Part shown: positions 1 through 64,000 of the stretch, in pieces
How the letters are laid out: each line of letters begins with the position of its first letter
How positions within the stretch are numbered: the first letter of the stretch is position 1
Assembly: GCA_964384035.1 (NCBI GenBank)
Contig: CAYLIB010000001.1
Span: forward strand, 48,532-112,531
Direction of reading: 5' to 3'
From: an uncultured Candidatus Saccharibacteria bacterium
GTDB lineage: Bacteria; Patescibacteriota; Doudnabacteria; UBA920
DNA: 64,000 nucleotides
Made by a program: the position numbers and the translations under genes
Notes under the pieces: model-generated
What the model saw: the letters and a program-made list of their open reading frames with translations, nothing else
The model's database searches: none
What the model was told of the DNA's origin: nothing

Positions 1-146
1 AAATCACTCAACCTATTTTTTTCTACTTCGAGGATATCTCGAGTCACACAAGAATAACCAAATCTAGAAAGCTCTGCAGCAATATTTCTTGCGATCATTT
101 TATGACCCAAACCTATAGAAGTATAAAGAATCAAAATTTTATTCAC
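1..146 (-). CDS. partial glycosyltransferase, UgtP/MurG-like GT28 N-terminus; the gene continues past the window edge
   Basis: Minus-strand translation VNKILILYTSIGLGHKMIARNIAAELSRFGY... matches the Gly-loop (G.GH) N-terminus of diacylglycerol glycosyltransferases. Start is GTG near 146 or ATG at 108. Confidence 0.4.
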   Translation of the reverse strand, partial: MNKILILYTSIGLGHKMIARNIAAELSRFGYSCVTRDILEVEKNRLSD

Positions 147-308
147 GAAAGGCCTCTCTTACAATCCGCTTTTAAATAATATTTTCGAGCGAAAAAGTTT
201 TAAAAAAATGTTAACGTAATCGTTATTACGGTAACATTTTTTTGAAATTTTAGCAGCCTATTAAATTAAAATTGTTGGAATGGGATTGTAAGAGAGACCT
301 ACAAGCTA

Positions 309-1277
309 TTATCTTAATTTCAGATACTCAAGCAATCCTTCTTGCAATCTCTTTTCGCCATTCCATACCACTATGTTGTAACCCGGAAGAAACTCAGACG
401 GATCTTCTTGTCTAAAAGATATTGAACGAACCTTAGGATCTAATGCTTCAGATATATGTCTGTCTGTCCCACCCCTAGTAGTTGAAAATTTATCTCCCCA
501 AACTTCTAACCTATCTGGGTTTGAAAGTTCTTCAGAAGACGTTCCTAAAATCTCAAGTTGCTTTTCATTCTCTAAAACAAATTTTACTGCTGTAGTTTTT
601 GAAACTCCTTCTACAGCAAAATCTACAGCAAACTCTCCTGCCAATCTCGGAGTCATCGGAACATCATATTCTTTCAAAAGTTGATCCGCTCTTTCTATGA
701 AAGGAATTCTAAAATCAAAAATTTCTTTATCAAGATTTAATTTTTCTGAAATAGTTTTTGACTGATCAGAAGACATGTCATATGAGTTCACAAACTCATA
801 CGTAATCTGAGGACCTCTATCTTGGTACATGACTGCAAATGGATCTCTTCCACTGTCCATTAAAAATTTAGTCACGTTGGTAGGAGGAAAAATTTTTAAC
901 TTGAATTCAGAAATTAATTTTGAAGATACGACTCTTAAATTTTTCTTTTGGACCTCAGAAAGTTTTTCTTCATACAAACTATAAAAAGGTCTTAAATTTA
1001 TTTTTCCATCTTTGTTGAATCCCCAAACTTCTGTACCACTACACGACCCTATTAAAATTTTATTTCTATAATTAGAATTTATTTTATCCGTTACTCTCCA
1101 AACTATATCTTTAACATCTTGTCCAGAAATTAAAAATAAAATTTTACCTTCATCTAAAATTTTTTCTAGCTCTCGAACCAATTCTTGATCTATAGGAGAA
1201 TATAGATCAGCGATAGTTTGATCTATATCAGAAATTATAAATTTAACATTTTTATTCCACTCAATTTTTTTTTGCAT
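309..1277 (-). CDS. HAD-superfamily hydrolase
   Basis: N-terminal 'FIISDIDQTIAD' fits HAD motif I (hhhhDxDxT). 'LFLISGQ' fits motif II. The 3' end overlaps the methyltransferase gene by 17 nt. Confidence 0.5.
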   Translation of the reverse strand: MQKKIEWNKNVKFIISDIDQTIADLYSPIDQELVRELEKILDEGKILFLISGQDVKDIVWRVTDKINSNYRNKILIGSCSGTEVWGFNKDGKINLRPFYSLYEEKLSEVQKKNLRVVSSKLISEFKLKIFPPTNVTKFLMDSGRDPFAVMYQDRGPQITYEFVNSYDMSSDQSKTISEKLNLDKEIFDFRIPFIERADQLLKEYDVPMTPRLAGEFAVDFAVEGVSKTTAVKFVLENEKQLEILGTSSEELSNPDRLEVWGDKFSTTRGGTDRHISEALDPKVRSISFRQEDPSEFLPGYNIVVWNGEKRLQEGLLEYLKLR

Positions 1278-2064
1278 AATTATTTTTTAAATTTTCAATT
1301 CTCAATCTAGAAACTTCTAAATAATTTTTATCGATATCGATACCTACAAATTTTCTATTCTCACTAAGAGCAACAACTCCCGTTGTCGAGCTTCCTGTAA
1401 ATGGATCCAAAATCAAATCTTCTTTTTTTGTACTCGATAAAATTATTCTTCTTAAAAGTTCTAAAGGTTTTTGTGTAGGATGATTTCCTAAAATTTTTTC
1501 TTCCATCTTCGGACTAGAAATTTGCCATACCGTATGCATCTGCTGATTTGGAATTTTTAAATTATCATCTGCATCCAAATAATTTTTCATAGTATCGTAT
1601 TCAAAAATATATTTTGAATTGCTATCTTTACCAGCCCATATTAAATTTTCATGGCTTGCTGTAAATGTGCGTTTAGTAAAATTTGGTGTAATCTTTTTTT
1701 TAAACCAAACTATATCATTTAAAATTTTAAATCCAGAAGCTTGCAGTGCGAAGCCAGACATATATATAGAGTGGAAAGTTCCACTTACCCAAAGTGTGGC
1801 ATTCGGTTTCATTATTCTTCTACATGCTCTTATCCAAGATAAATAAAATTCAAAGTCTTTCTTTACCCCCTTACTCTTATCCCACTCTCCCTTATCTACA
1901 CTTTTAATTGTTCCATTCACAAATGTTTTACCACCGTTGGAAAGAAAATATGGTGGGTCTGCAAATACCATATCTACTGTTTCAGGCTCGAAAGTTTCAA
2001 GCACCGAAACACAGTTTCCTAAATATAGTTTGTAGTCTTTTCCTTCAAAGAAAGATTGTTGCAT
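1261..2064 (-). CDS. beta-class DNA methyltransferase, probably N6-adenine; no cognate endonuclease recognisable
   Basis: Motif IV 'FADPPY' is near the N-terminus and motif I 'LDPFTGSSTTG' near the C-terminus. This IV-then-I order defines the beta class. Confidence 0.75.
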   Translation of the reverse strand: MQQSFFEGKDYKLYLGNCVSVLETFEPETVDMVFADPPYFLSNGGKTFVNGTIKSVDKGEWDKSKGVKKDFEFYLSWIRACRRIMKPNATLWVSGTFHSIYMSGFALQASGFKILNDIVWFKKKITPNFTKRTFTASHENLIWAGKDSNSKYIFEYDTMKNYLDADDNLKIPNQQMHTVWQISSPKMEEKILGNHPTQKPLELLRRIILSSTKKEDLILDPFTGSSTTGVVALSENRKFVGIDIDKNYLEVSRLRIENLKNNYAKKN

Positions 2065-2176
2065 ACAGAGTTTGTGCTTTATTTACTAGCGTTTCACTTG
2101 TTTCATTGCCTTCAGTTTAACAGTTTAACTAAGTGTTACACAAAATGAAACCGCCATATTTATGGCGGTTTCATTT

Positions 2177-2270
2177 TGGCGGAAGCGGTGGGATTCGAAC
2201 CCACGTGAAGGCTTTTGGCCCTCAAGCGCATTTCGAGTGCGCCCCGTTACGACCACTTCGGTACGCTTCC
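2177..2270 (-). tRNA. tRNA-Ser(CGA), type II with long variable arm
   Basis: Hand-folded on the minus strand. Acceptor GGAAGCG/CGCTTCC, anticodon loop CTCGAAA, T-arm GTGGGTTCGAATCCCAC, CCA encoded. Confidence 0.7.
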
Positions 2271-2293
2271 CCACAAACGCTTGCTTATTGTAT

Positions 2294-2938
2294 CTAGCCA
2301 GTGAAATTTTTGCAAAACGTTTTTCTATGAAAGTTTGTTAATCCTAATTTTAAGATTGCATCTATGTGTTTCTTAGTTCCATAACCTTTGTTTTCTTCCC
2401 AAAAATATCTCGGGAAACATTCTGAAAGTTTCTTCATTAAGTTATCTCTATATACCTTTGCAATAATCGAGGCACAAGCTATTTCAAAAACCTTAGAATC
2501 CCCTTTCACAACAGAACGTGCGTTATAGGAAATATTACCGGGTACAAATTTACCATCAAACAACACCAAGGTTTTATTAATTTCTATATCACCATCACTC
2601 AAAATACTTTTCGCACATTCATTCATACTCTCCAAAACAGCGTTGTGAATATTTATTTCATCTATCCTAGCAGGCGTTGTTTCTAAAATTATATATTTTG
2701 CAGCTGTATTTATAATTTCTTTTGAAAGAATTTCGCGTTTACACTCGCGCAATGCCTTACTGTCTTTAACTTCACTCTTCCACGACTCACGTGCAGCGGT
2801 GGTGTGATTCACGTTGAACACCACCGCTGCAACCACTAAGGGCCCAGCCAAACTCCCCCTTCCTACTTCATCCACCCCCACAACCCATTCCACCGACTCC
2901 GGAATCTCATACTTTAACAACCTATTTTTTTTATTCAT
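2294..2938 (-). CDS. rnhB: ribonuclease HII
   Basis: The 'GVDEVGRGSLAGPLVVAAVV' signature of RNase HII is near the N-terminus. Confidence 0.85.
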   Translation of the reverse strand: MNKKNRLLKYEIPESVEWVVGVDEVGRGSLAGPLVVAAVVFNVNHTTAARESWKSEVKDSKALRECKREILSKEIINTAAKYIILETTPARIDEINIHNAVLESMNECAKSILSDGDIEINKTLVLFDGKFVPGNISYNARSVVKGDSKVFEIACASIIAKVYRDNLMKKLSECFPRYFWEENKGYGTKKHIDAILKLGLTNFHRKTFCKNFTG

Positions 2939-2957
2939 GTAATTTATTCTTAATTTA

Positions 2958-3190
2958 GAGCTCCCAAATTACTTGTTCACCTTATCCGTAATAAAAAGGA
3001 TTCGAAGAGTCTTTTTATTACATAGAGAAAAGCAATTTGGAATAGAGGAAGATTTAATAGAGAGTGCAGTAGCCAGTTTTGCATAAGGCGTGATAGTAAC
3101 TGGCTTTGCCAGTAACAGATCATGTCAAACTGGTTACAAAGCTCGGAGACAAATCTAACGTGCGTAGGAGGACCTAATGAGGGTGAAAAA
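2958..3190 (+). repeat. R1 structured repeat, copy A (slightly degenerate)
   Basis: 'gagctcccaaattacttg', then a hairpin with a GAAGA loop, then 'aaagcaatttgga', then an AGTT/AACT hairpin. Same order as copies at 17641 and 25191. Confidence 0.6.
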
Positions 3191-3233
3191 ATTTCTTCCT
3201 CCGAACACCAATGAACAAATCTCCAAACAAAGA

Positions 3234-3671
3234 CTAATATCTCACCCGTAACCTTGGTGACAACCCTAAGCTCAAAAACCTAAAACAACTATCTTTCTCA
3301 AAAAACAAAACCTCCCCTACCATCTCCCCTTCCAACAAGAGCATCTTCTCATTCAAAACTTCCATTGAACCATTCAACAAAAATATTCCGTTCTTCTTCT
3401 TGGTTTTAATCTCAGAAAACCTATACCACAAAAAACTACTAGACTTCCTATTCTCAATCACAAAATTTACGAACTCTTGTTTTCCCAGTTTACTATATTC
3501 TGTTAATCCAACATTCCCAAATCCAACATCTAAAAAATCTGCAATTTCATCTGAGTTCCCAAAATTTAATGCATTAACAAATTTTTCTAACCATTTCCTC
3601 AAACTGAACCTTTCTTCGGTTGTTAAGGTATAGTCAAACGTGAACTTGAAATCTAAATTTATATCTTTCAT
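3234..3671 (-). CDS. hypothetical protein
   Basis: 145-aa ORF. No recognisable motif. Confidence 0.35.
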   Translation of the reverse strand: MKDINLDFKFTFDYTLTTEERFSLRKWLEKFVNALNFGNSDEIADFLDVGFGNVGLTEYSKLGKQEFVNFVIENRKSSSFLWYRFSEIKTKKKNGIFLLNGSMEVLNEKMLLLEGEMVGEVLFFEKDSCFRFLSLGLSPRLRVRY

Positions 3672-4754
3672 AGTATTAAATATTTAAACAAGTAGTTACA
3701 AACAACGATGACAAATTTAACCGACTTGAATTAGAATAGCCTTTATTCCAAAATTCTTCTATAGAAGAAAAAATGTTTAACATAAATTTTTAACCTTAAT
3801 CATTTAATACCCACCTACCCGTAAACCTACTAATAACATTAACGGGTTATTTGAGGACTTGAAGATCCCCCTACCCTTGCTACTCAAAATATAGCTCTCG
3901 TCTTCAAAAACGAAATTCTAATACAAGAAGTTTCTCACATAATCTATACTACTCAGTTCCTAAAAATAAGAAGACATGTGGAAATATTTTAAAAAAATCA
4001 GACTCTACTAGGATTAAAAATCCTTTTTTAAATTCCAGACCCCTTACAAATAATCTCTGTTTGTATTTCCAAATAACCGAGATCCTAAGATTGCTTTTCG
4101 AATATACTTATAGTTTCTGCACATCGAAAAAAAAGTACATCGGTAATAAGTCTGATAAACAAATCAACAAATCAAAATATAACAGGAAGTTCGTTTAGCT
4201 ACACAAACCAGCACTATGAACTTTAGTCAGCGAGATTCATCGGATAATCCCTAACCATCTTGAACAATATTGGGAAATAAACTTTTCAAAAGTAAACAAT
4301 CAAAGTGAAATAGATTTAAATCACAAATTGAGTTTCACCTATGATTCCACACCCGTACCAACTGAAATACCACATTTACACCCGAAAGAAATCTAAAAAA
4401 AACAAAAGTACCCCACCGATGTTAATTTGGCTTTAAATTTAGTTAACACAAGTGTTATTTTGGACCACGGATTCGCAAAAAACAAAAAGTAAACTCACAC
4501 TGCAAATGGTGTTCGGCGGAAAAAATCAGCAGAAGAAAGTACTAGGAATATTACTACCCTCATATTCTTTCTGTACTATGAAATACGGTTAAAATTTCTA
4601 AAAAACTTACCACCACCCAGGTCTCCCCTTCCTAAATCTGCGGCCTGCTTAAGGTCTCGATTTTAATCCTTATGAACATCACCAACCTGACAAAATGTAA
4701 TGTTATTTTAAAAAAAATGAATCCAAATAATGGATTCTAAAAAACAACATAAAA

Positions 4755-5099
4755 TTAGTCATCTACCAATGCCACAGGACTCCCTGAAATTTTTTCATTC
4801 AACTCACCTCTACTAATCTCAGTGACGGAAAAGCGAATAAGATTTGAATCAACTCCACTATTCTGAAATAGCAATAACTCATTACTAGTTATTTGAAACT
4901 GCATAACGCCATTAGTTATTGGAATTGAGATAAAAACTTTTTCACTGCCCCCCTGTCCTTTTACTAAGTAGCAGTCTAGATTATGAAAGTAAACATAAGA
5001 GTTACTCCCCTCTCGAGGGAAATACTTAAACAAAACCACAAGCCCCCAAATTACCAAAGTAATCAATAACACATTAACACTGACTAAGGTATACACCAT
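4755..5099 (-). CDS. hypothetical membrane-anchored protein
   Basis: 114-aa ORF with a hydrophobic N-terminal helix (LVSVNVLLITLVIWGLVVLF). Confidence 0.3.
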   Translation of the reverse strand: MVYTLVSVNVLLITLVIWGLVVLFKYFPREGSNSYVYFHNLDCYLVKGQGGSEKVFISIPITNGVMQFQITSNELLLFQNSGVDSNLIRFSVTEISRGELNEKISGSPVALVDD

Positions 5100-5410
5100 A
5101 CTAATTCCTCCTCTATCATGGATCCAAATTATAATCTAACCAAACAAAAACCTCTATTGTTAAAATAGAAGCTTTTACTTGGTCGAATCACTGGAATCTT
5201 TAATAAGCAAGATCAAAATCTACCCAATATCACTTAACTTCACTGAAATGAAACATCCTATTTCACAATATATAAACAACCACACCTTCTTCGAAACGCA
5301 CTTTATATTTCTCAATCTTTCTGAATTAGGTCACCCTTTTTTAACACTCTTGACTTCTAATGGGTGGGTGCTAAAGTTAAGTTTATTTTACCAACAAGAA
5401 GGAGCAAAAC

Positions 5411-5827
5411 ATGGAGCTATCAACCTTACAAAACCTTATTTCTGCACTTCCAGATACACTTTTAACCGAATTAGTTATCAGGCTACGTCTTGATTCAGAA
5501 ATTTCCCTGGGGAAATCATCAAATTCAGAAATTTCTGCTCATTTAGTAGCCCACTTAAATCGTAGAAATCAAATATCTTTACTAACCGAAGCAATTACCG
5601 GACTCGCCCCTGGACTATTCACATATTCTTCTGGTGAAGAGATTCTTAATAGAAGAAATTTTCTTGCGGGAGAGATCACAAAAAAATTAAACGCTACAAA
5701 AATTTCTAGCTTGGCAGAAACTTTCATTTTCAGAAAATATATACCTAGAAATACCAGTGGCAACCTCATCCCATATCTAGTCTGCCATTTAGCAATCGTC
5801 TTAGAAAAAGAACAAGAACTTTCGTAA
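5411..5827 (+). CDS. hypothetical protein
   Basis: 138-aa ORF with no motif. The overlapping 5179..5493 ORF is the alternative. Confidence 0.3.
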   Translation: MELSTLQNLISALPDTLLTELVIRLRLDSEISLGKSSNSEISAHLVAHLNRRNQISLLTEAITGLAPGLFTYSSGEEILNRRNFLAGEITKKLNATKISSLAETFIFRKYIPRNTSGNLIPYLVCHLAIVLEKEQELS

Positions 5828-5888
5828 TAGACAACTCTTCTTAAGAAGGGTATTTTTTATAACAAAAAATCCCCCTCAGGGGATTTTT

Positions 5889-5963
5889 TGGTGGACCTAT
5901 GGGGAGTCGAACCCCAAACTAATCCATGCCATGGATCCGTATTACCGCTATACTATAGGCCCA
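5889..5963 (-). tRNA. tRNA-Ala(GGC)
   Basis: Minus-strand fold with a G3:U70 pair in acceptor GGGCCTA/TAGGTCC. Anticodon loop ATGGCAT, CCA encoded. A terminator hairpin sits at 5867-5890. Confidence 0.75.
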
Positions 5964-6010
5964 AATAAATGAATTAAAAATATTCTACTGAATCATCTTA
6001 TATAGGTCAA

Positions 6011-6310
6011 CTACTTGCTGCTATTTATATTTGGAAGCCTAGTTTGTTCTGCTTGCTTAAGTAAACCATCAAATCGTTTCATTTGGTCTCTAAAAGCGGG
6101 AACCACACCTATCGCATTTAGCATCCACCCAAGTATCGCCAGAGCAAGAACCGCTCCTACTACCGAACCAAAACCACTAAGTGTTCCATGAAAAAAGCTT
6201 TTCCACCAACCTTGTTTAAGTACCTGTTGAGTCTCTACAATACTCTTATGAATCTCGTCTAATTTTTTATAAAAATCTTGTTCATTCATATTCAAATTGT
6301 AACACATCAA
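6011..6310 (-). CDS. hypothetical small membrane protein
   Basis: 99 aa with a hydrophobic segment GFGSVVGAVLALAILGWMLNAIGVV. Confidence 0.4.
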   Translation of the reverse strand: MMCYNLNMNEQDFYKKLDEIHKSIVETQQVLKQGWWKSFFHGTLSGFGSVVGAVLALAILGWMLNAIGVVPAFRDQMKRFDGLLKQAEQTRLPNINSSK

Positions 6311-6335
6311 AAATAGTTTCTTCTGTTCATACTTC

Positions 6336-6410
6336 TGGTCCCTTTGGAGGGAATCGAACCCCCATCTTATCCTTAGGACGGATCTGCTCTATCCATTGAG
6401 CTACAAAGGG
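6336..6410 (-). tRNA. tRNA-Arg(CCU)
   Basis: Minus-strand fold. Acceptor CCCTTTG/CAAAGGG is perfect. Anticodon loop GTCCTAA, T-arm GGGGGTTCGATTCCCTC, CCA encoded. Confidence 0.65.
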
Positions 6411-6474
6411 CACAGAAGTACGGAACAAAAAATAATATATTTATACTACAGAGAAACCTTATAAAAAACAAAGT

Positions 6475-7893
6475 ATGTTCCGAAAATTAAAAAACCCACC
6501 CCTGTTTAACAAGAATACATCTAATCAAGAAAATCAGTTTTCACATCTATATAAGGTAGTCACAGGACTAATCATAGTTCTTTATATAACATCAATCTTT
6601 TTTCCTATAAAGGTCAGTCTCAATACCTCTCAACAATTTATAACAGGTTATAAATCAGATTTTTTAATAATTTTCCTTTATTTAAGCGATATTTTATTAC
6701 TTTGTTTATTTTATTTTCTTGTATTACAAAAAAAATTACTCTCAAAAAAAATAGTATATTTATGGGGATTATTTATTTTTTCCTCTTTATTAAGCATTTT
6801 TTATAAGGGACTTAATAATCTCGCCATTCCTATATACTATCTTGCTCTAATATCTTCAGGTTTTGTTACATATGAAACTGTACGCATTATCTTTAATAAT
6901 ATTCAGCTTAAAAAAATATTCATTAGTACATTTCTAATTCTCTCAGTTACTCAGTCATTGTTAGTAATATATCAGTGGAATAAACAACAATCATTTGGAT
7001 TATTTCACGTGGGAGAATCAAATATATCACGTGAAACAGCAGGAGTTGCCAAAATCGACACTCCACGTGGAAAACTAATACGTCCTTACGGCACTTTTCC
7101 GCACCCAAATATCCTTTCTGTATTTTTATTAACTGCATGGTTTATAGGATTTACCCTACTAAAACCCAATAAACATTTGATATATCCTCATATTTACGGG
7201 ATATTAACTACATTTTGCTTACTTCTAACATTTAGCCGATCCACCATCATAATTTGGACCATAAGCCTAATAGCGTTACTCCTATATAACATAATTAAGA
7301 AGCTTCACAGGAAACATCTATACTATCTAATAACTAGTTTAGTGACTTTATGTCTATTCATTACTATAAATTCACAATATCTATTAAATAGATATAACAG
7401 TGCATATACAGATGGGTCTTTAAATCTTCGTAATGCCTACAACCTATTCGCATATAAGTTTATCCAAAATTCTCCTATTTTTGGCATAGGGCCGGGACAA
7501 ACAATGTTTCAAATGAAACAAAACAACTATCTCAGCTTAAAAACATACGAAATTCAACCAATTCACAACTTCCCCCTACTTATATGGACAGAATTCGGGA
7601 TTATACCCCTTCTCATAATTTTATTTATAGCATTCCTCACTATAATGAATCTTTGGAAATCTTTTTATACAGCATTAAAAGATGATGAGAATAAATCTGA
7701 ATTATTCTTTTTAATGGTCTATATTTTCTCAATTCTTGCATTATCCCTTACAGACCACTACTTCTACACTTCTAGACAAGGAATATTGATTTTTTGGGGT
7801 ACCATCGGAGTGTCTTATTCAATACTTCTAAAACTCAACAAAAAAGATGTTTCAGATGAAACATCAATTTACGAGCCCCCTAGTAATAATTGA
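6475..7893 (+). CDS. polytopic membrane protein, O-antigen ligase / Wzy_C-like
   Basis: At least 10 hydrophobic helices. The large loop carries 'RPYGTFPHPN', which resembles the R..G.F.NPN motif of the O-antigen ligase family. Confidence 0.55.
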   Translation: MFRKLKNPPLFNKNTSNQENQFSHLYKVVTGLIIVLYITSIFFPIKVSLNTSQQFITGYKSDFLIIFLYLSDILLLCLFYFLVLQKKLLSKKIVYLWGLFIFSSLLSIFYKGLNNLAIPIYYLALISSGFVTYETVRIIFNNIQLKKIFISTFLILSVTQSLLVIYQWNKQQSFGLFHVGESNISRETAGVAKIDTPRGKLIRPYGTFPHPNILSVFLLTAWFIGFTLLKPNKHLIYPHIYGILTTFCLLLTFSRSTIIIWTISLIALLLYNIIKKLHRKHLYYLITSLVTLCLFITINSQYLLNRYNSAYTDGSLNLRNAYNLFAYKFIQNSPIFGIGPGQTMFQMKQNNYLSLKTYEIQPIHNFPLLIWTEFGIIPLLIILFIAFLTIMNLWKSFYTALKDDENKSELFFLMVYIFSILALSLTDHYFYTSRQGILIFWGTIGVSYSILLKLNKKDVSDETSIYEPPSNN

Positions 7894-7936
7894 GTACAAA
7901 TTGAGGAAACTACATAAGCAAGAAGTTTATTATGGC

Positions 7937-8407
7937 TTATTTATGGTAATTTTTTCCCGCTATAATCATACACGCTCTATATAATTGCTCTTCTAGTAAA
8001 ATACGAGCAAAATTGTGGGTAAAAGTCATTTTACTTAAAGAAATCTGATAATTAGAAACTGCTCTCAGGCTAGAATGAATCCCAAGGGAACCACCTATTA
8101 CAAAAACTAACTCCTGCCCTAAATTTCCTACTCTTTCAATAAAATTAGCAAATCCCACTGAGTCTCTTTCTGTCCCCTTCTCTTCCAGCACAATCGTAAT
8201 TGATTCCTTATCAAGGTACTTTAAAATATTTGTCGCCTCTTTCTCTTTTACGCGCTCTAAATCTTCGTTTTCTTTATAGCCCACCTCTTGCAATTCTACT
8301 ATTCTAAGTTTCGCATATGGAGATAAACGTTTCATGTACAACAATTCCAACTCCTTAAACTCCTTTTCTTTAAATTTACCTAAACAAACGATCTTTATTT
8401 TAAACAT
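7937..8407 (-). CDS. rlmH: 23S rRNA (pseudouridine1915-N3)-methyltransferase RlmH (SPOUT)
   Basis: 156 aa. The C-terminus 'ISLSKMTFTHNFARILLEEQLYRACMIIAGKNYHK' aligns with the RlmH C-terminus. Confidence 0.85.
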   Translation of the reverse strand: MFKIKIVCLGKFKEKEFKELELLYMKRLSPYAKLRIVELQEVGYKENEDLERVKEKEATNILKYLDKESITIVLEEKGTERDSVGFANFIERVGNLGQELVFVIGGSLGIHSSLRAVSNYQISLSKMTFTHNFARILLEEQLYRACMIIAGKNYHK

Positions 8408-8527
8408 ATATATACTCTACCTTAGATAATACCCAGTGTGTATAGTACTACCGAAACTCATTACATGCACGCCTAACCAAACTAAATACTAAACAAAAAA
8501 CACCCCATTTGGGTGTTTTTCTTAAAA

Positions 8528-8758
8528 TTAAAGATGTATAAACTTATCTAAATACTTATGCAGAACGTTATGACTCAAGTCATAGTAGTATAAAGCAAGT
8601 AACAACCCTAAATACAAGACATTTAACATTAAAAGCCTCACTAAGTCTTGTTTAATAAATGCATATTCTGCAGCAAAATGCCCTGGAACCGCTGAATTCG
8701 GGACCATACCAGAATTCTCATTAATGCTTGCCTTATTATTCTTATGTTTTTTACTCAT
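8528..8758 (-). CDS. hypothetical small membrane protein
   Basis: 76-aa ORF with a C-terminal hydrophobic stretch. Confidence 0.3.
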   Translation of the reverse strand: MSKKHKNNKASINENSGMVPNSAVPGHFAAEYAFIKQDLVRLLMLNVLYLGLLLALYYYDLSHNVLHKYLDKFIHL

Positions 8759-8885
8759 AGTTTGTAATTTATAAAGAAATAATAAACAATTTCAACATTG
8801 TAGGCAAGCAAAAAGGTTGTTAATATTAATATGATTTAATCCAATTACGATAGTTTGCTTGCTTCATGTTAAACAGTGTAATTAA

Positions 8886-9410
8886 ATGATTAAATCATTT
8901 AAATCGTACTTAATAAAAATAAATATCTTGATAAACACGCTACAAATTGTCTTAACTATTTTTTGCATATTATCACTCTGCTTCTCTACATACTCTCTTA
9001 TATGGGTTATAAAACTCAAAAAACTTAGAAGAAAGTTATTAGAAAAAAGCCCCCCTTTATCATTAGAAGAGGCGCTAAATAGCTTAGAAACTCACTTAAC
9101 AGTCCTAGAAAGAAACCAACTTTCTACTCAAGAACAAATAGATATTGTCGAAAAAATCCTCCAAGGAGCTATCCAAAAAGTAGGAATTGTGAAATTCAAT
9201 TCACTTTCAAATGACGGTGGCAATTTCTCCTTCTCCGCTGCTCTATTAAACCATCATAATTCTGGAATAATCCTTTCGAGTTTATATGGACGAGAATTCA
9301 ATAGAATTTACATAAAATCCATACAAAATGGGCATAGTGAGATCCCCTTAACCGAGGAAGAAGAAAAAGCTCTAGCAGAAACACAAGTTAGGAAAAAAAT
9401 AATCAATTAA
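8886..9410 (+). CDS. membrane-anchored protein, DUF4446-like
   Basis: N-terminal TM helix. The segment 'GIVKFNSLSNDGGNFSFSAALLNHHNSGIILSSLYGREFNRIYIKSIQNG' resembles the DUF4446 family. The match is from memory and is tentative. Confidence 0.4.
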   Translation: MIKSFKSYLIKINILINTLQIVLTIFCILSLCFSTYSLIWVIKLKKLRRKLLEKSPPLSLEEALNSLETHLTVLERNQLSTQEQIDIVEKILQGAIQKVGIVKFNSLSNDGGNFSFSAALLNHHNSGIILSSLYGREFNRIYIKSIQNGHSEIPLTEEEEKALAETQVRKKIIN

Positions 9411-9431
9411 ACAATACTTTAAATAAATTTT

Positions 9432-9821
9432 ATGTCAAAAAACCCAGACTCAGAAAACCTAAGCGCAGAAACAGTTGTCGGACCTTCAGTTAAAATACAA
9501 GGTGATTTAAATAGTGAAGGAAATATAAAAATAGAAGGACAGGTAACAGGGAAAGTAAATACAACTCAAAGCGTATATGTAGGTCAAGCAGCCAAGATTC
9601 TCGCTGATGTATTTGCAGGAAATGCCATAATTGCTGGTGATATTCAAGGAAATATCAAAGTATCTGGTAATTTAATTCTCCAAGGAACAGCCAAAATTAA
9701 AGGTGACATTACTTGTTCCATACTAAGAGTCGAAGATGGCGCACTATTCACAGGCAAATGTAGCATGAACGGTGGGTCTCCCCGAGTAGCCAGTTCTTCA
9801 ATGGAAGCCGAATTAGAATAG
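9432..9821 (+). CDS. bactofilin (CcmA-like polymerising cytoskeletal protein)
   Basis: Repetitive beta-helix pattern 'IKIEGQVTGKVNTTQSVYVGQAAKILADVFAGNAIIAGDIQGNIKVSG' typical of the bactofilin DUF583 domain. Confidence 0.7.
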   Translation: MSKNPDSENLSAETVVGPSVKIQGDLNSEGNIKIEGQVTGKVNTTQSVYVGQAAKILADVFAGNAIIAGDIQGNIKVSGNLILQGTAKIKGDITCSILRVEDGALFTGKCSMNGGSPRVASSSMEAELE

Positions 9822-9988
9822 AACATTAAACTTCCTCAAGCCACGGATCGCAAATTTGGGGTCAGATTATTGCGCAAATAATATTTAAAACCCAGCTCTG
9901 CTGGTTTTAAAATCAGTAATTCAGCTGTATGCTTAATGCTTAAAAGTAACAACCAAACTTGTGATCCCGTTTTCTGAGCACAAAAATT

Positions 9989-10831
9989 TTGTATTATTAC
10001 ATATTAGACCCAACAAATATACCGTACGATAAATTCGAACGGTATCAAATCGAATTACAAGGTCTTGTAGCTGAGTTTAATGTTTCTGGTGAAACCTCGA
10101 GAGTTACCCCATTAAGGAGTATTTCCGACCTTGTCGATACCGCAAGCAGTCGTGGAGTAAAAACCATAATCGCCTGCGGTACCGACGATACCTTTAACCT
10201 AATGCTCGCAAGTTTAAAAGGACGAGATTTCGTACTGGGATTTGTTCCATTCGACGAAAACTCTTACCTTTCAAAAATACTTGGTTTAGGAAGTGTTTCT
10301 AATGCAATTAGAACAATAGCAGGTAGAAGAATCGAAAAATTAGATTTAGCCTACGTCGGATCTTCGTATTTCATAAGTTCCCTAGAAATGGGAACCCCAA
10401 CATCTGAGATAAAAAAAGCGGGTTTCTTCAGTAGTTTTAAAATCTTTGGAAATACCGGTGAAGAAATAACTCTTAGAATAGACGACAATTACACTTTAAA
10501 CACAGAAATTTTAAGTGCACTTGTTGTGAACACGCGCTCTACTTCTTCCAAAAACGCCAAACTTGCTAACCCAACAGACGGTTACCTAGATTTACTTATG
10601 ATTCCCAAACTAAAAACTACCGAAGCATTAAAAAACAAAAGCATAATTGGTGAAGGTTTATTGGAACAAATACCAAATTCCTCAGCAATAAGATGCAAAC
10701 AAGTAGAATGCCTCGAACCAAAAGGAATGCCTATCAGGCTAGCAGGAAAAGTAATAGCAAAATTCCCCTGTTTAATCCAAATTTCCCCTGAAAGCCTAAG
10801 AGTAATAGTAGGAAAAAACCGCACCTTTTAA
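9989..10831 (+). CDS. DAGK_cat-like lipid kinase family protein with a degenerate G-loop
   Basis: 'IIACGTDDTFNLMLASL' and 'LGFVPFDENSYLSKILGL' align with the GGDGT and lGiiPlGTgND motifs of the YegS/DgkA catalytic domain. The glycine loop is altered to CGTDDT. Confidence 0.4.
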   Translation: MYYYILDPTNIPYDKFERYQIELQGLVAEFNVSGETSRVTPLRSISDLVDTASSRGVKTIIACGTDDTFNLMLASLKGRDFVLGFVPFDENSYLSKILGLGSVSNAIRTIAGRRIEKLDLAYVGSSYFISSLEMGTPTSEIKKAGFFSSFKIFGNTGEEITLRIDDNYTLNTEILSALVVNTRSTSSKNAKLANPTDGYLDLLMIPKLKTTEALKNKSIIGEGLLEQIPNSSAIRCKQVECLEPKGMPIRLAGKVIAKFPCLIQISPESLRVIVGKNRTF

Positions 10832-10995
10832 CCCCATTGCTCGGGGTTTTTAGTTGCCAAAACACGCGCTTTTAGGTATATTTAGAAAGTTATAAATAAA
10901 TTCCCTCGAATTTACTCATCCTTCTTATATTGAATTTATGCGATTCAAAATATAGCTTTTTCTCGATCCGGGTCCCCCGAGCCGAAAAAAATCAA

Positions 10996-11083
10996 CGGAA
11001 AGGGTGAGTAATGAGAGAAGCCTTAAAGGAATCAGGGTCTCCCTGTCCCTACTTAAGTGGAAAACCATATTTTCCCTCTCATA
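10996..11083 (+). promoter_or_regulatory. conserved leader motif 'cggaaagggtgagtaatgagag' with hairpin (atgagaggg.../...ccctctcat) upstream of infB
   Basis: The same 22-nt motif and hairpin recur at 21590-21635. Here the hairpin is interrupted by a 45-nt insert. Confidence 0.45.
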
Positions 11084-11090
11084 CTATTTT

Positions 11091-13016
11091 ATGAATCTAT
11101 CTTCCCTTTCCGAACAACTAAATTTGTCTATTCAAGAACTTCGCGATAAAGCTAACGCAAAGGGATTTCGTATATCCCCAAGAGCAAACAAGATAGATAA
11201 CCACCTCGCTAAAGAAATAATAGAAGCTCTACAAGTCAAAAAAACTGTTGAAAATAATACACCAACCACTCCTACAAGTATTAATCTCCCACCTTTCATT
11301 AAAGTTAGAGAATTTGCAGAATTATTAAAAAAACCAGTAACTGAAGTTATTAAAGTACTTATCCAAAATGGGGTCATGGCCACCATTAATGAAGAAGTAG
11401 ACTATGAAACAGCAGCAATCGTTGCTCAAGATCTCGGTTTTGAAGTCTCTACCCAGGTAAATAACGAGGAAGAAACATACGGACTAGGTTTCCTACAACA
11501 GGTAATTACCTCCGAAGCAGCAGAAAATTTACAACCCAGATCTCCTATTGTTGCGGTTATGGGTCACGTAGACCACGGCAAAACCACACTATTAGACGCT
11601 ATTCGTAGAACCAAAGTAGCTGAGGGTGAATCAGGTGGTATTACTCAGCATATTGGGGCTTATCAAGTTAAACATAACGGGAAAAATGTTACCTTCTTAG
11701 ATACTCCTGGACACGAAGCTTTTTCAGAAATGAGAGCTAGGGGTGCAAATGTTACTGACATCATTATTCTAGTTGTAGCCGCTGACGATGGCGTAAGACC
11801 ACAGACAGTTGAAGTCATTAACAGAGCAAAATTTACCAATACACCTATCATTGTTGCTATAAACAAGATAGATAAAGAAAATGCTAATCCAATGAGAGCC
11901 AAGCAAGAATTGGCTGAATACGGAATTTTAACCGAAGAATGGGGAGGTAAAACTATTGCTGTAGAAATTTCCGCCAAACAAAACAAGGGCATAGATGATT
12001 TACTCGAAATGGTCTTACTAACGGCGGAAATAGAAAATCTTAAAGCCAATCCAGAAGGTAAAACAGTAGGTACTGTAATTGAATCTGATACCGAACTTGG
12101 CTTAGGAGCCGTAGCTACACTAATAGTCCAAAACGGAACCCTAAAAATCGGTGATATCTGTGTAGCTGGTAAAGCTTACGGAAAAATAAAAAGCATGGAG
12201 AGCGATTCTGGTAAAAAGCTAAAATTAGCACCCCCTAGCTCCCCTGTTAGAGTTTCCGGTCTTTCCACTACAGCAGAAGCAGGTGATGTACTTCAAACAG
12301 TTGAAACAATTGAAAAAGCCAAGCAAATTGCTGAAAGTGTAGCCAAAAGACAAAGAAGCCATACCTTAAAAGGAAAGCATAGTTTACAAGGTGACCTACA
12401 GAATAAAAGCCTCAACTTAATTATAAAAACCGACGTTGCGGGTAGCCTTGAAGCTATCAAACAATCTTTGGCCAAATTAAAGAATGACGAAGTAAAAATT
12501 GAAATTTTAAACAGCGGTGTTGGCGAAGTAAATGAATCCGATGTCCTGTTAGCAGAACCTTCCAAAGCCACGATTATCGCTTTCAGAGCCAAAACAAACC
12601 CTAAAGCCATAAACCTAGCCAAACAAAAAAAGGTTATAATCGATTCGTACGACGTTATTTACGAATTAATCGAAAACATCACCTCTGCCGTCGTTAAAAT
12701 GTTCACTCCTGAATATGAAAAAGTAAGTTTTGGTAAGGGTGAAATACTAGCTATCTTTAGAACAGAAAAATCCGAAATGATTATCGGTGGTAAAGTCACC
12801 GAAGGCGAACTTAGAAAGAATAAACGTATTGCCATTGAAAGAGCTGGAGTTCAAATTGGAACCGCCGAGATCCTAGAACTCCAACAAAGCAAAATAGCTA
12901 CTAAAGAAGTCACTAAAGGAAATGAGTTTGGAATGAAACTCAAAACCAATATCAAACTTCAATCAGGCGATATTTTAGAAAGCTTTGAAGAAAACCTAAA
13001 ACAAAAGAGTCTTTAA
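11091..13016 (+). CDS. infB: translation initiation factor IF-2
   Basis: G-domain motifs GHVDHGKTTLLD, DTPGHEAF and NKID are present. The ORF opens at 11004 inside the leader motif. The likely true start is ATG 11091 (MNLSSLSEQLN...). Confidence 0.9.
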   Translation: MNLSSLSEQLNLSIQELRDKANAKGFRISPRANKIDNHLAKEIIEALQVKKTVENNTPTTPTSINLPPFIKVREFAELLKKPVTEVIKVLIQNGVMATINEEVDYETAAIVAQDLGFEVSTQVNNEEETYGLGFLQQVITSEAAENLQPRSPIVAVMGHVDHGKTTLLDAIRRTKVAEGESGGITQHIGAYQVKHNGKNVTFLDTPGHEAFSEMRARGANVTDIIILVVAADDGVRPQTVEVINRAKFTNTPIIVAINKIDKENANPMRAKQELAEYGILTEEWGGKTIAVEISAKQNKGIDDLLEMVLLTAEIENLKANPEGKTVGTVIESDTELGLGAVATLIVQNGTLKIGDICVAGKAYGKIKSMESDSGKKLKLAPPSSPVRVSGLSTTAEAGDVLQTVETIEKAKQIAESVAKRQRSHTLKGKHSLQGDLQNKSLNLIIKTDVAGSLEAIKQSLAKLKNDEVKIEILNSGVGEVNESDVLLAEPSKATIIAFRAKTNPKAINLAKQKKVIIDSYDVIYELIENITSAVVKMFTPEYEKVSFGKGEILAIFRTEKSEMIIGGKVTEGELRKNKRIAIERAGVQIGTAEILELQQSKIATKEVTKGNEFGMKLKTNIKLQSGDILESFEENLKQKSL

Positions 13017-13040
13017 AAACCCCTATCCGGGGGTTTTTTG
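13015..13040 (+). terminator. rho-independent terminator after infB
   Basis: aaaaacccctatccgggggtttttt. Confidence 0.6.
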
Positions 13041-13106
13041 TTCTGTTTGCTACAATAAAACTACACTTGATAATAAAATCTAAACCTCGTATACTATCCA
13101 TTCTCT

Positions 13107-13460
13107 ATGAAAAAAGACCTTAAAAAACCAAGTTTTCGCATAAATAAAGTTGAAGCCTTAGCTCAACAAATCATTGGCGTTTCCATACGTCCTTTTCTTG
13201 AAAATCTCCCCGGTTTTACCACAGTAAGCAAAGTTCAGGTAAGCAAAGATATGAAATGGGCCAAAGTCTACATATCAATTGTTGGGGGTGATGATAAAAA
13301 AATCTTTGATGCTCTAAATAGAAATATTTATGACATACAGGGCGAATTAAATAATCAATTAGCAGTAAAAATCGTACCCAGAATTAGCTTTCACCTAGAT
13401 GAATCTCCTAGATATGCTCAACATATAGAAGAAATAATAAAGGAGATACACAAAGATTAA
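13107..13460 (+). CDS. rbfA: ribosome-binding factor A
   Basis: 117 aa placed directly after infB, the conserved position. 'VSKVQVSKDMKWAKVYISI' matches the RbfA core. Confidence 0.7.
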   Translation: MKKDLKKPSFRINKVEALAQQIIGVSIRPFLENLPGFTTVSKVQVSKDMKWAKVYISIVGGDDKKIFDALNRNIYDIQGELNNQLAVKIVPRISFHLDESPRYAQHIEEIIKEIHKD

Positions 13461-13462
13461 AT

Positions 13463-14509
13463 ATGGAATCCATTTTTAACCTAACAAAAGAAACTCTTGA
13501 AAATTCTTCTAAGATACTCCTTACTACTCACGAACGAACAGATGGAGACGATCTTGGTACTGTTTTGGCTATTTATGCGCATCTTTCTATTTTCAAGAAC
13601 AAAGATATTAGAATCGTAATTAAAGGCGGAGTTCCTGAACAACTCAAATATCTACCTAATTCAGACAAAGTAACGGAAAAACTAGACCCTAGTTTTATTC
13701 CAGACGTGATATTGTATTCAGGCTGCTCAAAAAAAGACCGTTGTAACTTAACAGAAATCACATCTCTAATTGCGCCTGTAATAAATTTTGACCACCATCC
13801 AGACAACACTAATTTTGGCGATATTAATGTTGTCGATAGTAAAAAATCTTCCGTAGCAGAATTAACTTACGATTTTTTTAATAATTCTAACTGGAAAATA
13901 ACTTCCGAAACCGCAACCTGCCTTCTAACAGGTATATTTACGGACACTGGTTCATTTATGCACAGTAACACCAAACAAGCCAGTCTACTCGCTGCCGCTG
14001 ACTTAATGAAAAAAGGAGCATCGTTAACTAAGATTGCTAAATATACATATAAAGGCAAAAGCCCAAACACCCTAAAAGCTTGGGGCAAAGCCCTGGAAAA
14101 CACCTATTACGATGCAAACAGGAAGATAATCTATTCGGTAATGACAACTAAGGACTTAACGGACTTAAAAGACCTACCACTATCCTCTTTTGAAGGTTTC
14201 GTAGAAACCCTAAATAAAGTACCAGAAGCCAAAGTAGCCATGTTTCTAAAACAAGACGGGGATACCATTAAAGGAAGCTTAAGAAGCGACCCTCACAAAG
14301 GCATAGACGTGCAAAAAATAGCAAAAATCCTAGGTGGAGGAGGTCACGTATGGGCATCCGGCTTCTCCATAGTAGGCCAACTACAAAAAAACGAACTAGG
14401 CAAATGGGTAGTAACCCCAACTATGCCAGAAGTTACGGAAAACATAACTTCAGTTAAAAACTACCTGAAAGAAGAAGCCTCCCTTCCCTTCCCCAAAAAA
14501 CAAGCCTAA
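13463..14509 (+). CDS. nrnA: DHH/DHHA1 phosphoesterase, NrnA-like nanoRNase/pAp phosphatase
   Basis: 'HERTDGDDLGT', the DHH motif 'NFDHHPDN' and the DHHA1 'LGGGGH' are present. It follows rbfA, which is the usual position. Confidence 0.8.
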   Translation: MESIFNLTKETLENSSKILLTTHERTDGDDLGTVLAIYAHLSIFKNKDIRIVIKGGVPEQLKYLPNSDKVTEKLDPSFIPDVILYSGCSKKDRCNLTEITSLIAPVINFDHHPDNTNFGDINVVDSKKSSVAELTYDFFNNSNWKITSETATCLLTGIFTDTGSFMHSNTKQASLLAAADLMKKGASLTKIAKYTYKGKSPNTLKAWGKALENTYYDANRKIIYSVMTTKDLTDLKDLPLSSFEGFVETLNKVPEAKVAMFLKQDGDTIKGSLRSDPHKGIDVQKIAKILGGGGHVWASGFSIVGQLQKNELGKWVVTPTMPEVTENITSVKNYLKEEASLPFPKKQA

Positions 14510-14580
14510 ATACTCAAACAATCGTTCTTAAATAGAACGATTTTTGTTATAATTCAAGAAAATAATAGCTAAATAAATGA

Positions 14581-15066
14581 ATGAAAAGAGAATATTTTAT
14601 AAACCCACAAACAGAAAGAAAACTTATCCAAGCAGAGGAAAGAGGAGAAAAAAATGAACAAAGAGCATTTGATCTAGCTTTAAATCTAACCAACATACTA
14701 AAAGAAAAATATCCACAAATAGTCCTTTTTGCTTACTGCACAAGATCAGAAACTTACTCCAGAAAAGATAGAAAAGGAGAAGATATAAGAATACGTATAG
14801 AATCGGTAGCAGGGGGTAATACAAAAGAACATGGATACATTGTGTATGACGTAAAAAGTTCTGATTATGGAGCAAATCTCAAAAATACTGCTGATGCGAA
14901 ATTCAGTTCATACGTAAATGCAAAAAGGAAGGCTGGAAATATTAAAAATGCTAGATTATCAAAAACCCTGGTAGTTAACGAAAATAGAACTGATTATGAA
15001 ATCCAGGAACAAATACTAAAGGACCTAAAAGAAGTAAACTTATTACCAGATTCCATAGATCTATAG
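14581..15066 (+). CDS. hypothetical protein
   Basis: 161-aa ORF followed by a terminator hairpin at 15088-15116. Confidence 0.4.
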   Translation: MKREYFINPQTERKLIQAEERGEKNEQRAFDLALNLTNILKEKYPQIVLFAYCTRSETYSRKDRKGEDIRIRIESVAGGNTKEHGYIVYDVKSSDYGANLKNTADAKFSSYVNAKRKAGNIKNARLSKTLVVNENRTDYEIQEQILKDLKEVNLLPDSIDL

Positions 15067-15115
15067 GAAATCCACTTTTCCCAAAAGAAAACACCCAATT
15101 ATGGGTGTTTTCTTT

Positions 15116-15189
15116 TGGAGCGGCTAACGGGAATCGAACCCGTGTCCCTTCCTTGGCAAGGAAGAGTTCTACCATTGAACCATAGCCGC
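15116..15189 (-). tRNA. tRNA-Gly(GCC)
   Basis: Minus-strand fold. Acceptor GCGGCTA/TAGCCGC, anticodon loop TTGCCAA, T-arm ACGGGTTCGATTCCCGT, CCA encoded. Confidence 0.8.
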
Positions 15190-15216
15190 ACAATCTAAAA
15201 CTTATTTTACTACATC

Positions 15217-15353
15217 ATTCACGAGCGAAGCAATGTGAATGCGCCAACCAAAAGTAGCTCGCTACTTTTGAAAGGGACAACAAGGTAAACGAAGTGTAGT
15301 CTTTATGGAGCGAAAGCGTAATAAAGACGTAACGCAGTGAGCCTTGGTTGGCC
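15217..15353 (+). repeat. R2 tRNA-cluster spacer repeat, unit 1
   Basis: ATTCAC-gagcgaagcaat-GTGAAT hairpin, then a second hairpin (caaaagtagc/gctacttttg), then the core 'gaaagggacaacaagg..aacgaagtgtagtctttatggagcgaaagcgtaataaagacgtaacg.agtgagccttggttggcc'. Confidence 0.7.
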
Positions 15354-15358
15354 TGTGG

Positions 15359-15433
15359 TGGTGCCTCGGCTCAGAATCGAACTGAGTACGCAAGCCTCTT
15401 CAGGGCTTCGCTCTACCAATGAGCTACCGAGGC
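15359..15433 (-). tRNA. tRNA-Phe(GAA)
   Basis: Acceptor GCCTCGG/CCGAGGC, anticodon loop CTGAAGA, CCA encoded. Confidence 0.8.
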
Positions 15434-15473
15434 GCTTCTATATTCACGAGCGCAGCAATGTGAACCATTTATC

Positions 15474-15549
15474 TGGTGGACGCTACAGGACTCGAACCTG
15501 TGACATCTTCGGTGTAAACGAAGCGCTCTACCAACTGAGCTAAGCGTCC
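15474..15549 (-). tRNA. tRNA-Val(UAC)
   Basis: Acceptor GGACGCT/AGCGTCC, anticodon loop TTTACAC, CCA encoded. A truncated R2 hairpin at 15442-15472 sits just 3' of it. Confidence 0.8.
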
Positions 15550-15575
15550 ATACATATATTATAACTGAGACTATG

Positions 15576-15716
15576 ATTCACGAGCGCAGCAATGTGAATG
15601 TTTTTTGGGTCCCCGGCCACTCGTGGCTGGGGAGAGGGACAACAAGGTGAACGTAGTGTAAGGTTTATGAAGCGTAAGCGCAATAAAGACGTAACGTAGT
15701 GAAGAAAACTAGACCT
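15576..15716 (+). repeat. R2 spacer repeat, unit 2 (divergent)
   Basis: Same ATTCAC...GTGAAT hairpin. The second hairpin is replaced by ccccggccactcgtggctgggg. The core 'gagagggacaacaaggtgaacgtagtgta...aataaagacgtaacgtagtga' is retained. Confidence 0.65.
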
Positions 15717-15718
15717 TT

Positions 15719-15855
15719 ATTCACGAGCGAAGCAATGTGAATGCGCTAACCAAATGTAACTGGTTACATTTGAAAGGGACAACAAGGAGAACGAAGTGTA
15801 GTCTTTATGGAGCGAAAGCGTAATAAAGACGTAACGTAGTGAGCCTTGATTGGCC
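15719..15855 (+). repeat. R2 spacer repeat, unit 3
   Basis: About 90% identical to unit 1. Its second hairpin (caaatgtaac/gttacatttg) has compensatory changes relative to unit 1. Confidence 0.7.
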
Positions 15856-15857
15856 CG

Positions 15858-15942
15858 TGGTGCCCGAGGAGGGACTCGAACCCTCAAGCCTTACGGCATA
15901 CGCACCTCAAGCGTACGCGTATACCAATTCCGCCACCCGGGC
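15858..15942 (-). tRNA. tRNA-Leu(GAG), type II
   Basis: Acceptor GCCCGGG/CTCGGGC, anticodon loop TTGAGGT, long variable arm, CCA encoded. Confidence 0.75.
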
Positions 15943-16249
15943 ATAGATACCTTTTACTAAATGAGGAAAAACTAAACGCTTCGTTATTTTAACAAAGTCA
16001 TAAAAAAAAATCTAGCTTATTTACGCACATTGATCTTCCGCTGTTTTCAGAGGAAAAAAATAAAAATCCCCTTATTTAAGAGCTAAAACGGTAAAACAGG
16101 CTTGTTTTTGACCCTAAAATCTGCTATACTAGACATAGAACGTGCTAAATGGCACGCTCTTTTAATTCCCGAATTTGGATACAGAAACATATATCTGGAT
16201 ACAAATTCCTAACATTAACCCAAAAGGGATATAGGATTACTATCATAAA

Positions 16250-16900
16250 ATGAAAGCAAACCCTACAATTTCTTCTGCAGTTACAAAACTCCAAGCAATT
16301 GGACTTATGGTAACGACCTTAGTTTGGGCCTACCCAACTGACGCCCTGGCTTCAAGCCTCCAGCAAGAAATGCTTACAAAAGCTCTCGTTTTCGATGTAA
16401 AACAAAAAGAAGAACTTACCTCCCTTTATGGTTATACCGTTGGTACTAGCCCTAAAGAAAAACTTGCTCAAAGCGTAAAAGAATATCTCGCTAAAAGAAA
16501 TTCCCCTCTCGCTGACTGTGATAACATCATAGAACAAAACAACTGGAAAAAAATTCTTTCACTTGCCAATGCAGAAAGCGGATTAGGAAAACGTACTATC
16601 CCGGGAACCCATAATTATTGGGGAGTCATGGCAGGTAGCACTTTAAAAGTGATGGCTGATAACAAATGTGACGCTATCGCAAACATGAACGAATTCTTAG
16701 CTAACTTTCCTCGTAGAAGTGAAATAAAGTACCAAGATATGCCTATAGAACGTATGAACGGTTTATACAAACAACCTTACGCCTTACATTGGACTATAAA
16801 TAACAAAGTTATTATCAACGACTTAACTAAACTTGAAAAAGACGCTTACGGACCACTACTTACAGACATAGAACCCGAGGTAATATTAGCTAGAAAATAA
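16250..16900 (+). CDS. hypothetical secreted protein
   Basis: Signal-peptide-like N-terminus (LQAIGLMVTTLVWAYPTDALASS). Terminator hairpin at 16913-16942. Confidence 0.4.
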   Translation: MKANPTISSAVTKLQAIGLMVTTLVWAYPTDALASSLQQEMLTKALVFDVKQKEELTSLYGYTVGTSPKEKLAQSVKEYLAKRNSPLADCDNIIEQNNWKKILSLANAESGLGKRTIPGTHNYWGVMAGSTLKVMADNKCDAIANMNEFLANFPRRSEIKYQDMPIERMNGLYKQPYALHWTINNKVIINDLTKLEKDAYGPLLTDIEPEVILARK

Positions 16901-16966
16901 TAGAAATATTAAATCTCCCCCAATCTTTTGGGGGAGATTTTTAAATAAAAAACCGACATAGCAATT

Positions 16967-17290
16967 TCAAAGTCTTATGTCGGCAATAATGTCTGCAAGA
17001 GACGTAATTAATACAATTCGACTCTTCATTTTTCTAGCTTGTCTTATCTCCTCCATCTGCAACTGAGGATCATAGACCAAAAGAAAAATACGCTTCGTAG
17101 CGCTCGCGAAAAGTTGCTCCAATCCTTGAAAACTAGTTAGAACTACATGGCTGGGACCTCGTTCTACTACTTCCTTAACAGACTGGGTGAATGATGTCTC
17201 AAAACCCATAGCACGAATGGTATCAAGAAGCGGATTTGCTTCATCAACTCGCGCTACACTTCCGTTGGTGAAACAGAGTGTATTGGTCAC
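16967..17290 (-). CDS. hypothetical protein
   Basis: 107-aa ORF with no motif. Confidence 0.3.
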   Translation of the reverse strand: MTNTLCFTNGSVARVDEANPLLDTIRAMGFETSFTQSVKEVVERGPSHVVLTSFQGLEQLFASATKRIFLLVYDPQLQMEEIRQARKMKSRIVLITSLADIIADIRL

Positions 17291-17441
17291 TTAATTTCCT
17301 CCCGAAAAATTATGTTAAAGACTATAATAATAGATAACTAACGAATACTAATAAAATTATTTCTATATGTAAAGTGGAAAACCCCCACCGTTGATTTTTA
17401 CCCAAACTTAAAGTAAAATTGAGTAACGAAATCTCCCCTAA

Positions 17442-17545
17442 GTCGACTCATAAGAGTCGCATCCCCTAGCAGCAACTGCTGCGAGACAGGGGAGGCTCCA
17501 TAAGGGCTTTGCCCGTTGGAGGGGACGACGCTAGTCCCTATAGTA
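17442..17545 (+). repeat. 5' module of three hairpins immediately upstream of tRNA-Cys; homologous to 25062-25143
   Basis: gcagcaactgctgc, gggctttgccc and gggacgacgctagtccc correspond to gcggcaaagccgc, ggctctgcc and ggggcgacgcaagcccc at 25062-25143. The changes are compensatory. Both copies end '...cttagta(g)'. Confidence 0.6.
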
Positions 17546-17620
17546 GGTGCGTTGGCGAAGTGGTAACGCTGCGGTCTGCAAAACCGCCATGCGTGGGTTC
17601 GAATCCCACACGCACCTCCA
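17546..17620 (+). tRNA. tRNA-Cys(GCA)
   Basis: Acceptor GGTGCGT/ACGCACC, anticodon loop CTGCAAA, discriminator U73, CCA encoded. Confidence 0.8.
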
Positions 17621-17640
17621 TGAGACCCCTGAGATTCTCA

Positions 17641-17805
17641 GGGCTCCCAAATTACTTGCTTACCTATGAGTTTGTTTGAAAAAACCCGAAGAGGGATTTT
17701 TCAAAAAACAAAGAAAGAAGCAATTTGGGACAAGGAGAACTTGACGGAGAGTGCAGCTGTTAGTTCTGCACCGAACTGACAGCGGAGCTCGTAGACAAGT
17801 TGGAC
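17641..17805 (+). repeat. R1 structured repeat, copy B, between tRNA-Cys and tRNA-Leu
   Basis: 'gggctcccaaattacttg', a GAAGA-loop hairpin (gaaaaaaccc/gggatttttc), 'aaagaagcaatttggga' pairing back to the 5' end, 'ggagagtgcag', an AGTT/AACT hairpin, then 'cggagctcg...ggac'. Confidence 0.65.
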
Positions 17806-17807
17806 GC

Positions 17808-17894
17808 GCCCAGGTGGCGGAACTGGTATACGCTACGGACTTAAAATCCGTCGCCCGCAAGGGATTGAGGGTTCGATTCCCTCCCTGGGCACCA
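17808..17894 (+). tRNA. tRNA-Leu(UAA), type II
   Basis: Acceptor GCCCAGG/CCTGGGC, anticodon loop CTTAAAA, long variable arm, T-arm GAGGGTTCGATTCCCTC, CCA encoded. Confidence 0.8.
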
Positions 17895-18283
17895 CTAAAA
17901 ACACGTTGATAAAGTTAGCGTGTTTTTTAGTTAGTACATTTTCAAAACAAGGGAATCGAACCTTCGCGTTAGCGAAAACTTTAGGGAGTGAACCCATGCT
18001 CTGCTGGGTGAACACATCTGGGCTGGTTCACCAGATCCAGATTTAATAGCCAACCCTCCCTGGGCACCACAAAAAACATGCTAATTAAGTTAGCGTGTTT
18101 TTTTGTTTAAATAAGAATAGGCAAATTGGGGAATCGAACCTGAGCGAAGCGAAATCTTTAGGGAGTTTGAATCCAGCTTTGCTGGTTCAAACGTTCGGCG
18201 CAAGCCTGCGAAGTCGCCGATATATAGCCATCCCTCCCTGGGCACCACAAAAAACACGTTCTATATATGAACGTGTTTTTTAG
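17895..18283 (+). repeat. tandem array of two extra copies of the tRNA-Leu 3' end, each followed by a terminator hairpin and a ~160-nt paralogous spacer
   Basis: 'ccctccctgggcacca' occurs at 17879-17894 inside the tRNA and again at 18054-18069 and 18232-18247. Terminator hairpins at 17897-17927, 18071-18105 and 18249-18281 differ in their loops. The spacers begin 'gggaatcgaacc', an inverted T-arm. Confidence 0.65.
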
Positions 18284-18527
18284 TAATATGATGTACCCGG
18301 AGAAAACCTTAATTACATCATCATAAAACAGGTGAAAAATGGTTTAACCGGCGGAACCCAAAACGCGCGTCTTGAATTCCATATAAAACCTTCTTCCCGA
18401 ATACAAGGTGGAAGTTGGGACCATGGTAAGTCAGGCAAAGGGACAACCCAGCCAATCGATTAGCAGACAACCCAAACAAGGTCGTTTTTTATTTGGCAAC
18501 AACTGCATATACGTTTAAACTAAACTT

Positions 18528-19562
18528 ATGCAAAACAAGTTAAAAATAGCCATTCTTTACGGTGGCAAATCCGCAGAACATGAAGTCTCAATTAGATCAG
18601 CCGAAAGCATAATTTCTGCTCTCGATAAAGAAAAATATGAAATTGTTAAAATTTTCATTTCCCCTAAGGGTAAATGGCAACTAGAAAACAGCTCAAAAAA
18701 CATCCTTCTAGCCCCAGAATCGAATGGCGAACTAACAATAAACGGAGAAATCTCATCAGATAAAATCGATGTAGTGTTTCCAGTTCTACATGGCCCATTC
18801 GGTGAAGACGGCACTGTTCAAGGGCTCCTTAAGCTAGCCGGAATACCTTTTGTAGGACCAAGTGTTCTAGGTTCGAGTATAGGTATGGACAAAGATGTTA
18901 CCAAAAGATTACTTAGAGAAGCTGGAATTCCTATACCAAACTTCATAACAACCACACACTCTAAATTACCTAGTTATGCTATAGCCAAAGAAACACTTGG
19001 TAATATCATATTTATAAAACCAGCTAACCTAGGTTCTTCTGTGGGTGTTCATAAAATAACCAACGAACAAGAGTACCAATCTGCAACGTTAGATGCTTTC
19101 TCCTACGACACAAAAATATTACTTGAAGAATTCATAGAAGGCAGAGAAATTGAATGCTCTGTTTTAGGAAACGAAGATCCCATAACTTCCCTACCTGGTG
19201 AAATTATCCCGACTCACGACTTTTATTCATACGAGTCAAAATACACCGATCAAAATGGAGCTAAGTATGAAATTCCTGCCAATTTAGACGAACTTATGAC
19301 TAAAAAAATTCAGGATTTAAGTATAAAAACCTTTAAAACACTCTGTTGTGAAGGAATGTCACGAGTAGATTTCTTTTTAAAAGCCAATGGAGAAATATTT
19401 GTTAACGAGATTAACACCATTCCAGGTTTCACCTCTATTAGTATGTACCCAAAAATGTGGGAAGCTAGCGGTCTACCATATAGCAAACTACTAGATAAAC
19501 TTATAGATCTTGCGATAAAAAGACACCAAGTGGAACAAAAGCTCCTAACAAATAGAGCATAA
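18528..19562 (+). CDS. ddl: D-alanine--D-alanine ligase
   Basis: 'KIAILYGGKSAEHEVSIRSAESII' N-terminus and an ATP-grasp core. Confidence 0.85.
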   Translation: MQNKLKIAILYGGKSAEHEVSIRSAESIISALDKEKYEIVKIFISPKGKWQLENSSKNILLAPESNGELTINGEISSDKIDVVFPVLHGPFGEDGTVQGLLKLAGIPFVGPSVLGSSIGMDKDVTKRLLREAGIPIPNFITTTHSKLPSYAIAKETLGNIIFIKPANLGSSVGVHKITNEQEYQSATLDAFSYDTKILLEEFIEGREIECSVLGNEDPITSLPGEIIPTHDFYSYESKYTDQNGAKYEIPANLDELMTKKIQDLSIKTFKTLCCEGMSRVDFFLKANGEIFVNEINTIPGFTSISMYPKMWEASGLPYSKLLDKLIDLAIKRHQVEQKLLTNRA

Positions 19563-19564
19563 TT

Positions 19565-19591
19565 AAAACCCCCGAATTTCTCGGGGGTTTT
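19565..19591. terminator. bidirectional terminator between ddl and rpsA
   Basis: aaaacccccgaatttctcgggggtttt. Confidence 0.6.
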
Positions 19592-19601
19592 AAATACTTT
19601 A

Positions 19602-20741
19602 CTACTTTGTCTTCTCTTCTGTATTTTCCTTTGCTGGAGCATCACTAGTTTTAAGTGTAAGCCCTAGCCTATGCTCTCCTGGTTCTATAGAAATAATCTT
19701 GAATACTTTCTCATCTCCGATAGCAACAACATCTTCTGCCTGCTTAACTGGATCATTAGATAATTCCATTAAATGAGCCAAGCCCTGTATATCTTTATCC
19801 AGCTCTACAAATACTCCAAATGGCATTATCTTTGTGATTTTTCCACTGACTTCCTGTCCTACCTGATATTTTTTAACAGCTTCTAACCAAGGATCAGTCT
19901 TGAGTTGCTTGATAGACAAAGAAACTCTACCTTTGTCTATAGCTATAATCTTACATTCAACTTCTTGCCCAACTCTTATAATATCTTTTGGGTTTTCTAT
20001 TCTCTGCCAAGCAAGCTCAGAAATATGCACCAAACCTTCAAGTTCACCAAATTTTACAAAAACACCGAAGTCTACTACACCTGTTACTGTACCTTTTACT
20101 ACCTGGCCTATTTTCAACTTACCCAACTTATCTTCCATTTCTTTTTCATATACCGCACGCTCAGAAACGATAAGCTTTTCTTCTTCAGAATCAGCAGTAA
20201 TTATCTGTACAGTGAAAATTTGTCCTACATAAGAATTTAAAGCAGATAGAATCTTATTCTTGTCACCCTCTTCTACTCTAGGATAATGCTCTAAAGAAAG
20301 CTGGGAAACTGGCAAGAAACCCGTTACACCGTTAATTTCTACCATTAAACCACCTTTATTCGCAGCCAATATCTTAGTGTGAACAACTTCTTTACTATCC
20401 AACTTATCTTTAAGTGTTTGCCATACTCTTTCCTGACCAGCCACACGAAGACTTAGCTCTACATTACCATCCTTATTCTCTGCTTCTACAACGGAAGCGG
20501 TAATAGTATCTCCTACTTTAAGAGAATTTAAGGTAGCCTCATCATCATATAGTTCTCTACCTCTTACTACACCAAGACCCAAACCTTCTATATCAATATA
20601 AACTTCGTTTTTACCAACAGAAAGTAGAGTACCTTCTACCATATCACCAGGCTTTATAACCCGGATCTCAACACCACTTGCCAACAAATCACTCATTGTT
20701 TGAGCTTTTTGGGCATTTGAATTTACTTGTTCGTCTGACAT
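19602..20741 (-). CDS. rpsA: 30S ribosomal protein S1 (four S1 domains)
   Basis: Repeated S1-domain pattern (GDMVEGTLLSVGKNEVYIDI..., GQVVKGTVTGVVDFGVFVKF...). Confidence 0.8.
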   Translation of the reverse strand: MSDEQVNSNAQKAQTMSDLLASGVEIRVIKPGDMVEGTLLSVGKNEVYIDIEGLGLGVVRGRELYDDEATLNSLKVGDTITASVVEAENKDGNVELSLRVAGQERVWQTLKDKLDSKEVVHTKILAANKGGLMVEINGVTGFLPVSQLSLEHYPRVEEGDKNKILSALNSYVGQIFTVQIITADSEEEKLIVSERAVYEKEMEDKLGKLKIGQVVKGTVTGVVDFGVFVKFGELEGLVHISELAWQRIENPKDIIRVGQEVECKIIAIDKGRVSLSIKQLKTDPWLEAVKKYQVGQEVSGKITKIMPFGVFVELDKDIQGLAHLMELSNDPVKQAEDVVAIGDEKVFKIISIEPGEHRLGLTLKTSDAPAKENTEEKTK

Positions 20742-21049
20742 ATATATTAAAAAACACCTGCGAGCAGATGTTTAACAAAAAGAATTAAATTCCTAAAAAA
20801 GGTTATTAAATTCTAATAATTAAACAGTGCTTTGCCCGAAATGGGCAACTTATTCGGGATTAATAATTAATTTAGATAAAAGCACTGAACCAAATAAGCC
20901 TCCCCATTATACGCAAAAGGATTAGCTCTGTCACCTTGACAGAAATACTAAGAATTAGTATAATTTTATTTATTTCTTATATACCGATATAAAAATATTA
21001 TTCCTAAATATTTTTTTAATTGGAGTAAAAAAACTAACCTGGAGGAACA

Positions 21050-21421
21050 ATGGTTAAACTTATAATAAACGTAAAAATAGAAGGAAATGACCCAAACACA
21101 ACATTAAATTCATGGGAAGGTTTTATTGAACTACCTGTCCCCGATGGTAGCAGCCCCCAAGACCCCCAGACATTTGGCAGAATGACTGCAGATGCTTTAT
21201 GTATGTTAGGTGGCTGGAAATTAGTGGATACTGAACGCCCTCAAAACAGGATCATAGCGATCGCTCAACTTATGCATCTTTTGGGTAAACTTGCCAATTC
21301 ATTTAGAAATGCATTCGAAACCCGCTCAAACGAATCCCTCGAAGGCATAGACACTATCGTAATCGGATTCCCAAAAGATGGAATTGGCATCGCTCAAACC
21401 CATGAAATCAGAATGAGATGA
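21050..21421 (+). CDS. hypothetical protein
   Basis: 123-aa ORF. Terminator hairpin at 21430-21458. Confidence 0.35.
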   Translation: MVKLIINVKIEGNDPNTTLNSWEGFIELPVPDGSSPQDPQTFGRMTADALCMLGGWKLVDTERPQNRIIAIAQLMHLLGKLANSFRNAFETRSNESLEGIDTIVIGFPKDGIGIAQTHEIRMR

Positions 21422-21557
21422 ACTCAAACATACCGTAAAAGTGACGGTATTTTTTATTGCCTAATCCCCCATAAAAAAGTACAATACATAGGTACTTTTA
21501 ATAATTTATTAGCGGTTTTTTCTTCTCTTTTTGCCTTCCAAAGATGTAGCATTTCTA

Positions 21558-21635
21558 GGATCCGGCTTTGCCGGGCATAGAAATAACAGCGGAAAGGGTG
21601 AGTAATGAGAGGGAAAACCATGTTTTCCCTCTCAT
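21558..21635 (+). promoter_or_regulatory. upstream motif 'ggatccggctttgccgg', then leader motif 'cggaaagggtgagtaatgagag' with a perfect 13-bp hairpin ending at the start codon
   Basis: atgagagggaaaa-ccatg-ttttccctctcat abuts ATG 21636. The 22-nt motif is shared with the infB leader. 'tccggctttgccgg' also occurs at 31373-31386. Confidence 0.45.
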
Positions 21636-22262
21636 ATGCATTTACAATTTTTCGGACTTTCAAGTTTCAAATTTACAACAAAAGAAGCAGTGGTGGTTAC
21701 CGACCCCTTCGATAAATCGTCGGGCCTCACCCCACCAAGGGGAGGGGCTGACATAGTTATTCTCGCCGAAAAAGAAAACCCCCTCTATTCAGAAATAAAA
21801 GGAATAACCGGCGAACCATTCCAAGCTTTCGACCCGGGAGAATACGACGTAAAAGGTGTAACCATAACAGGTATTCCTCTGAAACAAGAAAAAGGTTATG
21901 TAACAGTATTCCTAATAGAAAGCGAAGACATTAGAATTCTAAACCTAACCCACATTAAAGAATTCTCAATGAAACAGGACGAACTGGAAGATTTAGGAGA
22001 CATAGACATACTTATCTTACCAGTTGGTGGTCACTCAGTAATGGACGCAAGTACAGCTGCAAAAGTAGTAAACCAAGTAGAACCAGCACTTATCATCCCT
22101 AGTCATTACAGTATGGAAGGATTAAAAACAGAGACAGATAAGCTAGAAAAATTTATTAAAGAAATGGGTGGTAAGTCAGAAGAGACAGATAAGATAATCG
22201 TTAAAAAGAAAGACCTAAACCCAGAAATCTCTAAAGTTATGGTTCTTACCCCAATGAGGTAG
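21636..22262 (+). CDS. MBL-fold metal-dependent hydrolase-like protein (UPF0173-like)
   Basis: 'VVVTDPFDKSSG...ADIVILAEK' and 'LILPVGGHSVMD' resemble the beta-lactamase-fold hydrolase family. Weak assignment. Confidence 0.45.
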   Translation: MHLQFFGLSSFKFTTKEAVVVTDPFDKSSGLTPPRGGADIVILAEKENPLYSEIKGITGEPFQAFDPGEYDVKGVTITGIPLKQEKGYVTVFLIESEDIRILNLTHIKEFSMKQDELEDLGDIDILILPVGGHSVMDASTAAKVVNQVEPALIIPSHYSMEGLKTETDKLEKFIKEMGGKSEETDKIIVKKKDLNPEISKVMVLTPMR

Positions 22263-22359
22263 TTTATAAAGTAAAAAGTTCATCAAGCTCATAAAGCAAT
22301 TTCCAGCAGAACATACCTAACAAACTTTACGAACCTTACGAACTTTAAATTCTTCAAAT

Positions 22360-22584
22360 ATGTCTCTAAAAGATATTCAAAATAAAAGTCCTGAAGAAAA
22401 AAAAAGACTGATAGCAATAATATTACTCATAACATCACTATTCCTTGTAGGTCTCTGGATAGTAACTTCAAAACTCAAACACACACTAAACAAAGACGAT
22501 ACCATAATAGAAACCTTCAAAACCGGAATCCAGGACACTAAAACTAATTTTAAAAACCCTAACGCCCCAGATCCTTCAAAATAA
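22360..22584 (+). CDS. hypothetical small membrane protein
   Basis: 74 aa with one TM helix ([18 protein letters not shown]). Confidence 0.3.
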
Positions 22585-22592
22585 TTTCAAAA

Positions 22593-25061
22593 ATGGCAAA
22601 CAAAGAAATCGAAAAAACCGACGAATTTAATATCGGTACAGTCAAACCAAGAGATATTCAAACAGAAATGCAAGAATCCTACTTGGACTATGCAATGAGT
22701 GTTATCGTTAACCGCGCTCTTCCAGACATTAGAGATGGTCTAAAACCAGTACATAGACGTATATTTTATGCCATGCACGAATTAGGACTTAGACATAACG
22801 CTAAATTCCGTAAATCAGCCGCTGTTGTTGGTGAAGTGCTCGGTAAATACCACCCTCACGGTGACCAAGCAGTATACCAATCCATGGTCCACATGGCCCA
22901 AGACTTCGCTATGCGATATCCTCTCATAGACGGCCAAGGAAACTTTGGCTCTATGGATGGCGACGAAGCCGCTGCCATGCGTTACACGGAAGCCAGAATG
23001 GATTCACTCGCAGAAGAACTTCTTACAGATCTAGACAAAGAAACCGTTGAATGGCGAGATAACTACGACGCAACAAGGAAAGAGCCTTCTGTGCTCCCAG
23101 CAAAGCTTCCAAACCTTTTACTAAATGGAACTCTTGGCATCGCCGTTGGTATGGCCACAGACATACCCCCACATAACATAAGCGAAGTTATAGACGGCAT
23201 CACAATGCTTATAGAAGACCCAGAGGTAACCGTTGAAGATCTCACTACAGTAGTTAAAGGTCCAGATTTTCCTACCGGAGGTACAATCTACGATATCGCA
23301 AGCATAAGAAACGCATACGCTACAGGAAAAGGAAGCATAGTAATGCGAGGTAAAACCGAAATTGTAGAAACCAAAAGTGGCATGTTCCAAATTATCATCA
23401 ACGAAATTCCTTATCGTGTGAACAAAGCCACAATGCTCGAGAGAATTGCCGACCTGGTTCGTGACAAAAAAATTGAAGGTATAAAAGATGTACGTGATGA
23501 ATCCGACAAAGACGGCGTTAGGGTCGTAATCGACTTAAAAAAAGAAAGTTTACCAAACAAAATACTCAATCAGTTATTCTCTTACACCCAGCTCCAAGAA
23601 ACCTTTCACATGAACATGCTGGCGCTTATAGACGGACTAGAACCAAGGGTTCTAAACCTCAAAAGCATTCTGGAAGAATACATAAAACACAGACAAGTAG
23701 TTGTAAGAAGAAGAACGGAGTTCGATCTCAAAAAAGCAAAAGAACGAGCACACATTTTAGAGGGTTTAACTATTGCGCTAGACCACATAGACGAAGTCAT
23801 AAACACCATAAGAAAGAGCGCAACAAAAGAAGAGGCCCACGCTAACTTAATGAAAAAGTTTAAGTTAAGCACTCTTCAAGCTCAAGCTATCCTAGATATG
23901 AGACTGCAAACACTCGCAGGTCTCGAAAGAAAGAAAATAGACGATGAGTTAAAAGAGAAAAGAAAACTTATCGCAGAACTCGAAGATATACTTAGCAAAC
24001 CAAAGCGTATTCTCGCTATTATAAAAACCGAAATTGCTGAACTCAAAGAAAAATATGGCGACGAGAGACGTACTCAAATAGTTAAGTCCCCTGTTGGCAC
24101 ATTCTCTGTAGAAGACCTTATTCCAGAAAACGAAAGTCTAATATCTTTCACTAAGAGTGGGTACATAAAACGTCTAGCTCCAGAAACCTACAAAGCCCAA
24201 GTTAGAGGAGGCAAAGGTGTCATAGGTACCGGACTAAAAGACGAAGACGTTGTTGAGAAGTTAATTTCCGCAAATACCCACGACGAAATCCTCTTCTTCA
24301 CCAACAAAGGGAGAGTATTCCTAACTAAAGTTTATGAACTACCAGAAGGAAGCAGAACTAGTAAAGGACAAGCTCTGGTTAACTTCCTAGAAATGGGTAC
24401 AGGCGAAACCGCTACAGCAATTCTGACCTTAAGCAAAAACGACTCAGTAAAATTCCTCGTAATGGCCACTAAGGGCGGGGTTATAAAAAAGGTTGCAAGA
24501 GAAGAATTCGCTAAAGTTAGAAGATCTGGACTTATCGCCATAAATCTAAAAGACGGAGATGAATTAAAATGGGTAGAAGGCAGCAGTGGAACAGACGAGA
24601 TTATCCTAGTATCAGAAAACGGAATGGCAATTCGTTTCAACGAGAAAGACGTAAGAGCAATGGGTAGGGTATCCACCGGCGTAGGAGGTATGAGACTTAA
24701 AAAAGGTGACTGCTTAATTTCAATGGATGTTATTGCCAAAACAGCAGACCAAAAAAATCTTGAAGTTTTGGTAATTACAGAAAAAGGTCTCGGCAAAAAG
24801 AGTCCAATCTCCGACTACAAGACCCAAAAAAGAGCCGGCGGTGGAGTAAAGACCCTAAAAATTACTCCAAAGACAGGTAAAGCCGTTGCAATGAATATCG
24901 TTAACAACAAAGATGAAAACGACCTCGTAATCATTTCCAAGCAAGGCCAAACCCTAAGAACACCCCTAAACTCCATCTCCACCCTAGGCCGAGCCACCCA
25001 AGGCGTAAGAGTAATGAGATTAGACGATGGAGACTCAGTGGCTAGCGTAACGGTCATTTAA
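22593..25061 (+). CDS. gyrA: DNA gyrase subunit A
   Basis: Sequence motifs '[11 protein letters not shown]', '[11 protein letters not shown]' and 'DGQGNFGS' plus a C-terminal beta-pinwheel. 822 aa. gyrB is not adjacent. Confidence 0.95.
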
Positions 25062-25191
25062 TAGCGGCAAAGCCGCGAGAAGGGAGGCTCGAATCTGGCT
25101 CTGCCAGTTCGAGGGGCGACGCAAGCCCCCTTAGTAGCAAGTCATGAGATTAGACGATGGCGATAGCGTAGCAAGCGTTACTGTCATTTAG
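25062..25191 (+). repeat. 5' module (homolog of 17442-17545) followed by a second, synonymously recoded copy of the last 15 gyrA codons
   Basis: 25144-25191 'atgagattagacgatggcgatagcgtagcaagcgttactgtcatttag' encodes [15 protein letters not shown]. This is identical in peptide to gyrA 25014-25061. Nine of the 16 codons (including the stop) are synonymously changed. Confidence 0.7.
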
Positions 25192-25380
25192 GGGTCCTAA
25201 ATTACTTGCTTACATATTAGTTTTAGAACAAAGCGCGAAGAGCGCTTTTTTCTAAAACATAGAAAGAAGCAATTTGGGAAGAGGAGAACTTTATGGAGAC
25301 TGCAGTAATTAGTTTTATATCAAACTAATTACGGAGGTCGAAATAAAGTGGGACGAGTAAGTGTGACTGTTATCTAAAAC
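25191..25380 (+). repeat. R1 structured repeat, copy C
   Basis: 'ggggtcctaaattacttg', a GAAG-loop hairpin (agcgc/gcgct), 'aaagaagcaatttggga', 'ggagactgcag', an AGTTT/AAACT hairpin (gtaattagttt/aaactaattac), then 'cggaggtcg...ggac'. Confidence 0.65.
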
Positions 25381-25414
25381 CCTAACCTTAATTAAATATA
25401 AAAATAAGCGACTC

Positions 25415-25783
25415 CTAAACGGGGTCGCTTTCGTTTTTTACCAGTTCAAGAATTCTCCTCTCAATTGTTATAAGATTAACGTTTAAAGGAAAACAAAATT
25501 GAGGAATTTCGGGATATTTCATTTGAGATTCACGCCAACTCTTAAGTGATATAGTAACACCAAAAGATTTCTCATGCTTATCGGTCCAAATCGTAAAATC
25601 TTTACCCTCACCATCGGCAACCGAATGGGGCCTGTGTCTCTTGTATTTGGTTATATACCCTTTCACCTTAAGTTCTTCTAATAATTTCTCGACCTTAGAC
25701 TCCAAATCTCTACCGAATTCGGAATATCTTTTAGATTTTCTTTCACGATAAGCCTGAAAATCTCGTTTATTCTTCCAACCCAT
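25415..25783 (-). CDS. hypothetical protein
   Basis: 122-aa basic ORF. Confidence 0.35.
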   Translation of the reverse strand: MGWKNKRDFQAYRERKSKRYSEFGRDLESKVEKLLEELKVKGYITKYKRHRPHSVADGEGKDFTIWTDKHEKSFGVTISLKSWRESQMKYPEIPQFCFPLNVNLITIERRILELVKNESDPV

Positions 25784-25910
25784 ATTCCCTCCTTTACCCC
25801 CCTATTTTAGATAAAATAACCCCACTTATCCACTCTTTGCAAAAACATTTAGCCTTTGCTATCTTTGCTTTTGGTACAATCCATATATTGTCCAAAAAAG
25901 GAGACGACAA

Positions 25911-26813
25911 ATGAAAAAGAAGGAAAGACTAAGCACATTAAGTTGGACTGAAGGTCAGAGGCTTTTACTCGAATGTGGTATTAATCCTCATCTGTTGAAT
26001 CCTGACTTTCTTTTGCGCTACCGTATACAAACGGAAGAATCAGATAGCATCTATGACGCCAAAACAACAATTGAAGTCGCCAAAGAGTTCAATACATATC
26101 TGAAAATTAATGGTTTTTCCACCCTAGACGAGACCGAAACAAAAGAACTCTATGTGGGCCTTTTGCTTTCCGATATCGGCAAAACCGGTCCGGAGTTTCA
26201 TGATGGAATGAAAGATGGAGAAAAAGTTATGCAAATAAGGGATTATTTAAAAGTTTATTCCATCAAAAATATTCCAAACTACGATTCGCTTTCGCTACAG
26301 GATTGCATTAGATCTTACTTTACTGATCCCGAAGAACTAATCTCTAGATTCACTGCATATGGCGAAGACCCAAACGAAACCATGAGATTCTTTACAAACC
26401 AACACGCACACCGAAGCTATAAAATTGCGTGCAATAGCGGAATTCCGGAAGATACTATTCCAGCCATAGCCTTACACCATATATTTGAGGATCAAAACCC
26501 AGGAGATCTAGTAGCTGAAGATGGCCATTTTACACGAAGCTGCGGTTGTAACACTGAATTTCACCGACCCGAGCTTCTGGTTGTAATATTGGATAAGCTA
26601 AACGCTGTTCAAACCAGACTAACCCCTGGTGAGAAAGCCCCAAGCTGGCAAGAAGCCGCTCTCTTAGTTGAGTTTCAAATGGAAGAAAGAATCGAAAAAC
26701 TAACTCACCCTGAACTCAAAAAACTTCTAAAATCCATGTGGTACGAGGTCACACAAACACTTCATAGAATCGCGGCCTTCAAATCTCCCAGAGCCTTCAG
26801 TACGAAAGCATAA
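25911..26813 (+). CDS. hypothetical protein, HD-domain-like with a degenerate metal-binding motif
   Basis: 'YVGLLLSDIGKTG' resembles the HD motif 'LLHDIGK' with His replaced by Ser. Downstream 'HAHRSY' and 'IALHHIFED' follow. Confidence 0.4.
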   Translation: MKKKERLSTLSWTEGQRLLLECGINPHLLNPDFLLRYRIQTEESDSIYDAKTTIEVAKEFNTYLKINGFSTLDETETKELYVGLLLSDIGKTGPEFHDGMKDGEKVMQIRDYLKVYSIKNIPNYDSLSLQDCIRSYFTDPEELISRFTAYGEDPNETMRFFTNQHAHRSYKIACNSGIPEDTIPAIALHHIFEDQNPGDLVAEDGHFTRSCGCNTEFHRPELLVVILDKLNAVQTRLTPGEKAPSWQEAALLVEFQMEERIEKLTHPELKKLLKSMWYEVTQTLHRIAAFKSPRAFSTKA

Positions 26814-26916
26814 AAACCGAGCAACAAAGTTGCTCATTTTATTTACCTTCTTGACTTTTATTCAAAAATTCAGTAAAATGCACGATTCGACTTAAAATAA
26901 TTTCTTTGGGGGGAAC

Positions 26917-28248
26917 ATGACAGGAACAAATCTGAACTCGCTTCTCAGCGAGTTTAAAAGACTAGCAGGAAACAACTTCCAACTTTTTACAAACCGATAT
27001 TTCCAAGCGAGGTCGGGAGGAGAATTCGTTCTCCCTTACGAAGCCATTCTTGAACACTTTGGCCTGAACCCCAAACTAGTTTCTGGCCAAACCTACATAA
27101 TCATATGCGATGCTTTCCGTGACTTAGACGACGAGAAGACTATCATTCTCATGAAAGCACTAATTGAATGCGAAGCCGAGCTCGCTGTCGTGGTCACAAA
27201 TCTAAACAGCGCGCTCGACCGGGCGTGCGGAGTTAAAGGATTACTAAGACTACTGGATCTGGGTTTTGTACCAGTAGGAGTAGGTACTGACGGCTCCAAC
27301 GAAGCGGTACCTTTCCATTTCGAAAGGACAGTACCTTTTGCAGTGCCCGCATACCAAGTAAACCCAGACGGTCAAGGCCTAATAATTAACACACTCACTT
27401 CCGCTAAGCCAAAAAGTGTAAGTGTATTACTAATCTCCTCACTTCGTGATATGGACATCATATTAGAAGAAAACAACTCCCTCTGCCGCGATCGGATAAA
27501 CCGAATTACCTTAATGGCGGGGGTAAAAATCGCAAATGGTAAACCAGAGTTGCTAAATGGCTTACTTCAAGCAGACATAAAGACTAACGGCGTAGGTGGT
27601 GCATCAAACTGCAATTTTGATACAGCTGCTAGCACAAGACTGTATCGGAACGCTCAAAAGCTCGAAATTCCTACTACAACTCTCACAAGAGTAACCGCGG
27701 GTGAAGTTAAGTTACCGTTTAGTATCTTCGATATTTGGGCTACTACAGGCCACCCAGCCGCCTCACGCCTCAAAGACGGTCAATCCCTTAGTTTCAATAA
27801 CTTACGCCTGGCTTGCCTTGAAGGCGAAGGCGGATCGCACCGAGTAGCCCTTGAACTCGCACTAGACCGAGACATAAACTGGTTCATCTATAAGGCATTT
27901 TTCAGAAACGCTCCAAAAGAAATACAGGAGCAAATTCTGAACCTGCCGTTACATGAATCTGTCTGGCCCATAGCCGCCGACTACGGCGAGCTTATGCCCT
28001 ACGACCCACTGGCACTACTCGCAAGCATAGAAGGCAACTCGCTGTTTAACTATCACTCCACAGTGGTAGGCGGAGCTGTTCACAAGGTGGTAGGTATAGA
28101 CGCCCAAAACACCGGCGCCCTAGACCCACTTTCCTTAAGAATGCTTCTGTTCATAGCCACAACAGAAGTACTCATAAGAACATCCAACCACGCCAAACGG
28201 GAGTTCCTGACCATCAAACGCGAACGCCTAGAAGCAAAAACTACCTAA
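26917..28248 (+). CDS. hypothetical protein (443 aa) with anomalously high GC
   Basis: Uninterrupted ORF. Sampled 60-nt blocks run 58-62% GC against about 35-40% in flanking genes. 'ICDAFRDLDDEKT' weakly resembles an aspartate-cluster motif of nucleoside hydrolases. Confidence 0.45.
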   Translation: MTGTNLNSLLSEFKRLAGNNFQLFTNRYFQARSGGEFVLPYEAILEHFGLNPKLVSGQTYIIICDAFRDLDDEKTIILMKALIECEAELAVVVTNLNSALDRACGVKGLLRLLDLGFVPVGVGTDGSNEAVPFHFERTVPFAVPAYQVNPDGQGLIINTLTSAKPKSVSVLLISSLRDMDIILEENNSLCRDRINRITLMAGVKIANGKPELLNGLLQADIKTNGVGGASNCNFDTAASTRLYRNAQKLEIPTTTLTRVTAGEVKLPFSIFDIWATTGHPAASRLKDGQSLSFNNLRLACLEGEGGSHRVALELALDRDINWFIYKAFFRNAPKEIQEQILNLPLHESVWPIAADYGELMPYDPLALLASIEGNSLFNYHSTVVGGAVHKVVGIDAQNTGALDPLSLRMLLFIATTEVLIRTSNHAKREFLTIKRERLEAKTT

Positions 28249-28309
28249 CTCCAAGACCCGAAGCGGTCTTTTTTATTTCAAAAAGACACCTTTTTGGGTG
28301 TCTTTTTAT

Positions 28310-28445
28310 ATTCACGAACCAAGCAATGTGAATCTATAACGGGGCCCCCGGGCACTCGTGACTGGGGAGAGGGACAACACGGGGCCACCAAATAACTCGA
28401 CCACACATTGTTTAAAAAAGATTCGAAGAGTCTTTTTTAACATAG
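28310..28445 (+). repeat. partial R2 unit (ATTCAC...GTGAAT hairpin + 'ggggagagggacaaca') followed by a degenerate R1 5' part with GAAGA-loop hairpin
   Basis: 'attcacgaaccaagcaatgtgaat...ccccgggcactcgtgactggggagagggacaacac', then 'ccaccaaataactcg...aaaaaagattcgaagagtctttttt'. Two terminator hairpins lie at 28254-28311. Confidence 0.5.
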
Positions 28446-28588
28446 CGGTGAGATATTTGGTATCAGGTTAATCCCTCACCGGATTCACTCAGGGGAGGGT
28501 GCTAATCTCGGGAAAAGCGGGAGCAAGGCGAACATGAGTTTGGACGGGATTACTTCCCGTACAGACTCGCGTGAACCTTGCTCACGCT

Positions 28589-28665
28589 TGGTGGGCGCAC
28601 TAGGACTCGAACCTAGGACCCTCGAGGTATAAGCTCGATGCTCTAACCAACTGAGCTATGCGCCC
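28589..28665 (-). tRNA. tRNA-Ile(UAU)
   Basis: Acceptor GGGCGCA/TGCGCCC, D-arm AGCTCAGTTGGTTAGAGC, anticodon stem TCGAG/CTCGA with loop CTTATAC, CCA encoded. Confidence 0.6.
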
Positions 28666-28875
28666 AAAATACTAACCTACCAATTATAGGAAAGTTCCAG
28701 CATCTTGAAAAGACCTCCGATAAACATATTCAAAGAATAATAAAGTTATCCCCTGTTGTGCATAAACTGTGCACAACTACCCATTTTTCTGTGGGTAGAA
28801 CAAGGATGAAACATGTAAAACCCAAAATTCCCTTTTTCTATCAACTCCTCTATTCTTTATCTGGATGTTTTTACG

Positions 28876-28934
28876 GATTGCAGATTTGGAAATAGATCAT
28901 TGCTATAAGTAGCATCGCCCAAATATGCGATCCC
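28876..28934 (+). repeat. R3 element copy 1 (short) with 'gattgcagattt' and 'aaatatgcgatccc' termini
   Basis: It ends 21 nt before the purF-like start. An AAGGAGG RBS follows. Confidence 0.5.
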
Positions 28935-28955
28935 GTTTTCAAAAGGAGGAGATTT

Positions 28956-30227
28956 ATGGCAGGAATCTTTGGAATATTTAACCATAACGAAGCAAGTAAC
29001 TTTGCATACCTTGGATGTTATGCCATGCAACAACGTGGTACCAAACAATCAGGTATTGTAAGTTCCGATGAAAACAAACTTTACTCTTTTCATAGTCAGG
29101 GCCTCATAAAAAAATCAGTAAGCGAAGAAACAATCAGACGATTAAAAGGTAAACACGCAATTGCCCAGATAGATCACAAAAGTGGATTAGCACTTCCTTA
29201 CAAATTCAAACACGCCAGCGTAGGAGAAATTGCAGTATGTTTAGACTCGAACCAAAATCAACCTGTTTCATTGTTTAGTCTCTTAGGTAACAACGAACTT
29301 GAAAGTCTCATTCTTAGCAGTCTTCAATATCTAGACTTTAGCTCCGAAGAAACGCTTAGAATGAGTTTGAATGGTGTAAACAAAACGTTCATCGCACTTA
29401 ATAAGAACAAAATGCTAGTTTCGAGAGATCCTTGGGGAAATAGACCTCTAATTTTAGGAAAACTAGGCAAATCCATCTTGGTTAGCACTGAGTCAATATC
29501 CTTCGACCTGCTAGGGGCAGAAATAATACGAGAAGTAGAACCAGGAGAAGTAATTCTTATTACTGACACCTCATTTATCTCTCTTCTAAAAAGGCCTTCC
29601 GAGAACCTTCTTAAGTGCTCTTTTGAACACGTTTATTTCTCAAGACCCGACTCCATTATTTTTGACCAGAGCGTAAACAAAAGCCGTCACAAATGGGGAA
29701 AAATACTAGCAAAGGAACACCCTGTCGAAAAGGATTGTATCACATTAGGAGTACCTGACTCTGGGGTACCAGTAGCAGTAGGATTCTCCCAAGGATCAAA
29801 CACAAACTACTTAAATGGAATAATTCGCAACCGATACGTAGGAAAAATGGAAAGCAATGCTACGTTAAGCCCAAGTAGAGTCCGTACGAAGTTCAACGTA
29901 GACAGATCGTTAATTGAGGGACAAAAAGTTGCTTTACTAGACGATTCATTACTTGGAGGAGAAGTGGCTAGACTTCTAGTTCAGATGCTAAAAGACGCTG
30001 GAGCAATTGAAGTCCACGTTAGGATAGCGTGTCCACCCATTCTTTCCACTTGCCAATTTGGACAAGGCATCTCCAATCAAGGTGTTCTTATCGCCAAGAC
30101 CCATTCATTCGGAGAGATACTCAAACACCTCAAAGCAGATTCACTAGGATTCCTAAGTATGGAAAGTTTTCTCTCTGTGTTTCACTCCAAACAAAATTTT
30201 TGTACCGAATGTATGCGTCGAAGCTAG
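28956..30227 (+). CDS. amidophosphoribosyltransferase (PurF)-like protein with the N-terminal nucleophile Cys replaced by Ala
   Basis: 'MAGIFGIF...LGCYAMQQRGTKQSGIV' aligns with the PurF 'MCGIVGI...HRGQDAAGI' N-terminus. 'EHVYFSRPDS' and the PRTase motif 'VALLDDSLLGGEV' are present, as is a C-terminal CxxC. Confidence 0.7.
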   Translation: MAGIFGIFNHNEASNFAYLGCYAMQQRGTKQSGIVSSDENKLYSFHSQGLIKKSVSEETIRRLKGKHAIAQIDHKSGLALPYKFKHASVGEIAVCLDSNQNQPVSLFSLLGNNELESLILSSLQYLDFSSEETLRMSLNGVNKTFIALNKNKMLVSRDPWGNRPLILGKLGKSILVSTESISFDLLGAEIIREVEPGEVILITDTSFISLLKRPSENLLKCSFEHVYFSRPDSIIFDQSVNKSRHKWGKILAKEHPVEKDCITLGVPDSGVPVAVGFSQGSNTNYLNGIIRNRYVGKMESNATLSPSRVRTKFNVDRSLIEGQKVALLDDSLLGGEVARLLVQMLKDAGAIEVHVRIACPPILSTCQFGQGISNQGVLIAKTHSFGEILKHLKADSLGFLSMESFLSVFHSKQNFCTECMRRS

Positions 30228-30268
30228 ACTTCGATCTTTTTTTATGGAAAAATACATACACGCACTAA

Positions 30269-30580
30269 TTGAGTCGAAAAAATTCGACAAAGAAAAAAAA
30301 TATGGAAGAAGAAGATATAAAAAATATATTCGAAGACAAATATGCAGATTTGCTTGAAATGGGTTATGAGGAATGGTTAGAAAAATCTCCAAAAACCGAA
30401 GATCAAGCATATGCCAGATGCATCGCAATAGATCGTGAGTTAAACAAAACCTACGACGAGTGGTTCGATTCAAAAGGCGACAAGCGGGAAGAGCTAGGAG
30501 AACACCGCGCCAAACTAAAAGCCGAGTACGATCTCATAGAAGAAATATTCAAACTCGAAGCCAACGACCGCAGTTGGTAA
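30269..30580 (+). CDS. hypothetical acidic protein
   Basis: 103-aa ORF. Terminator at 30584-30616. Confidence 0.35.
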   Translation: MSRKNSTKKKNMEEEDIKNIFEDKYADLLEMGYEEWLEKSPKTEDQAYARCIAIDRELNKTYDEWFDSKGDKREELGEHRAKLKAEYDLIEEIFKLEANDRSW

Positions 30581-30650
30581 TAAAAAAGACTAACTTAGTT
30601 AGTCTTTTTTATTACTTTTACCTTTTAGTAATTTCTGCTAGCATTGCCCT

Positions 30651-31319
30651 ATGTTAACAATAGTCCCAACGCCTCTAGGCAACTTAAAAGACATTACCTT
30701 CCGCGGAGTAGAAGCTCTAACAGACGCAGGTTTTATTATTGCAGAAAACCCAAGCTACTCCAGAAGACTACTCGACCACTACAAAATTCCAAAAAAAGAA
30801 TTAGTTCAATTTGCAGACCATAACGAACTGAGAATTTTAGATAGTCTAATAGAAAAACTAAAAACCCAATCTGCATGCTTAATTACCGACGCTGGCACCC
30901 CTGGTATTTCTGACCCCGGCTTCAGACTCGTAAAATCTTGCATAGAAAATAAAATAGAAGTATTAGCTCTGCCTGGTGCAAACGCAGCTATAACAGCACT
31001 TTCTGCTAGCGGACTACCAACCGACAAATTCATTTTTTTTGGCTTCTTAGGTAAAACCGAACCAAAAGTTGTAAAGGCGATCCAAGAGGCAAAAACTACC
31101 GAATCTACAGCATGTTTTTACGAATCTCCTGAACGCATTACAAAAACTGTTAGCTTTATAGCAAAAAACTTTCCAGCGGCAAATGTGGTAGTCGTAAGAG
31201 AAATATCAAAAATTCACGAAGAATACATAAGAGGCACAGCCGAAGAAGTTGAAAAAAACCTAAAAGTCCGCCAAACTATCAAAGGCGAAATAACAGTACT
31301 AGTATCATTTAAAAATTAA
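30651..31319 (+). CDS. rsmI: 16S rRNA (cytidine1402-2'-O)-methyltransferase RsmI (tetrapyrrole-methylase fold)
   Basis: 'LTIVPTPLGNLKDITFRGVEALTDAGFIIAENPSYSRRLLDHY' matches the RsmI N-terminus. Confidence 0.75.
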   Translation: MLTIVPTPLGNLKDITFRGVEALTDAGFIIAENPSYSRRLLDHYKIPKKELVQFADHNELRILDSLIEKLKTQSACLITDAGTPGISDPGFRLVKSCIENKIEVLALPGANAAITALSASGLPTDKFIFFGFLGKTEPKVVKAIQEAKTTESTACFYESPERITKTVSFIAKNFPAANVVVVREISKIHEEYIRGTAEEVEKNLKVRQTIKGEITVLVSFKN

Positions 31320-31332
31320 TCAATTTAAAACC

Positions 31333-31451
31333 GATTGCAGATTTTAGTTAATATTAGAATCGTAATTTTAGAATCCGGCTTTGCCGGTTATAAAATTAGC
31401 TATTGACTGAGAGCGTCAATGCAACTAGTAGAAGCCAAAATATGCGATCCC
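31333..31451 (+). repeat. R3 element copy 2
   Basis: 'gattgcagatttt...caaaatatgcgatccc'. The interior contains 'gaatccggctttgccgg' and a ttgac/gtcaa hairpin. It ends 6 nt before the yebC start. Confidence 0.5.
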
Positions 31452-31457
31452 TTAACC

Positions 31458-32177
31458 ACAATGAGCGGACACAGCAAATGGGCACAAATAAAAAGAAGTA
31501 AAGGAGCAAAAGACGCTAAGCGTGGCTTTCTCTTTTCTAAACTAAGTAAGAAAATCACACTCGCAGCCAAAGCCGGCAACTCCTCAGACCCCAATCTAAA
31601 CTTCCAACTCAGAACCGAAATAGAAAATGCCAAGGCAGAAGGTATGCCAAACGAAAACATAGAACGCGCGGCAAAAAAACCTTTCGGCAAAGACGCAGTA
31701 CAACTAACAGAGGTTGTCTACGAGGCCTATGGCCCATTCGGCACAGCATTCATAATAGAATGTGCTACCGACAACACAAACCGTGCAGTAGGAAATGTTA
31801 AAAAAATTCTAGGTAAACACGAAGGTAATCTAGGTAGCGTTGGTTCAGTCTCCTGGCAATTCACCACAAAAGGCCAAATCCTTATAGAAAAAGACCCCAG
31901 ACTAGATGAATACGAACTAGATGCCATAGAAGCCGGCGCAACAGACACAGAACTCAGCACAGAGGGCTTAATAGTCTATACACAACCAGATGAACTCCAC
32001 CGAATAAAAACTATTCTCACAGACAAAGGTGCTAAAGTAGTAAACAGCGAAATAGTAAAGGAGAGCACTCAACCAGTAGAGCTAACAGACACCCAAAAAC
32101 CCAAAGTCGAAGCACTATTCAATGAACTAGAAGACGACGAAGAAGTCGTAAACGTATACACCAACGCATTACTCTAA
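31458..32177 (+). CDS. yebC: YebC/PmpR-family transcriptional regulatory protein
   Basis: 'MSGHSKWAQIKRSKGAKDAKRG' is the canonical YebC N-terminus. The ORF-track start at 31419 lies inside the R3 element and is rejected. Confidence 0.85.
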   Translation, partial: TMSGHSKWAQIKRSKGAKDAKRGFLFSKLSKKITLAAKAGNSSDPNLNFQLRTEIENAKAEGMPNENIERAAKKPFGKDAVQLTEVVYEAYGPFGTAFIIECATDNTNRAVGNVKKILGKHEGNLGSVGSVSWQFTTKGQILIEKDPRLDEYELDAIEAGATDTELSTEGLIVYTQPDELHRIKTILTDKGAKVVNSEIVKESTQPVELTDTQKPKVEALFNELEDDEEVVNVYTNALL

Positions 32178-32204
32178 AAAAAAACGCCCAAGGCGTTTTT
32201 TTTG
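32176..32204 (+). terminator. rho-independent terminator after yebC
   Basis: aaaaaaaaacgcccaaggcgtttttttt. Confidence 0.6.
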
Positions 32205-32282
32205 TCTTAATCGTCATTCTCTATTCGTCATTCTTCATTCGTTATGCTTTATTCTTAATTCGTTATTCGCTATTCTTCATTC

Positions 32283-32747
32283 ATGATTATATTAGGACTG
32301 GATCCAGGTACTGCCACAACAGGTTTTGCCATAATCCAAAGAGAAAAAAACTTTCCTCTGAAAATTCTGGAACTTGGAGTTATTTCCACTAGTCCCAAAA
32401 AAACCGATGCTGAAAGACTCTGTGAATTGGCGGAAGATATTGAAGCCCTTCTACTAAAATATAAACCGGACAAAGTAGGAATAGAAAAGCTATATTTTGA
32501 AACCAACCAAAAAACCGCCATGACAGTAAGCCAAGCCCGTGGTGTCTTGCTTTACTTGCTTACAAAATACAAAATACCAACTCTCGAACTCACTCCACTT
32601 CAAGTAAAAAGTCGCACTACCGGTTTCGGCAAAGCAGACAAAAAACAAATGCAAACAGCTGTTAAATTACTATTTAAACTAAAAACAATCCCCAAACCCG
32701 ACGACGCCGCCGACGCCCTAGCTATCGCTTTTTGTGTAAGTTTGTAA
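32283..32747 (+). CDS. ruvC: crossover junction endodeoxyribonuclease RuvC
   Basis: 'MIILGLDPGTATTGFAIIQ' N-terminus and 'DAADALAIAF' near the C-terminus. Confidence 0.85.
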   Translation: MIILGLDPGTATTGFAIIQREKNFPLKILELGVISTSPKKTDAERLCELAEDIEALLLKYKPDKVGIEKLYFETNQKTAMTVSQARGVLLYLLTKYKIPTLELTPLQVKSRTTGFGKADKKQMQTAVKLLFKLKTIPKPDDAADALAIAFCVSL

Positions 32748-32806
32748 ATGCTTGCTCCTCAAATAAATCTTTGATAATATTTGCTTAATATTATTAATAC
32801 AAATAA

Positions 32807-32971
32807 ATGTCCGACGATACAATGAACGACGACAGCGGAATGGGTGCTATGGACGAAAGCAACACCGGTGGAACCCCTATGATGGGTGTTGACGACGAAG
32901 CTCCAACTACCGAAGGTGGCGACGAAACCGCCACAGAAGACGAAGGTGCTGGTGCCCACATGGAAGCATAA
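32807..32971 (+). CDS. possible small acidic protein (54 aa, MSDDTMNDDSGMGAMDESNTGG...)
   Basis: Open frame with GC-rich codons (gac/ggt/gcc) in an AT-rich intergenic region. A strong bidirectional terminator follows. No recognisable RBS. Below the ORF-track cutoff. Confidence 0.25.
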   Translation: MSDDTMNDDSGMGAMDESNTGGTPMMGVDDEAPTTEGGDETATEDEGAGAHMEA

Positions 32972-33008
32972 AAAAAGGAAATCCCAATATCGGGATTTCC
33001 TTTTTTAT
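32972..33008. terminator. bidirectional terminator between the small ORF and tyrS
   Basis: aaaaaaggaaatcccaatatcgggatttcctttttt. Confidence 0.6.
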
Positions 33009-34183
33009 TTACCTTGTATATTCACAAACTTTCTTTTCCCTACTTGCAGTAACAAACTTTTACCCTTTTCTATAACAATATTCTTTTCGTTAAATAATTT
33101 ACCATCTATTTTTACACCATTTTGTGAAATTAATCTCCTAGCCTCAGAATTACTCTCGGCCATACCTAGCTCAACCATAAGTTTAAGAGTCTCATAACTA
33201 TCTGATTTCAAAGTTTTACTTGGAATATCTGTTGGTACTTGTTTCTCACTAAATTGCGCTATAAAGCCATTTCTTGCCTGCACAGCTTTCTCTTTCCCAT
33301 GGTATAAGGTAGTTATCGCTTCTGCGAGTTCTAATTTTGAATCTCTTGGATTAGCTGCTTTCATAATTTCTGCAATTTTAGTAACAGGAATTCTTGTAGC
33401 TAATAGAAAATATCTTTCTATTAAATCATCCCGAAGACTCATAACCTTACCAAACATATCACTAGGAACATCCGTGATATTTATTGTATTCCCCCAAGAA
33501 GACGACATCTTTCTACCATCTAACCCCTCCATTAACTCAGACATTAAGATATCCTGCGGCTCCTGTTTATAGAGTGGTTGTAATACTCTTCCAGCTAGTA
33601 AATTAAATCTCTGATCAGTACCCCCAAGCTCTACATCTGCCTTTATGGCAACAGAATCGTAACCTTGCATTAGTGGGTAAAGGAGTTCCCTAAGTGACAC
33701 CCTTTTTCCTGCCTTCATCCTTTTTGCTATATTTTCTCTTGCCTCAAATTCATGTAAAGAAAATTCATTTGCTAATTTTCCAATTTCCGCAAACCCCAAT
33801 TTTTTTAACCATTTAGAATTAAAGTGTGTTTCTGTTTTGTCCTTATCAAGAATTGTAAACGCTTGTTTGAAATAAGTTTTTAAATTTTCTTTAATTACTT
33901 CCTCGGAAAGCATAGGCCTCTCAGCATCTTTATCAGAAGTATCACCAATAATCCCAGTAAAGTCACCGACTATAAATACCACCTGATGCCCCAAATCCTG
34001 AAATTCTCGAAGTTTCCATAAAGCAACTGCTCTACCTATATGAATCGAAGGACTAGTAGGGTCTATACCCAATTTAACTCGCAACTTTTTACCACCCTTC
34101 AGTCGTGCTAATAAATGCGGCCTGTCTATAACTTCACTAACCCCTCGGGTCAATAATTGTTCAATTTTATCGTTTTTATTCAT
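33005..34183 (-). CDS. tyrS: tyrosine--tRNA ligase with C-terminal S4 domain
   Basis: 'LGIDPTSPSIHIGRAVALWKLREFQDLGHQVVFIVGDFTGIIGD' (HIGH region) and KMSSS 'KMSSSWGN' are present. S4-like 'RRLISQNGVKIDGK'. Confidence 0.9.
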   Translation of the reverse strand: MNKNDKIEQLLTRGVSEVIDRPHLLARLKGGKKLRVKLGIDPTSPSIHIGRAVALWKLREFQDLGHQVVFIVGDFTGIIGDTSDKDAERPMLSEEVIKENLKTYFKQAFTILDKDKTETHFNSKWLKKLGFAEIGKLANEFSLHEFEARENIAKRMKAGKRVSLRELLYPLMQGYDSVAIKADVELGGTDQRFNLLAGRVLQPLYKQEPQDILMSELMEGLDGRKMSSSWGNTINITDVPSDMFGKVMSLRDDLIERYFLLATRIPVTKIAEIMKAANPRDSKLELAEAITTLYHGKEKAVQARNGFIAQFSEKQVPTDIPSKTLKSDSYETLKLMVELGMAESNSEARRLISQNGVKIDGKLFNEKNIVIEKGKSLLLQVGKRKFVNIQGK

Positions 34184-34262
34184 AAATTTAGTTTAGATAG
34201 TACATTCAAACTAACATTTATTATAATAGGTTGCCAAACAAAAAAATCGAGACCCGCTCGAT

Positions 34263-34640
34263 TCACTTCTTACAAACCAACTCCAGACCGTTCTCCTTTG
34301 CATAACACCTCAACCACACTAGGGTTTCTTCTATCTCAGAAGAATAAAAGAAACCACTAACTCTCCATTGATTACTCCCCTTTAGAACTAGCTTTATCTC
34401 GAGCCACCTATTTTCAAGTTGATAAAATATGATGCTTCCACGAGACATTCCAAAATTACTAATAGATACGGCGGCCCCCGGATAACCATGAGACTGCAAG
34501 TCTAAAGTTTTGCTAAAATTCTGACAAACCTGAATAGACACCAAAGCCGGTATTAGAGCCCTTAAAACAAGCAGAAACTTCGGCCCGCATTCTCTAGCGA
34601 ATTCAAAAAGATCAACTGAGTTATTACCAAAAAATGGCAT
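34263..34640 (-). CDS. hypothetical protein
   Basis: 125-aa ORF. Confidence 0.3.
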   Translation of the reverse strand: MPFFGNNSVDLFEFARECGPKFLLVLRALIPALVSIQVCQNFSKTLDLQSHGYPGAAVSISNFGMSRGSIIFYQLENRWLEIKLVLKGSNQWRVSGFFYSSEIEETLVWLRCYAKENGLELVCKK

Positions 34641-34740
34641 ATCTTCCCTCCCTATTTTTACAAACTCTACCCAAAACCGATTACTTTAAATAAATATTTC
34701 CTACCTGTCAAACATCTCTATACATTGATATAATCCTTAT

Positions 34741-37578
34741 ATGAAAATAATAAGCGTAAACAAAGATTCTAAATCATTTGAGTCTAAACCCAAAAAAAAG
34801 TCGAACAAAATTAATTACCGAAAACTAATCCTATGGTCATTTAGATTAGCGGCTTTTGGTTTTCTTTGTTTATCTATTCTCTTCGTCTACTTTTGGTTCA
34901 CACTGCCAACCCCAGAAGAACTTATGAATCGTAAGGTACCAGAGTCTACAAAAATTTTCGACCGAAACGGTAACACACTATACGAAGTTCATGGTGAATA
35001 CAAAAGAACACTTGTCGAAACGAAAGATATAAGCAAAGACTTGCTCCATGCCACCGTAGCGATTGAAGACAAAGATTTCTATAAGCATGGTGGAGTATCT
35101 CCCTGGGCAATATTCAGAACCATTATCCAAGATATTTATAAAAGACGCTCAGCGGGTGGAAGCACTATAACTCAGCAGTTCGTAAAAAATGCCGTACTAA
35201 CCAGAGATAAAACCGCTATCAGAAAGCTAAAAGAAATTTTCCTCGCTGTCCAAATAGATGCCAAGTACTCTAAAGAAGACATTTTAAAATTTTATCTAAA
35301 CGAAATCCCTTACGGAAGAAACGCCTATGGCATAGAAGCAGGATCTCAGGCTTATTTCTCTAAATCAGCCAAAGACCTTACCCTGGCAGAAAGCGCATAT
35401 CTCGCCGCTCTACCCCAAGCACCTAGCTATTACAGCCCATCCGGCCCCAACAGAAAAGCTTTAGACTCAAGATTTAAAACTGTACTGAAAGTAATGCGTG
35501 AACAAAATTACATAACCGAAGAACAAGAGAAAGCTGCACTAACTGAAAACGTAGTATTCCAAGCATCAAAAACAGCACTGATAGCTCCTCACTTTGTCCT
35601 TTATGTGCAAGACTACTTGGCTCAGAAGTATGGTGAAAAAACCCTAGAAGAAGGCGGCCTTAAAGTATATACAACACTAGACTCAGAACTCCAAAAACAG
35701 GCAGAAATAATAGTAAAAGAAGGTGTTGCTAAAAACTCAACTAAATACGGAGCAGGAAACGCAGGACTCGTCGCTATAGACCCAAAAACAGGACAAATAC
35801 TGGCCATGGTTGGAAGTAAAGACTACTTCGGAAAATCAGAACCTGAAGGCTGTACACCAGGAAAAAATTGCCAATTTGAACCAAACGTAAACGTTACCCT
35901 TGCCAATAGACAACCAGGAAGCTCATTTAAACCATATGTATATCTGACTGCATTCAAAAAAGAATCTGGATATTCTCCCGCTACAATGCTAATGGACGTA
36001 ACTACGAACTTTGGGACCTTTAATGGAAAACCCTACATACCAAACAATTATAGTTTTCAAAATTACGGACCGGTTTCTATGAGAGCCGCCCTTGCGGGAT
36101 CGCTCAACATCCCTGCTGTAAAAACTCTTTCACTTGTAGGTGTCGATAATGCTACTCAAACCGCCAGAAGCCTGGGAATTACCACCCCACTTGAAAACTG
36201 TGGACTCTCACTAGTACTAGGTGGTTGCGAAGTAAAATTACTTGATCACACCGCAAGTATGGCTACCATAGCTAACGGTGGAAAGAAAAATGAGAAAACA
36301 GCAATTCTAAAAATAGAAGACAAAACCGGAAAAATAGTCGAAGAGTGGAAGCAAGACGAAAAAGAAGTCATAGACCCAAAAGCAGTTTACCAGCTCACCT
36401 CTATAATGACCGACAACAATGCTAGAAGTTATATTTTTGGAAGCAACTCCCCACTTAATTTCGGCGACCGCTCTGTTGCTTGTAAAACCGGTACTACCAA
36501 CAACTGGCACGACGGTTGGACTATGTGTTTCACTCCTAGTCTGGCAGTTGGCGTATGGTCCGGTAACAACGACGGAAAGTTATTAAAAAAAGGGGCAGAC
36601 GGTGTGTACGTAGCAGCCCCTATCGTAAATGGATTTTTAAAAGCAGCACTCAAGGACAAACCCAAAGAGGAGTTTAAAAGACCTGACGGCATGGTGGATG
36701 TAGTAGTAGACGTAGTCTCAGGGAAACTTCCAACGCAATTTACCGAGAACACTAAAAGCGAAATTTTCGCTGATTACAACCAACCAAAAGAATACGACGA
36801 CATTCATGTAGGAATTAAAATAGATACCACAACCGGAGAACCAGCTACGGAGCTCACACCCCCAGACAGAGTCAGCATAAAAACATACACAGCATTCCAT
36901 AGTGAACGTAGAAACAATCCTAATTGGGAAGACCCAGTAGTTAAATGGGCAATAGAAAAGGGATACGTTTACCCACCCGGAAGCGGTGTAATAATACCAC
37001 CCGACGGAACAAACCCAGAAACCACAGGAGCGTTCGACATAAACGTGCTCTCTCCAACAGACGACGCAGCTATTATGCAACTCCCCTATAAACTTCAAAT
37101 AGAGACACCTCCAGGAGTTAATGTATCTCGAATGGACATCTCTATAGACGGCACCTTAGTCCAAAGCGTCACCGGAGGAGTTAAAGAAGTAGATATAAAT
37201 AAAAAATTAACAGATGGGCGACACACTTTGGTAGTAAAAGTAGTAGACTCCAACGGTAAAACCGGCAACAGCAGCGTAAATATATATTACTCACTTAACA
37301 ACCCTCTATTTATCAGTAACCCCAAGGATGGAGATACCCTAGACCTCCCTACTAGTATTTACGCCCTAAGCGAACAAAACCTTGGCCAAGTAGTCTTCTA
37401 CTACCAAGTAGGAAACGGTGCACAAAAAATACTAGGCACCACAGACCCAATAGACAACTCTGGTTCCTACCGCTACGAACTCAAAATAACCGACATCCCA
37501 GTAAAAGGCACAGTAAAAATCCAAGCCAAATCCCTCGGCGGATCCAGCAGCAACAAAATCACTATTACAGTTCCCTAA
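34741..37578 (+). CDS. bifunctional class A penicillin-binding protein (GT51 glycosyltransferase + transpeptidase) with C-terminal Ig-like extension
   Basis: GT51 motifs 'ATVAIEDKDFYKHGG' and 'GGSTITQQ'. Transpeptidase motifs 'SSFKP' (SxxK), 'SLN' and 'KTGTT'. N-terminal TM anchor. Confidence 0.85.
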   Translation: MKIISVNKDSKSFESKPKKKSNKINYRKLILWSFRLAAFGFLCLSILFVYFWFTLPTPEELMNRKVPESTKIFDRNGNTLYEVHGEYKRTLVETKDISKDLLHATVAIEDKDFYKHGGVSPWAIFRTIIQDIYKRRSAGGSTITQQFVKNAVLTRDKTAIRKLKEIFLAVQIDAKYSKEDILKFYLNEIPYGRNAYGIEAGSQAYFSKSAKDLTLAESAYLAALPQAPSYYSPSGPNRKALDSRFKTVLKVMREQNYITEEQEKAALTENVVFQASKTALIAPHFVLYVQDYLAQKYGEKTLEEGGLKVYTTLDSELQKQAEIIVKEGVAKNSTKYGAGNAGLVAIDPKTGQILAMVGSKDYFGKSEPEGCTPGKNCQFEPNVNVTLANRQPGSSFKPYVYLTAFKKESGYSPATMLMDVTTNFGTFNGKPYIPNNYSFQNYGPVSMRAALAGSLNIPAVKTLSLVGVDNATQTARSLGITTPLENCGLSLVLGGCEVKLLDHTASMATIANGGKKNEKTAILKIEDKTGKIVEEWKQDEKEVIDPKAVYQLTSIMTDNNARSYIFGSNSPLNFGDRSVACKTGTTNNWHDGWTMCFTPSLAVGVWSGNNDGKLLKKGADGVYVAAPIVNGFLKAALKDKPKEEFKRPDGMVDVVVDVVSGKLPTQFTENTKSEIFADYNQPKEYDDIHVGIKIDTTTGEPATELTPPDRVSIKTYTAFHSERRNNPNWEDPVVKWAIEKGYVYPPGSGVIIPPDGTNPETTGAFDINVLSPTDDAAIMQLPYKLQIETPPGVNVSRMDISIDGTLVQSVTGGVKEVDINKKLTDGRHTLVVKVVDSNGKTGNSSVNIYYSLNNPLFISNPKDGDTLDLPTSIYALSEQNLGQVVFYYQVGNGAQKILGTTDPIDNSGSYRYELKITDIPVKGTVKIQAKSLGGSSSNKITITVP

Positions 37579-37681
37579 TACATAAAAGACGAAGCAATTG
37601 CTTCGTCTTTTTTTACTATTTATAAATTATTATTGACAAATAAAGAAAAGAGTAGTATAATAATGAATTCACTCTAAACCT

Positions 37682-37954
37682 TTGCCACTACAGGAGGGCA
37701 ACATCATGTCATTTGAAAATATTGGCTTCTATGCTTTCATGATATGCCTCGTTGGAGCACTTATATCCAGCTTACGAGGTTCACGGATTGCAACTGGGAT
37801 CTTCTCTATCCTCGCAGGCATAATTTCCGCGATTTCTACCTGGGTACAATTTTATTATCCGGGTGGAGACGGTGAATTCGCAGCCATTTGCTCGATTTTA
37901 GCAGTCATTTTTCTACTAGCTGGCATTGGTCAGATAGTAAATAAAGGGGATTAA
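37682..37954 (+). CDS. hypothetical small membrane protein
   Basis: Two hydrophobic helices. Confidence 0.35.
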   Translation: MPLQEGNIMSFENIGFYAFMICLVGALISSLRGSRIATGIFSILAGIISAISTWVQFYYPGGDGEFAAICSILAVIFLLAGIGQIVNKGD

Positions 37955-37983
37955 TAACTACCATATTTTATCTATGGTATTTT

Positions 37984-38469
37984 TTATTTGAACAAATTCT
38001 CTAAATCTGTGGTGTTATTAATCTCAGTTGTTTTAATTAGTCTCACAAATAATTTCTCCGACAACTGTAAGAGCTCTTCTTCTATTTCTTTCGGAAGCAT
38101 ATAAGGCGAAGCCCAAATACTCGTCTGCCATTTCTTAAACCCCAGTGCCAGGAGTCTACTACGAAGGTGATCTCTCACTTTTCGTTTCTTCTCCGGAATA
38201 TCAAATATTATAAGCTTCCAAACCCCATCCCTCACCGGATTCTGCTGAAGCGCCAAAACCGCCCCGTCCTCATTCAACACAACAACCTTAGCTTTATTTA
38301 CTTTCTTAATATCTAAATACCCCTGAAGCTTTAACCTGTACAAAGAGTCATAAACTTCCTTCTTAGGGAGCTTAGAAAACTCTTCATAAAAAGACTCTAT
38401 ACTAGTCTCCCCAGACCTGTGTAAATATTCAATTATCTTCCTAGCCAAACCATTATGCGTTCTCGACAT
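37984..38469 (-). CDS. PaaX-family-like winged-helix transcriptional regulator (short form)
   Basis: The C-terminal domain 'DGVWKLIIFDIPEKKRKVRDHLRSRLLALGFKKWQTSIWASP' matches the PaaX_C signature (W.L..FD.PE..R..R..LR..L...GF..LQ.S.W). Confidence 0.5.
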   Translation of the reverse strand: MSRTHNGLARKIIEYLHRSGETSIESFYEEFSKLPKKEVYDSLYRLKLQGYLDIKKVNKAKVVVLNEDGAVLALQQNPVRDGVWKLIIFDIPEKKRKVRDHLRSRLLALGFKKWQTSIWASPYMLPKEIEEELLQLSEKLFVRLIKTTEINNTTDLENLFK

Positions 38470-38527
38470 GTTATTACACTAATAAAAATATTGTCTAATT
38501 GCAATAAAAAAATCCGCTGAAGATTAT

Positions 38528-39511
38528 TCAGCGGCCCAATTTAGGCTCCCACAGCTCTACTTGGATATCATCTAAGGAATAAAGTTGGGTCTTTATTGAT
38601 CTCAACGACAAAGCCAACTTTGCTGTGTTTGGTTCTTTTCCTGCAGATTCAACCAGAAAGCTCTCCACAACCCCTAAGACCTGTGCCTGTATCTCGTCTC
38701 TGTAAAAACCAGGTAGCTCATTCAAGCGACCACTTCTCAGAGCCGTCTGATTCAACTTCTTACCATACCTGATCTTGAGCCATTTCTTTCCGAATACATC
38801 CTCTCGTTCATACTCCTCGGTGCTCTTGTCATACCAGGTAATTTTGTTGGAAAAAGAAGGAGGAGAGACCCAAAAATTCTCATTTGAATCAATTACTCTG
38901 ACCAACGCACCGTTACTTGTTTCTACTCCCACCTTATTTAGAGGCGCAGGAGATCTGTAAAAAATCACAGTCAACGGCACTACCAAACAAAAGACCGAGA
39001 CAATGATACGCACATAACTATGAATCAAATTCCCCATTCCCTTTGTAACAGTCAGTGCGATCAATAAAGTAAGCACACAAAAGTTCATCACACAGAAAGC
39101 TACAGTTCCCACATTCATACCTGTATAAGTATCGAACCAAAAAAGCGAAATCAGGCCTGAGAAAAAGGTTACAGCCCACAATATAATGCTAAACACAGGA
39201 AGCCATTCCTTAAATCCCTGTCCTTTTTCTGCAGCGACCTCCCATACTTTCATCAAATACGCGGCCTTATTTGCCCTTGCATCACCGAGACCACCCAATT
39301 CACCCAGAACAAGAGCCAGTTCTTTTTCAGATTCCAGGAGGTACTGACGCAAAGATTCATCTTCAGTTTCTTCTGCCAATATCCTAAGTCGCCCAGAGGC
39401 ATCTTCCTGTCTAAAACGTTCCAGCGTTTCACTAGAAACGCTAGAACATAGCCTGCTCACTTCTTTACCAAATTCACGCTTAAGAACGCTGTTTTTCATA
39501 ATCACCTCCAT
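38528..39511 (-). CDS. hypothetical membrane protein
   Basis: 327 aa with 3-4 central TM helices. Confidence 0.4.
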   Translation of the reverse strand: MEVIMKNSVLKREFGKEVSRLCSSVSSETLERFRQEDASGRLRILAEETEDESLRQYLLESEKELALVLGELGGLGDARANKAAYLMKVWEVAAEKGQGFKEWLPVFSIILWAVTFFSGLISLFWFDTYTGMNVGTVAFCVMNFCVLTLLIALTVTKGMGNLIHSYVRIIVSVFCLVVPLTVIFYRSPAPLNKVGVETSNGALVRVIDSNENFWVSPPSFSNKITWYDKSTEEYEREDVFGKKWLKIRYGKKLNQTALRSGRLNELPGFYRDEIQAQVLGVVESFLVESAGKEPNTAKLALSLRSIKTQLYSLDDIQVELWEPKLGR

Positions 39512-39637
39512 TTGATAGATTTAAGTCGCAGAAAACTTATAATTATACAACATAAATAAATTTTAGTCAAGATTTATTTAATAAATAAAAATACTCCTTT
39601 CTCTACAAAAGGAGTATAAAACCCAACTAAACAGGAC

Positions 39638-40114
39638 TTATTGTAATTTCTTTAGCGTTATAACCACCTTTCGGTATGGCTCTTCACCCTCGGAAGTACT
39701 CTCTATTTCCGTAAAATGTTCCTGGACAAAGGAATGTACGAGCCTTCTTTCATATGAAGACATAGGCTCCATATGTACCGGGTGCCCACTTGCCTTAACT
39801 TTCTCTATCGCATTCTTAGCAGCTTCCTTCAAATACCACTCACGCTTCTTTCTATAGTCATCAATATCTACCGTAAACTTTACTGGTTCTTCTACTTTCA
39901 GCTGCTTCCGAGCCATTGCCTGCACCACAAACTGCAAAGCATGCAAATTCGCCCCACCCTTACCAATAAGCAAATAAGAATCCTCACTAGTAATGTTAAA
40001 CACCAATCCTCTGTCGAGAGTTTCCTCCGCACCCACTTGTGCCACCACTCCCATTTGCCTTAATACCCCCTCGAGTATTTCCTGAATTTGTTGCGATATT
40101 TCAATCTGAACCAT
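39638..40114 (-). CDS. jag: Jag/KhpB-like RNA-binding protein (KH + R3H)
   Basis: R3H motif 'MEPMSSYERRLVHSFVQEHFTEIESTSEGEEPYRKVVI'. It lies downstream of yidC in the conserved rnpA-yidD-yidC-jag order. Confidence 0.7.
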   Translation of the reverse strand: MVQIEISQQIQEILEGVLRQMGVVAQVGAEETLDRGLVFNITSEDSYLLIGKGGANLHALQFVVQAMARKQLKVEEPVKFTVDIDDYRKKREWYLKEAAKNAIEKVKASGHPVHMEPMSSYERRLVHSFVQEHFTEIESTSEGEEPYRKVVITLKKLQ

Positions 40115-40214
40115 ATTTGTAATCTAAATAGTACCCTATATAATACTCCAATTTAACCATAAAGAAAAACCTCGGTTTTTAGCCGAGGTTTCAAATAACT
40201 TTCAGTCAGAGCTC

Positions 40215-40334
40215 GATTGCAGATTTTGAGCGGATTTTCGTCGATTTTCGAGAAGTGAACGGAGGCGTCCGCGAGGGGACGGTGGAGTGAGCCTCGCAGA
40301 AAATCGGCGAAAAGCCACCAAAATATGCGATCCC
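40215..40334 (+). repeat. R3 element copy 3 between yidC and jag
   Basis: 'gattgcagattttg...ccaaaatatgcgatccc'. Arms gagcggattttcgtcgattttcgag / ctcgcagaaaatcggcgaaaagc. Central 'ggcgtccgcgaggggacggtggagt'. Confidence 0.55.
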
Positions 40335-40350
40335 ACGTTACTTAGAACCA

Positions 40351-41043
40351 TTACTTAGAGTTGTTCCTCCGAACGACAAACCACTGTTGTGCAATAGCAA
40401 ATAATGTATTTACCATCCAGTACAAAGGAAGCCCTGCGGGTAACTTCCAAGCAAAAACAATAGTAATTATTGGGAAGAAGTACAGTGCCTGCAAATTCAT
40501 CGCCTTCGTTGTCGGGTCCTGAGTATCTGTCTTCGGCATCATCATCTTAGTTTGTAAGTACTGAAGCAAACCCGCGACAATAGCAAAGACCAAACTAGGA
40601 TGGGATAAATCTACTGTGTGTAAGAATTTAGGATCTATGACACCAGGATTAAATACACTCACATACAATCCGGCCAAATTACCCTTAAGTGCCTTTGCCA
40701 AAACTTGATATAAAGCGATAAGAACAGGAAGCTGAATTAACATTGGCAAGCAGGAAGAAAGAGGGTTCACATTCTGATCTTTATACAATTCCATCATTGC
40801 TTTTGATTGCGCTTCCTTATCATTCTTATATTTCTCTCTTATTTCATTCAGTTTGGGCTGAAGTGCATTCATCGCCTTTTGATTAACAAGCGACTTATGC
40901 ATAAGAGGAGCCATTAAAAATCTAATAGCTAAAGTAACTAAAATAATGGCTATACCTACATCATGCCCAGGTACAGTGTTATACAACCAGACTAAAAGAT
41001 TCAATATCGGGTTATAAATTAAAATTGTATATAAATGTAACAT
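40351..41043 (-). CDS. yidC: membrane protein insertase YidC (short form)
   Basis: 'QKAMNALQPKLNEIREKYKNDKEAQSKAMMELYKDQNVNPLSSCLPMLIQLPVLIALY' is the conserved YidC/Oxa1 core. Confidence 0.85.
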   Translation of the reverse strand: MLHLYTILIYNPILNLLVWLYNTVPGHDVGIAIILVTLAIRFLMAPLMHKSLVNQKAMNALQPKLNEIREKYKNDKEAQSKAMMELYKDQNVNPLSSCLPMLIQLPVLIALYQVLAKALKGNLAGLYVSVFNPGVIDPKFLHTVDLSHPSLVFAIVAGLLQYLQTKMMMPKTDTQDPTTKAMNLQALYFFPIITIVFAWKLPAGLPLYWMVNTLFAIAQQWFVVRRNNSK

Positions 41044-41068
41044 TTATTAAATATTTACTAATTAATTC

Positions 41069-41302
41069 TTAAACTACAGGATCTACTTCTGGTTTTGCAA
41101 AAGGATTACACTTAATAATTCGTTTCACCGACATTAGCATACCTATCACAAAACCCTTCTTCACCACAGCTTGTTTAGCATATTCACTACAAGAAGGGTA
41201 AAATCTACAAAAACCATAAGGATATCTGGCTCTAAAGATACCATGATCCGGCGACAGCGTCTTCTGATATATATTTATTAATAAAATAATAATCGTCTTC
41301 AT
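41069..41302 (-). CDS. yidD: membrane protein insertion efficiency factor YidD
   Basis: 'YQKTLSPDHG...CRFYPSCSEYAKQAV...KRIIKCNPF'. Confidence 0.8.
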   Translation of the reverse strand: MKTIIILLINIYQKTLSPDHGIFRARYPYGFCRFYPSCSEYAKQAVVKKGFVIGMLMSVKRIIKCNPFAKPEVDPVV

Positions 41303-41333
41303 TCTCTATTCGTTATTCTTCATTCACCACTCT

Positions 41334-41672
41334 TCACTTTATTAACTTTACAAACTTTAAAAACTTTATAAACTCACTAGCTATAGCTTTGTCATATATC
41401 TCCATTGCTTTTGGTTTTACTGTAAAAATATAGTCACCATACGCAAATCTCTCCAAATTATCCCTTATAACTACCCTGACTATCCTTTTCATTCTGTTTC
41501 TCACAACAGCCTTCTTGGATACCTTGGTAGAGACAACGACTGTAAATCTTTTAGCTGAACTTTCTGTTTTTTTAAATTTAGCCATAAAAAAAGGACTAAA
41601 AAAAGCCCGCCCCCTAGCAAAGGTAGCTTGAACTTCCCTTGTTTTTTGGAGACGATGCTTTTCAGGTAGCAT
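41334..41672 (-). CDS. rnpA: ribonuclease P protein component
   Basis: 'LPEKHRLQKTREVQATFARGR' N-terminus plus the conserved position after rpmH. Confidence 0.8.
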   Translation of the reverse strand: MLPEKHRLQKTREVQATFARGRAFFSPFFMAKFKKTESSAKRFTVVVSTKVSKKAVVRNRMKRIVRVVIRDNLERFAYGDYIFTVKPKAMEIYDKAIASEFIKFLKFVKLIK

Positions 41673-41700
41673 AATTCAAAAATATCCTATTTTTTAAAGA

Positions 41701-41838
41701 CTAAGCGAGAGCTAATCTCTTTCTTCCTTTAGCGCGTCTTCTTGCGAGGACATTTCTTCCACCGGGAGTCTGCATTCTTGCAATAAAACCGTGGACCCTC
41801 TTGCGCCTTCTAACTTTCGGTTGGTAAGTACGTTTCAT
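41701..41838 (-). CDS. rpmH: 50S ribosomal protein L34
   Basis: Minus-strand translation [45 protein letters not shown]. Below the ORF-track cutoff. Confidence 0.85.
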
Positions 41839-41860
41839 GATTCAAAATTAATACTGGCTT

Positions 41861-41889
41861 ATTCTACATAATTCCGCCCCACTTGTCAA
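41861..41889 (-). promoter_or_regulatory. sigma70-type promoter for rpmH (TTGACA-17-TAGAAT)
   Basis: Minus strand 'ttgacaagtggggcggaattatgtagaat' is about 20 nt upstream of the rpmH ATG. Confidence 0.5.
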
Positions 41890-41937
41890 AACCCTATAGT
41901 ACAAGATCCCACAAAACTAAAAACCTAAAAAACCACT

Positions 41938-42060
41938 CATTGCAGATTTTGGTTCAGTTTGTGCGATTTTTGTATTTTTTTTATGCAGGCGTCCGTAACG
42001 GGACGGTGGAGTAAAAAAAAATACAAAAATCGTGCAAAATGGAGCAAAATATGCAATGCC
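41938..42060 (+). repeat. R3 element copy 4
   Basis: 'cattgcagattttg...gcaaaatatgcaatgcc'. Arms tgtgcgatttttgtattttttttatgc / gtaaaaaaaaatacaaaaatcgtgca. Central 'ggcgtccgtaacgggacggtggagt'. The arms show compensatory change relative to copy 3. Confidence 0.55.
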
Positions 42061-42105
42061 TTACTTTAATAGTAGAGCAAAGCATAGTGTTATACTTTAA
42101 TTACT

Positions 42106-42486
42106 ATGTCACCTAAATCCTCTATATTAATAACATCTTTTTTTGCACTTTTAGCCTTCGCCACTATAGAGAATCAGATCCTAGCTTTTGTAGGGGAAAA
42201 CACTCCAAACACCCCAGAAGTAGCCGGTGCTAGTATTGGTGCAATTGTTGAACCTACCCCCTTAAACACCGGTTGGGAGGAACTCAGAAAAGAACAAGAA
42301 AAGCTAAAAACTGAAAAAGAAAAAATAGAAGCTAGTAAAAGTTCTTTTACCAACTTCTTTGAACCCACAGAACGAAGTATTCGCTATCTATATATATTCC
42401 TATTCGTCTTCTTCTGCCTAGTTGTTATCAATCTCTTGCTCGACTTATACATCCTAAAATCCCAAAAGCGCAAAACTCATGCGTAA
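42106..42486 (+). CDS. hypothetical secreted/membrane protein with coiled-coil and C-terminal TM
   Basis: Signal peptide, 'ELRKEQEKLKTEKEKIEASK', C-terminal helix YLYIFLFVFFCLVVINLLL. Confidence 0.4.
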   Translation: MSPKSSILITSFFALLAFATIENQILAFVGENTPNTPEVAGASIGAIVEPTPLNTGWEELRKEQEKLKTEKEKIEASKSSFTNFFEPTERSIRYLYIFLFVFFCLVVINLLLDLYILKSQKRKTHA

Positions 42487-44014
42487 ATTTACAAATACTC
42501 TATTAGCCTTATTGTTAGTTCTAAGTAATTTATTTTTTCAACCAACTTTCACAACCCACAGCGCCACTCTTTCTCAGACCAGAGACACACTAATCGATCC
42601 GCGTCCCTCACAAGCGGTTGATCATTCTATAAACTTTACTACTGTAAACCTTATTCCTGTTTCAGGAAAAATAACACTTGAGTGGAAAGCCGGCAGCTTC
42701 AACATCCCCGGTACTCTAAGTTACCAGGATATAGATTTCAAAATAAACGGCACTGACCAATCCCTTGGTGCAACTCCAGGTACCGGTTTAGGATCAAATA
42801 TAGGAGTAAATATAATAAGCGGTACTAGCGGAAACATTACTTTCACCCTTAATGATACCAACAATATAGCTGGTGGAAGCACAATAACAATTCTTATAGG
42901 AAAAAATACCAATTACCAAACCACAGGCACAGAACAAATTACCAACCCCGTTGTAAATGGCTCATACACATACACTATTACTACAAAAAATGCTGTCAGC
43001 ACAACGATAGATTCACAAACGGGCGCAGTAAGTATTAACCCTACAGTTTCTGTAACAGGTAAAGTAGTACTCGGAATAGTTGCGACCCCAGACATTACAC
43101 CAAACGGAGGATCATTTGTAGATTATGTAGATGTAAATATTACCGATACCACCCCAGGAAGTACAATATATTTCACAACCGACGGTTCTACACCCACTAC
43201 TTCCAGTAATCTATATACCACACCCTTTACTCTATATTCCAACACAACAGTTAAAGCCTTCGCTACAGCACCTAGCTACGACGACAGTAGTGTCGCGACA
43301 GCAGTATTTAGTGTGACCCCTAGTGTACCCCCTGTAATCGGTTACGGACCAGAAAACCCAACACCGATTATTCACACCAACCAAAACGGGTTAGCTAATA
43401 TAAACCAAAAAGCAGTGGATATTATCCACACTTGCCCTAACAGTGTAGAAGTAATCCTCAAAATTCCTAGCAACTTTTACCCAGACCCACTTTCATTAAA
43501 CTTCTACTGTCTCCCCTGGAACACTTTACCCGAAACAGTTAGAAAGGCCGGTTCACTTAGCACACCGCCTGTTGCTGACACCGTAATTCTCATCACCGCC
43601 GAAGACAACAAAGGAAAAATCGTAGAATATTTACAAAATCCATTGACATTAAATATTACTTATACATCGGGTCATATTCAAAGCTTCATTTCAAACTCTC
43701 TTTATCTCAAAACCTATTTTTCAAATGAAAAAAATTGGTCAGATATCTCAGGTTTCTCCTCAAATCAAGAAAAAACTTTCTATACCGCGCAAATTAAACA
43801 CCTAAGCTACTTCGGAGTCTTTGGTCAAACACAAAAATTAGACTGCAAAACAGTAAAAGCAGATTTAAATTGTGACGGGAGAGTAAATTTAGTCGATCTA
43901 AGCATACTGCTTTACAATTGGGATATACCAAAGAATATAAAAGCAGATTTAAATAACGATACACGAGTAAATTTAGTAGATTTCAGTATTTTACTCTTCT
44001 ATTGGACAAACTGA
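42479..44014 (+). CDS. secreted protein with chitobiase/Fn3-like beta domain and C-terminal type-I dockerin (two Ca-binding repeats)
   Basis: Signal peptide. 'GGSFVDYVDVNITDTTPGSTIYFTTDGSTPTTSSNLYTTPF' is CHB_HEX_C-like. The dockerin repeats are 'DLNCDGRVNLVDLSILLYNW' and 'DLNNDTRVNLVDFSILLFYW'. Confidence 0.6.
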   Translation: MRKFTNTLLALLLVLSNLFFQPTFTTHSATLSQTRDTLIDPRPSQAVDHSINFTTVNLIPVSGKITLEWKAGSFNIPGTLSYQDIDFKINGTDQSLGATPGTGLGSNIGVNIISGTSGNITFTLNDTNNIAGGSTITILIGKNTNYQTTGTEQITNPVVNGSYTYTITTKNAVSTTIDSQTGAVSINPTVSVTGKVVLGIVATPDITPNGGSFVDYVDVNITDTTPGSTIYFTTDGSTPTTSSNLYTTPFTLYSNTTVKAFATAPSYDDSSVATAVFSVTPSVPPVIGYGPENPTPIIHTNQNGLANINQKAVDIIHTCPNSVEVILKIPSNFYPDPLSLNFYCLPWNTLPETVRKAGSLSTPPVADTVILITAEDNKGKIVEYLQNPLTLNITYTSGHIQSFISNSLYLKTYFSNEKNWSDISGFSSNQEKTFYTAQIKHLSYFGVFGQTQKLDCKTVKADLNCDGRVNLVDLSILLYNWDIPKNIKADLNNDTRVNLVDFSILLFYWTN

Positions 44015-44024
44015 TACAAAACAA

Positions 44025-44972
44025 ATGAAAAGCTCAATTATAAAAATATTCACTATTAGTTTCCTTTTAGGTTGTTATTTATTCATTGCAAAAGGGGCAC
44101 AAGCTGCGATCCTTCAATACGAAATTCCTAAAAACACCGTACGAGTAGGTGACTCGGTTACTATGAAAATAATACTTAATACAGAAGGTGAAAGTATAAA
44201 TACAGGATCAATAACGTCAATTATTCCAGAGAGTTTAGTTATACAAAATATATCCACAGCAAAATCCATCTTCAAATATTGGGTAAACAATCCAGACCAT
44301 CCATCCTCAAACATTATCAGTTTTACTGGTGGCTTACCCAACCCAGGATTCAACGGTACAAACGGTATAATAGGAGAAATCACTTTAAAACCCACCAAAG
44401 CTGGTAAATTCTCACTATATGCAGAGAGAGGTTCGCAAATCCTAGTAAACGACGGCTTTGGTACAAGTGCAAATGTGCAAATTCTCCAAAATACCCTGCT
44501 AGTTCTCGACCCTGGTAAAAACTACTCCCCCTTACCTTCAACCAAAGCAATAGACAACACCCCTCCTCACGACCTTATGCTAATTATTGGGAATAGCCAA
44601 TCAGAATTTGACGGTAAATATTTTGCTAGCTTCCGAGCAGAAGATGATGAATCAGGAATAGACCATTACGAAATAAGCGAAAAAATTAAAAACCAGAATT
44701 TAACTAACAAGGACCCCAACCCAAATGACAAGTCGCTAATATGGCGCACCGCAACAAGCCCATATATATTGGAAAACCAGGATAACAACACCTATGTTTT
44801 CCTAAAAGCCATAGATAAAGCAGGTAATACTTCTATTGTTTGGAAAATGCATGAAATTAAAAAAACCCCAAAGTTACCTTGGTTAATAATAATTATTCTT
44901 CTTGCACTCTTATTCATCACATATAAAGTAGGTCCTATATGGGTAAATAAAAAACTTAAAAAAAATTCATAA
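44025..44972 (+). CDS. membrane-anchored protein with a cohesin-like beta-sandwich domain (tentative)
   Basis: Signal peptide, a beta-rich N-domain (…GIIGEITLKPTKAGKFSLYAE…) and a C-terminal TM with basic tail (LPWLIIIILLALLFITYK…KKLKKNS). It is adjacent to the dockerin gene. Confidence 0.35.
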   Translation: MKSSIIKIFTISFLLGCYLFIAKGAQAAILQYEIPKNTVRVGDSVTMKIILNTEGESINTGSITSIIPESLVIQNISTAKSIFKYWVNNPDHPSSNIISFTGGLPNPGFNGTNGIIGEITLKPTKAGKFSLYAERGSQILVNDGFGTSANVQILQNTLLVLDPGKNYSPLPSTKAIDNTPPHDLMLIIGNSQSEFDGKYFASFRAEDDESGIDHYEISEKIKNQNLTNKDPNPNDKSLIWRTATSPYILENQDNNTYVFLKAIDKAGNTSIVWKMHEIKKTPKLPWLIIIILLALLFITYKVGPIWVNKKLKKNS

Positions 44973-45031
44973 ATAGTAAATAATGTGTTATAATTTTTTA
45001 AGAATTTCCTTACAATAGAAATAAAAATAAT

Positions 45032-46156
45032 ATGTTTCAAAAGTTAAAAAGCAAACAAATAATTAAAGTTTCCAAAATTGTTGTAGCAGCACTTGTCCTT
45101 GGTATATTTGGTCTCCAACCCGCACCCGTAAACGCTGCTTCACTAACAACTGTAAAAGATACCCTTACCAGAATCGAACAAGCCCAAACCGCAGACCATA
45201 CAATAACATTTACACTCCCAGGTGGAGCCTCAAGCTTCGTAGCTGGCGATAAAATGTCCATTGACTTCCCAGCAAACTTCGTAACCTCAACGGGCTGGGC
45301 AACCTCAGATTTCACCTTTAACGACGGTACTTCAAGAACCATAACCACAGTAGGCACCAACTCTACTCCTACCTGTACGGCTGGTACTAATAATGTTTCT
45401 GTAGAAATTACAACAGCAAGCGACCTATTTGTAATTACCGCCTGTTCTACCTTCACAGCAAACTCATCAGCCAACATTACATTCACCATTCAAGGTACTG
45501 GCGCTAACGGAACCCTCACGAACCCTTCTTCTCCTGAGACTTCCGTAGTGGCAATAGTAGGTGATGATAAAGGAAACGGGTTCGGTTCAGACGACGACAC
45601 CGCTTCCCTAGCTATCCCAATCATCGCAGACGATACAGTTACAATTACAGCTACCGTGGACCCAACTATTACCTTCTCAATATCAGATACAGCTATTTCA
45701 TTTGGAACCCTGTCTTCGGGAGCTGCGCGGTACGCTACTGGAGACGGAACCAGTACATCTACTGACCCCTCTGGTGGTGCTCACAACCTACAAATCTCTA
45801 CCAATGCCACCAGCGGTTACATCGTTACTTACAAAGGTGCAACACTAACCAGCGGAGCTAACACTATCGATGTTCCAGGTACATTCATAAACAACGACGC
45901 CAACGGTACTCCAGGACAAGAAGAATTCGCTCTTTCTGTAAACAGACAAACCGGTACCGGTACGGTTGCCGCCAACTACCAATACACCGACCCAGACTGG
46001 GACTTCGACGCCAACACTACCACTACCATTTACACCCAAACCGCAGCAACCAACACTGAAACTCTAGAAATTCACTACCTCGCTAATATAGCTGGCGCTA
46101 CTCAAGCTGGCACCTACACCACAGACGTTACTTACATAGCTACTGGAACGTTCTAA
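45032..46156 (+). CDS. secreted beta-rich surface protein, paralog 1
   Basis: Signal peptide with AxA site (PVNA/AS). T/S/G/N-rich. C-terminus '...GTYTTDVTYIATGTF'. The last 565 nt are identical to 47946-48510. Confidence 0.55.
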   Translation: MFQKLKSKQIIKVSKIVVAALVLGIFGLQPAPVNAASLTTVKDTLTRIEQAQTADHTITFTLPGGASSFVAGDKMSIDFPANFVTSTGWATSDFTFNDGTSRTITTVGTNSTPTCTAGTNNVSVEITTASDLFVITACSTFTANSSANITFTIQGTGANGTLTNPSSPETSVVAIVGDDKGNGFGSDDDTASLAIPIIADDTVTITATVDPTITFSISDTAISFGTLSSGAARYATGDGTSTSTDPSGGAHNLQISTNATSGYIVTYKGATLTSGANTIDVPGTFINNDANGTPGQEEFALSVNRQTGTGTVAANYQYTDPDWDFDANTTTTIYTQTAATNTETLEIHYLANIAGATQAGTYTTDVTYIATGTF

Positions 46157-46164
46157 ATACATTC

Positions 46165-46190
46165 AAAACCGCCCATAAGGGCGGTTTTAT
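46165..46190 (+). terminator. rho-independent terminator
   Basis: aaaaccgcccataagggcggttttatt. Confidence 0.55.
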
Positions 46191-46233
46191 TATTCCTCAT
46201 GTTATAATTCCCTTAGAATATTTTACTTAACCA

Positions 46234-47295
46234 ATGCCTAGCTCTAAATTCTTCGTTATTCGTATATTCTCTCTATTCGTTATTCTCTATTCGTTACTCT
46301 TCATTCCACGCGAAGCTAGCGCCCTTACCATATCTCCTCCCAGATTAGAGACCTCGGCAGACCCAGGTCAAACAATAGAACAAGAAGTAAAAATCATCAA
46401 TGAAGAAAGATCCTCACGAACACTCTATATTGTTCCTCAAAACTTTGAAGCCAAAGACGAAAGCGGAGAACCAAATTACGTCGAAGGCACAGAAAACCTA
46501 GCCGGTTGGATAAAAGTAGCAAAATCAGTAAATCTCGGACCAGGTGAAGAAAAATTTGTAAAATTTTCTATTTCGGTTCCACCCACTGCTGAACCTGGTG
46601 GATATTTTACAGCTCTATTCTTCCAAAGTGAACCCCCTAGCTTTGAACAAGGTGCTGGTATTGGTATAGGTAGCCAGTTAGGAAGTTTAATTCTTTTAAA
46701 AGTTAATGGTGCTATAGGAGAGCAAGCGGGTATACTCGAATTTGCTACTAAAAACAAAGATCGCACTTTCTTAAATCTACCTATAGAATTCTACTACCGT
46801 TTCCAAAACACAGGAGACACGTGGGTTAAACCTTTAGGTGAAGTCTTTATAACAAACACATTCGGAAAAAGAGTAAAACTCCTTACAGCGAACAGGCAAA
46901 AAGGAAATGTGCTACCCAAAAGCATTCGCAAATTCGAAACTGCATGGTTAAATAGCGGTGGAAATATAAAGGAAGACCCAAAAGGTGAAATTGAATACCC
47001 AAAACTAGAAGATTTCTGGGCAAATGTAAAATATCAATATAGCAATTTCGCTTTCGGACTCTACACTGCCAAACTCCATTTAGCTTACGGCACAAATCCT
47101 GTGCAGGTAGGAGAAACAACTTTCAAATTTATCGTATTTCCTTGGCAGCTCACATTAGTAAGTACCATTCTCGCCATAATTATCTTAATTATTCTGAGAA
47201 TACTTATTAAAAAATACAATCAAAGTATTATTAGAAAAGCCCAAAATCAAATTCAAAGTAAAGACAACCCTACTTCCAAACGAGGTAAAAAATAA
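46234..47295 (+). CDS. CscA/DUF916-DUF3324-like cell-surface protein with C-terminal TM anchor
   Basis: Signal peptide, 'ALTISPPRLETSADPGQTIEQEVKIIN', C-terminal TM with K/R tail (WQLTLVSTILAIIILIILRILIKKYN). Confidence 0.45.
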   Translation: MPSSKFFVIRIFSLFVILYSLLFIPREASALTISPPRLETSADPGQTIEQEVKIINEERSSRTLYIVPQNFEAKDESGEPNYVEGTENLAGWIKVAKSVNLGPGEEKFVKFSISVPPTAEPGGYFTALFFQSEPPSFEQGAGIGIGSQLGSLILLKVNGAIGEQAGILEFATKNKDRTFLNLPIEFYYRFQNTGDTWVKPLGEVFITNTFGKRVKLLTANRQKGNVLPKSIRKFETAWLNSGGNIKEDPKGEIEYPKLEDFWANVKYQYSNFAFGLYTAKLHLAYGTNPVQVGETTFKFIVFPWQLTLVSTILAIIILIILRILIKKYNQSIIRKAQNQIQSKDNPTSKRGKK

Positions 47296-47390
47296 AATAT
47301 AAAAAACACCAAATAGTTCTTTGGTGTTTTTTAAAAATTAAAAAATAATTTTATGTTATACTTTTTCTATAAAACAACTTTATAAATTCC

Positions 47391-48509
47391 ATGTTAAAGC
47401 TTCTAAACAAAAATCAAAAAATAACAAAGTTAGTTATCACTGCATTAATCCTCAGCGTGTTTGGTCTCCAACCTTCACCCGTAAACGCTGCTTCACTAAC
47501 AACTGTAAAAGACACCCTTACCAGAATCGAACAAGCCCAAACCGCAGACCATACAGTACAATGGACATTACCCGGCGGCGCATCTAGTTTCGTTGCTGGA
47601 GATAAGGCAAGAGTAGATTTCCCGGCAAACTTTGTTACTAGTACAGAATCGGGTTGGGTAGCCGGAGACTTCACGTACAACGATGGTACCTCAAGAACTA
47701 TTGTAGCAGTGGGAGCATCACCGTCATGTTCTGCAGGTGCCAACAATATTACTGTCCAAATAGACTCTGCTAATGACCAATTTATTATCACAGCCTGCGC
47801 TTCCTTTACCGCTAACTCCTCAGCTAATGTTTCATTTACTATAGACGGAACCACAACAGACGGAACCCTTACAAATCCTTCTTCCCCAGAAACATCCGTG
47901 GTAGCTATCGTCGGTGACGATCAGGGCGACGGCTTCGGAAGCAATGACGACACCGCTTCCCTAGCTATCCCAATCATCGCAGACGATACAGTTACAATTA
48001 CAGCTACCGTGGACCCAACTATTACCTTCTCAATATCAGATACAGCTATTTCATTTGGAACCCTGTCTTCGGGAGCTGCGCGGTACGCTACTGGAGACGG
48101 AACCAGTACATCTACTGACCCCTCTGGTGGTGCTCACAACCTACAAATCTCTACCAATGCCACCAGCGGTTACATCGTTACTTACAAAGGTGCAACACTA
48201 ACCAGCGGAGCTAACACTATCGATGTTCCAGGTACATTCATAAACAACGACGCCAACGGTACTCCAGGACAAGAAGAATTCGCTCTTTCTGTAAACAGAC
48301 AAACCGGTACCGGTACGGTTGCCGCCAACTACCAATACACCGACCCAGACTGGGACTTCGACGCCAACACTACCACTACCATTTACACCCAAACCGCAGC
48401 AACCAACACTGAAACTCTAGAAATTCACTACCTCGCTAATATAGCTGGCGCTACTCAAGCTGGCACCTACACCACAGACGTTACTTACATAGCTACTGGA
48501 ACGTTCTAA
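47391..48509 (+). CDS. secreted beta-rich surface protein, paralog 2
   Basis: N-terminal half is about 60% identical to paralog 1. The C-terminal 188 aa are identical. Confidence 0.55.
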   Translation: MLKLLNKNQKITKLVITALILSVFGLQPSPVNAASLTTVKDTLTRIEQAQTADHTVQWTLPGGASSFVAGDKARVDFPANFVTSTESGWVAGDFTYNDGTSRTIVAVGASPSCSAGANNITVQIDSANDQFIITACASFTANSSANVSFTIDGTTTDGTLTNPSSPETSVVAIVGDDQGDGFGSNDDTASLAIPIIADDTVTITATVDPTITFSISDTAISFGTLSSGAARYATGDGTSTSTDPSGGAHNLQISTNATSGYIVTYKGATLTSGANTIDVPGTFINNDANGTPGQEEFALSVNRQTGTGTVAANYQYTDPDWDFDANTTTTIYTQTAATNTETLEIHYLANIAGATQAGTYTTDVTYIATGTF

Positions 48510-48578
48510 AAAAACTAAAAGAGCTTTTGCTTAATGCAAAAGCTCTTTTGTTTTATTTCTACGTGTTAAAATAATCTT

Positions 48579-49676
48579 ATGCGTAACAAAATTTTATCTT
48601 CTATCTACTTATTCATCTTTATTTTTTCCTCCTTTTTTGGAGTAGCCAACGCACAAACACTGAATTCTACCAACTACAACCTAGAAAACTCGTCGTTTAA
48701 TTTCGGTGGCGAAGAAAGCAGCTCAACAAACTATAAATCGCAAGACTCAGTAGGTGACGCAAACGATTCAGGCTCAAGCTCTACGAATTACAAAGTCTTT
48801 CCTGGTACAATACAGCCCGTATATCCAGGTGTACCGGGTATACCAACCTTAACCAATACAGGTGGCACACTTTATAACTCCCTCGACTTTGTGGTCACAG
48901 AAGGCCCCGGAAACGCAAGCGACGTACTGTATGCAATAGCAATCTCGGACGACAACTTCACTACAACCTATTTTATTCAAACAGATGACACATTAGGAGC
49001 TAGCGCAGTTTGGCAAACTTATACCAACTGGGGAAGCGGAACTGGTGAAAGAGTTACGGGTCTTAAAAGCAACACCACTTACAAAATAAAAGTAAAAGCC
49101 CGCTTCGAAGCCGATACAGAAACCCCTTATTCTGTTGAAGCCAGTGCCGCTACAGCCAATCCTTCAATCTCAGTTAGCTTTGCTGGAATATCCAGCAGCA
49201 CCAGCGTAGAAGGCCAAACAACAACTATCACATCTACCGCAACAACTGTCCCCTTTGGCACTCTTATTGTAAGCACCCCCGCCGTAGGTGCTCAGAGAAT
49301 AACAGTTAGCACAAACGCCGTTAACGGATACACAACAACTATCCAACAAAACCAAGACCTGACCCAAGCTCAAAGCAAAACCATAGACGGCGTATCCGGC
49401 ACCAACGCCTCCCCCTCCAGTTTTCCCGGAAGTGTTTCTCGTGGAGCGTTTGGTTACCACACTAGCGACACTACTCTATGCACTGGCACTACTGGAAGGT
49501 TTACTGCTGACGACACTTACGCAAAAATAACCACCACAGCGCTAGAAATTGCCTGTAACACAGGAACAGCCTCAAGCGAACAAACTGACATAGTATACAA
49601 ACTTCTAATTGGACCCCTACAAGAAAACGGCGCCTACACAAACGACGTAACATTCATAACCACTGGCACCTTTTAA
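48579..49676 (+). CDS. secreted beta-rich surface protein, related family (C-terminus '...GAYTNDVTFITTGTF')
   Basis: Signal peptide, T/S-rich, shares the C-terminal TGTF motif with the paralogs. Confidence 0.5.
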   Translation: MRNKILSSIYLFIFIFSSFFGVANAQTLNSTNYNLENSSFNFGGEESSSTNYKSQDSVGDANDSGSSSTNYKVFPGTIQPVYPGVPGIPTLTNTGGTLYNSLDFVVTEGPGNASDVLYAIAISDDNFTTTYFIQTDDTLGASAVWQTYTNWGSGTGERVTGLKSNTTYKIKVKARFEADTETPYSVEASAATANPSISVSFAGISSSTSVEGQTTTITSTATTVPFGTLIVSTPAVGAQRITVSTNAVNGYTTTIQQNQDLTQAQSKTIDGVSGTNASPSSFPGSVSRGAFGYHTSDTTLCTGTTGRFTADDTYAKITTTALEIACNTGTASSEQTDIVYKLLIGPLQENGAYTNDVTFITTGTF

Positions 49677-49741
49677 AAAAATAACGCAATAAAAATCTCG
49701 GCACACCGAGATTTTTATTTTCATCATGTTAAAATGAATTC

Positions 49742-50776
49742 ATGCGCATCTCTAAATTCTCCATTAGTCATTCGTTACCTGTCCTCCGTAGCTTCAGCGT
49801 AGGAGGATTCGTCATTCTTTATTCTCTATTCGTCATTCTCTATTCACCATTCCCTAAAACTACTTTCGCCCAGTCAACATTGCCGACCGAAAAACCCTAC
49901 CTAAGCCAAAACGCCCTCTCCATAGCACCGTTTATAATCGAAGAGAGCATGGAAAAAGGACAAACAATAGAAAAAGAAATAGAAATTAGCAATATAGGAG
50001 ACGTCCCACTACCCCTAAGTCTCAGTATCAACGACTTCATTCCAGTAGATAAAGAAGGCCATGTCCGCTTTCTTTCCGAGGAAGAAAAAAAAGATGACAG
50101 ATTTTCTCTCTCTCACTGGATCACAATCACGGAACAACCTGAATTCAACATCAAAGCACTAAGCAAAACAAAAGTAAAATTCAAAATTACCGCCCCCGTC
50201 TCGGCTGAACCAGGAACTCATTATGGTGGTTTATTATTTGGCTACGAACCAACAGTCCAAAATATTCCTGGAACGAAAGTAAAGCAGAAACTCGGCGCAC
50301 TTGTGATCATTACACTAGGCAAAGCTAAAGAGCAGGGAGAAATAAGCGGGTTTTTAGTAAACCAAGACTGGAAATCTAAAAGTATATTGGAATTCTCAAC
50401 AATATTTAAAAATACAGGGAGAAGTAGAGTAATTCCTAAAGGAGAAATAGAAATAAGAAATTGGTACGGAAAAATTATCTCAAGTAGCCACATAAACGTC
50501 GACGGTTCGATTGTACTTCCAGAAACCGAACGAAACTTCGTTACTAAATTGGAAAAACCCTTTTTATTAGGCTATTATACAGCAGAGAGTTTTGTACAAT
50601 TTGGTAATCCTAAACAAGAAAAAAGGGTAAAAATGAGCTTCTGGGTACTACCAGTAAAACCCATAATTTCTGTCTTAGCTTTTATTTCACTATTCACCCT
50701 AAGTCTATATTTTGGCCTCAAACGTTACAATCGCTGGCTAATAAAAAAAGTCGGCTTAGAAACTAAAAACCAATAA
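49742..50776 (+). CDS. CscA/DUF916-like cell-surface protein with C-terminal TM anchor
   Basis: 'LSIAPFIIEESMEKGQTIEKEIEISNIGDVPL' plus a C-terminal TM and basic tail. Confidence 0.45.
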   Translation: MRISKFSISHSLPVLRSFSVGGFVILYSLFVILYSPFPKTTFAQSTLPTEKPYLSQNALSIAPFIIEESMEKGQTIEKEIEISNIGDVPLPLSLSINDFIPVDKEGHVRFLSEEEKKDDRFSLSHWITITEQPEFNIKALSKTKVKFKITAPVSAEPGTHYGGLLFGYEPTVQNIPGTKVKQKLGALVIITLGKAKEQGEISGFLVNQDWKSKSILEFSTIFKNTGRSRVIPKGEIEIRNWYGKIISSSHINVDGSIVLPETERNFVTKLEKPFLLGYYTAESFVQFGNPKQEKRVKMSFWVLPVKPIISVLAFISLFTLSLYFGLKRYNRWLIKKVGLETKNQ

Positions 50777-51891
50777 TGTCTTTAAAATTTAAACCCAAGT
50801 TTTTCCGCATATTTCTAGTTTCCCTACTTGTTACTATTCACTTGTTACTTTTTACTAGCAACACTAAAGCGTTGACCGTCTCCCCCGTTCGCTTAGAGCT
50901 TAGCGGAGACGCAGGAGATACCGTATTCGGAAACTTCAAACTCTTCAACGAAAAGGATGAAAATTTAAAATATTTCATTGTTTTCCGAACCTTCTCTGCA
51001 AAAGACGAGACTGGGGAACCCAATTTCCCGGATACCCAAGATGAATTCATATCATGGGTAAATGTCTCTCCGGAAGTAACCGTACCAGCAAAAGACTATA
51101 AAGAACTTACATTCAAAGTAAATATCCCCAAAAATGCAGATCCGGGTGCTCACTTTGCTGCGATATTCGCTTCCACAGTTCCCCCAAAAGATGGCGAAAA
51201 TTCATCAAACCTAAAAATAACAGGCGAAGTTGGTACTTTAATTCTTTTCCGAGTAAACGGTGATTTCAAAGATGGCGCGGACATATTAGAATTTAATACC
51301 AAAGATAAAAAAAACAGCTTTACAGAATTACCAGTTTGGTTCTACTACCGCTTCCAAAACAGTGGTAATAACTACATAAAACCCCTTGGCGACATAATTA
51401 TAAAAAATTTCTTCGGGGGAACAAGCAAAGTAATTCCAGCCAACCGAGATAAAGGCAACATCTTACCACAAAGCGTTAGACGATTTGAAGCAGCATGGTG
51501 GGAAGGAAGTGGTGCAAAAAACCAAAGCCCAGATTTTAAAGGTTATAGTGAACCACAAACATTCTTAGAGCATGTTTCTCACCAATGGAACAACTTTGCC
51601 TTCGGAAAATACACCGCAACCCTCAACCTAGCATATGACAAGTCTACAGACAAAGCCGCCACAGCAACAATAAGCTTCTGGTTAATTCCTTGGCATCTAT
51701 TATCAGTTATAGCAGCAGTAGGTACAGTATTCTTTGGCGGAATTATTTTCATAGCTATCGTCATTGCCGTATTCTTTATGAAAATTCAAGACAAAAAGCC
51801 CAAGAAAAAGAAGAAAACTACAAAACCAACAAGAAAAAAGGCTATTCCAGTCGCAGAAAACGAAGACTCAAAACAAGATGAACAGAATTAA
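50776..51891 (+). CDS. CscA/DUF916-like cell-surface protein with C-terminal TM anchor and poly-Lys tail
   Basis: 'ALTVSPVRLELSGDAGDTVFGNFKLFN', 'GTLILFRVNG', 'WFYYRFQNSGNNYIKPLG' (shared with the 46234 protein), TM + KKPKKKKK tail. Confidence 0.45.
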   Translation: MSLKFKPKFFRIFLVSLLVTIHLLLFTSNTKALTVSPVRLELSGDAGDTVFGNFKLFNEKDENLKYFIVFRTFSAKDETGEPNFPDTQDEFISWVNVSPEVTVPAKDYKELTFKVNIPKNADPGAHFAAIFASTVPPKDGENSSNLKITGEVGTLILFRVNGDFKDGADILEFNTKDKKNSFTELPVWFYYRFQNSGNNYIKPLGDIIIKNFFGGTSKVIPANRDKGNILPQSVRRFEAAWWEGSGAKNQSPDFKGYSEPQTFLEHVSHQWNNFAFGKYTATLNLAYDKSTDKAATATISFWLIPWHLLSVIAAVGTVFFGGIIFIAIVIAVFFMKIQDKKPKKKKKTTKPTRKKAIPVAENEDSKQDEQN

Positions 51892-52184
51892 CAATAAAAC
51901 CCCTTAATTAAGGGGTTTTATTATAAACAAAATCATTTATCCTATATTTGACTTTTAACAAAATCTATGCTATTATACTTTTAGTTGAATTTGTTAAGTT
52001 AAGTTATCTTAAGTTAACAAAAGCCACTAAAGTCGAAACAAAAAATAAAAATTAAATAATCTGTTTTAAATAAGCCGCTTTTGTTCCAAAATTAGAACAA
52101 AGTCTAAGGCTCAAGCCGATTTATCGCAAAGATAAAACCTTTTTTGCGAAAATTGTCTTATTTAAGACAAGAAACAAAAATAAA

Positions 52185-52376
52185 ATGACAAGTTTGCCAA
52201 GCAGACTCATCACTTTGAAGCAAGCATGCGAACTTCTAGGCGTCCACCCAAATACCCTACGTAATTGGGAAAAGGAAGGGAAAATTGCCAGCATCCGCAT
52301 CGGCACCCGCGGCGATCGTCGTTACACCGAAGACACCTTGCTCAGGGTTATGAATAACCAACCAGTTACAGCTTAA
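52185..52376 (+). CDS. small HTH DNA-binding protein of the excisionase/MerR-like (HTH_17) type
   Basis: 'ITLKQACELLGVHPNTLRNWEKEGKIASIRIGTRGDRRYTEDTL'. A perfect palindrome ttgtcttatttaagacaag at 52154-52172 lies just upstream. Confidence 0.5.
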   Translation: MTSLPSRLITLKQACELLGVHPNTLRNWEKEGKIASIRIGTRGDRRYTEDTLLRVMNNQPVTA

Positions 52377-52466
52377 TACTAGCTGTGAGTTTTTTAGTGT
52401 CCAAAAATCAGTTCAAACAAAAAGAAAAACCCCTTAGACTTGTTATCCATTAATTTTTCTAGAATG

Positions 52467-52568
52467 TTTCATAAATTTTCGAGAGAAAACTTTATAAAAA
52501 CCGGAAGCGATATAGGCAAAATATCGGTGAGGATTTTTATAAAGTTTGCAGCCGAAAATTTATGAAAG
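52467..52568 (+). promoter_or_regulatory. long inverted repeat (~31-nt arms) in the 5' leader of the giant gene
   Basis: 'tttcataaattttcgagagaaaactttataaaaa' and 'tttttataaagtttgcagccgaaaatttatgaaag' flank a 33-nt loop. Confidence 0.45.
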
Positions 52569-52607
52569 AGTCGGAAAAAGTAATGAATAGCGAGTCTAAC
52601 CAAACAA

Positions 52608-55600
52608 ATGGGAGAAAATAAAATTAAACAACTTTTGACTTCAGTCCAAAAGCCTGGAAGCCTCGTGCTACTGGCCGTACTTTTGTTTGGTTCTATTTTC
52701 CCCCAAAGCTTCGCTCTCCCTGTAAAAACTGCCGAAGCTGCAACTGGTGTCCCACTTCAAATAAACTTCCAAGGAAGATTAACTCTTGCAACAGGTGCTG
52801 TTGGTACAAACGTTGCTAATGGTACCTACGCCATGCGTTTCAAACTCTATGACGCACTCACTTCCGGAACCCTACTCTGGACAGAAACCTACGACCAAGC
52901 ACCAGTAGACCCATGTCAAAAAGTTCAAGTTACTGCCGGAGTATTTAACGTAAAACTCGGATCTTGTGCAACTTTAAGCGGAGTAGATTTCACAAGCGAC
53001 AGCCTATACCTATCGGTAGACTTCGCACCAACCGGTACTAGCTACGACGGTGAAATGTCCCCAAGAAAGCGTTTAGTTTCCGCTCCTTACGCAATAAACG
53101 CAAATAACTTAGCGGGAAACGGTAAAATAGACCTCACCAACACAGCAACCACCACAACTCCGTTCAAACTAACTGCAAATACTCTCACCACAGGAAGCGG
53201 ACTTACTCTGACCACAACCACCAATTCCGCAGCAAACACCGCTTGGACAGGTGCTACGCTTACCTTTAACAACGCACAAGCTTCTACTGCTGTATCGAGC
53301 GGTTCTATTGCTGGTCTAGACATTCAGTTCAACCAAAATACTGCCATCGCTGGTAACACCGAAACCGCTGCAAGAATAAACGTAAAACAAAATGACTCTT
53401 CTTCCACAGACGCAACTGTAGCTTCTCTCTTAGACCTCGCCAACAACGACACCGCTACAGGAAACCAAATAACAGTTTCAGATGCATTGAAAATTACAGG
53501 GAGCAATGTTACCAACGGCATTAACCTTTCAGGAACCTTTGCAAGCAATCTTATTACCTCAACAAACTTCACAGTAGCTCAGAGTGGGCAAATAACATCA
53601 GCTAACTTAGGTGGAAGCGGAACCCAGTGTTTGCAAGCTAGCAACACCGGTGTAATTTCTGGTACTGGCGGCGCTTGCGGCGGTACCACCACCCTCCAAT
53701 CAGCCTACGGTAACGACGTGGACGGAAGCGACACCACCATCTCCCTTACCACAGCCGACGATTCAGTAATAATAACTAACCCATCTTCTTCTGGAACTGA
53801 CTCAACTTTCGTGCTCAAAGTCGACCAAGCCGCAAGTGGCGCAGTCGATTCACTTATTGTAAACAACGCAGGCACCGGAACCCTTGCCACCTTAGACGCT
53901 TCTAACGCTTCTGGTAACGGTGTTTCCATAGATGTTCAAAGCTCTTCATCTTCCCAATATGCCCTAAAAGTAACCAGCAACAACGGCTCCACCAATGGCC
54001 TATACGTTAGAGCCGATGGAAACGTAGGTATAGGAACCACCAGTCCAACTCAAAAATTATATGTTGCTGGTGATGCATTAATAGGTAACACAGGTACCGG
54101 AAAATTATACTTCGACGATACAAATGGTTGGATTGCCAGAACCGCCGCTGGTAACACACTCCAATTCTCACCAAGTGGAAATGCTACTTCAATGTCCCTT
54201 ACTTCAAGCAGATTACACGTTGGATCCGACCCCGCCACAACTGGTTATACCGCAAACTTTTTCGTCATAGGTGCCAACGCTGGTTCTGGTGGTGCACAGC
54301 AGACCATCTGGTTTGGAGCATCTGCCAGGGGTGGAAATACAGGTAGTGGACACAACACCGTGCTAAGCGGTGGCGCGGGGTCTACTGCCACAACCGGTTC
54401 AATTGGTGGGAATGTTAATATTTACGGCGGCAACGCAAATGGAACAGGCGACAATAATGGTGGATCAATCTATTTAGACGGTGGCACAGCAACAGGCACA
54501 GGAACCGCTGGTAATATTTTACTAGCATCAACTACCGGTAAAGTCGGAATTGGAACATCTTCTCCATCTGCACTCCTTCATGTACAGAAAGACAATATCG
54601 GTAGCACTTCCACAGACGGTGAAGCATTGGTAAACAGTACCGCAGCAGGAGTCGGAGCACAACAATTCTCACCACGACTTCGCTTCACTGGCCAAGGCTG
54701 GAAAACAAACGCTACCGCCGCAAGCCAAACAGTCGACTGGGCTATAGAAAACCAGCCAGTTCAAGGAGCTGCCAACCCTTCAACAAATTTATCTTTTAAC
54801 TACCAAATAAACGGTGGAGGATATTCAAACATCCTAACCTTAACTTCCGGAGGGGTAATTGGTACCGACGCTGTTTCAACTGCGAATGCAAGTTTCGGTG
54901 TTATAAATTCTAGTGCCCTCAGAACCGGTATGAAAATTTCGAGCGATGATATCTATTTTACCCAAAACAGTTCCGACAAACTTCGCTTGTTAAACGGAAT
55001 TGGTATAAGAACACGTTCTGACAACTATTTTGGATGGAGCTCAGGAGCAGACGTCTCTTCAGCAACCGACTTATTCCTAAGAAGGAATGCTGCAGCAAAT
55101 CTCGCTCTGGGAGCAGTAGATGCTGCATCACCAGTGGCACAAACCATCTCTGTTCAAAACGTCTCTACAGGCACAAGCGACACCGCAGGGGCAGCATTAA
55201 GTATTGCCGGCTCTCAAGGGACTGGTACCGGTGTTGGTGGTTCCATCCTCTTCAAAACGGCACCAGCTGGATCCACAGGTTCTTCTCAAAACGCCCTAAC
55301 AACAGCCATGACAATATTAGGCAGTGGGAAAATCGGAATAGGTACCACCACTCCGTCAGACCTATTGGATGTAAATGGCGCAATTAACTCTACTGCACTA
55401 ACCATCAGCCAAACTTCTCCCTCCTCAACCAACAGATACATAATAGGTAACAGTAACGGTTTTGCACTACGAAGCAACATTAGCTACGGATGGGGCTCTG
55501 GATCGGGAGATGCTGGTGGCTCAAAAGACACCGGTATCTCTCGTGGAGCTGCAAACACCGTCTACATTGGAAACGGTACTGGTGGGGACTCAAGTGGTAC

Positions 55601-58600
55601 TTTAGTTGCAACAAATATAGGAATTGGATCCACTTCTCCTGGTTCCAACCTAGATATCGACAGAGCAGACGCATCTTCTATAACAGCAGAACAAATTCTC
55701 TTCAGAAGCAACAACACTGCACAAACCCTAACAGATGGAACAACAATAACAAATTGGAGAAACAATCAGTTCCTAGCTCCTACCATAAATGGCGTGGCTG
55801 GGGGAGGCACTGAAACAGTTACCAATGCTGCTACGTTATATGTAGATAACGCTCCCGCAGGTAGCAACATTACAATTACTAACCCATATGCTCTCTGGGT
55901 AGATGAAGGCGCAGCAAGATTCGACCGTGAATCTATTGGCACCACCTCAACTGATGGCATAATTCTACAAAACAGCACCGCAGCAGGCGCAGGTGCACAA
56001 CAATACTCCCCAAGAATCCGCCTTACCGGCCAAGGTTGGAAAACAGATGCTACGGCCGCAAGCCAAACCGTAGACTGGATAATGGAAGCTCGCCCAGTTC
56101 AAGGCGCAGCAAATCCTACTGTAAACTTAGCAATCCTCGCCCAAGTTAATGGTGGTGGTTATACAAGCGCAATTGCCCCAGGTCAAATACTTGCACCAGG
56201 AGGAGCCTCCACTTCTCAAGCCGCACCTCAATATTCAGCAATAAACAACTCAGCCTATGGACTTAAGATAGGAGGAGGAAACGCCGGTAACGCAGTTGCA
56301 CTCGTTGGTAATAACACTTCTTACTTAAATATCGATGCAAATGTAAACGCCATTGGTATAAAATCAAACGCCACACTACGATGGGGTGCAGAAAACTTTG
56401 GCACTACCCAAGTATCCCTCTCTTCTCCCTCGAATGACAACCTATTGCTTAGAGACTCAAGTGTTACTGGTCCAGGTAACTTTATCATCGGTTCAACCTC
56501 AACTTTACCAGGCACCTCTGGAAAAGGTGTGTTAGTGGTTGGATTAGGCACTGTACCAACATCCTCACCAGCCGATATCTTCCAAATATATGCAGCAGAC
56601 TACGCTGCCGGGGATACTCGTGCTTTCTTAAGAACAGAATCCGGTACTGCACAAATAATAGGAAACAACTCTATTGGAACTGCGCCTTCAACAGGCACAG
56701 ATACCGCTGGAACAAACTTCAGTCTTTTCGGTGGCCAAGGAACAGGTACTGGAATAGGTGGTAATGTAGTTCTACAAGCAGCTTACCCAAGCACCACTGG
56801 CTCTACTGCAAATTCACTCACAGATGTATTCACAATACTCGCTTCCAACAAAGCAACATCTGGCACTCAAAACTTAGTTTCTATAACTCCGACTGTAAAC
56901 CAATCCTCCACTGCTGCATACAATGCTCTATTAGTAAACGTAACCGAAACAGCAACGGGTAGTGGTGCAAAAAACCTTCTTAAATTACAAGTTGGTGGCA
57001 CAGATAAATTTAACGTAAGTAACTCCGGCGTAATCACTTCTAGCTCACTCGCAGGTGGTGGAACTTTATGTTTACAAACCGATAACAATGGTGTCATATC
57101 TCCCGCTGCATCTGCCTGTGGATCAGCCTCAACCACCCTCCAATCAGCCTATGGGAACGACGTAGATGGCTCAGACGCAACCATTTCTCTTACCACAGCA
57201 GACGACTCCATAATAGTAACCAACCCATCTTCCTCTGGCACAGACTCTACCTTCACTTTCAAAATCAACCAAGCAGCTTCTGGTGCTGTAGACGCTCTCA
57301 TCATAGACAATGCAGGAACTGGCACACTTGGCACCTTTGACGCCTCAAACGCCTCTGGCAATGGTATATCTATAGACGTACAAAGCTCCTCTGCCTCTCA
57401 ATATGGTTTAAGAGTAACGGCAAACAATGGTGCTACCAATGCACTATGGGTAGGCGGCGATGGCAGGGTTGGTATTGGTGATGTAAATCCAGCAAGTCTC
57501 TTCACCGTAGGATCTGGAGATTTGTTCCAAATAAATACCACAGGTCAAATAGGTTCCCAGCAAGCCCCACTCTCTGACTATCTTTTCGCACTTGCAGGTA
57601 CCACAGGCAACGACAACAGCAGAATCATAGATATAACTCAGGAAAATGATGAAGTAGAAGATTCAACTGTAATTAATATAGTCAACACAGCCAATGCAGG
57701 CACAATTGCCTCTGGTGCTACAAGAAATATTAAAAATATTTACACCTCACTTACGCCAACTATAACTTTTAGCACTACTGGCGTACAGGCTTCTGCCAAT
57801 ATTTACGGAGCTGACAACAATGTTTCTTTAGCAAATGTAAGCATACCCAATGTTCCCACGTCGAGAAGCAGGACAGTCAACTCTTATGGTAGTAGCTCAA
57901 CGGTAAGTGCAGGTATTACACTTAACGACACCAATGGTGGTTCGACGATTACCCTTAATACATATGGTACATACGGAGCCGTGACCGCAAGTCCCACTTT
58001 AACAGCATTGTCTACATCCACAAACGCTACCTATGCCGCAGGTTATTTTAATAACACTTTAAGCTCAGCGGGAAATGCCTTTTTTAATCCTGGAGCCTTT
58101 GGCATTATAGCTATAACAAATGGAAATTTAACCACCACTGGCGGTACTTCTCATACGGGTGGATATTTTGATGTTGGTGGTACAGCAGTAAACAATTACG
58201 GTATTCAAATTAACAGTGTAACAGCAGCTACAAACAACTACGGATTATATATGGATAGTATTGCCTCTGCTGCTTCTAACTATGCCATATACTCAAACGC
58301 TGCCGCTCAAAGCTATTTTGCAGGGAATATAGGTATCGGTACCACCGTCCCAGATTCTCAATTACACATTGGTGCTACCACAGGCTCTCTAACTACTAGT
58401 ACATCTATAAATATAAGCAAAATAAACTTCGCATCTGCCTCTACCATTGCAGGTTCCGGTGCTCAAATCTATGGACAGTTCATAGATATGTCCAACATTA
58501 CCGGTGCTGCCGATACCGCCGTAGTAGCCAGCGCAAAATATCTCCTTCCTAGTCAAACAAACTCTACTATCAATGCGTACAATTACGTAGGCGCAACAGT

Positions 58601-61600
58601 CAGTGGCGGAACATTAACCATGAACAACGCCAGTGGTGCACTCAATTACACAGGCTTCCAAAACACCAGTCCAGCAATTGTTGGTACGAACGGTAGTGTC
58701 ATTGCAAACGGATTCAAAACCACCAATGGCACAGTTACAACTACCGGCACTCAGGCTGGTCTAGATATCACCACCAGCACCATTACAACAGCTGGAAATC
58801 AATATGGTGTTAATGTAAACGCTGTAGGTATTGGAGCTGGTACTCTTAATGCTCTAAAAATTTCTAACATCACCGCAGGTGCAGGTACTGAAAACGCTAT
58901 TCAAATCGGTACAGGTTGGGACAAGCAAATAAATGGTAATGGTTGGAATGTGGATGGAAGTGGTAACCTAACCGTAACCTCATGTACCGGTTGTGGTGGT
59001 GGTTCAGGCTCACTAGACAGCATTACTGCGGCAACAGCGGACGACACCAACAACGACAATACCAACAAGCAAATCGCTTGGGATTGGTCTACACCAACCA
59101 CACAAACTGCATTTAAATTACAAAACACAGGAACAGGGCTTACCTCTGGCTCCATCTTCAATGTATCTTCCGCAACAACCAGCACTGTCGCAACCAACGG
59201 TATTGTTTCTTTGAATGCTTCTGGTAACTACACATCTACTTCAAATGTTGGATTACTTCAAGTCGCAGCAAACGCCACTACAGCTGGAACCGTAGCAAAG
59301 TTCAGCGGTACTGCACTTACTACTGGTACTGGAGTATTCATGCAAGGTGGTACAGCCATGACCACAGGTTCAGTACTACAATTAGCAAGTACAACCTACA
59401 ACCACGGCAACGCCACAGAAACCGGTAACCTTCTAAATATAGCTTTCACCGACGCAACCAATGGTACTGCTACCAGCACAACCAACGGTATAAACATTAC
59501 CCCAACAATAAACGTTACTACTGGTGCAAGTGGAGCTAAAACAATAAACGGCATAAAAATAAGTGCACCAACCCTAACAGCATGTACCGGCGGTTCAACT
59601 TGTACCTATGCAGGATTAAATGTAGATACTTCCGGCACACTTGCAAACACAACAATCTATTCAGCCTTATTTAGTGGTGGCAATGTGGGTATTGGCACTA
59701 CAGCCCCAACCCAAATACTCCACGTACAAAATGGCTCAGAGTTTATTAATCTTACAAGCTCCTTTACTCCAACCACTCTCGCAGGTGGGTTCGACACAAG
59801 TGGACAAAACATAAACACTGTCTTCGTTGCTGGAAAATACGCCTTCATTGGTCAATCCACCAACGCCGGCACCTGTTCCGGCACTACAGTTACCGGTTGT
59901 GAATTTAGCATTTGGGACATCCACAACCCAAACAACCCACTCGCAGTAAGCGGAGTAAACATTGCAAGTACGGTTAAGACAATATATGTTTCTGGCAAGT
60001 ACGCTGTCATTGGTCGTATAGCAGATGCTGGTACCTGTACCACCAGCACCATTACCGGTTGCGAACTTATGATCTACGACATAACCAACCCAAACAGCCC
60101 AAGCCTTCTCTCTGTAGATGGTGGCTTTAACCAAGACATTAACTCCCTGTTCATTCAAGGCAAACTTCTCTTCGTCGCCTCCAACACCGACAACTCCACT
60201 GGTACAGAACTTAAAATTTACGACCTCTCTAACCCAACTACCCTTGCAGTTATCGGTAGCATAAACACAGCAGACGCTACATCTGGTGAAGGTGCAATAA
60301 AATCTGTTTACGTTCAAGGTCGTTATATGTACTTAGGTCTTTCCTCCACAACTGGTACCGGTTGTACCTCTGGCGATGCTACTAGTTGTGACTTCAGAAT
60401 CTACGACATTAACGACCCATTTAACCCAACCTTCAAAGGTGGTACAAACCCTGGCACAGACGTAAACGCAGTTTCAGCAAACGGCAAATATGCTTACGCA
60501 GGTTTCGCTTCTGTCTCTGGAAACGACTTCCAAATCTATAACATCGCCGACCCAACCGCTCCAACAGCGACAGCAGGAAGCGATCTTTCTACCGGTGTCT
60601 TAACACTTCAAATTCAAGGAAAATACGCTTACATTGGTAAAACTTCAGCAAGCGGTAACGACTTCCAAATACTAGACATAACCGACCCAACCGCAACCCC
60701 AGTAAACGCCGGCGGTAGCGACATAACCTTCGACGTAAAATCTGTGTTCATCTCCGGAAAGTACGCATACATTGGTATTGCAAACACAGCAGACACCGCA
60801 AAAGAATTAAGAGTTCTAGATATTGCCGGAGTAGACACCCCAACCATAACAACCGGAAACGCTGGTATAGGTAACCTTCAAGTAACCGACAACGCACGCA
60901 TAGACAGCGACCTCCACGTTGCCGGTAGCATAAACGTTGGTCTTGGCGGTATCCAAAGCAGTGGCCCAATCTCCATAGAAAACACCCTCCAAGGCAACAG
61001 TAGTGGTAACGGCGTAGCTGGTATCTACGGTAACTACACCTTCAACAACACAACCAGTTCAGTCTTCCAATACGGCAACCGTTTCATTTCCAACATAACC
61101 GCAGTAGAAGACAGCAACGTAGACTCTACATACATTGGCCAACTCATCCGTATAGTAGACACCGACTGTGATACAGGTGCTACTACCCTAGACTGTGACA
61201 ACACAGTAAGAGGTCTCGAAGTCCAAAGTTGGACCGGCAACAACACCGCAGGTACCAACACCGCTATTGCCGGTTTCGGTAAAACCTTCGGTCTCCAGGG
61301 TACAACAGACGCCCTAGCCGGTGGTGTAAGCCAACCAGCCGCAGTCTTCGCAGATCTAGATAACGGTTCCGCGGCCACAGTAGGTAACGCTATCCGCGCC
61401 TATACCGACAACGCAACAAGCGCAGACTTAGTAAGCTTCTACCAAGAAACCACAGCATACACAGGAACTGGTTTACTTATGAACTTCGGTAACAATTCTG
61501 GTTCCTACTCGGGTAACTTCATTGACTTACAAAAAGCAGGCTCCAGCAAGTGGAAAATAAATTATGATGGTACAAAAATTACTCAGACCATCTCGCCAAC

Positions 61601-63047
61601 CGGTAGCATCATCGACTTCGCTTCAGCCACCAACGGCAATACTTTCATCTGGAAAGTCCCACAAAAAGCCACTACTGGTACCTGTGCCACCGCAACCGCA
61701 GAAGGTATGATCTTCCAAAATACTGGTGGTACCCAAGTCGGTCATATCTGTATCGACGGTCCTACTTCTGGTACCCCTAACAAGCTCCGCTTCTACGCAG
61801 AACAGTTCAATGCAACTTCTACTGACTTAGCAGAAAATTATAGCGATGTAGCGGGTAAACTAACCCCTGGTGATGTCGTTTCCTTCGACTTAAACCAAGA
61901 CAAAGCAATAGTCCAAGCAAACGCAGAAAATTCCGAAAACCTAGCTGGTATTATTTCTACCGCCCCTGGCCTCTTGCTCACAGACGCAAGCGAAGACGGT
62001 ACCCCAAGTGAACTCGTAAATCCAAAACCTCTCGCAATTTCCGGACGTGTTCCAGTTAAAGTTACAGACGAAAACGGAATAGTTAAAAAAGGTGACTACC
62101 TCACTCTTTCTCTTACAAAACCAGGCTTCGCAATGAAAGCTACTAAAGCAGGTACCGTACTCGGCCAAGCCATTAGCGATAGCAAAGACGGTTACGCAAC
62201 TGTATTCGTAAACCTAACCACTTGGAACGGCAAAAAGAGCGGTCTTCCTAAACAAAAGAGCCTCACAGGGGAAGTTAAAATCCCAACCGACTTACTAAAG
62301 GAGCTGTCAGAAGATAACTCAGATTACCTATCCGAAATATTCACCGACAGAGTCGTTGCAAGAGATGTAGTCTCCGACACTATTTCTACCAACACCCTCT
62401 CTGTTGCTTCACTGAAATTCATAGAAAAAGACGGTCTCTCACTCGACAACGCATTCATTATGAAGGGCGGACTCAAAGTCGACTCTATTACTTCTATTAC
62501 CGATCTAATCAAAATAAATTCCGATGTCGAATTCATTGGTACCCCATTCTTCAACAAAGACACTGCAGGTTTTGCGCGTATCATCGCTGGTACAAAAGAA
62601 ATTCGCGTTGAATTTGAAAAAGAATACTTAGTTAAGCCAATTGTTACTGCCAACCTAAGCTTCGAAAGAGACGAAAACACAAGAGAAGACGACCAGATCA
62701 AAAACGAGGAACTAGACGTCCAAGCTGCATTTAGTGGAGTACAATTTGTAATCATCAATAAAAACACCAGAGGCTTTACAATTTTACTCAACAAGAAAGC
62801 CCCTCGTGATCTTAGTTTTAGCTGGATAGCTCTCGCCGTTAAGGACGCCACAACCTATGTAAGCAAAGATCTCACAGCAGAAGAAAAAGCTCAAGAACAA
62901 GCACTCGAACAAACCCAAGATAAGCAAACAGTTAATACAAACGAGGACATCCAAACAGATACCACCCAAATAACTAATGAAAATCCAGATCAAAACGAAA
63001 AAACAAAGGTCGAAACTAAGGAGGAATCAGAAACAACAAAACAATAA
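52608..63047 (+). CDS. giant secreted surface protein (3479 aa) with duplicated modules, phage-tail-fibre-like 'VGIGT' repeats and an LVIVD-repeat beta-propeller region
   Basis: Signal peptide. More than 7 'xVGIGTxxPxxxLxV' motifs. Two about 500-aa modules are internally duplicated (…LQSAYGNDVDGSD.TISLTTADDS…). About 8 LVIVD-type blades (KYAYIGxxxxxGNDFQIxDIxDP). K/E-rich C-terminal tail. Confidence 0.8.
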   Translation: MGENKIKQLLTSVQKPGSLVLLAVLLFGSIFPQSFALPVKTAEAATGVPLQINFQGRLTLATGAVGTNVANGTYAMRFKLYDALTSGTLLWTETYDQAPVDPCQKVQVTAGVFNVKLGSCATLSGVDFTSDSLYLSVDFAPTGTSYDGEMSPRKRLVSAPYAINANNLAGNGKIDLTNTATTTTPFKLTANTLTTGSGLTLTTTTNSAANTAWTGATLTFNNAQASTAVSSGSIAGLDIQFNQNTAIAGNTETAARINVKQNDSSSTDATVASLLDLANNDTATGNQITVSDALKITGSNVTNGINLSGTFASNLITSTNFTVAQSGQITSANLGGSGTQCLQASNTGVISGTGGACGGTTTLQSAYGNDVDGSDTTISLTTADDSVIITNPSSSGTDSTFVLKVDQAASGAVDSLIVNNAGTGTLATLDASNASGNGVSIDVQSSSSSQYALKVTSNNGSTNGLYVRADGNVGIGTTSPTQKLYVAGDALIGNTGTGKLYFDDTNGWIARTAAGNTLQFSPSGNATSMSLTSSRLHVGSDPATTGYTANFFVIGANAGSGGAQQTIWFGASARGGNTGSGHNTVLSGGAGSTATTGSIGGNVNIYGGNANGTGDNNGGSIYLDGGTATGTGTAGNILLASTTGKVGIGTSSPSALLHVQKDNIGSTSTDGEALVNSTAAGVGAQQFSPRLRFTGQGWKTNATAASQTVDWAIENQPVQGAANPSTNLSFNYQINGGGYSNILTLTSGGVIGTDAVSTANASFGVINSSALRTGMKISSDDIYFTQNSSDKLRLLNGIGIRTRSDNYFGWSSGADVSSATDLFLRRNAAANLALGAVDAASPVAQTISVQNVSTGTSDTAGAALSIAGSQGTGTGVGGSILFKTAPAGSTGSSQNALTTAMTILGSGKIGIGTTTPSDLLDVNGAINSTALTISQTSPSSTNRYIIGNSNGFALRSNISYGWGSGSGDAGGSKDTGISRGAANTVYIGNGTGGDSSGTLVATNIGIGSTSPGSNLDIDRADASSITAEQILFRSNNTAQTLTDGTTITNWRNNQFLAPTINGVAGGGTETVTNAATLYVDNAPAGSNITITNPYALWVDEGAARFDRESIGTTSTDGIILQNSTAAGAGAQQYSPRIRLTGQGWKTDATAASQTVDWIMEARPVQGAANPTVNLAILAQVNGGGYTSAIAPGQILAPGGASTSQAAPQYSAINNSAYGLKIGGGNAGNAVALVGNNTSYLNIDANVNAIGIKSNATLRWGAENFGTTQVSLSSPSNDNLLLRDSSVTGPGNFIIGSTSTLPGTSGKGVLVVGLGTVPTSSPADIFQIYAADYAAGDTRAFLRTESGTAQIIGNNSIGTAPSTGTDTAGTNFSLFGGQGTGTGIGGNVVLQAAYPSTTGSTANSLTDVFTILASNKATSGTQNLVSITPTVNQSSTAAYNALLVNVTETATGSGAKNLLKLQVGGTDKFNVSNSGVITSSSLAGGGTLCLQTDNNGVISPAASACGSASTTLQSAYGNDVDGSDATISLTTADDSIIVTNPSSSGTDSTFTFKINQAASGAVDALIIDNAGTGTLGTFDASNASGNGISIDVQSSSASQYGLRVTANNGATNALWVGGDGRVGIGDVNPASLFTVGSGDLFQINTTGQIGSQQAPLSDYLFALAGTTGNDNSRIIDITQENDEVEDSTVINIVNTANAGTIASGATRNIKNIYTSLTPTITFSTTGVQASANIYGADNNVSLANVSIPNVPTSRSRTVNSYGSSSTVSAGITLNDTNGGSTITLNTYGTYGAVTASPTLTALSTSTNATYAAGYFNNTLSSAGNAFFNPGAFGIIAITNGNLTTTGGTSHTGGYFDVGGTAVNNYGIQINSVTAATNNYGLYMDSIASAASNYAIYSNAAAQSYFAGNIGIGTTVPDSQLHIGATTGSLTTSTSINISKINFASASTIAGSGAQIYGQFIDMSNITGAADTAVVASAKYLLPSQTNSTINAYNYVGATVSGGTLTMNNASGALNYTGFQNTSPAIVGTNGSVIANGFKTTNGTVTTTGTQAGLDITTSTITTAGNQYGVNVNAVGIGAGTLNALKISNITAGAGTENAIQIGTGWDKQINGNGWNVDGSGNLTVTSCTGCGGGSGSLDSITAATADDTNNDNTNKQIAWDWSTPTTQTAFKLQNTGTGLTSGSIFNVSSATTSTVATNGIVSLNASGNYTSTSNVGLLQVAANATTAGTVAKFSGTALTTGTGVFMQGGTAMTTGSVLQLASTTYNHGNATETGNLLNIAFTDATNGTATSTTNGINITPTINVTTGASGAKTINGIKISAPTLTACTGGSTCTYAGLNVDTSGTLANTTIYSALFSGGNVGIGTTAPTQILHVQNGSEFINLTSSFTPTTLAGGFDTSGQNINTVFVAGKYAFIGQSTNAGTCSGTTVTGCEFSIWDIHNPNNPLAVSGVNIASTVKTIYVSGKYAVIGRIADAGTCTTSTITGCELMIYDITNPNSPSLLSVDGGFNQDINSLFIQGKLLFVASNTDNSTGTELKIYDLSNPTTLAVIGSINTADATSGEGAIKSVYVQGRYMYLGLSSTTGTGCTSGDATSCDFRIYDINDPFNPTFKGGTNPGTDVNAVSANGKYAYAGFASVSGNDFQIYNIADPTAPTATAGSDLSTGVLTLQIQGKYAYIGKTSASGNDFQILDITDPTATPVNAGGSDITFDVKSVFISGKYAYIGIANTADTAKELRVLDIAGVDTPTITTGNAGIGNLQVTDNARIDSDLHVAGSINVGLGGIQSSGPISIENTLQGNSSGNGVAGIYGNYTFNNTTSSVFQYGNRFISNITAVEDSNVDSTYIGQLIRIVDTDCDTGATTLDCDNTVRGLEVQSWTGNNTAGTNTAIAGFGKTFGLQGTTDALAGGVSQPAAVFADLDNGSAATVGNAIRAYTDNATSADLVSFYQETTAYTGTGLLMNFGNNSGSYSGNFIDLQKAGSSKWKINYDGTKITQTISPTGSIIDFASATNGNTFIWKVPQKATTGTCATATAEGMIFQNTGGTQVGHICIDGPTSGTPNKLRFYAEQFNATSTDLAENYSDVAGKLTPGDVVSFDLNQDKAIVQANAENSENLAGIISTAPGLLLTDASEDGTPSELVNPKPLAISGRVPVKVTDENGIVKKGDYLTLSLTKPGFAMKATKAGTVLGQAISDSKDGYATVFVNLTTWNGKKSGLPKQKSLTGEVKIPTDLLKELSEDNSDYLSEIFTDRVVARDVVSDTISTNTLSVASLKFIEKDGLSLDNAFIMKGGLKVDSITSITDLIKINSDVEFIGTPFFNKDTAGFARIIAGTKEIRVEFEKEYLVKPIVTANLSFERDENTREDDQIKNEELDVQAAFSGVQFVIINKNTRGFTILLNKKAPRDLSFSWIALAVKDATTYVSKDLTAEEKAQEQALEQTQDKQTVNTNEDIQTDTTQITNENPDQNEKTKVETKEESETTKQ

Positions 63048-63063
63048 TAAAAGTAAAAAATAA

Positions 63064-63321
63064 ATGGATACAAACAAATTGAACATATTTCTAGCAGAGA
63101 TAAACGCTAATCTAGCAGCAAGTATAATGGTCCTTGCATTATCCACCGCAGTAATGGCAATTGGCCAGGAATCCATAGCCTATTCCCATTCTGCAGACCA
63201 AGAATACCAAGCATCCATAGCAAATATGAAAATTACTCGTTCTCATGCACATGTAGCAGGTATCTACACCGAAAACCCAATTTTCCCTATAAGCGGCATG
63301 CCTTCCTATCTCGCAAAATAA
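63064..63321 (+). CDS. hypothetical small protein
   Basis: 85 aa. Terminator at 63325-63350. Confidence 0.3.
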   Translation: MDTNKLNIFLAEINANLAASIMVLALSTAVMAIGQESIAYSHSADQEYQASIANMKITRSHAHVAGIYTENPIFPISGMPSYLAK

Positions 63322-63449
63322 AAAAATAACCCCTAGCGGGTTGTTTTTTTATCTTTACATAGAATCACGGAAGATATACAAAGTATATAGTCACCCTATA
63401 ATCGTCGGTCGATACGAAAATCTTTATTAATTCTAAAATTCATTACACT

Positions 63450-64000
63450 ATGACAAATAAATTACTTAAATACTCTAAATTTTTGGCCGCTGGACTCATA
63501 GCAGCTCTAGTATTTACTCTAAATTTCGCAAATTTCAACAATAACCTAAAAACACCGATCGCATCTGCCGCCGCAGTCGACTATTACCTACAAATAGACG
63601 GCATAGACGGCGAAAGCACAGATGCCCAACACAGAAATCAAATAGAAATCCTCAGTTTTTCATGGGGACAAAGTAACCCAGGTATAACCAACCAAGCTTA
63701 TGGTGCAGGATTTGGCGGTTCCGGCAAAGCAAATTTCCAAGATATCAGCTTCACATCAAGCGCCAGCAAAGCCAGTCCAAAACTAATGCTCGCCGCAGCA
63801 ACTGGCCAACACATAAAAAGCGCCAAACTTTTTGTAAGAAAAGCAGGCGAAAGACAACAAGATTTCTATAAGATCGAACTTCAAGATGTGTTAGTTAGTT
63901 CTTACCAAGCATCTGGCCAGGGAGGTAGCATCCCAACCGACAGCTTCTCCCTAAACTTCACCAAAATCCAGTTCGAATACTCGCCACAAGGCGCAGACGG
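63450..64000 (+). CDS. Hcp (T6SS tube protein)-like protein with N-terminal signal peptide; 3' end beyond window
   Basis: After 'FLAAGLIAALVFTLNFANF...ASAAA' the sequence 'YLQIDGIDGESTDAQHRNQIEILSFSWGQS...GKANFQDISFTSSASKASPKLMLAAATGQHIKSAKLFVRKAGERQQDFYKIELQDVLVSSYQ...LNFTKIQFEYSPQGADG' aligns along its length with Hcp1 (FIKIGDVKGESKDKTHAEEIDVLAWSWG...LTIRKAGGENQVEYLIITLKEVLVSS...NFAQVQVDYQPQKADG). Confidence 0.7.
   Translation, partial: MTNKLLKYSKFLAAGLIAALVFTLNFANFNNNLKTPIASAAAVDYYLQIDGIDGESTDAQHRNQIEILSFSWGQSNPGITNQAYGAGFGGSGKANFQDISFTSSASKASPKLMLAAATGQHIKSAKLFVRKAGERQQDFYKIELQDVLVSSYQASGQGGSIPTDSFSLNFTKIQFEYSPQGAD

What the first reader, a model, noticed from the sequence alone, without database searches (positions are those of the whole stretch)
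10996..11090. Shared 22-nt leader motif with start-codon-occluding hairpin upstream of infB and an MBL-hydrolase gene
'cggaaagggtgagtaatgagag' occurs at 10996 and 21590. In both places it is followed by a stem whose 3' arm 'ttttccctctcat' ends at or 7 nt before the gene's ATG (21636; 11091). At 21605-21635 the stem is a perfect 13-bp hairpin. At infB a 45-nt insert sits in the loop. The motif contains an in-frame-looking ATG that creates a short uORF. Both loci carry an upstream 'ccgg…ccgg'-type palindrome. 'tccggctttgccgg' recurs at 31373 before yebC. This looks like a cis-acting translational-control element or an attenuator.
Basis: seen in the sequence. Interest (0 to 1): 0.5.

Follow-up and report, generated by a model that had tools for sequence, protein, structure and literature searches.

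The report
Copied structured leader module in a Saccharibacteria-like genome
The shared 22-mer is the core of a real, clade-restricted ~95-nt module of two hairpins and a ribosome-binding-like linker, copied to at least three intergenic sites, and it probably helps position ribosomes at two genes that lack their own binding site.

Summary
The 22-mer occurs exactly twice (0 expected). It is the invariant core of a ~95-nt module: hairpin P1, a purine-rich linker as complementary to the 16S tail as genuine Shine-Dalgarno (SD) sites, and a 14-bp hairpin P2 that begins with its own AUG.

- **Position.** P2 ends 0 nt (MBL hydrolase) and 8 nt (infB) before start codons that have no SD. The gene's AUG lies outside P2, so P2 does not occlude it.
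- **Origin.** The module is a lineage-specific insertion between a conserved promoter and the start codon. More distant relatives have short leaders without it.
- **Third copy.** A full copy fills the ftsE-ftsX spacer in reverse orientation. This is the oldest and most decayed copy. A P1-only copy precedes yebC.
- **Selection.** The MBL copy is strongly conserved: 95/95 and 50/51 identical where 4-fold sites differ by 46% and 70%. P1 shows compensatory changes. P2 shows only G-C to G·U changes.
- **Databases.** No Rfam, phage or plasmid match.

Best reading (about 0.4): a duplicated repeat co-opted as a "split" ribosome-binding site, like phage T4 genes 38 and 25. Rivals are a passenger repeat, uORF or hairpin repression, and a trans-factor site. 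A transcription attenuator is not supported. This is a new member of known kinds, of moderate interest.

The parts
10854..10882 (+). Context: promoter-like site of infB (TTGCCA-17-TATATT), directly after the upstream gene's terminator. It is conserved in relatives that lack the element.
10912..10923 (+). Anti-linker TTACTCATCCTT in the infB leader. It can form 12 bp (one G·U) with linker positions 11000-11011. Specific to the infB locus.
   Evidence: (duplex -17 kcal/mol, 6/1000 shuffles as good)
10947..11082 (+). Whole infB copy of the module, including the 41-nt insertion.
   Evidence: 85 bits
10957..10991 (+). P1 hairpin of the infB copy (TTTTTCTCG...CGAG..GAAAAAAA around CCGGG/CCCG).
10996..11017 (+). 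The reported 22-mer: linker plus the first 7 nt of P2. The SD-strength core GGAAAGGGTGAG is at 10997-11008.
   Evidence: (-11.3 kcal/mol with a canonical 16S tail)
11011..11082 (+). P2 of the infB copy. Basal helix ATGAGAG/CTCTCAT (11011-11017 with 11076-11082). Apical helix GGAAAA/TTTTCC (within 11059-11075). The 41-nt insert forms a side hairpin.
11018..11058 (+). 41-nt nested insertion. It is unique in all sequence examined and absent from the CAYSUI orthologous copy.
11011..11094 (+). uORF of 27 codons starting at the P2 AUG. Its TGA overlaps the infB ATG (ATGA).
11091..13016 (+). infB (641 aa). There is no SD in the 8 nt (ACTATTTT) between P2 and the ATG.
21457..21485 (+). Context: promoter-like site of the MBL gene (TTGCCT-17-TACAAT), after a terminator. 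Conserved in relatives.
21541..21635 (+). Whole MBL copy of the module.
   Evidence: 108.5 bits
21551..21584 (+). P1 hairpin of the MBL copy (ATTTCTA...TAGAAAT around CCGGC-TTT-GCCGG).
21590..21611 (+). The reported 22-mer. The SD-strength core is at 21591-21602.
21605..21635 (+). P2: perfect 14-bp hairpin with a 3-nt loop. It begins with an AUG and ends directly before the MBL ATG.
21605..21715 (+). uORF of 36 codons starting at the P2 AUG. It is out of frame and overlaps the first 78 nt of the MBL gene.
21636..22262 (+). MBL-fold hydrolase gene (208 aa, PF13483). The start position is shared by all homologues.
31364..31397 (+). P1-only copy upstream of yebC (AATTTTAgaatCCGGCtttGCCGGttaTAAAATT). 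It has no linker and no P2.
   Evidence: 27 bits
25086..25115 (+). P1-like hairpin (CTCGAATCTGGCTCTGCCAGTTCGAG) after gyrA. It belongs to the wider hairpin family, with further members near 3098, 9890 and 18171.

Best explanation
The 22-mer is the invariant core of a ~95-nt, clade-restricted structured module. The module has three parts:
- **P1**, a hairpin kept by compensatory changes.
- **A purine-rich single-stranded linker**, which pairs with the 16S 3' tail as well as this genome's real SD sites.
- **P2**, a 14-bp hairpin whose first three bases are an AUG.

The module has been duplicated to at least three intergenic sites. The oldest copy is antisense in the ftsE-ftsX spacer. The next is the MBL-hydrolase leader, and the youngest is the infB leader. 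A P1-only copy precedes yebC.

In the two leaders it was inserted between an old promoter and a start codon that had only a short, SD-less leader.

Inferred mechanism: when P2 folds it hides its own AUG. It also brings the SD-like linker from 34 to about 3 nt of the MBL start codon. For infB the distance falls from 83 nt in the window (42 nt in the CAYSUI relative) to about 11 nt. This is a "split" translation-initiation region of the phage T4 gene 38 / gene 25 type.

**Shown:** the repeat, its structure, its distribution and its selection. **Inferred:** the effect on ribosome placement.
For: **The repeat is real**
- Exact 22-mer twice, 0 expected. The repeat extends over 71 nt.
- A sequence profile and a covariance model find full copies in the window only at 10947-11083 and 21541-21636, plus the P1-only copy at about 31354-31427.

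**Structure**
- 91.7% of cells are paired, against 58-62% in slid controls.
- 9 pairs have changes on both sides, 6 of them in the 9-pair P1 outer stem. 0 of 500 shuffles reach this.
- P2 shows only one-sided G-C to G·U changes. These keep pairing in sense-strand RNA but not in DNA.

**Linker**
- It is the best anti-SD-complementary site in both leaders: -11.3 kcal/mol, against -9.5 to -12.7 for five clear SD sites of the same clade.
- Neither gene has an SD next to its ATG, and many genes here have none.

**Geometry**
- 3 unpaired nt lie between GGGUGA and P2. After P2 there are 0 nt (MBL) or 8 nt (infB) before the ATG.
- The T4 precedents bring the spacing from 22 to 5 nt and from 27 to 11 nt (PMC3014915).
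- The 41-nt insertion in the infB copy leaves both the basal helix and the apical helix of P2 intact.

**Selection**
- Window versus CAYSUI: 4-fold sites differ by 46-50%, yet the MBL module is 95/95 identical.
- Window versus L015: 4-fold sites differ by 70%, yet linker plus P2 is 50/51 identical. The middle of the same leader is only 56% identical.

**Insertion history**
- Relatives L016 and L018 have the same promoters but short leaders without the element.
- The ftsE-ftsX copy is found in all lineages examined, including L023.
Against: - One full copy is antisense to the ftsEX operon, where it cannot supply an SD. So the module is not intrinsically a leader.
- P2 is conserved in sequence, not only in pairing. 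A pure spacer hairpin would not need that. It hints at a sequence-specific partner or a second constraint.
- The infB copy evolves faster than the rest of its leader. It is about 84% identical without the indel (my estimate from the alignment), against 113/115 for the upstream part. The ERZ1758445 relative has no recognisable copy at infB.
- In full-leader minimum-energy folds the linker is partly paired with upstream pyrimidine tracts. In the MBL copy, two bases of the start codon (U and G) join a weak 3-bp extension of P2. A repressive reading is therefore possible.
- An effective spacing of 3 nt is short if GGGUGA is the pairing core.
- The 16S tail of this organism was not available. A canonical tail was assumed.
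- There are no expression data.
Confidence: 0.4

Rival explanations
1. Passenger repeat. The module is a small non-autonomous dispersed intergenic repeat, of the REP/BIME, ERIC, BOX or Correia kind. It is tolerated wherever it does not harm expression and has no role of its own in translation.
For: - At least 3 full copies plus partial copies, in both orientations relative to neighbouring genes.
- Presence/absence differences among close relatives.
- Modular make-up: P1 occurs alone at yebC. P1-like hairpins occur 7 times in the window against 0.43 expected.
- A nested 41-nt insertion.
- The ftsEX copies decay.
- Copies within one genome are more alike than orthologous copies between genomes. 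This suggests gene conversion.
Against: - The MBL copy is 95/95 and 50/51 identical where 4-fold sites differ by 46% and 70%. A neutral passenger would have decayed.
- P1 shows compensatory substitutions.
- No terminal inverted repeats or target-site duplications were seen at filled versus empty sites.
- Copy density is low: 3 full copies in the roughly 85 kb of this population examined.
Confidence: 0.2
2. Negative translational control. The strong SD plus internal AUG acts as a decoy or uORF. P2 and its weak extension limit access to the true start codon. Expression then depends on melting (an RNA thermometer), on uORF translation and re-initiation, or on alternative pairing of the P2 3' arm with the linker.
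For: - The SD-like linker lies at ideal spacing from the internal AUG.
- The infB uORF stops at TGA overlapping the ATG.
- RNAalifold finds an alternative linker: 3'-arm pairing.
- In the infB leader, an upstream 12-nt anti-linker can sequester the linker.
- In the minimum-energy fold of the MBL leader, the U and G of the start codon are paired.
- Strict sequence conservation of the linker and both P2 arms fits mutually exclusive pairings.
Against: - The uORF differs in every copy. It is 27 codons and out of frame at infB in the window. It is in frame with infB, with no stop, in CAYSUI. It is 36 codons overlapping the gene at MBL. It is 10 codons in the ftsEX copy. There is no conserved peptide.
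- The gene's AUG is outside P2.
- The alternative pairing is far weaker than P2 (-21 kcal/mol).
- The anti-linker is not significant in the MBL leaders (p about 0.3-0.5).
Confidence: 0.2
3. Recognition site for a trans-acting factor. The invariant linker plus P2 is bound or cut by a protein or RNA, such as RNase III, an autoregulatory RNA-binding protein or a small RNA. This would co-regulate the MBL hydrolase and IF2.
For: - Linker plus P2 is conserved in sequence on both arms and in the loop, beyond what pairing alone needs.
- The P1-like hairpin family shares a specific apex, (A)TC-YRGS-TYY-SCYRG, at many intergenic sites. All 7 in the window are on one strand.
Against: - No candidate factor was identified.
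- The infB and ftsEX copies tolerate a 41-nt insertion and mismatches in P2.
- A 14-bp stem is short for a typical RNase III substrate (own knowledge).
- No known RNA family matches.
Confidence: 0.15
4. Transcription attenuator or intrinsic terminator in the leader.
For: There is a stable hairpin in a 5'UTR, and RNAalifold predicts an alternative pairing.
Against: - The scan finds no terminator-like site at P1 or P2.
- No U-tract follows P2: it is followed by ATGCATTTAC at MBL and by ACTATTTTATG at infB.
Confidence: 0.03

Closest known systems
Split translation-initiation regions of phage T4 genes 38 and 25 (Nivinskas et al. 1999; Malys and Nivinskas 2009; reviewed in PMC3014915)
   Same: An SD lies too far from the AUG in linear sequence. 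A stable hairpin between them restores a workable spacing (T4: 22 to 5 nt and 27 to 11 nt; here 34 to about 3 nt and 83 or 42 to about 11 nt). Both arrangements are restricted to a narrow clade.
   Different: Here the hairpin is longer (14 bp) and starts with its own AUG. It belongs to a larger module with a second hairpin. It is repeated at several loci, including one antisense copy. Function is untested.
Dispersed intergenic repeats embedded in mRNAs (REP/BIME and ERIC of enterobacteria, BOX/RUP of pneumococci, Correia elements of Neisseria; own knowledge)
   Same: Short palindromic modules in intergenic DNA, found in either orientation. They are mosaic or modular, polymorphic between strains, co-transcribed with neighbouring genes, and fold as hairpins.
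   Different: Very low copy number seen so far. No terminal inverted repeats or target duplications. One copy is under strong purifying selection. It carries an SD-strength sequence and an AUG.
STAB-SD 5' mRNA stabiliser (cryIIIA of Bacillus thuringiensis; own knowledge)
   Same: An SD-like sequence in a long 5'UTR, far from the start codon in linear sequence. It could bind the 30S subunit without starting translation there.
   Different: STAB-SD needs no adjacent hairpin abutting the start codon. A stabilising effect is untested here.
SD- or start-codon-sequestering hairpins, RNA thermometers, and uORF or translational-coupling leaders
   Same: A hairpin in the translation-initiation region. 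There is a uORF with an SD, and at infB its stop overlaps the start codon (ATGA).
   Different: The regulated gene's AUG and the SD-like linker lie outside the stable hairpin. The uORF properties are not conserved between copies.

Membership tests
Split (hairpin-bridged) translation-initiation region, T4 gene 38/25 type | A sequence complementary to the 16S 3' tail lies more than 15 nt upstream of the start codon, and there is no SD adjacent to the start codon. | tested here: met
   The linker gives -11.3 kcal/mol with a canonical tail and is the best site in both leaders. No SD lies next to either ATG. Caveat: the tail sequence was assumed, not read from this organism.
Split (hairpin-bridged) translation-initiation region, T4 gene 38/25 type | The intervening sequence forms a stable hairpin that reduces the spacing to a functional 5-11 nt. 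| tested here: inconclusive
   P2 is -21.2 kcal/mol with z = -4.6. Unpaired nt number 3+0 at MBL and 3+8 at infB. 11 nt fits the range. 3 nt is short unless the pairing core is GGAAAGG, which gives 7 nt.
Split (hairpin-bridged) translation-initiation region, T4 gene 38/25 type | Destabilising the hairpin lowers translation, and compensatory changes restore it. | not testable with these tools
   This needs reporter or toeprint experiments.
Dispersed intergenic repeat (REP/BIME, ERIC, BOX, Correia, MITE) | Several copies per genome, confined to intergenic DNA, in either orientation. | tested here: met
   Three full copies (infB leader, MBL leader, ftsE-ftsX spacer in reverse) plus a P1-only copy.
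Dispersed intergenic repeat (REP/BIME, ERIC, BOX, Correia, MITE) | Presence/absence polymorphism at orthologous sites. | tested here: met
   L016 and L018 lack it. L015 has it at the MBL gene, but L017 lacks it at infB.
Dispersed intergenic repeat (REP/BIME, ERIC, BOX, Correia, MITE) | Terminal inverted repeats and target-site duplication (MITE and Correia subclass). | tested here: not met
   The ends (AAAATATAGC... and ...CCCTCTCAT) are not inverted repeats. No duplication is seen at filled versus empty sites.
Dispersed intergenic repeat (REP/BIME, ERIC, BOX, Correia, MITE) | Tens to hundreds of copies per genome. | not testable with these tools
   Only about 85 kb of this population's genome (window plus L027) could be read. 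The collection scans were not exhaustive.
uORF / translational coupling leader | A uORF whose stop lies at or near the main start codon, conserved among copies. | tested here: not met
   An ATGA overlap occurs only at infB in the window. In CAYSUI the same AUG is in frame with infB. At the MBL gene the uORF runs 78 nt into the gene.
Start-codon- or SD-occluding hairpin / RNA thermometer | The SD or start codon of the regulated gene is paired inside the hairpin. | tested here: not met
   Both gene ATGs and the linker lie outside P2. Only a weak 3-bp extension touches the U and G of the MBL start codon in the minimum-energy fold.
Intrinsic terminator / transcription attenuator | A G+C-rich hairpin followed by a U-tract. 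| tested here: not met
   The scans find terminators only after the upstream genes, not at P1 or P2.
Any Rfam 15 family (riboswitches, leaders, small RNAs, ribozymes) | A covariance-model score at or near the gathering threshold. | tested here: not met
   The window yields only tRNAs at gathering score. Permissive scans of both leaders give nothing credible.

The most novel reading that the evidence does not exclude
The module may be a portable, self-contained translation-initiation cassette: an SD plus a bridging hairpin. It would spread by duplication within a reduced candidate-phyla-radiation (CPR) genome. On landing it would convert short-leader, SD-less genes to SD-dependent initiation, and then become indispensable there. 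Alternatively, the invariant linker-P2 could be the operator of an unknown trans-factor linking IF2, the conserved 208-aa MBL hydrolase and FtsEX.
Probability: 0.12. Interest if true: 0.6.

Novelty: new member of a known kind. Interest (0 to 1): 0.35.

Why it matters
Gene regulation in ultra-small CPR / Saccharibacteria-like bacteria is almost unknown, and they have few regulators. This case shows a lineage-specific structured RNA module being copied between leaders and then fixed under strong selection at one gene.

If the split ribosome-binding-site reading holds, it would show this arrangement in a cellular genome rather than a phage. It would also give a concrete example of a repeat supplying translation signals to genes that originally lacked them.

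The element is confined to a narrow clade and a few loci, so its wider impact is limited.

Tried and rejected
**Known RNA families.** Rfam gave only tRNAs at gathering score, and permissive scans of both leaders gave nothing credible.

**Public collection scans.**
- The genome-contig scan of the 20-mer gave one true relative (L002) and one chance hit.
- The metagenome scan of the 19-mer gave 5 hits, all chance, with no flanking similarity.
- Two viral scans, phage blastn and plasmid blastn found nothing.
- These scans are not exhaustive. Contigs that do hold the motif were missed: CAYSUI010000005.1, Ga0068519_1000038 and Ga0102523_1000045. Absence in the scans therefore means little.

**Conserved leader peptide.** Rejected. 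The uORF products differ in every copy.

**16S rRNA mimic.** From memory, the linker resembles E. coli 16S around nt 100-125 (GGGUGAGUAAUG). No SSU model hit appeared even at E = 10. I treat this as coincidence; it was not tested further.

**A general closing helix between an upstream pyrimidine tract and the linker.** It is significant only in the infB leaders (p about 0.006 and 0.02), not in the MBL leaders (p about 0.3 and 0.5).

**The 41-nt insert as a repeat of its own.** There is no second copy anywhere in the sequence examined.

**A decayed infB copy in L017.** I saw a resemblance by eye, but neither nhmmer nor the covariance model supports it.

**Promoter inside the module.** The TATAG-like box before P1 lacks a convincing -35 element and does not pass the promoter scan.

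**Protein coding on the opposite strand.** The ORF at 21454-21663 was not called by any gene caller and is not shared by the other copies.

Full report

Yes. CGGAAAGGGTGAGTAATGAGAG occurs at 10996-11017 and 21590-21611 on the + strand. There are no other matches even with 3 mismatches, and none in 100 shuffles.

The similarity is much longer than 22 nt. The repeat finder reports a 71-nt direct repeat, 10947-11017 versus 21541-21611, at 75% identity. A pairwise alignment shows the two leaders are collinear over about 95 nt, apart from one 41-nt insertion (11018-11058) in the infB copy.

At the MBL gene, ATGAGAGGGAAAAC-CAT-GTTTTCCCTCTCAT (21605-21635) folds into a perfect 14-bp hairpin. Its energy is -21.2 kcal/mol with z = -4.6, and 0 of 200 shuffles fold as well.

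- The insert is 41 nt, not 45.
- The insert lies inside the 5' arm, not in the loop.
- At infB the hairpin ends 8 nt before the ATG, not 7 nt.
- TCCGGCTTTGCCGG is at 21561 and 31374.

**2. Anatomy**

I call the parts P1, linker and P2.
- **P1** (10957-10991; 21551-21584) is a hairpin. Its outer stem differs in sequence between copies. Its inner stem-loop is of the type CCGGC-TTT-GCCGG.
- **The linker** (about 10992-11010; 21585-21604) is purine-rich and nearly invariant.
- **P2** starts with an AUG (11011; 21605).

The genes' own start codons follow P2 after 8 nt (infB, 11091) and 0 nt (MBL hydrolase, 21636). These starts are the ones used by gene callers and shared by all homologues.

Both modules lie in 5'UTRs. 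A terminator of the upstream gene and a promoter-like site lie upstream of each: TTGCCA-17-TATATT at 10854-10882 and TTGCCT-17-TACAAT at 21457-21485. Neither P1 nor P2 scores as a terminator.

Neither gene has a Shine-Dalgarno (SD) sequence next to its ATG. In this genome SD use is mixed, and many genes have none.

The linker is the best site in either leader for pairing with a canonical 16S 3' tail. It gives -11.3 kcal/mol, against -9.5 to -12.7 for five clear SD sites of the same clade. The tail sequence was assumed, because no rRNA gene is in the window.

**3. Relatives and history**

The public DNA scans gave one true relative plus chance hits. They turned out not to be exhaustive. Orthologous loci were therefore fetched through protein look-ups.

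- **(a) Identical strains.** These occur in several samples.
- **(b) CAYSUI.** This is a Candidatus Saccharibacteria metagenome-assembled genome, GCA_964434195.1, here called CAYSUI. Its proteins are about 98% identical to the window's, but 4-fold degenerate sites differ by 46-50%. In infB, 223 of 242 differences are at third codon positions.
  - The MBL module is 95/95 identical.
  - The infB module is present without the 41-nt insert and is visibly diverged. Its P1 outer stem is a perfect TTTTTCTCGA/TCGAGAAAAA. Its linker has four changes. One G-C pair in P2 has become G·U.
  - There the P2 AUG and the loop AUG are in frame with infB. A gene caller therefore produced a 649-aa IF2.
- **(c) The organism in sample ERZ1758445.** Its MBL protein is 81% and its IF2 84% identical, and 4-fold sites differ by 70%.
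  - The MBL leader has the module. Linker plus P2 is 50/51 identical. P1 is 74% identical with compensatory changes (TTTCTA/TAGAAA versus TTTCTGCAA/TTGCAGAAA). The middle of the same leader is only 56% identical.
  - Its infB leader has a different insert and no detectable module.
- **(d) The organism in sample SRR23592405.** Identities are about 77%. Both genes have the same promoters but short leaders (caataggttATG and ttttaagcacaaATG) with no module.
- **(e) A third full copy.** It fills the 129-nt ftsE-ftsX spacer in reverse orientation relative to the operon.
  - It is present in CAYSUI.
  - It is present in contigs from the same samples as the window's own strain (L025-L027). I infer these are the same population.
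  - It is present in diverged form in a relative whose FtsE is 93% identical (L021; 58 bits).
  - It is recognisable to the covariance model even in the SRR23592405 organism (L023; 30.9 bits, E about 5e-4).

The inferred order of appearance is the ftsEX spacer first, then the MBL leader, then the infB leader. A P1-only copy precedes yebC at 31364-31397.

**4. Structure and selection**

I scored P1 plus P2 on an alignment of 8 distinct copies.

| Measure | Observed | Control |
|---|---|---|
| Cells forming standard pairs | 91.7% | 58-62% when partners are slid |
| Pairs with changes on both sides | 9 (6 of them in the 9-pair P1 outer stem) | reached by 0 of 500 shuffles |

RNAalifold recovers P1 independently. 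P2 varies only by one-sided G-C to G·U changes. These preserve pairing in sense-strand RNA but would be mismatches in DNA or in antisense RNA. This is weak evidence that the sense RNA is the relevant form.

The MBL copy is under strong purifying selection. Zero differences in 95 nt is very unlikely when neutral sites differ by 46% (P about 2e-26). The same holds for one difference in 51 nt when neutral sites differ by 70%.

A caveat applies. Intergenic DNA in general is much better conserved than synonymous sites in this pair of genomes. Against that background, the infB module stands out as less conserved than the rest of its own leader. The module is 59% identical with the indel, and about 84% without it (my estimate from the alignment). 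The upstream part of the leader is 113/115 identical.

Copies within one genome share an identical linker, while orthologous ftsEX copies in different genomes have drifted. This suggests gene conversion between copies. That is an inference.

**5. What it most likely does**

Shown:
- A duplicated, clade-restricted structured module sits in two 5'UTRs.
- It carries an SD-strength linker and a hairpin that abuts start codons lacking an SD.

Inferred:
- Folding of P2 hides the internal AUG at the base of the helix.
- It brings the linker from 34 nt to about 3 nt of the MBL start. The figure is about 7 nt if the pairing core is GGAAAGG.
- At infB the distance falls from 83 nt (window) or 42 nt (CAYSUI) to about 11 nt.

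This is the arrangement proven for phage T4 genes 38 and 25, where spacings go from 22 to 5 nt and from 27 to 11 nt (PMC3014915).

Two further points fit. The 41-nt insertion leaves both the basal and the apical helix of P2 intact. The ancestral state was a short leader without an SD.

I give this about 0.4. The reasons for caution are:
- The antisense ftsEX copy cannot work this way.
- P2 is conserved in sequence rather than only in pairing.
- In full-leader folds the linker can pair with upstream pyrimidine tracts. This is significant only at infB, where TTACTCATCCTT at 10912-10923 complements the linker over 12 bp.
- In the same folds, two bases of the MBL start codon join a weak extension of P2.

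**6. Rivals**

- **Passenger repeat (0.2).** It fits the copy pattern, the orientations, the modularity and the decay. It does not fit the conservation of the MBL copy or the covariation in P1.
- **Repression by uORF, decoy or hairpin (0.2).** It fits the ideal spacing between the SD-like linker and the internal AUG, and the ATGA overlap at infB. However, the uORF frame, length and peptide differ in every copy, and the genes' AUGs lie outside P2.
- **Trans-factor site (0.15).** It would explain the sequence conservation. I could identify no factor.
- **Transcription attenuator (0.03).** It lacks any U-tract.

**7. Comparison with known systems, and novelty**

There is no Rfam family, phage match or plasmid match.

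The module works like a split translation-initiation region and looks like a low-copy dispersed intergenic repeat. It meets some defining features of each but not all (see the membership table).

I class it as a new member of known kinds. It is a real and tidy example, but confined to a narrow clade and a handful of loci, and it has no experimental data.

Noticed in passing
window 3098-3112, 9890-9904, 10966-10980, 18171-18185, 21560-21574, 25093-25107, 31373-31387; also L019 1853, 3326, 8866, 16461 and L012 13383: There is a family of intergenic hairpins with a common apex, (A)TC-YRGS-TYY-SCYRG, and variable covarying outer stems. The window has 7 copies, all on the + strand, against 0.43 expected. 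P1 of the module belongs to this family. Its function is unknown.
   Followed up: partly
window 2957-3233, 17640-17806, 25190-25357: A ~170-nt repeat occurs three times at 75-88% identity. Long-range complementarity (CCCAAATTACTTGCTT ... AAGCAATTTGGG) and internal hairpins suggest a structured RNA. One copy lies between tRNA-Cys and tRNA-Leu. A permissive Rfam scan of 25050-25420 found nothing.
   Followed up: partly
window 17808-18290: tRNA-Leu(UAA) is followed by two ~105-nt units. Each ends with a copy of the tRNA 3' end (CCCTCCCTGGGCACCA) plus a terminator hairpin (18046-18106 and 18224-18284). They look like scars of repeated integration at the tRNA, or tRNA-derived pseudo-units. There was no Rfam hit.
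   Followed up: partly
window 32195-32293, 41290-41357, 46257-46317, 49793-49856: Arrays of a 7/14-nt unit (ATTCGTCATTCTCT-like) recur in several intergenic regions. Some lie directly upstream of genes. They could be protein-binding arrays or contingency repeats.
   Followed up: no
window 15217-15862 and 28310-28348: Palindromes ATTCACGAGCGAAGCAATGTGAAT and 70-140-nt repeats (86-92% identical) lie between the minus-strand tRNA genes Gly, Phe, Val and Leu. One more lies near tRNA-Ile.
   Followed up: no
window 28589-28665 (-): ARAGORN calls a tRNA-Ile with anticodon UAU. This is uncommon in bacteria, which usually read AUA with a lysidine-modified CAU tRNA (own knowledge).
   Followed up: no
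window 4557-31313 versus L019 and L012 (CAYSUI MAG): Proteins are about 98% identical while 4-fold sites differ by 46-50%. Yet many intergenic regions are 95-100% identical. Intergenic DNA is therefore far more conserved than synonymous sites. Identity also varies between genes (77-98%), which suggests recombination.
   Followed up: partly
window 31320-31418 versus L012 19457-19906: Between the TP_methylase gene and yebC, the CAYSUI relative carries an extra 124-aa gene (PF05635, 23S rRNA-intervening-sequence protein). The window has only the P1-only hairpin there.
   Followed up: no
L017 4683-5202 (relative from ERZ1758445): The infB leader of this relative holds a different ~165-nt insert with its own hairpins. 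The infB reading frame there is interrupted near the 5' end (the gene was called as 546 aa). This could be a sequencing error at 3.8x coverage or a pseudogene.
   Followed up: no
window 52608-63047 (+): A single 3479-aa ORF contains internal ~135-160-nt and larger repeats (for example 59832-60779). It is probably a giant repetitive surface protein.
   Followed up: no
tools: genome contigs and metagenome-contig scans: The exact-match scans missed contigs that do contain the pattern: CAYSUI010000005.1, Ga0068519_1000038 and Ga0102523_1000045. A negative result from these scans is therefore not evidence of absence.
   Followed up: yes

What the first reader, a model, noticed from the sequence alone, without database searches (positions are those of the whole stretch)
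15116..15942. R2: ~135-nt structured spacer repeats interleaved with a tRNA-Gly/Phe/Val/Leu cluster
Three full units at 15217, 15576 and 15719 and two partial ones at 15442 and 28310 each begin with the hairpin ATTCAC-g.a.c.aagcaat-GTGAAT. A second hairpin follows whose sequence differs in every copy but stays self-complementary (caaaagtagc/gctacttttg; caaatgtaac/gttacatttg; ccccggcc/ggctgggg; cccgggcac/gtgactgggg). This is covariation. A conserved core 'ga(a/g)agggacaacaagg..aacg.agtgta...aataaagacgtaacg.agtga' follows. The units fill the gaps between four tRNA genes of different identity. They are therefore not by-products of tRNA gene duplication. Possible roles are a pre-tRNA processing or spacer RNA, a small ncRNA family, or a MITE with a structured transposase-binding end.
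Basis: seen in the sequence. Interest (0 to 1): 0.7.

Follow-up and report, generated by a model that had tools for sequence, protein, structure and literature searches.

The report
Three-hairpin repeat abutting tRNA gene ends
A small candidate-phylum bacterium (Saccharibacteria/TM7) carries a previously undescribed family of about 140-base, three-hairpin repeats that sit tail-to-tail against the 3' ends of tRNA genes, fold on the strand opposite the tRNA, and come and go between sister species; the repeats are real and structurally constrained, but their role is not established.

Summary
The window holds three full ~140-nt units (15217, 15576, 15719), a lone first hairpin (15442) and a long rearranged copy (28310-28588). 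No match was found in Rfam, phage or plasmid collections.

I recovered seven more full copies from a sister species (~89% identical DNA) and from elsewhere in the same genome.

Across 10 full units, 95% of cells pair and 24 of 44 base pairs show double (compensatory) changes. No shuffle out of 500 reached these values. The "conserved core" is a long imperfect hairpin, so each unit is three hairpins in series.

- The tRNA genes lie on the other strand. Each unit ends 0-4 nt from the complement of the tRNA's CCA.
- G·U pairs (21 against 4), purine-rich loops and folding energies all point to the strand antisense to the tRNAs as the one that folds.
- One copy follows ruvC rather than a tRNA, and the window has the empty site there.
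- Unit 15576 is a mosaic that the sister species lacks.
- Copies are homogenised within each genome.

**Best reading (about 0.4):** a non-autonomous mobile or recombining structured repeat, recognised in single-stranded form, that prefers tRNA 3' flanks.

**Rivals:** an antisense ncRNA, or a pre-tRNA spacer RNA.

It is a new family. Interest is moderate.

The parts
15217..15358 (+). Unit u1. P0 hairpin 15217-15240, P2 hairpin 15249-15270, rod hairpin 15274-15354. It ends 4 nt from the complement of the tRNA-Phe CCA.
   Evidence: It is 97.9% identical to its ortholog L006 696-837, while third codon positions nearby are 64-76% identical.
15576..15718 (+). Unit u2, a mosaic and partly broken copy. 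Its GC-rich P2 (15611-15632) resembles that of the 28310 copy. Its P4 arms come from two subtypes and mismatch, and the outer rod stem has no partner.
   Evidence: The sister species lacks it, and the breakpoints of the 143-bp difference fall within P0 on both sides.
15719..15857 (+). Unit u3. P0 15719-15742, P2 15751-15772, rod 15776-15856. It ends 1 nt from the complement of the tRNA-Leu(gag) CCA.
   Evidence: Its ortholog L006 1055-1192 is 82% identical and carries compensatory swaps in two helices.
15442..15465 (+). Solo P0 hairpin (3' arm GTGAAC) in the 40-nt Val-Phe spacer.
   Evidence: The spacer is 40/40 identical in the sister species.
28310..28588 (+). Long, rearranged copy. P0 28310-28333, a P2 hairpin next to it, and the 5' half of the rod stem at 28370-28382. 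A ~100-nt insert follows, including a piece of a second repeat family. A diverged rod (about 28515-28588) abuts the tRNA-Ile CCA.
   Evidence: Covariance-model hits of 30.4 and 24.7 bits. Fold z-score -7.3. The ortholog L078 7418-7556 is a compact 139-nt unit. The shared piece of the second family is shown.
15116..15189 (-). tRNA-Gly(GCC), last gene of the cluster.
15359..15433 (-). tRNA-Phe(GAA). Its CCA is followed on its own strand by CCA-CAGGCCAACC, the complement of the end of u1.
15474..15549 (-). tRNA-Val(UAC).
15858..15942 (-). tRNA-Leu(GAG). Its CCA is followed on its own strand by CGGGCCAATC, the complement of the end of u3.
28589..28665 (-). tRNA-Ile(UAU), abutted by the long copy.
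32745..32750 (+). Empty site. Directly after the ruvC stop codon, the sister species carries a ~191-nt insert that contains a full unit (L078 12041-12180).

Best explanation
R2 is a lineage-restricted family of ~140-nt interspersed elements in one Saccharibacteria (TM7) genus.

**Architecture.** Each unit is three hairpins in series on one fixed strand.
- P0 has a 6-7 bp stem that can change sequence and a conserved loop, AGCGNAGCAA.
- P2 is 9-10 bp and free in sequence.
- The third hairpin is an ~80-nt imperfect 'rod'. Its outer stem is GGG-A-CAA-C.../...G-TTG-G-CCC. Both arms carry ACGNAGTG, which gives symmetric purine-rich internal loops. It has an inner stem, P4, and a capped mini-hairpin.

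**Position.** The folding strand is antisense to the neighbouring tRNA gene. The rod ends 0-4 nt from the complement of the tRNA's encoded CCA.

**Most likely mechanism.** I think it is a small non-autonomous mobile or recombining repeat, in the manner of REPIN, PATE or BOX elements. Its single-stranded form would be recognised by a protein encoded elsewhere. It lodges preferentially in the 3' flank of tRNA genes, and its copies exchange segments by recombination.

**Shown:** the structure, the covariation, the folding strand, the tail-to-tail position, presence/absence differences between species, mosaicism, and within-genome homogenisation.

**Inferred:** that it moves, that the active form is single-stranded DNA rather than a transcript, and the existence of a partner enzyme.
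For: **Structure under constraint**
- 10 full units are 95.4% paired, and 24 of 44 pairs have changes on both sides. 0 of 500 shuffles reached this, and slid-partner controls give 25-45% pairing.
- The P0 stem is replaced while its loop is kept in L078 12041.
- In that same copy, tandem G·A positions in the rod are replaced by Watson-Crick pairs.

**Folding strand**
- G·U pairs valid only on the + strand number 21 cells in 7 pairs. A·C cells number 4, and all fall in mosaic or misaligned spots.
- Unpaired bases on the + strand are A237, G153, T81, C55, which runs against the window's negative GC skew.
- The consensus fold is -44.7 kcal/mol on + against -33.3 on -. The + strand is also better with DNA parameters.
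- The folding strand does not follow local transcription. It is antisense to the tRNA operons. At the Leu(tag) locus it is opposite to ftsH, and the 25 nt between P0 and the ftsH ATG leave no room for a promoter. After ruvC it is the sense strand.

**Turnover**
- u2 is present in the window and absent in the sister species, with P0-to-P0 breakpoints.
- A ~191-nt insert with a unit follows ruvC in the sister species, and the window has the empty site.
- A piece of a second repeat family is nested inside the 28310 copy.
- u2 is a mosaic of subtypes.
- The window genome has P4 type GTC/GAC at three loci, whereas the sister has AGG/CCT at both Leu loci. P2 sequences are swapped between the two Leu loci.

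**Orientation and databases**
- All copies in the window, and all on the sister's 77-kb contig, lie on one strand.
- No match in Rfam, phages or plasmids.
Against: - No transposase, HUH nuclease, TnpB, IS110-type or other recombinase was found in the ~64 kb window or the ~60 kb of related loci examined.
- There are no terminal inverted repeats. The only candidate target duplication is TAA, possibly extended, in an A-rich context.
- The sequence left of P0 is not conserved, so an IS200/IS605-type target is not evident.
- Copy number is low. The exact 19-nt core occurs at 3 sites in the one other genome that has it.
- Four of six loci are occupied in both species, so most insertions are old. Even so, nearly every copy keeps 41-42 of 44 pairs. 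That pattern fits host-level selection as well as it fits gene conversion.
- u1 is 97.9% identical between species against 64-76% at third codon positions. A purely selfish relic would not be expected to stay this similar. A recent recombination tract (354/359 identical from u1 to tRNA-Val) is an alternative explanation I cannot exclude.
Confidence: 0.4

Rival explanations
1. An independently expressed structured non-coding RNA read from the + strand, antisense to the tRNA operons. It would be a multi-copy small RNA, or a scaffold RNA whose 3' continuation is complementary to the tRNA 3' end, and it would act through its conserved purine-rich loops as a protein- or RNA-binding platform.
For: - The + strand is the folding strand.
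- GNRA-type caps (GAAA, GUAA, GAUA), tandem G·A positions and A/G-rich loops are typical of structured RNAs.
- Covariation is strong.
- u1 is highly conserved.
- At the ruvC locus the + strand is the transcribed strand.
- A weak -10-like hexamer overlaps the left edge of P0 in several copies, and there is one promoter-like hit at 28283-28312.
Against: - No conserved promoter lies upstream. The 27 nt before u1 is the least conserved segment, at 78%.
- Two copies start 2-3 nt after a + strand terminator.
- A start site placed by the -10-like hexamers would fall inside P0.
- No terminator follows the unit, so transcription would run straight into the antisense tRNA.
- Three of four orthologous pairs diverge quickly.
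- No Rfam family matches.
Confidence: 0.25
2. A pre-tRNA spacer or 3' trailer RNA on the tRNA (minus) strand. It would be co-transcribed with the tRNAs and released by RNase P at the next tRNA plus an endonuclease (for example RNase III on the rod) after the CCA. It would serve in processing or as a stable by-product RNA, comparable to the E. coli 3'ETS-leuZ or tyrT-rtT RNAs or the T4 species 1 and 2 RNAs. These comparisons are from my own knowledge.
For: - The minus strand is certainly transcribed at the tRNA loci, and the rod starts 0-4 nt after the CCA.
- The minus strand still folds significantly for u1 and u3, with z-scores of about -3.6.
- u1 and the Val-Phe spacer are highly conserved.
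- An RNase III gene exists in this genome.
- At the Leu(tag) locus the unit lies between the tRNA and ftsH on the same transcribed strand.
Against: - G·U pairs and loop composition favour the other strand: 21 against 4 cells, and loops on the minus strand would be 74% pyrimidine.
- The minus-strand consensus energy is 11 kcal/mol worse.
- The ruvC copy is not in a tRNA transcript, and its minus strand has no evident transcription.
- Units are absent after five of the ten tRNA genes in the window.
- The sister species manages with one unit fewer.
Confidence: 0.15
3. A retron-type or otherwise reverse-transcriptase-linked RNA. The unit would be an msr-msd-like template (short hairpins plus a long msd hairpin) or an element copied by the reverse transcriptase found near one copy.
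For: - In the sister species, copy L018 4447-4588 lies on the same strand as a type VI retron and about 730 nt upstream of its small-protein ORF (about 970 nt upstream of the HTH gene). The retron hits are HTH_VI at 3e-22 and RT_VI at 5e-59.
- The layout of short hairpins followed by a long hairpin resembles msr-msd.
- A 9-bp inverted repeat, GCCAACCAA/TTGGTTGGC, exists in u1.
Against: - Type VI retrons carry their msr-msd inside a ~470-nt hybrid RNA directly upstream of, and including, the small-protein ORF (bioRxiv 10.1101/2025.10.22.683967).
- L018 has such a small ORF (5315-5530) and its own long hairpin at about 5160-5250. The R2 unit lies outside that region.
- The a1/a2-like repeat is perfect only in u1 and its ortholog, and it shows mismatches rather than covariation in the other copies. 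The competing rod stem does covary.
- No other copy has a reverse transcriptase nearby.
Confidence: 0.03
4. Repeated spacer DNA with no function, spread by unequal recombination among tRNA loci and kept similar only by gene conversion.
For: - Mosaic copies and within-genome homogenisation.
- Narrow taxonomic range.
Against: - Pairing is kept at 95% through complete sequence replacement of P2, P4, part of the rod and even the P0 stem. Gene conversion alone does not create compensatory variants.
- One copy is at a non-tRNA site.
- u1 is far more conserved than silent sites.
Confidence: 0.07

Closest known systems
REP / REPIN elements mobilised by RAYT (HUH Y1) transposases
   Same: Short extragenic repeats. 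Their single-stranded hairpin form is what matters and is preserved by compensatory change. They have no terminal inverted repeats in the classical sense and are non-autonomous. (From my own knowledge.)
   Different: REPINs are a single symmetric hairpin made of two inverted REPs, and usually number tens to hundreds of copies flanking a RAYT gene. R2 has three different hairpins, few copies, a preference for tRNA 3' ends, and no RAYT in about 120 kb examined.
IS200/IS605-derived PATEs and TnpB omega-RNA-bearing ends
   Same: Strand-specific elements with subterminal hairpins, moved as single-stranded DNA, with no inverted repeats and no target duplication. A structured RNA scaffold at the right end is followed by flanking sequence. 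(From my own knowledge.)
   Different: They need a conserved 4-5 nt target immediately left of the element. The left flanks of R2 are not conserved. No TnpA or TnpB was found, and no Rfam omega-RNA-type family matches.
BOX, RUP and Correia elements of streptococci and Neisseria
   Same: Modular 100-150-nt intergenic repeats that fold into stable stem-loops. They vary in module content, form mosaics and can lie within transcripts. (From my own knowledge.)
   Different: Correia and RUP have terminal inverted repeats and a TA duplication. BOX has a boxA-B-C module order and a high copy number. None is tied to tRNA 3' ends. There is no sequence similarity, since nothing was found in Rfam.
E. coli tyrT-rtT repeats, 3'ETS-leuZ, and phage T4 species 1 and 2 RNAs (RNAs embedded in tRNA transcription units)
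   Same: Repeated or structured sequence directly after or between tRNA genes. (From my own knowledge.)
   Different: Those act, or at least exist, as RNA of the tRNA strand. R2 folds on the opposite strand, and one copy is away from any tRNA. Rfam holds rtT, and it did not match.
Type VI retron hybrid RNA (Retron-Vpa2; bioRxiv 10.1101/2025.10.22.683967)
   Same: A multi-arm structured RNA with direct repeats in its loops. A type VI retron lies near one R2 copy.
   Different: The hybrid RNA is ~470 nt, includes the small-protein ORF and is single-copy next to the HTH-RT genes. R2 is 140 nt, dispersed, and lies outside the retron transcript region.

Membership tests
Any Rfam 15 RNA family | Covariance-model match at the gathering score, or at least a suggestive E-value | tested here: not met
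   Only tRNAs pass in the window. With E up to 10 over 15000-16100, nothing covers the units. Nothing was found at L018 or at 28200-29000.
Classical MITE | Terminal inverted repeats | tested here: not met
   All inverted repeats found are internal (P0, P2, P4, rod). The termini, ATTCAC... and ...GGCCCG, are not complementary.
Classical MITE | Target-site duplication flanking the insert | tested here: inconclusive
   The occupied and empty ruvC sites show TAA, possibly TAAAAATAA, at both junctions, but the context is A-rich and the sequences are 11% diverged.
Classical MITE | A related autonomous IS with the same ends in the genome | not testable with these tools
   Only about 120 kb of the two genomes could be read, and no transposase was found in it.
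REP/REPIN-RAYT | RAYT (Y1 HUH) gene flanked by the repeats | tested here: not met
   No Y1_Tnp-type hit among the ORFs scanned. The whole genome was not available.
REP/REPIN-RAYT | High copy number of a short imperfect palindrome | tested here: not met
   The window has five P0 copies in 64 kb. The one other genome with the element has three exact core hits.
IS200/IS605 PATE / omega-RNA end | Conserved 4-5 nt target immediately 5' of the left end | tested here: not met
   The left flanks differ: CATC, CAAG, TATG, CTAT, TTAT, TAAA, TTAA, and TCAA before a TTTCAC variant of P0.
IS200/IS605 PATE / omega-RNA end | TnpA and/or TnpB encoded in the genome | not testable with these tools
   None in the DNA examined.
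tRNA-operon spacer/trailer RNA (rtT-like, 3'ETS-like) | Functional structure on the tRNA-coding strand | tested here: not met
   Strand-diagnostic pairs are 21 G·U on the antisense strand against 4 A·C. The consensus energy is -44.7 against -33.3 kcal/mol.
tRNA-operon spacer/trailer RNA (rtT-like, 3'ETS-like) | Always within a tRNA transcription unit | tested here: not met
   The L078 12041-12180 copy lies between ruvC and a small ORF, with no tRNA in that locus apart from tRNA-Ile about 4.4 kb away.
Retron msr-msd ncRNA | Single copy directly upstream of its RT operon, closed by covarying a1/a2 repeats | tested here: not met
   It is multi-copy. Only one copy is near a reverse transcriptase, and that one lies about 730 nt upstream of the small-protein ORF and outside the expected hybrid-RNA region. 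The a1/a2-like pairing does not covary.
Small protein-coding gene | A conserved ORF with a start codon in all copies | tested here: not met
   One minus-strand frame is open in five units, but it has no start codon within the unit and carries stops in L006b and u2. The substitutions are compensatory in stems.

The most novel reading that the evidence does not exclude
The units could be scaffold RNAs of an unrecognised RNA-guided system. The three-hairpin + strand RNA runs without a break into sequence complementary to the 3' acceptor end of a tRNA gene, in the scaffold-then-guide layout of TnpB omega-RNAs. A nuclease or recombinase encoded elsewhere could then be guided to tRNA gene ends. Cutting empty sites and repairing them from occupied ones would explain the tail-to-tail position, the within-genome homogenisation and the insertion polymorphism.
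Probability: 0.05. Interest if true: 0.85.

Novelty: new variant of a known kind. Interest (0 to 1): 0.45.

Why it matters
Saccharibacteria have tiny genomes with little spare DNA, yet this lineage keeps a structurally constrained, strand-specific repeat pressed against tRNA gene ends.

If the element is mobile, it would be a rare example of a small structured repeat with tRNA-end preference in the candidate phyla radiation. It would also point to an unidentified enzyme that acts on single strands.

If it is an RNA, it would be a new ncRNA class antisense to tRNA operons.

In either case the covariance model built here gives a direct handle for surveying TM7 genomes and metatranscriptomes. The narrow known range, one genus and two species, limits how broadly it matters for now.

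Tried and rejected
**Database and collection searches**
- Rfam, at gathering threshold and at E up to 10 around four loci, gave nothing.
- Sensitive blastn (11-base words) of u1 against phage and plasmid collections gave nothing.
- Exact-pattern scans of viral contigs gave 0 hits.
- The P0 pattern gave 0 hits in metagenome contigs.
- The core pattern gave 40 metagenome loci and 27 genome loci. Only three of these, all in one Saccharibacteria MAG, were real by covariance model. The rest were chance matches.

**Reaching more distant relatives through flanking proteins**
- The 161-aa neighbour has one homolog.
- Relatives at 60-70% identity for the DHH protein and Ddl have lost synteny and carry no tRNA or unit.
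- Contigs of closer strains break before the repeat region.
- Extending the window 10 kb to the left found no copy.

**Hypotheses rejected**
- Small ORF in the unit.
- P0 as a sigma-70 promoter for the downstream tRNA. There is one weak hit, and the -10 positions are inconsistent.
- The multibranch model closed by GCCAACC/GGTTGGC. It shows mismatches and no covariation, whereas the rod stem covaries.
- The 45 nt right of the ruvC copy as a tRNA fragment. Its alignment score is below the shuffle median.
- The L018 flank as a tRNA-Gly 3' fragment. The T-arm pattern is suggestive, but the score is not significant.
- A retron ncRNA.
- TIGR arrays, which surfaced in a literature search. The repeat period and size are wrong.

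**Literature.** Searches found nothing on tRNA-linked repeats in Saccharibacteria.
Full report
**What is in the window.** Between 15116 and 15942 ARAGORN and Rfam find tRNA-Gly(GCC), Phe(GAA), Val(UAC) and Leu(GAG), all on the minus strand. On the plus strand the gaps hold three ~140-nt units at 15217-15358 (u1), 15576-15718 (u2) and 15719-15857 (u3). A lone first hairpin sits at 15442-15465. A further copy begins at 28310. The diagnostic strings occur far more often than chance allows. The same arrangement appears in two independent JGI assemblies.

**Organism and relatives.** The neighbouring genes are ordinary chromosomal genes: infB, rbfA, a DHH phosphoesterase, ddl, S1, gyrA, ruvC and tyrS. 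An exact scan of one genome per species found the 19-nt core only in one MAG, an uncultured Candidatus Saccharibacteria (CAYSUI01), at three sites. All other genome and metagenome hits were chance matches by covariance model. That MAG is a sister species, with about 88-89% DNA identity. From it and from other contigs of the window's own genome I recovered the following copies:
- L006 696-837 and 1055-1192, the syntenic cluster.
- L018 4447-4588.
- L019 3417-3556, at tRNA-Leu(UAG).
- L078 7418-7556, at tRNA-Ile.
- L078 12041-12180, after ruvC.
- L083 4836-4975, the window genome's own copy at tRNA-Leu(UAG).

More distant relatives, at 60-70% protein identity, have lost synteny and show no copy.

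**Architecture.** RNAalifold on seven units, and later a model-based alignment of ten, give three hairpins in series.
- P0 is ATTCAC(G)-AGCGNAGCAA-(T)GTGAAT.
- P2 is 9-10 bp with a four-base loop.
- The third hairpin is a long imperfect 'rod'. Its outer stem is GGG-A-CAA-C-AAGG pairing with CCTT-G-R-TTG-G-CCC. Both arms carry ACGNAGTG, which gives symmetric G/A-rich internal loops. It has an inner stem P4 and a GC-closed cap (GAAA, GUAA, GAUA or GAAU).

On the ten units 95.4% of cells pair, and 24 of 44 pairs have changes on both sides. None of 500 shuffles reached these values. Sliding the partners drops pairing to 25-45%. That alignment was fitted to the model and so leans towards the structure, but the MAFFT alignment of seven units gave the same picture: 95.8% paired and 13 pairs with double changes.

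Specific replacements include:
- P2 fully replaced (AT-rich against GC-rich).
- P4 changed from GTC/GAC to AGG/CCT.
- The inner rod stem changed from AAGG/CCTT to TTGG/CCAA, ATGA/TCAT or CGAGCC/GGCTCG.
- In L078 12041, the P0 stem replaced while its loop is kept, and tandem G·A positions turned into A-U pairs.

An alternative closing stem (GCCAACC/GGTTGGC) is perfect only in u1 and its ortholog and does not covary, so I rejected it.

**Which strand folds.** In the ten-unit alignment, pairs that are valid only on the plus strand (G·U) number 21 cells in 7 pairs. Cells that would be G·U only on the minus strand (A·C) number 4, and all lie in u2's mosaic parts or at alignment shifts. Unpaired positions on the plus strand are 74% purine (A237, G153, T81, C55), although the window's plus strand is generally poorer in G than in C. 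Consensus energy is -44.7 kcal/mol on plus against -33.3 on minus. Single-sequence folds favour plus with both RNA and DNA parameters. The folding strand is therefore antisense to the adjacent tRNA genes.

**Position.** At Phe, Leu(GAG), Leu(UAG) and Ile, in both species, the last paired base of the rod lies 0-4 nt from TGG, the complement of the tRNA's encoded CCA. L018 abuts a sequence that resembles a decayed tRNA 3' part, but the similarity is not significant. L078 12041 lies directly after the ruvC stop codon with no tRNA nearby, and the window has the empty site at 32747/32748. On the other side, P0 begins 2-3 nt after a terminator-like hairpin at two loci. At the Leu(UAG) locus P0 lies about 25 nt from the ftsH start codon.

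**Evolution.**
- Third codon positions of neighbouring genes are 64-76% identical between the two species.
- u1 is 139/142 identical to its ortholog, and the Val-Phe spacer with the solo P0 is 40/40. The 27 nt next to u1 are only 78% identical. This suggests purifying selection. However, the whole tract from u1 to tRNA-Val is 354/359 identical, so a recent recombination tract between species cannot be excluded.
- The other orthologous pairs differ strongly while each keeps its pairing. These are u3 against L006b (82%), the two Ile copies, and the two Leu(UAG) copies.
- Subtypes follow the genome rather than the locus. The window genome has GTC/GAC P4 at three loci, whereas the sister has AGG/CCT at both Leu loci, at Ile and at ruvC.
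- The P2 of the sister's Leu(UAG) copy equals the P2 of the window's Leu(GAG) copy.
- u2 is missing from the sister species, with both breakpoints inside P0. It is a mosaic with a broken P4 and no outer rod partner.
- The window's Ile copy carries an extra ~100-150 nt relative to the sister's compact unit, including a piece of a second repeat family.

These are signs of turnover, recombination between copies and nesting.

**Interpretation.** A pre-tRNA spacer RNA would fold on the tRNA strand and would always lie in tRNA transcripts. Both expectations fail.

An independent plus-strand RNA gene fits the folding strand and the RNA-like loops. Against it, I found no conserved promoter, two copies start just behind terminators, and nothing terminates the unit before the antisense tRNA.

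A small non-autonomous element whose single-stranded form is recognised would explain several things. These are a folding strand that ignores local transcription, the constant orientation of all copies on a contig, presence/absence differences, mosaics and homogenisation. It lacks terminal inverted repeats, a clear target duplication and, so far, any partner enzyme. I rank it first at about 0.4, the antisense RNA at 0.25 and the spacer RNA at 0.15.

From my own knowledge, the P0 loop core GCGAAGC and the rod cap GCGAAAGC are the two classic very stable DNA mini-hairpin sequences. This is compatible with a DNA-level fold but does not prove one.

**A lead that did not hold.** Near the L018 copy, on the same strand, lies a type VI retron with a small ORF, HTH_VI and RT_VI. 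Published work places the type VI template inside a ~470-nt hybrid RNA directly upstream of, and including, the small ORF (bioRxiv 10.1101/2025.10.22.683967). L018 has its own long hairpin there. The R2 unit lies about 730 nt upstream of that small ORF (about 970 nt upstream of the HTH gene), and the other copies have no reverse transcriptase nearby. The retron is most likely a neighbour in a small island next to a tRNA-like remnant and the tmRNA gene.

**Verdict.** This is a real, structurally constrained, previously undescribed repeat family, known so far from one Saccharibacteria genus. It is not in Rfam and is not a classical MITE. The most interesting facts are the tail-to-tail contact with tRNA CCA ends and folding on the antisense strand. 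Its function is unresolved, and strand-specific transcript data plus a genus-wide model search would decide it.

Noticed in passing
window 17621-17807, 25165-25360, 2932-3090; fragment at about 28400-28450: A second plus-strand repeat family of about 170 nt. It has an A-run, a hairpin with a CGAAGAG loop and a T-run, then AACATAGA...GCAATTTGG and a conserved GAGAGTGCAG block. One copy fills the gap between tRNA-Cys and tRNA-Leu(UAA), and a piece is nested in the long R2 copy.
   Followed up: partly
window 17871-17931, 18046-18106, 18224-18284: After tRNA-Leu(UAA) there are two extra ~175-nt tandem units. Each ends in the last 16 nt of that tRNA (CCCTCCCTGGGCACCA) plus a terminator hairpin, and each starts with GGGAATCGAACC, which looks like an antisense T-arm. 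This recalls the E. coli tyrT/rtT repeats.
   Followed up: no
window 32195-32293, 41290-41357, 46257-46317, 49793-49856: Short arrays with a 7-nt period (ATTCGTC, ATTCTCT, ATTCACC) in intergenic regions just upstream of genes.
   Followed up: no
window 28589-28665: A tRNA-Ile with anticodon UAU, present in both species. This is an uncommon way for bacteria to read AUA.
   Followed up: no
window 28666-28880: The intergenic stretch between tRNA-Ile and a purF-like gene is about 99% identical between the two species, while ORFs are about 89% identical. No Rfam match. It may be a conserved leader or promoter region.
   Followed up: partly
L018 5315-6826: A type VI retron in a Saccharibacteria MAG: a 71-aa small ORF with a hydrophobic C-terminus, HTH_VI and RT_VI. 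It has its own long hairpin at about 5160-5250. It lies between a tRNA-like 3' remnant and a GIY-YIG-like ORF plus the tmRNA gene.
   Followed up: partly
window 10947-11017 and 21541-21611: A 70-nt leader, 75% identical between the two copies (...GGATCCGG...AACGGAAAGGGTGAGTAATGAGAG), precedes infB and a metallo-beta-lactamase-fold gene.
   Followed up: no
window, whole: Eight of ten tRNA genes are on the minus strand, while 33 of 40 long ORFs are on the plus strand. GC skew of the plus strand is negative throughout and AT skew is mostly positive. The replication direction cannot be read simply from these signals.
   Followed up: no
L078 10265-10639: The sister species has a PF05635 ('23S rRNA intervening sequence protein', Avd-like four-helix bundle) gene between the methylase and yebC. 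The window has only about 100 nt there.
   Followed up: no
window 45032-51891 and 52608-63047: An array of six paralogous ~350-370-aa ORFs with no Pfam scan run on them, followed by a 3479-aa ORF with internal repeats.
   Followed up: no

Follow-up and report, generated by a model that had tools for sequence, protein, structure and literature searches.

R1 is a structured RNA module of about 165 nt, not catalogued before, in a Doudnabacteria-like CPR bacterium whose GyrA has its best relatives in Candidatus Doudnabacteria. Four copies lie in the 64-kb window (the whole stretch of DNA analysed, 64,000 nucleotides), all on the plus strand. The explanation we favour, tentatively, is that R1 is a portable structured leader/spacer module, one that would be transcribed with its neighbours and cut free by RNase P, and would have spread as DNA.

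A covariance model made from copies B and C and applied with filters off to the window finds these copies alone on the plus strand, and they are the four that an earlier note on this DNA had placed at 2958, 17641, 25191 and about 28386. Copy B, at the home locus (17641-17807), scores 202 bits with a fold z of -5.8, and copy C, in the gyrA 3' UTR (25191-25356), scores 192 bits with a fold z of -8.4. Copy A (2958-3161) scores 54-132 bits depending on the model and is also supported by its fold, and the degenerate, R1-like copy D (28382-28547) scores 24-30 bits. Weaker minus-strand matches in the same scan are the reverse complements of the hairpins of these four copies. Copy A is antisense, between two minus-strand genes with RNase HII upstream, and has an additional hairpin nested within its P5 loop. 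Copy D has retained domain 1 and had its domain 2 swapped out; it is joined to the 3' side of an R2-type module and faces a convergent minus-strand tRNA-Ile. A 25-nt part of copy D is nearly identical to P2 of copy A, and the orthologous site in L005 carries a different, shorter R1-like hairpin. Beyond the window, collection scans by exact pattern returned 116 genome, 14 metagenome and 4 viral loci; the pattern used for genomes fixed 19 bases and was too loose. By covariance model only L005, L066, L090 and L099 among these hold a real R1, and nearly all others are chance matches. The sample overall comes to about 10 loci in about 5 genomes. The claim that R1 always lies on the plus strand stands within the window and does not extend beyond it.

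All R1 copies, each folded singly, share a two-domain fold (z -5.1 to -8.4; as good in 0 of 200 shuffles). Domain 1 is a long hairpin with a conserved base, P1 (CUCCCAAAUUACUUG / AAGCAAUUUGGGA), and a variable tip. After a purine-rich linker, GAGGAG, domain 2 forms a stack of P3, P4 and P5 in which symmetric 5'-GNA/5'-GNA loops interrupt the stems and the P5 hairpin is hypervariable, and the element closes with a fixed 3' tail, GACGA/C. Covariation was assessed in an alignment, fitted to the model, of 7 distinct sequences; the window supplied 3 of them and two other MAGs the remaining 4. In this alignment 95.6% of cells are paired and both sides have changed in 23 of the 50 pairs; none of 500 shuffles equalled the real alignment, and a slid register left 37-55% paired. 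RNAalifold, run on the same alignment, predicted the same architecture unaided with 27 of 55 pairs compensatory, and the 12 G-U cells favour plus as the folding strand. With 23-27 of 50-55 base pairs compensatory across 7 sequences, the description of R1 as a structured multi-copy element with compensatory change in several stems is borne out. The conserved GAAGA loop that went with this description holds only in part, as it is not kept in the homologues of the Doudnabacteria MAG SJ812. The two R1 copies of SJ812 are identical apart from the 27-nt P4/P5 hairpin, and ordinary drift does not explain a difference confined to that hairpin.

Each R1 copy carries 4-5 GGA/GGAG motifs, located in the linker, the loops and the tail. 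Left unpaired, these motifs might let the freed R1 bind a protein or the ribosome; another possible function is insulation or stabilisation of the transcript. The motifs, the stable fold and a presumed release from the tRNA precursor, like that of tRNA-linked small RNAs, would also suit a family of trans-acting small RNAs, acting as a protein sponge or binding the ribosome via GGA/GGAG, with paralogues that are gene duplicates using tRNAs for their 3' ends. We think this very unlikely, as sheared G-A pairs in a rod are a simpler reading of the loops, the presence of R1 varies among close relatives, and the promoter scan detected no plus-strand promoter for copy A.

A search of the whole window against Rfam 15 at gathering thresholds returned 10 tRNAs only, and at E<=10 positions 17400-17900 and 25040-25450 gave only tRNAs plus chance miRNA and leader matches. 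R1 is unmatched even at this level, in agreement with the statement that it resembles none of RNase P, tmRNA, SRP, 6S and group I/II introns. The suggestion of an intron relic finds no group I or group II signal in Rfam. Patescibacteria tRNA introns (PMC13011429) had prompted the idea of a group I relic, which was rejected for the absent intron signal and the small size of R1.

TnpB reRNAs, IscB ωRNAs (OMEGA) and IS110 bridge RNAs are, like R1, structured non-coding RNAs of about 150-200 nt that are associated with mobile DNA and place a variable segment beside a conserved scaffold. R1 could be a guide or scaffold RNA of this kind, its scaffold followed in reRNA-like fashion by a variable flank with the tRNA 5' end or the ATG in guide position, or else a ribozyme acting in cis, with a cut at its own 3' end that yields tRNA +1 or a leaderless AUG; its hypervariable P5 stem and constant 3' boundary would fit either. 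Unlike for the OMEGA and bridge RNAs, however, no associated protein gene was found for R1. A search of the flanks found no TnpB, IscB, RT or integrase and no other mobile-element enzyme in 27 neighbouring proteins (Pfam, NCBIfam and PHROGs; window, L066, L090 and L099), and precomputed Pfam tables hold no TnpB, IscB or IS110 gene near any of 10 related loci. There is no sequence or structure match to these RNAs, HEARO being negative and ribozyme hits absent in Rfam at E<=10. The variable part of R1 pairs internally as a stem, where a guide would be free and single-stranded, and in the 64-kb window the variable stems have no match of at least 12 nt elsewhere in the same locus, only chance 9-11-mers. 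RNase P already accounts for the cut in tRNA contexts. Both the guide-like identity proposed in the earlier note and the ribozyme are highly improbable.

The founding locus of R1 is the spacer between tRNA-Cys and tRNA-Leu(UAA). In the window a sigma-70-like promoter, TTGATT-17-TAAAAT (17391-17419, plus strand; consensus match only), heads a putative unit of 5' module, tRNA-Cys, R1 and tRNA-Leu. The tRNA calls confirm tRNA-Cys(GCA), with CCA encoded, at 17546-17620 on the plus strand, between the 5' module and R1 as had been claimed, and tRNA-Leu(UAA) at 17808-17894 on the same strand, its base +1 directly after copy B. The order tRNA-Cys, spacer, tRNA-Leu(UAA) is shared by the window, L140, L142, L146, L147 and L148. 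The spacers of L142 (3801-3941, 35.6 bits, same two-domain fold) and L147 (2313-2415, 47.8 bits) hold R1 homologues that end ..GCGACGC| or ..CGACGA| exactly at tRNA-Leu +1, and R1 in this spacer has been kept between lineages whose GyrA proteins are 77-79% identical. The same spacer has no R1 in L146 and L148 and no recognisable one in L140, so R1 is dispensable for tRNA maturation. In SJ812, R1 abuts tRNA-Val +1 (L090) and tRNA-Ser +1 (L099), which brings the loci where its 3' end abuts tRNA +1 to five (window B, L142, L147, L090 and L099); in L066 it abuts the ndk ATG. R1 thus lies inside a tRNA transcription unit and ends at tRNA +1, as a tRNA-operon spacer or leader would.

At this locus R1 would be transcribed from the operon promoter within the pre-tRNA, an RNase P cut at tRNA-Leu +1 would free its 3' side, and 3' processing of tRNA-Cys would free its 5' side. 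Among the identities that had been suggested, a processing element fits best, given the predicted promoter-to-terminator tRNA unit and a 3' end that falls at the RNase P site of the next tRNA at five loci. The whole R1 unit may then have been copied as DNA, with its ends unchanged, to sites directly before other tRNAs or the beginning of an ORF and shortly after the 3' end of the gene on the upstream side. Copied with unchanged ends to gene boundaries, R1 would be a portable leader/spacer module, selfish or semi-domesticated. It resembles RNase P-released spacers of stable-RNA operons and tRNA-matured sRNAs in its position between promoter and terminator of a tRNA operon, its 3' end at tRNA +1 and its discrete fold. 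Unlike RNase P-released spacers, R1 is multi-copy, also stands before an ORF and in a 3' UTR, is gained and lost between close relatives and has a hypervariable hairpin; its processing is predicted from sequence. Should R1 prove to be a functional leader, it would be a new RNA family bearing on tRNA and mRNA 5' ends in a setting of reduced RNA-processing machinery. The idea that domain 2 contains a promoter from which transcripts start at the R1 junction was rejected: only some copies have a -10-like TAAAGT, and the scan revealed no internal promoter there.

At copy C, the 3' end of gyrA is present three times on the plus strand. Tail copy 1 (25011-25061) encodes 16 residues in frame, tail copy 2 (25141-25191) encodes the same 16 residues and a stop, and a 5' module (25062-25140, plus strand; 106 bits and sequence) lies between them. 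Tail copy 3 (25357-25377) is the displaced ancestral end, identified from its sequence and from L005 and relatives, and the terminator scan places the original gyrA terminator after it (25406-25430, plus strand). Copy C is flanked by tail copies 2 and 3, with the terminator downstream. The recoded gyrA 3' end that had been reported here is therefore real, although the third tail, after R1, had been missed. Tail copies 1 and 2 differ at 11 nucleotides, all synonymous and on all four bases, and nearly all differences among the three copies are synonymous. Tail copy 3 reads gta agt gtg act gtt atc taa, and L005 has gca there, giving ASVTVI*; in relatives gyrA ends ...gca agc gtc act gtt att taa, with a terminator behind it. 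R1 is absent from the gyrA 3' ends of 7 relatives (L139-L142 and L146-L148), which are empty sites, as is the PPIase-ndk gap of only 23-26 nt in L151 and L152. Since these sites are empty in relatives, R1 at gyrA and at PPIase-ndk is lineage-specific.

As a portable leader/spacer module, R1 would have been inserted in the last gyrA codons, as would the unrelated 5' module, with the displaced tail retained downstream and a silent upstream duplicate preserving GyrA. Differences between the window and a 93%-identical relative follow a mosaic pattern, which points to frequent recombination with diverged alleles and so to a source for the synonymous-only tail differences. Purifying selection could not be read from the identity between the window and L005, as the region lies within a recently recombined tract of 97-98% identity. 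A DGR (TR/VR) reading of the gyrA repeats was rejected because the differences are not adenine-specific and no RT gene was found nearby.

The 5' module is a separate family, distinct from R1. At copy B (17436-17545, core 17466-17545, plus strand; pattern, covariance model and fold) it forms an inserted leader that separates the operon promoter from tRNA-Cys; in L142 and L140 tRNA-Cys directly follows a plain promoter. Its pattern has 2 matches in the window against 0 expected. The covarying hairpins ascribed to it fare less well than its presence at B and C, since covariation is thin with two independent copies. The family is found twice more after tRNA-Leu, where two tandem M3 units (17931-18247, plus strand) each consist of M3 followed by a repeat of the last 16-17 nt of tRNA-Leu (18054-18069 and 18231-18247), with a terminator-like hairpin after each. 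M3 is a relative of the 5' module, whose covariance model matches 18147-18219 with 28.5 bits (E 7e-5). A combined unit of 5' module, cargo and R1, along the lines of the layout in the earlier note, is not supported, given this siting 3' of tRNA-Leu and R1 standing without the 5' module at 8 of 10 loci. In most cases a member of the 5' module family is followed by a repeated 3' end of the gene before it.

An intact gene, an insert and a displaced 3' copy are also what elements that replace 3' ends leave behind (tRNA att sites, phage 21/e14 in icd, CIMEs), and the silent differences, the nested or tandem arrays and the targeting of tRNA and protein-gene 3' ends are shared as well. The modules could thus be miniature or decayed site-specific integrative elements, CIME-like, that supply replacement 3' ends, the repeats being attL and attR. 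Repeats of the target's 3' end flank R1-C and the 5' module at gyrA (51 nt and 21 nt) and M3a and M3b at tRNA-Leu (the 16-17-mer from the T arm, twice), and the tRNA-Cys of L146 has a displaced 3' half that starts right after the anticodon; the T arm and anticodon-adjacent positions are classic integrase sublocations in tRNA genes. Tail copies that differ only synonymously, as they do for phage 21/e14 in icd, are expected if each copy once served as the functional end. However, unlike these elements, the inserts are 80-165 nt and non-coding, sizes with no known precedent as integrating circles, and no integrase was found among the tested neighbours. Most R1 copies (A, B, L066, L090 and L099) have no flanking repeat, and the constant junction of R1 is the downstream gene start, not an att repeat, which makes an integrative origin quite unlikely.

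It is unlikely, if a shade less so, that R1 and the 5'-module/M3 family form an undescribed class of non-autonomous, strand-specific insertion modules, pasted at gene boundaries by an unknown enzyme or an RNA-templated process that duplicates the target. The repeats would then be staggered target duplications of 21 nt (R1) and of 51 and about 52 nt (two independent 5'-module/M3 events), landing in last codons or at a tRNA 3' end would regenerate an intact gene automatically, and the conserved fold would be a recognition or template structure.

Strand placement also bears on how the modules spread. The plus strand of the window carries 4 R1, 4 5'-module/M3 and 5 R2-type elements regardless of local gene orientation; copy A and all R2-type modules lie on it with neighbouring genes and tRNAs on the minus strand, and GC skew is negative across the entire window. 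Placement opposite to the neighbours, together with the lack of a promoter for copy A, points to a DNA-level, replication-linked strand rule and not to an RNA role. R1, 5' module/M3 and R2-type elements may accordingly be non-autonomous DNA elements (REP/BIME, PATE or MITE) whose single-stranded hairpins serve an enzyme acting in trans, such as a HUH/Y1 transposase, with the RNA fold a by-product. The families are modular and mosaic, with common sub-motifs such as R1 P3 plus its loop (CUUUAUGGAG..CGNAAUAAAG), which recurs within R2-type elements; hairpins sit within hairpin loops, as in copy A; unit ends are sharp and relatives have empty sites; and GNA loops and the CGAAG mini-hairpin are stable as DNA too.

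R1 is multi-copy, short, non-coding, hairpin-forming, modular and intergenic, and like REP/BIME (RAYT-associated), pneumococcal BOX/RUP, Correia/NEMIS and Rickettsia RPE repeats it combines stable hairpins and compensatory change with intergenic or co-transcribed siting and sub-modules common to families. Unlike them, it has neither terminal inverted repeats nor a fixed duplication. The two ends of R1, GRGNUCC... and ...GACGM, do not form an inverted repeat, no duplications flank copies A, B and D, the copies share no short duplication or flanking tetranucleotide, and no RAYT, Y1 or other transposase was found among the tested proteins in the window or near copies. Nor do those repeats have a strict junction with the next gene start or one tRNA spacer conserved across lineages; the abutment on tRNA +1 at five loci and the conserved Cys-Leu spacer fit function or selection better than random insertion. 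We hold a purely DNA-level element doubtful, though a reading to be weighed.

CPR/Patescibacteria genomes are about 1 Mb with very little spare DNA, and in this compact lineage several families of folded modules of 80-200 nt are packed around tRNA genes. If the modules are mobile DNA, gene-end duplication would allow harmless insertion into essential genes (gyrA and tRNAs), and a mobilising activity behind them would be implied. Either way, the R1 covariance model is well supported and usable for RNA family databases and CPR genome annotation. The 27 neighbouring proteins comprise housekeeping proteins, unknowns, a XopQ-like nucleoside hydrolase and purF.

R1, a folded repeat of about 165 nt with two domains, is a real and new structured RNA or repeat family of Doudnabacteria. 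A covariance model built from copies B and C and run over the whole window with filters off returned four members, all on the + strand: copy A (2958-3161), copy B (17641-17807), copy C (25191-25356) and, as a weak match, copy D (28382-28547). The other matches were only reverse complements of the same hairpins, and reading the sequence at each of the four sites bore out the layout described in the earlier note. The window has a high AT content, ten tRNA genes and a GC skew that stays negative over its full length; each copy folded singly gives the same two-domain shape, with z-scores of -5.1 to -8.4 against shuffled sequence. Domain 1 is a long hairpin with a variable tip and a conserved base in which CUCCCAAAUUACUUG pairs with AAGCAAUUUGGGA, leaving one bulged A. 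A GAGGAG linker joins it to domain 2, a P3-P4-P5 stack in which every 3x3 internal loop is 5'-GNA/5'-GNA, a potential site of sheared G-A pairs. The 3' terminus is a fixed tail, GACGA/C, and the unit has constant boundaries, GRGNUCC... on the 5' side and ...GACGM on the 3' side.

Pattern scans of public genomes yielded chance matches for the most part, and four true R1 homologues were singled out by the covariance model, two in the MAG CAYSUI01 (~93% identical to the window) and two in the Candidatus Doudnabacteria MAG SJ812. In the alignment of seven sequences, which was fitted to the covariance model and comes from about five genomes, 95.6% of cells are paired and 23 of 50 pairs show changes on both sides. 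None of 500 shuffles reached these values and slid registers were 37-55% paired, upholding the earlier claim of covarying stems. RNAalifold independently predicted the same architecture, with 27 of 55 pairs compensatory, and the 12 G-U cells indicate that the + strand is the folding strand. Variability clusters in the P2 tip and P5; the two SJ812 copies differ only in the 27-nt P4/P5 hairpin and are otherwise identical, a pattern that resembles an exchange of modules more than drift.

Rfam 15 has no family that R1 matches, either under its gathering thresholds or, for the two main loci, with the cut-off relaxed to E<=10, and on that basis RNase P, tmRNA, SRP, 6S, group I/II introns, HEARO and catalogued ribozymes are ruled out. 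A guide-RNA or ωRNA identity had also been proposed. Pfam, NCBIfam and PHROGs on 27 neighbouring proteins and Pfam tables of ten related loci turned up only housekeeping proteins and proteins of unknown function, and no TnpB, IscB, RT, integrase or transposase; the variable stems have no match in the rest of their own loci. The guide-RNA reading therefore fails, and that R1 is a guide RNA or ribozyme is barely credible.

Copy B is the founding locus, since relatives' gyrA neighbourhoods share its conserved pair, tRNA-Cys(GCA) followed by a spacer and tRNA-Leu(UAA), and two of them carry R1 in that spacer. In L142 it is diverged but recognisable (35.6 bits), keeps the two-domain fold and ends exactly at tRNA-Leu +1 (..GCGACGC); in L147 (47.8 bits) it also ends at tRNA-Leu +1 (..CGACGA). 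The spacer holds a different sequence with two hairpins in L140, another module type in L146 and 53 nt only in L148. R1-B is almost certainly transcribed, as the unit of 5' module, tRNA-Cys, R1 and tRNA-Leu has a sigma-70-like promoter (17391-17419) ahead of it, and by the standard pathway its 3' end would be made by RNase P. The best-supported account, which we hold tentatively, is that R1 is a portable leader/spacer module. It would be transcribed jointly with adjoining genes, cut free by RNase P where a tRNA comes next, and copied from site to site as DNA.

Elsewhere R1 is dispersed. In SJ812 its last base is -1 of tRNA-Val and, at the other copy, of tRNA-Ser. A B-like R1 fills the PPIase-ndk gap of CAYSUI01 and ends at the ndk ATG; as this gap is only 23-26 nt in two relatives, it represents an insertion or replacement. 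Copy D is joined to another module, at a site holding different sequence in the close relative L005 (a CAYSUI01 locus). Copy A sits between a pair of minus-strand genes and is antisense to them; here a search for a + strand promoter detected none; that R1 is a family of trans-acting small RNAs is highly improbable. A 25-codon ORF, MRVKKFLPPNTNEQISKQRLISHP (3178-3255), begins 17 nt past copy A, and its Shine-Dalgarno sequence, AGGAGG, is strong.

Copy C lies in the 3' UTR of gyrA (22593-25061; 74-79% protein identity to Candidatus Doudnabacteria), whereas in seven relatives the gene ends plainly and a terminator comes next. The recoded gyrA end of the earlier note is real, but in place of two copies of the last 16 codons there are three tail copies. 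Copy 1 (25011-25061) continues the gyrA reading frame and precedes the 5' module; copy 2 (25141-25191) has 11 nt differences from it, all synonymous, including a TCA/AGC serine switch, and precedes R1; copy 3 (25357-25377) reads ASVTVI* in L005, a C>T in the window making its first codon Val, and precedes the ancestral terminator. Copy 3 is the displaced original end, since the nearest insertion-free relative ends ...gca agc gtc act gtt att taa before its terminator. The 5' module and R1 are nested insertions, each with a silent tail replacement ahead of it. A DGR is excluded, as the changes are not specific to adenines. Between the window and L005 the baseline is about 1 mismatch in 100 nt, rising to 10-18 per 100 nt in tracts inside gyrA, and one ORF has 77% identity, a mosaic indicating that exchange with diverged alleles happens often; tail differences that are synonymous only could simply come from there. 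The tails could equally stem from a target duplicated when the module inserted, the functional copy later being replaced by another allele, or from import of module and gene end together from another lineage; attL/attR formation of the integrase type would account for them as well. That R1 copies are miniature integrative elements is quite improbable. Within 22593-28300, near-identical tracts lie beside diverged gyrA tracts (22593-23090 and 24500-24935), and the 77%-identity ORF (25911-26813) has unknown function.

The 5' module had been taken as part of R1. It is instead a separate family, because eight of ten R1 loci are without it, tRNA-Cys in relatives is directly preceded by a bare promoter, and its covariance model finds further members: apart from the two known copies, it recovers the orthologue in L005 and, as a fourth, a related sequence at 18147-18219 (28.5 bits). 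The latter falls in one of two tandem units 3' of tRNA-Leu, each consisting of M3 (the related module), an exact repeat of the last 16-17 nt of tRNA-Leu (18054-18069; 18231-18247) and then a hairpin resembling a terminator. Three of four family members thus have behind them a direct repeat of the 3' end of the gene upstream; it is 51 nt long at gyrA and, counting the 16-mer together with the terminator, ~52 nt at tRNA-Leu. L146 tRNA-Cys has an equal signature with yet another module. The 5'-module hairpins covary between copies B and C, weak evidence from two independent sequences. The tRNA-Leu(UAA) units (17895-18250) are ~177 nt each, their inner module containing GGGAATCGAACC, the reverse complement of a T-arm. 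In L146 (4439-4644), an intact tRNA-Cys and a ~65-nt hairpin module precede a duplicate of the tRNA 3' half from just past the anticodon, its T-loop split by a 23-nt insert with a mini-hairpin, CATCCCTCCGGGAGATG, also present in the ~65-nt module.

A further family, R2-type, occupies all the spacers between the minus-strand tRNA genes clustered at 15116-15942 (tRNA-Leu/Val/Phe/Gly) and forms the 5' part of copy D. Copies lie at 15217-15358, 15441-15464, 15570-15720, 15715-15860 and 28300-28386, and at 6658-6730 of L005. They fold better on the + strand, antisense to the cluster tRNAs, and share with R1 a P3/loop motif (CUUUAUGGAG..CGNAAUAAAG) and periodic GNA/GNA loops. The family combines a sub-motif of R1 domain 2 with a second hairpin that varies, and GNA/GNA 3x3 loops recur at regular intervals along its long hairpin. 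Every one of the window's 13 module copies has the + orientation, which favours an orientation rule at the DNA level and is the main evidence for a transposon-like alternative; that R1 is a REP/PATE-like single-stranded-DNA element is possible, if somewhat unlikely.

Selfish insertions in essential genes seem common in the clade, given inteins in GyrA and ribonucleotide reductase. By precomputed Pfam, these are in P0120 (a GyrA homologue of 1265 aa; intein with a LAGLIDADG domain) and in a relative's ribonucleotide reductase (L152, 1-45). In L146 (2120-2508), a GIY-YIG endonuclease ORF follows a truncated 5' part resembling tRNA-Val(CAC) and precedes a complete tRNA-Val(UAC); both tRNA sequences begin with the same 27 nt. 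Beside purF, an unknown 443-aa protein (26917-28248) weakly matches XopQ (nucleoside hydrolase fold), far under the family cut-off. At 42479-51891 and 52608-63047, a run of nine paralogous-looking proteins of ~315-511 aa, whose N-termini resemble signal peptides, and the 3479-aa ORF that comes after them are probably cell-surface proteins.
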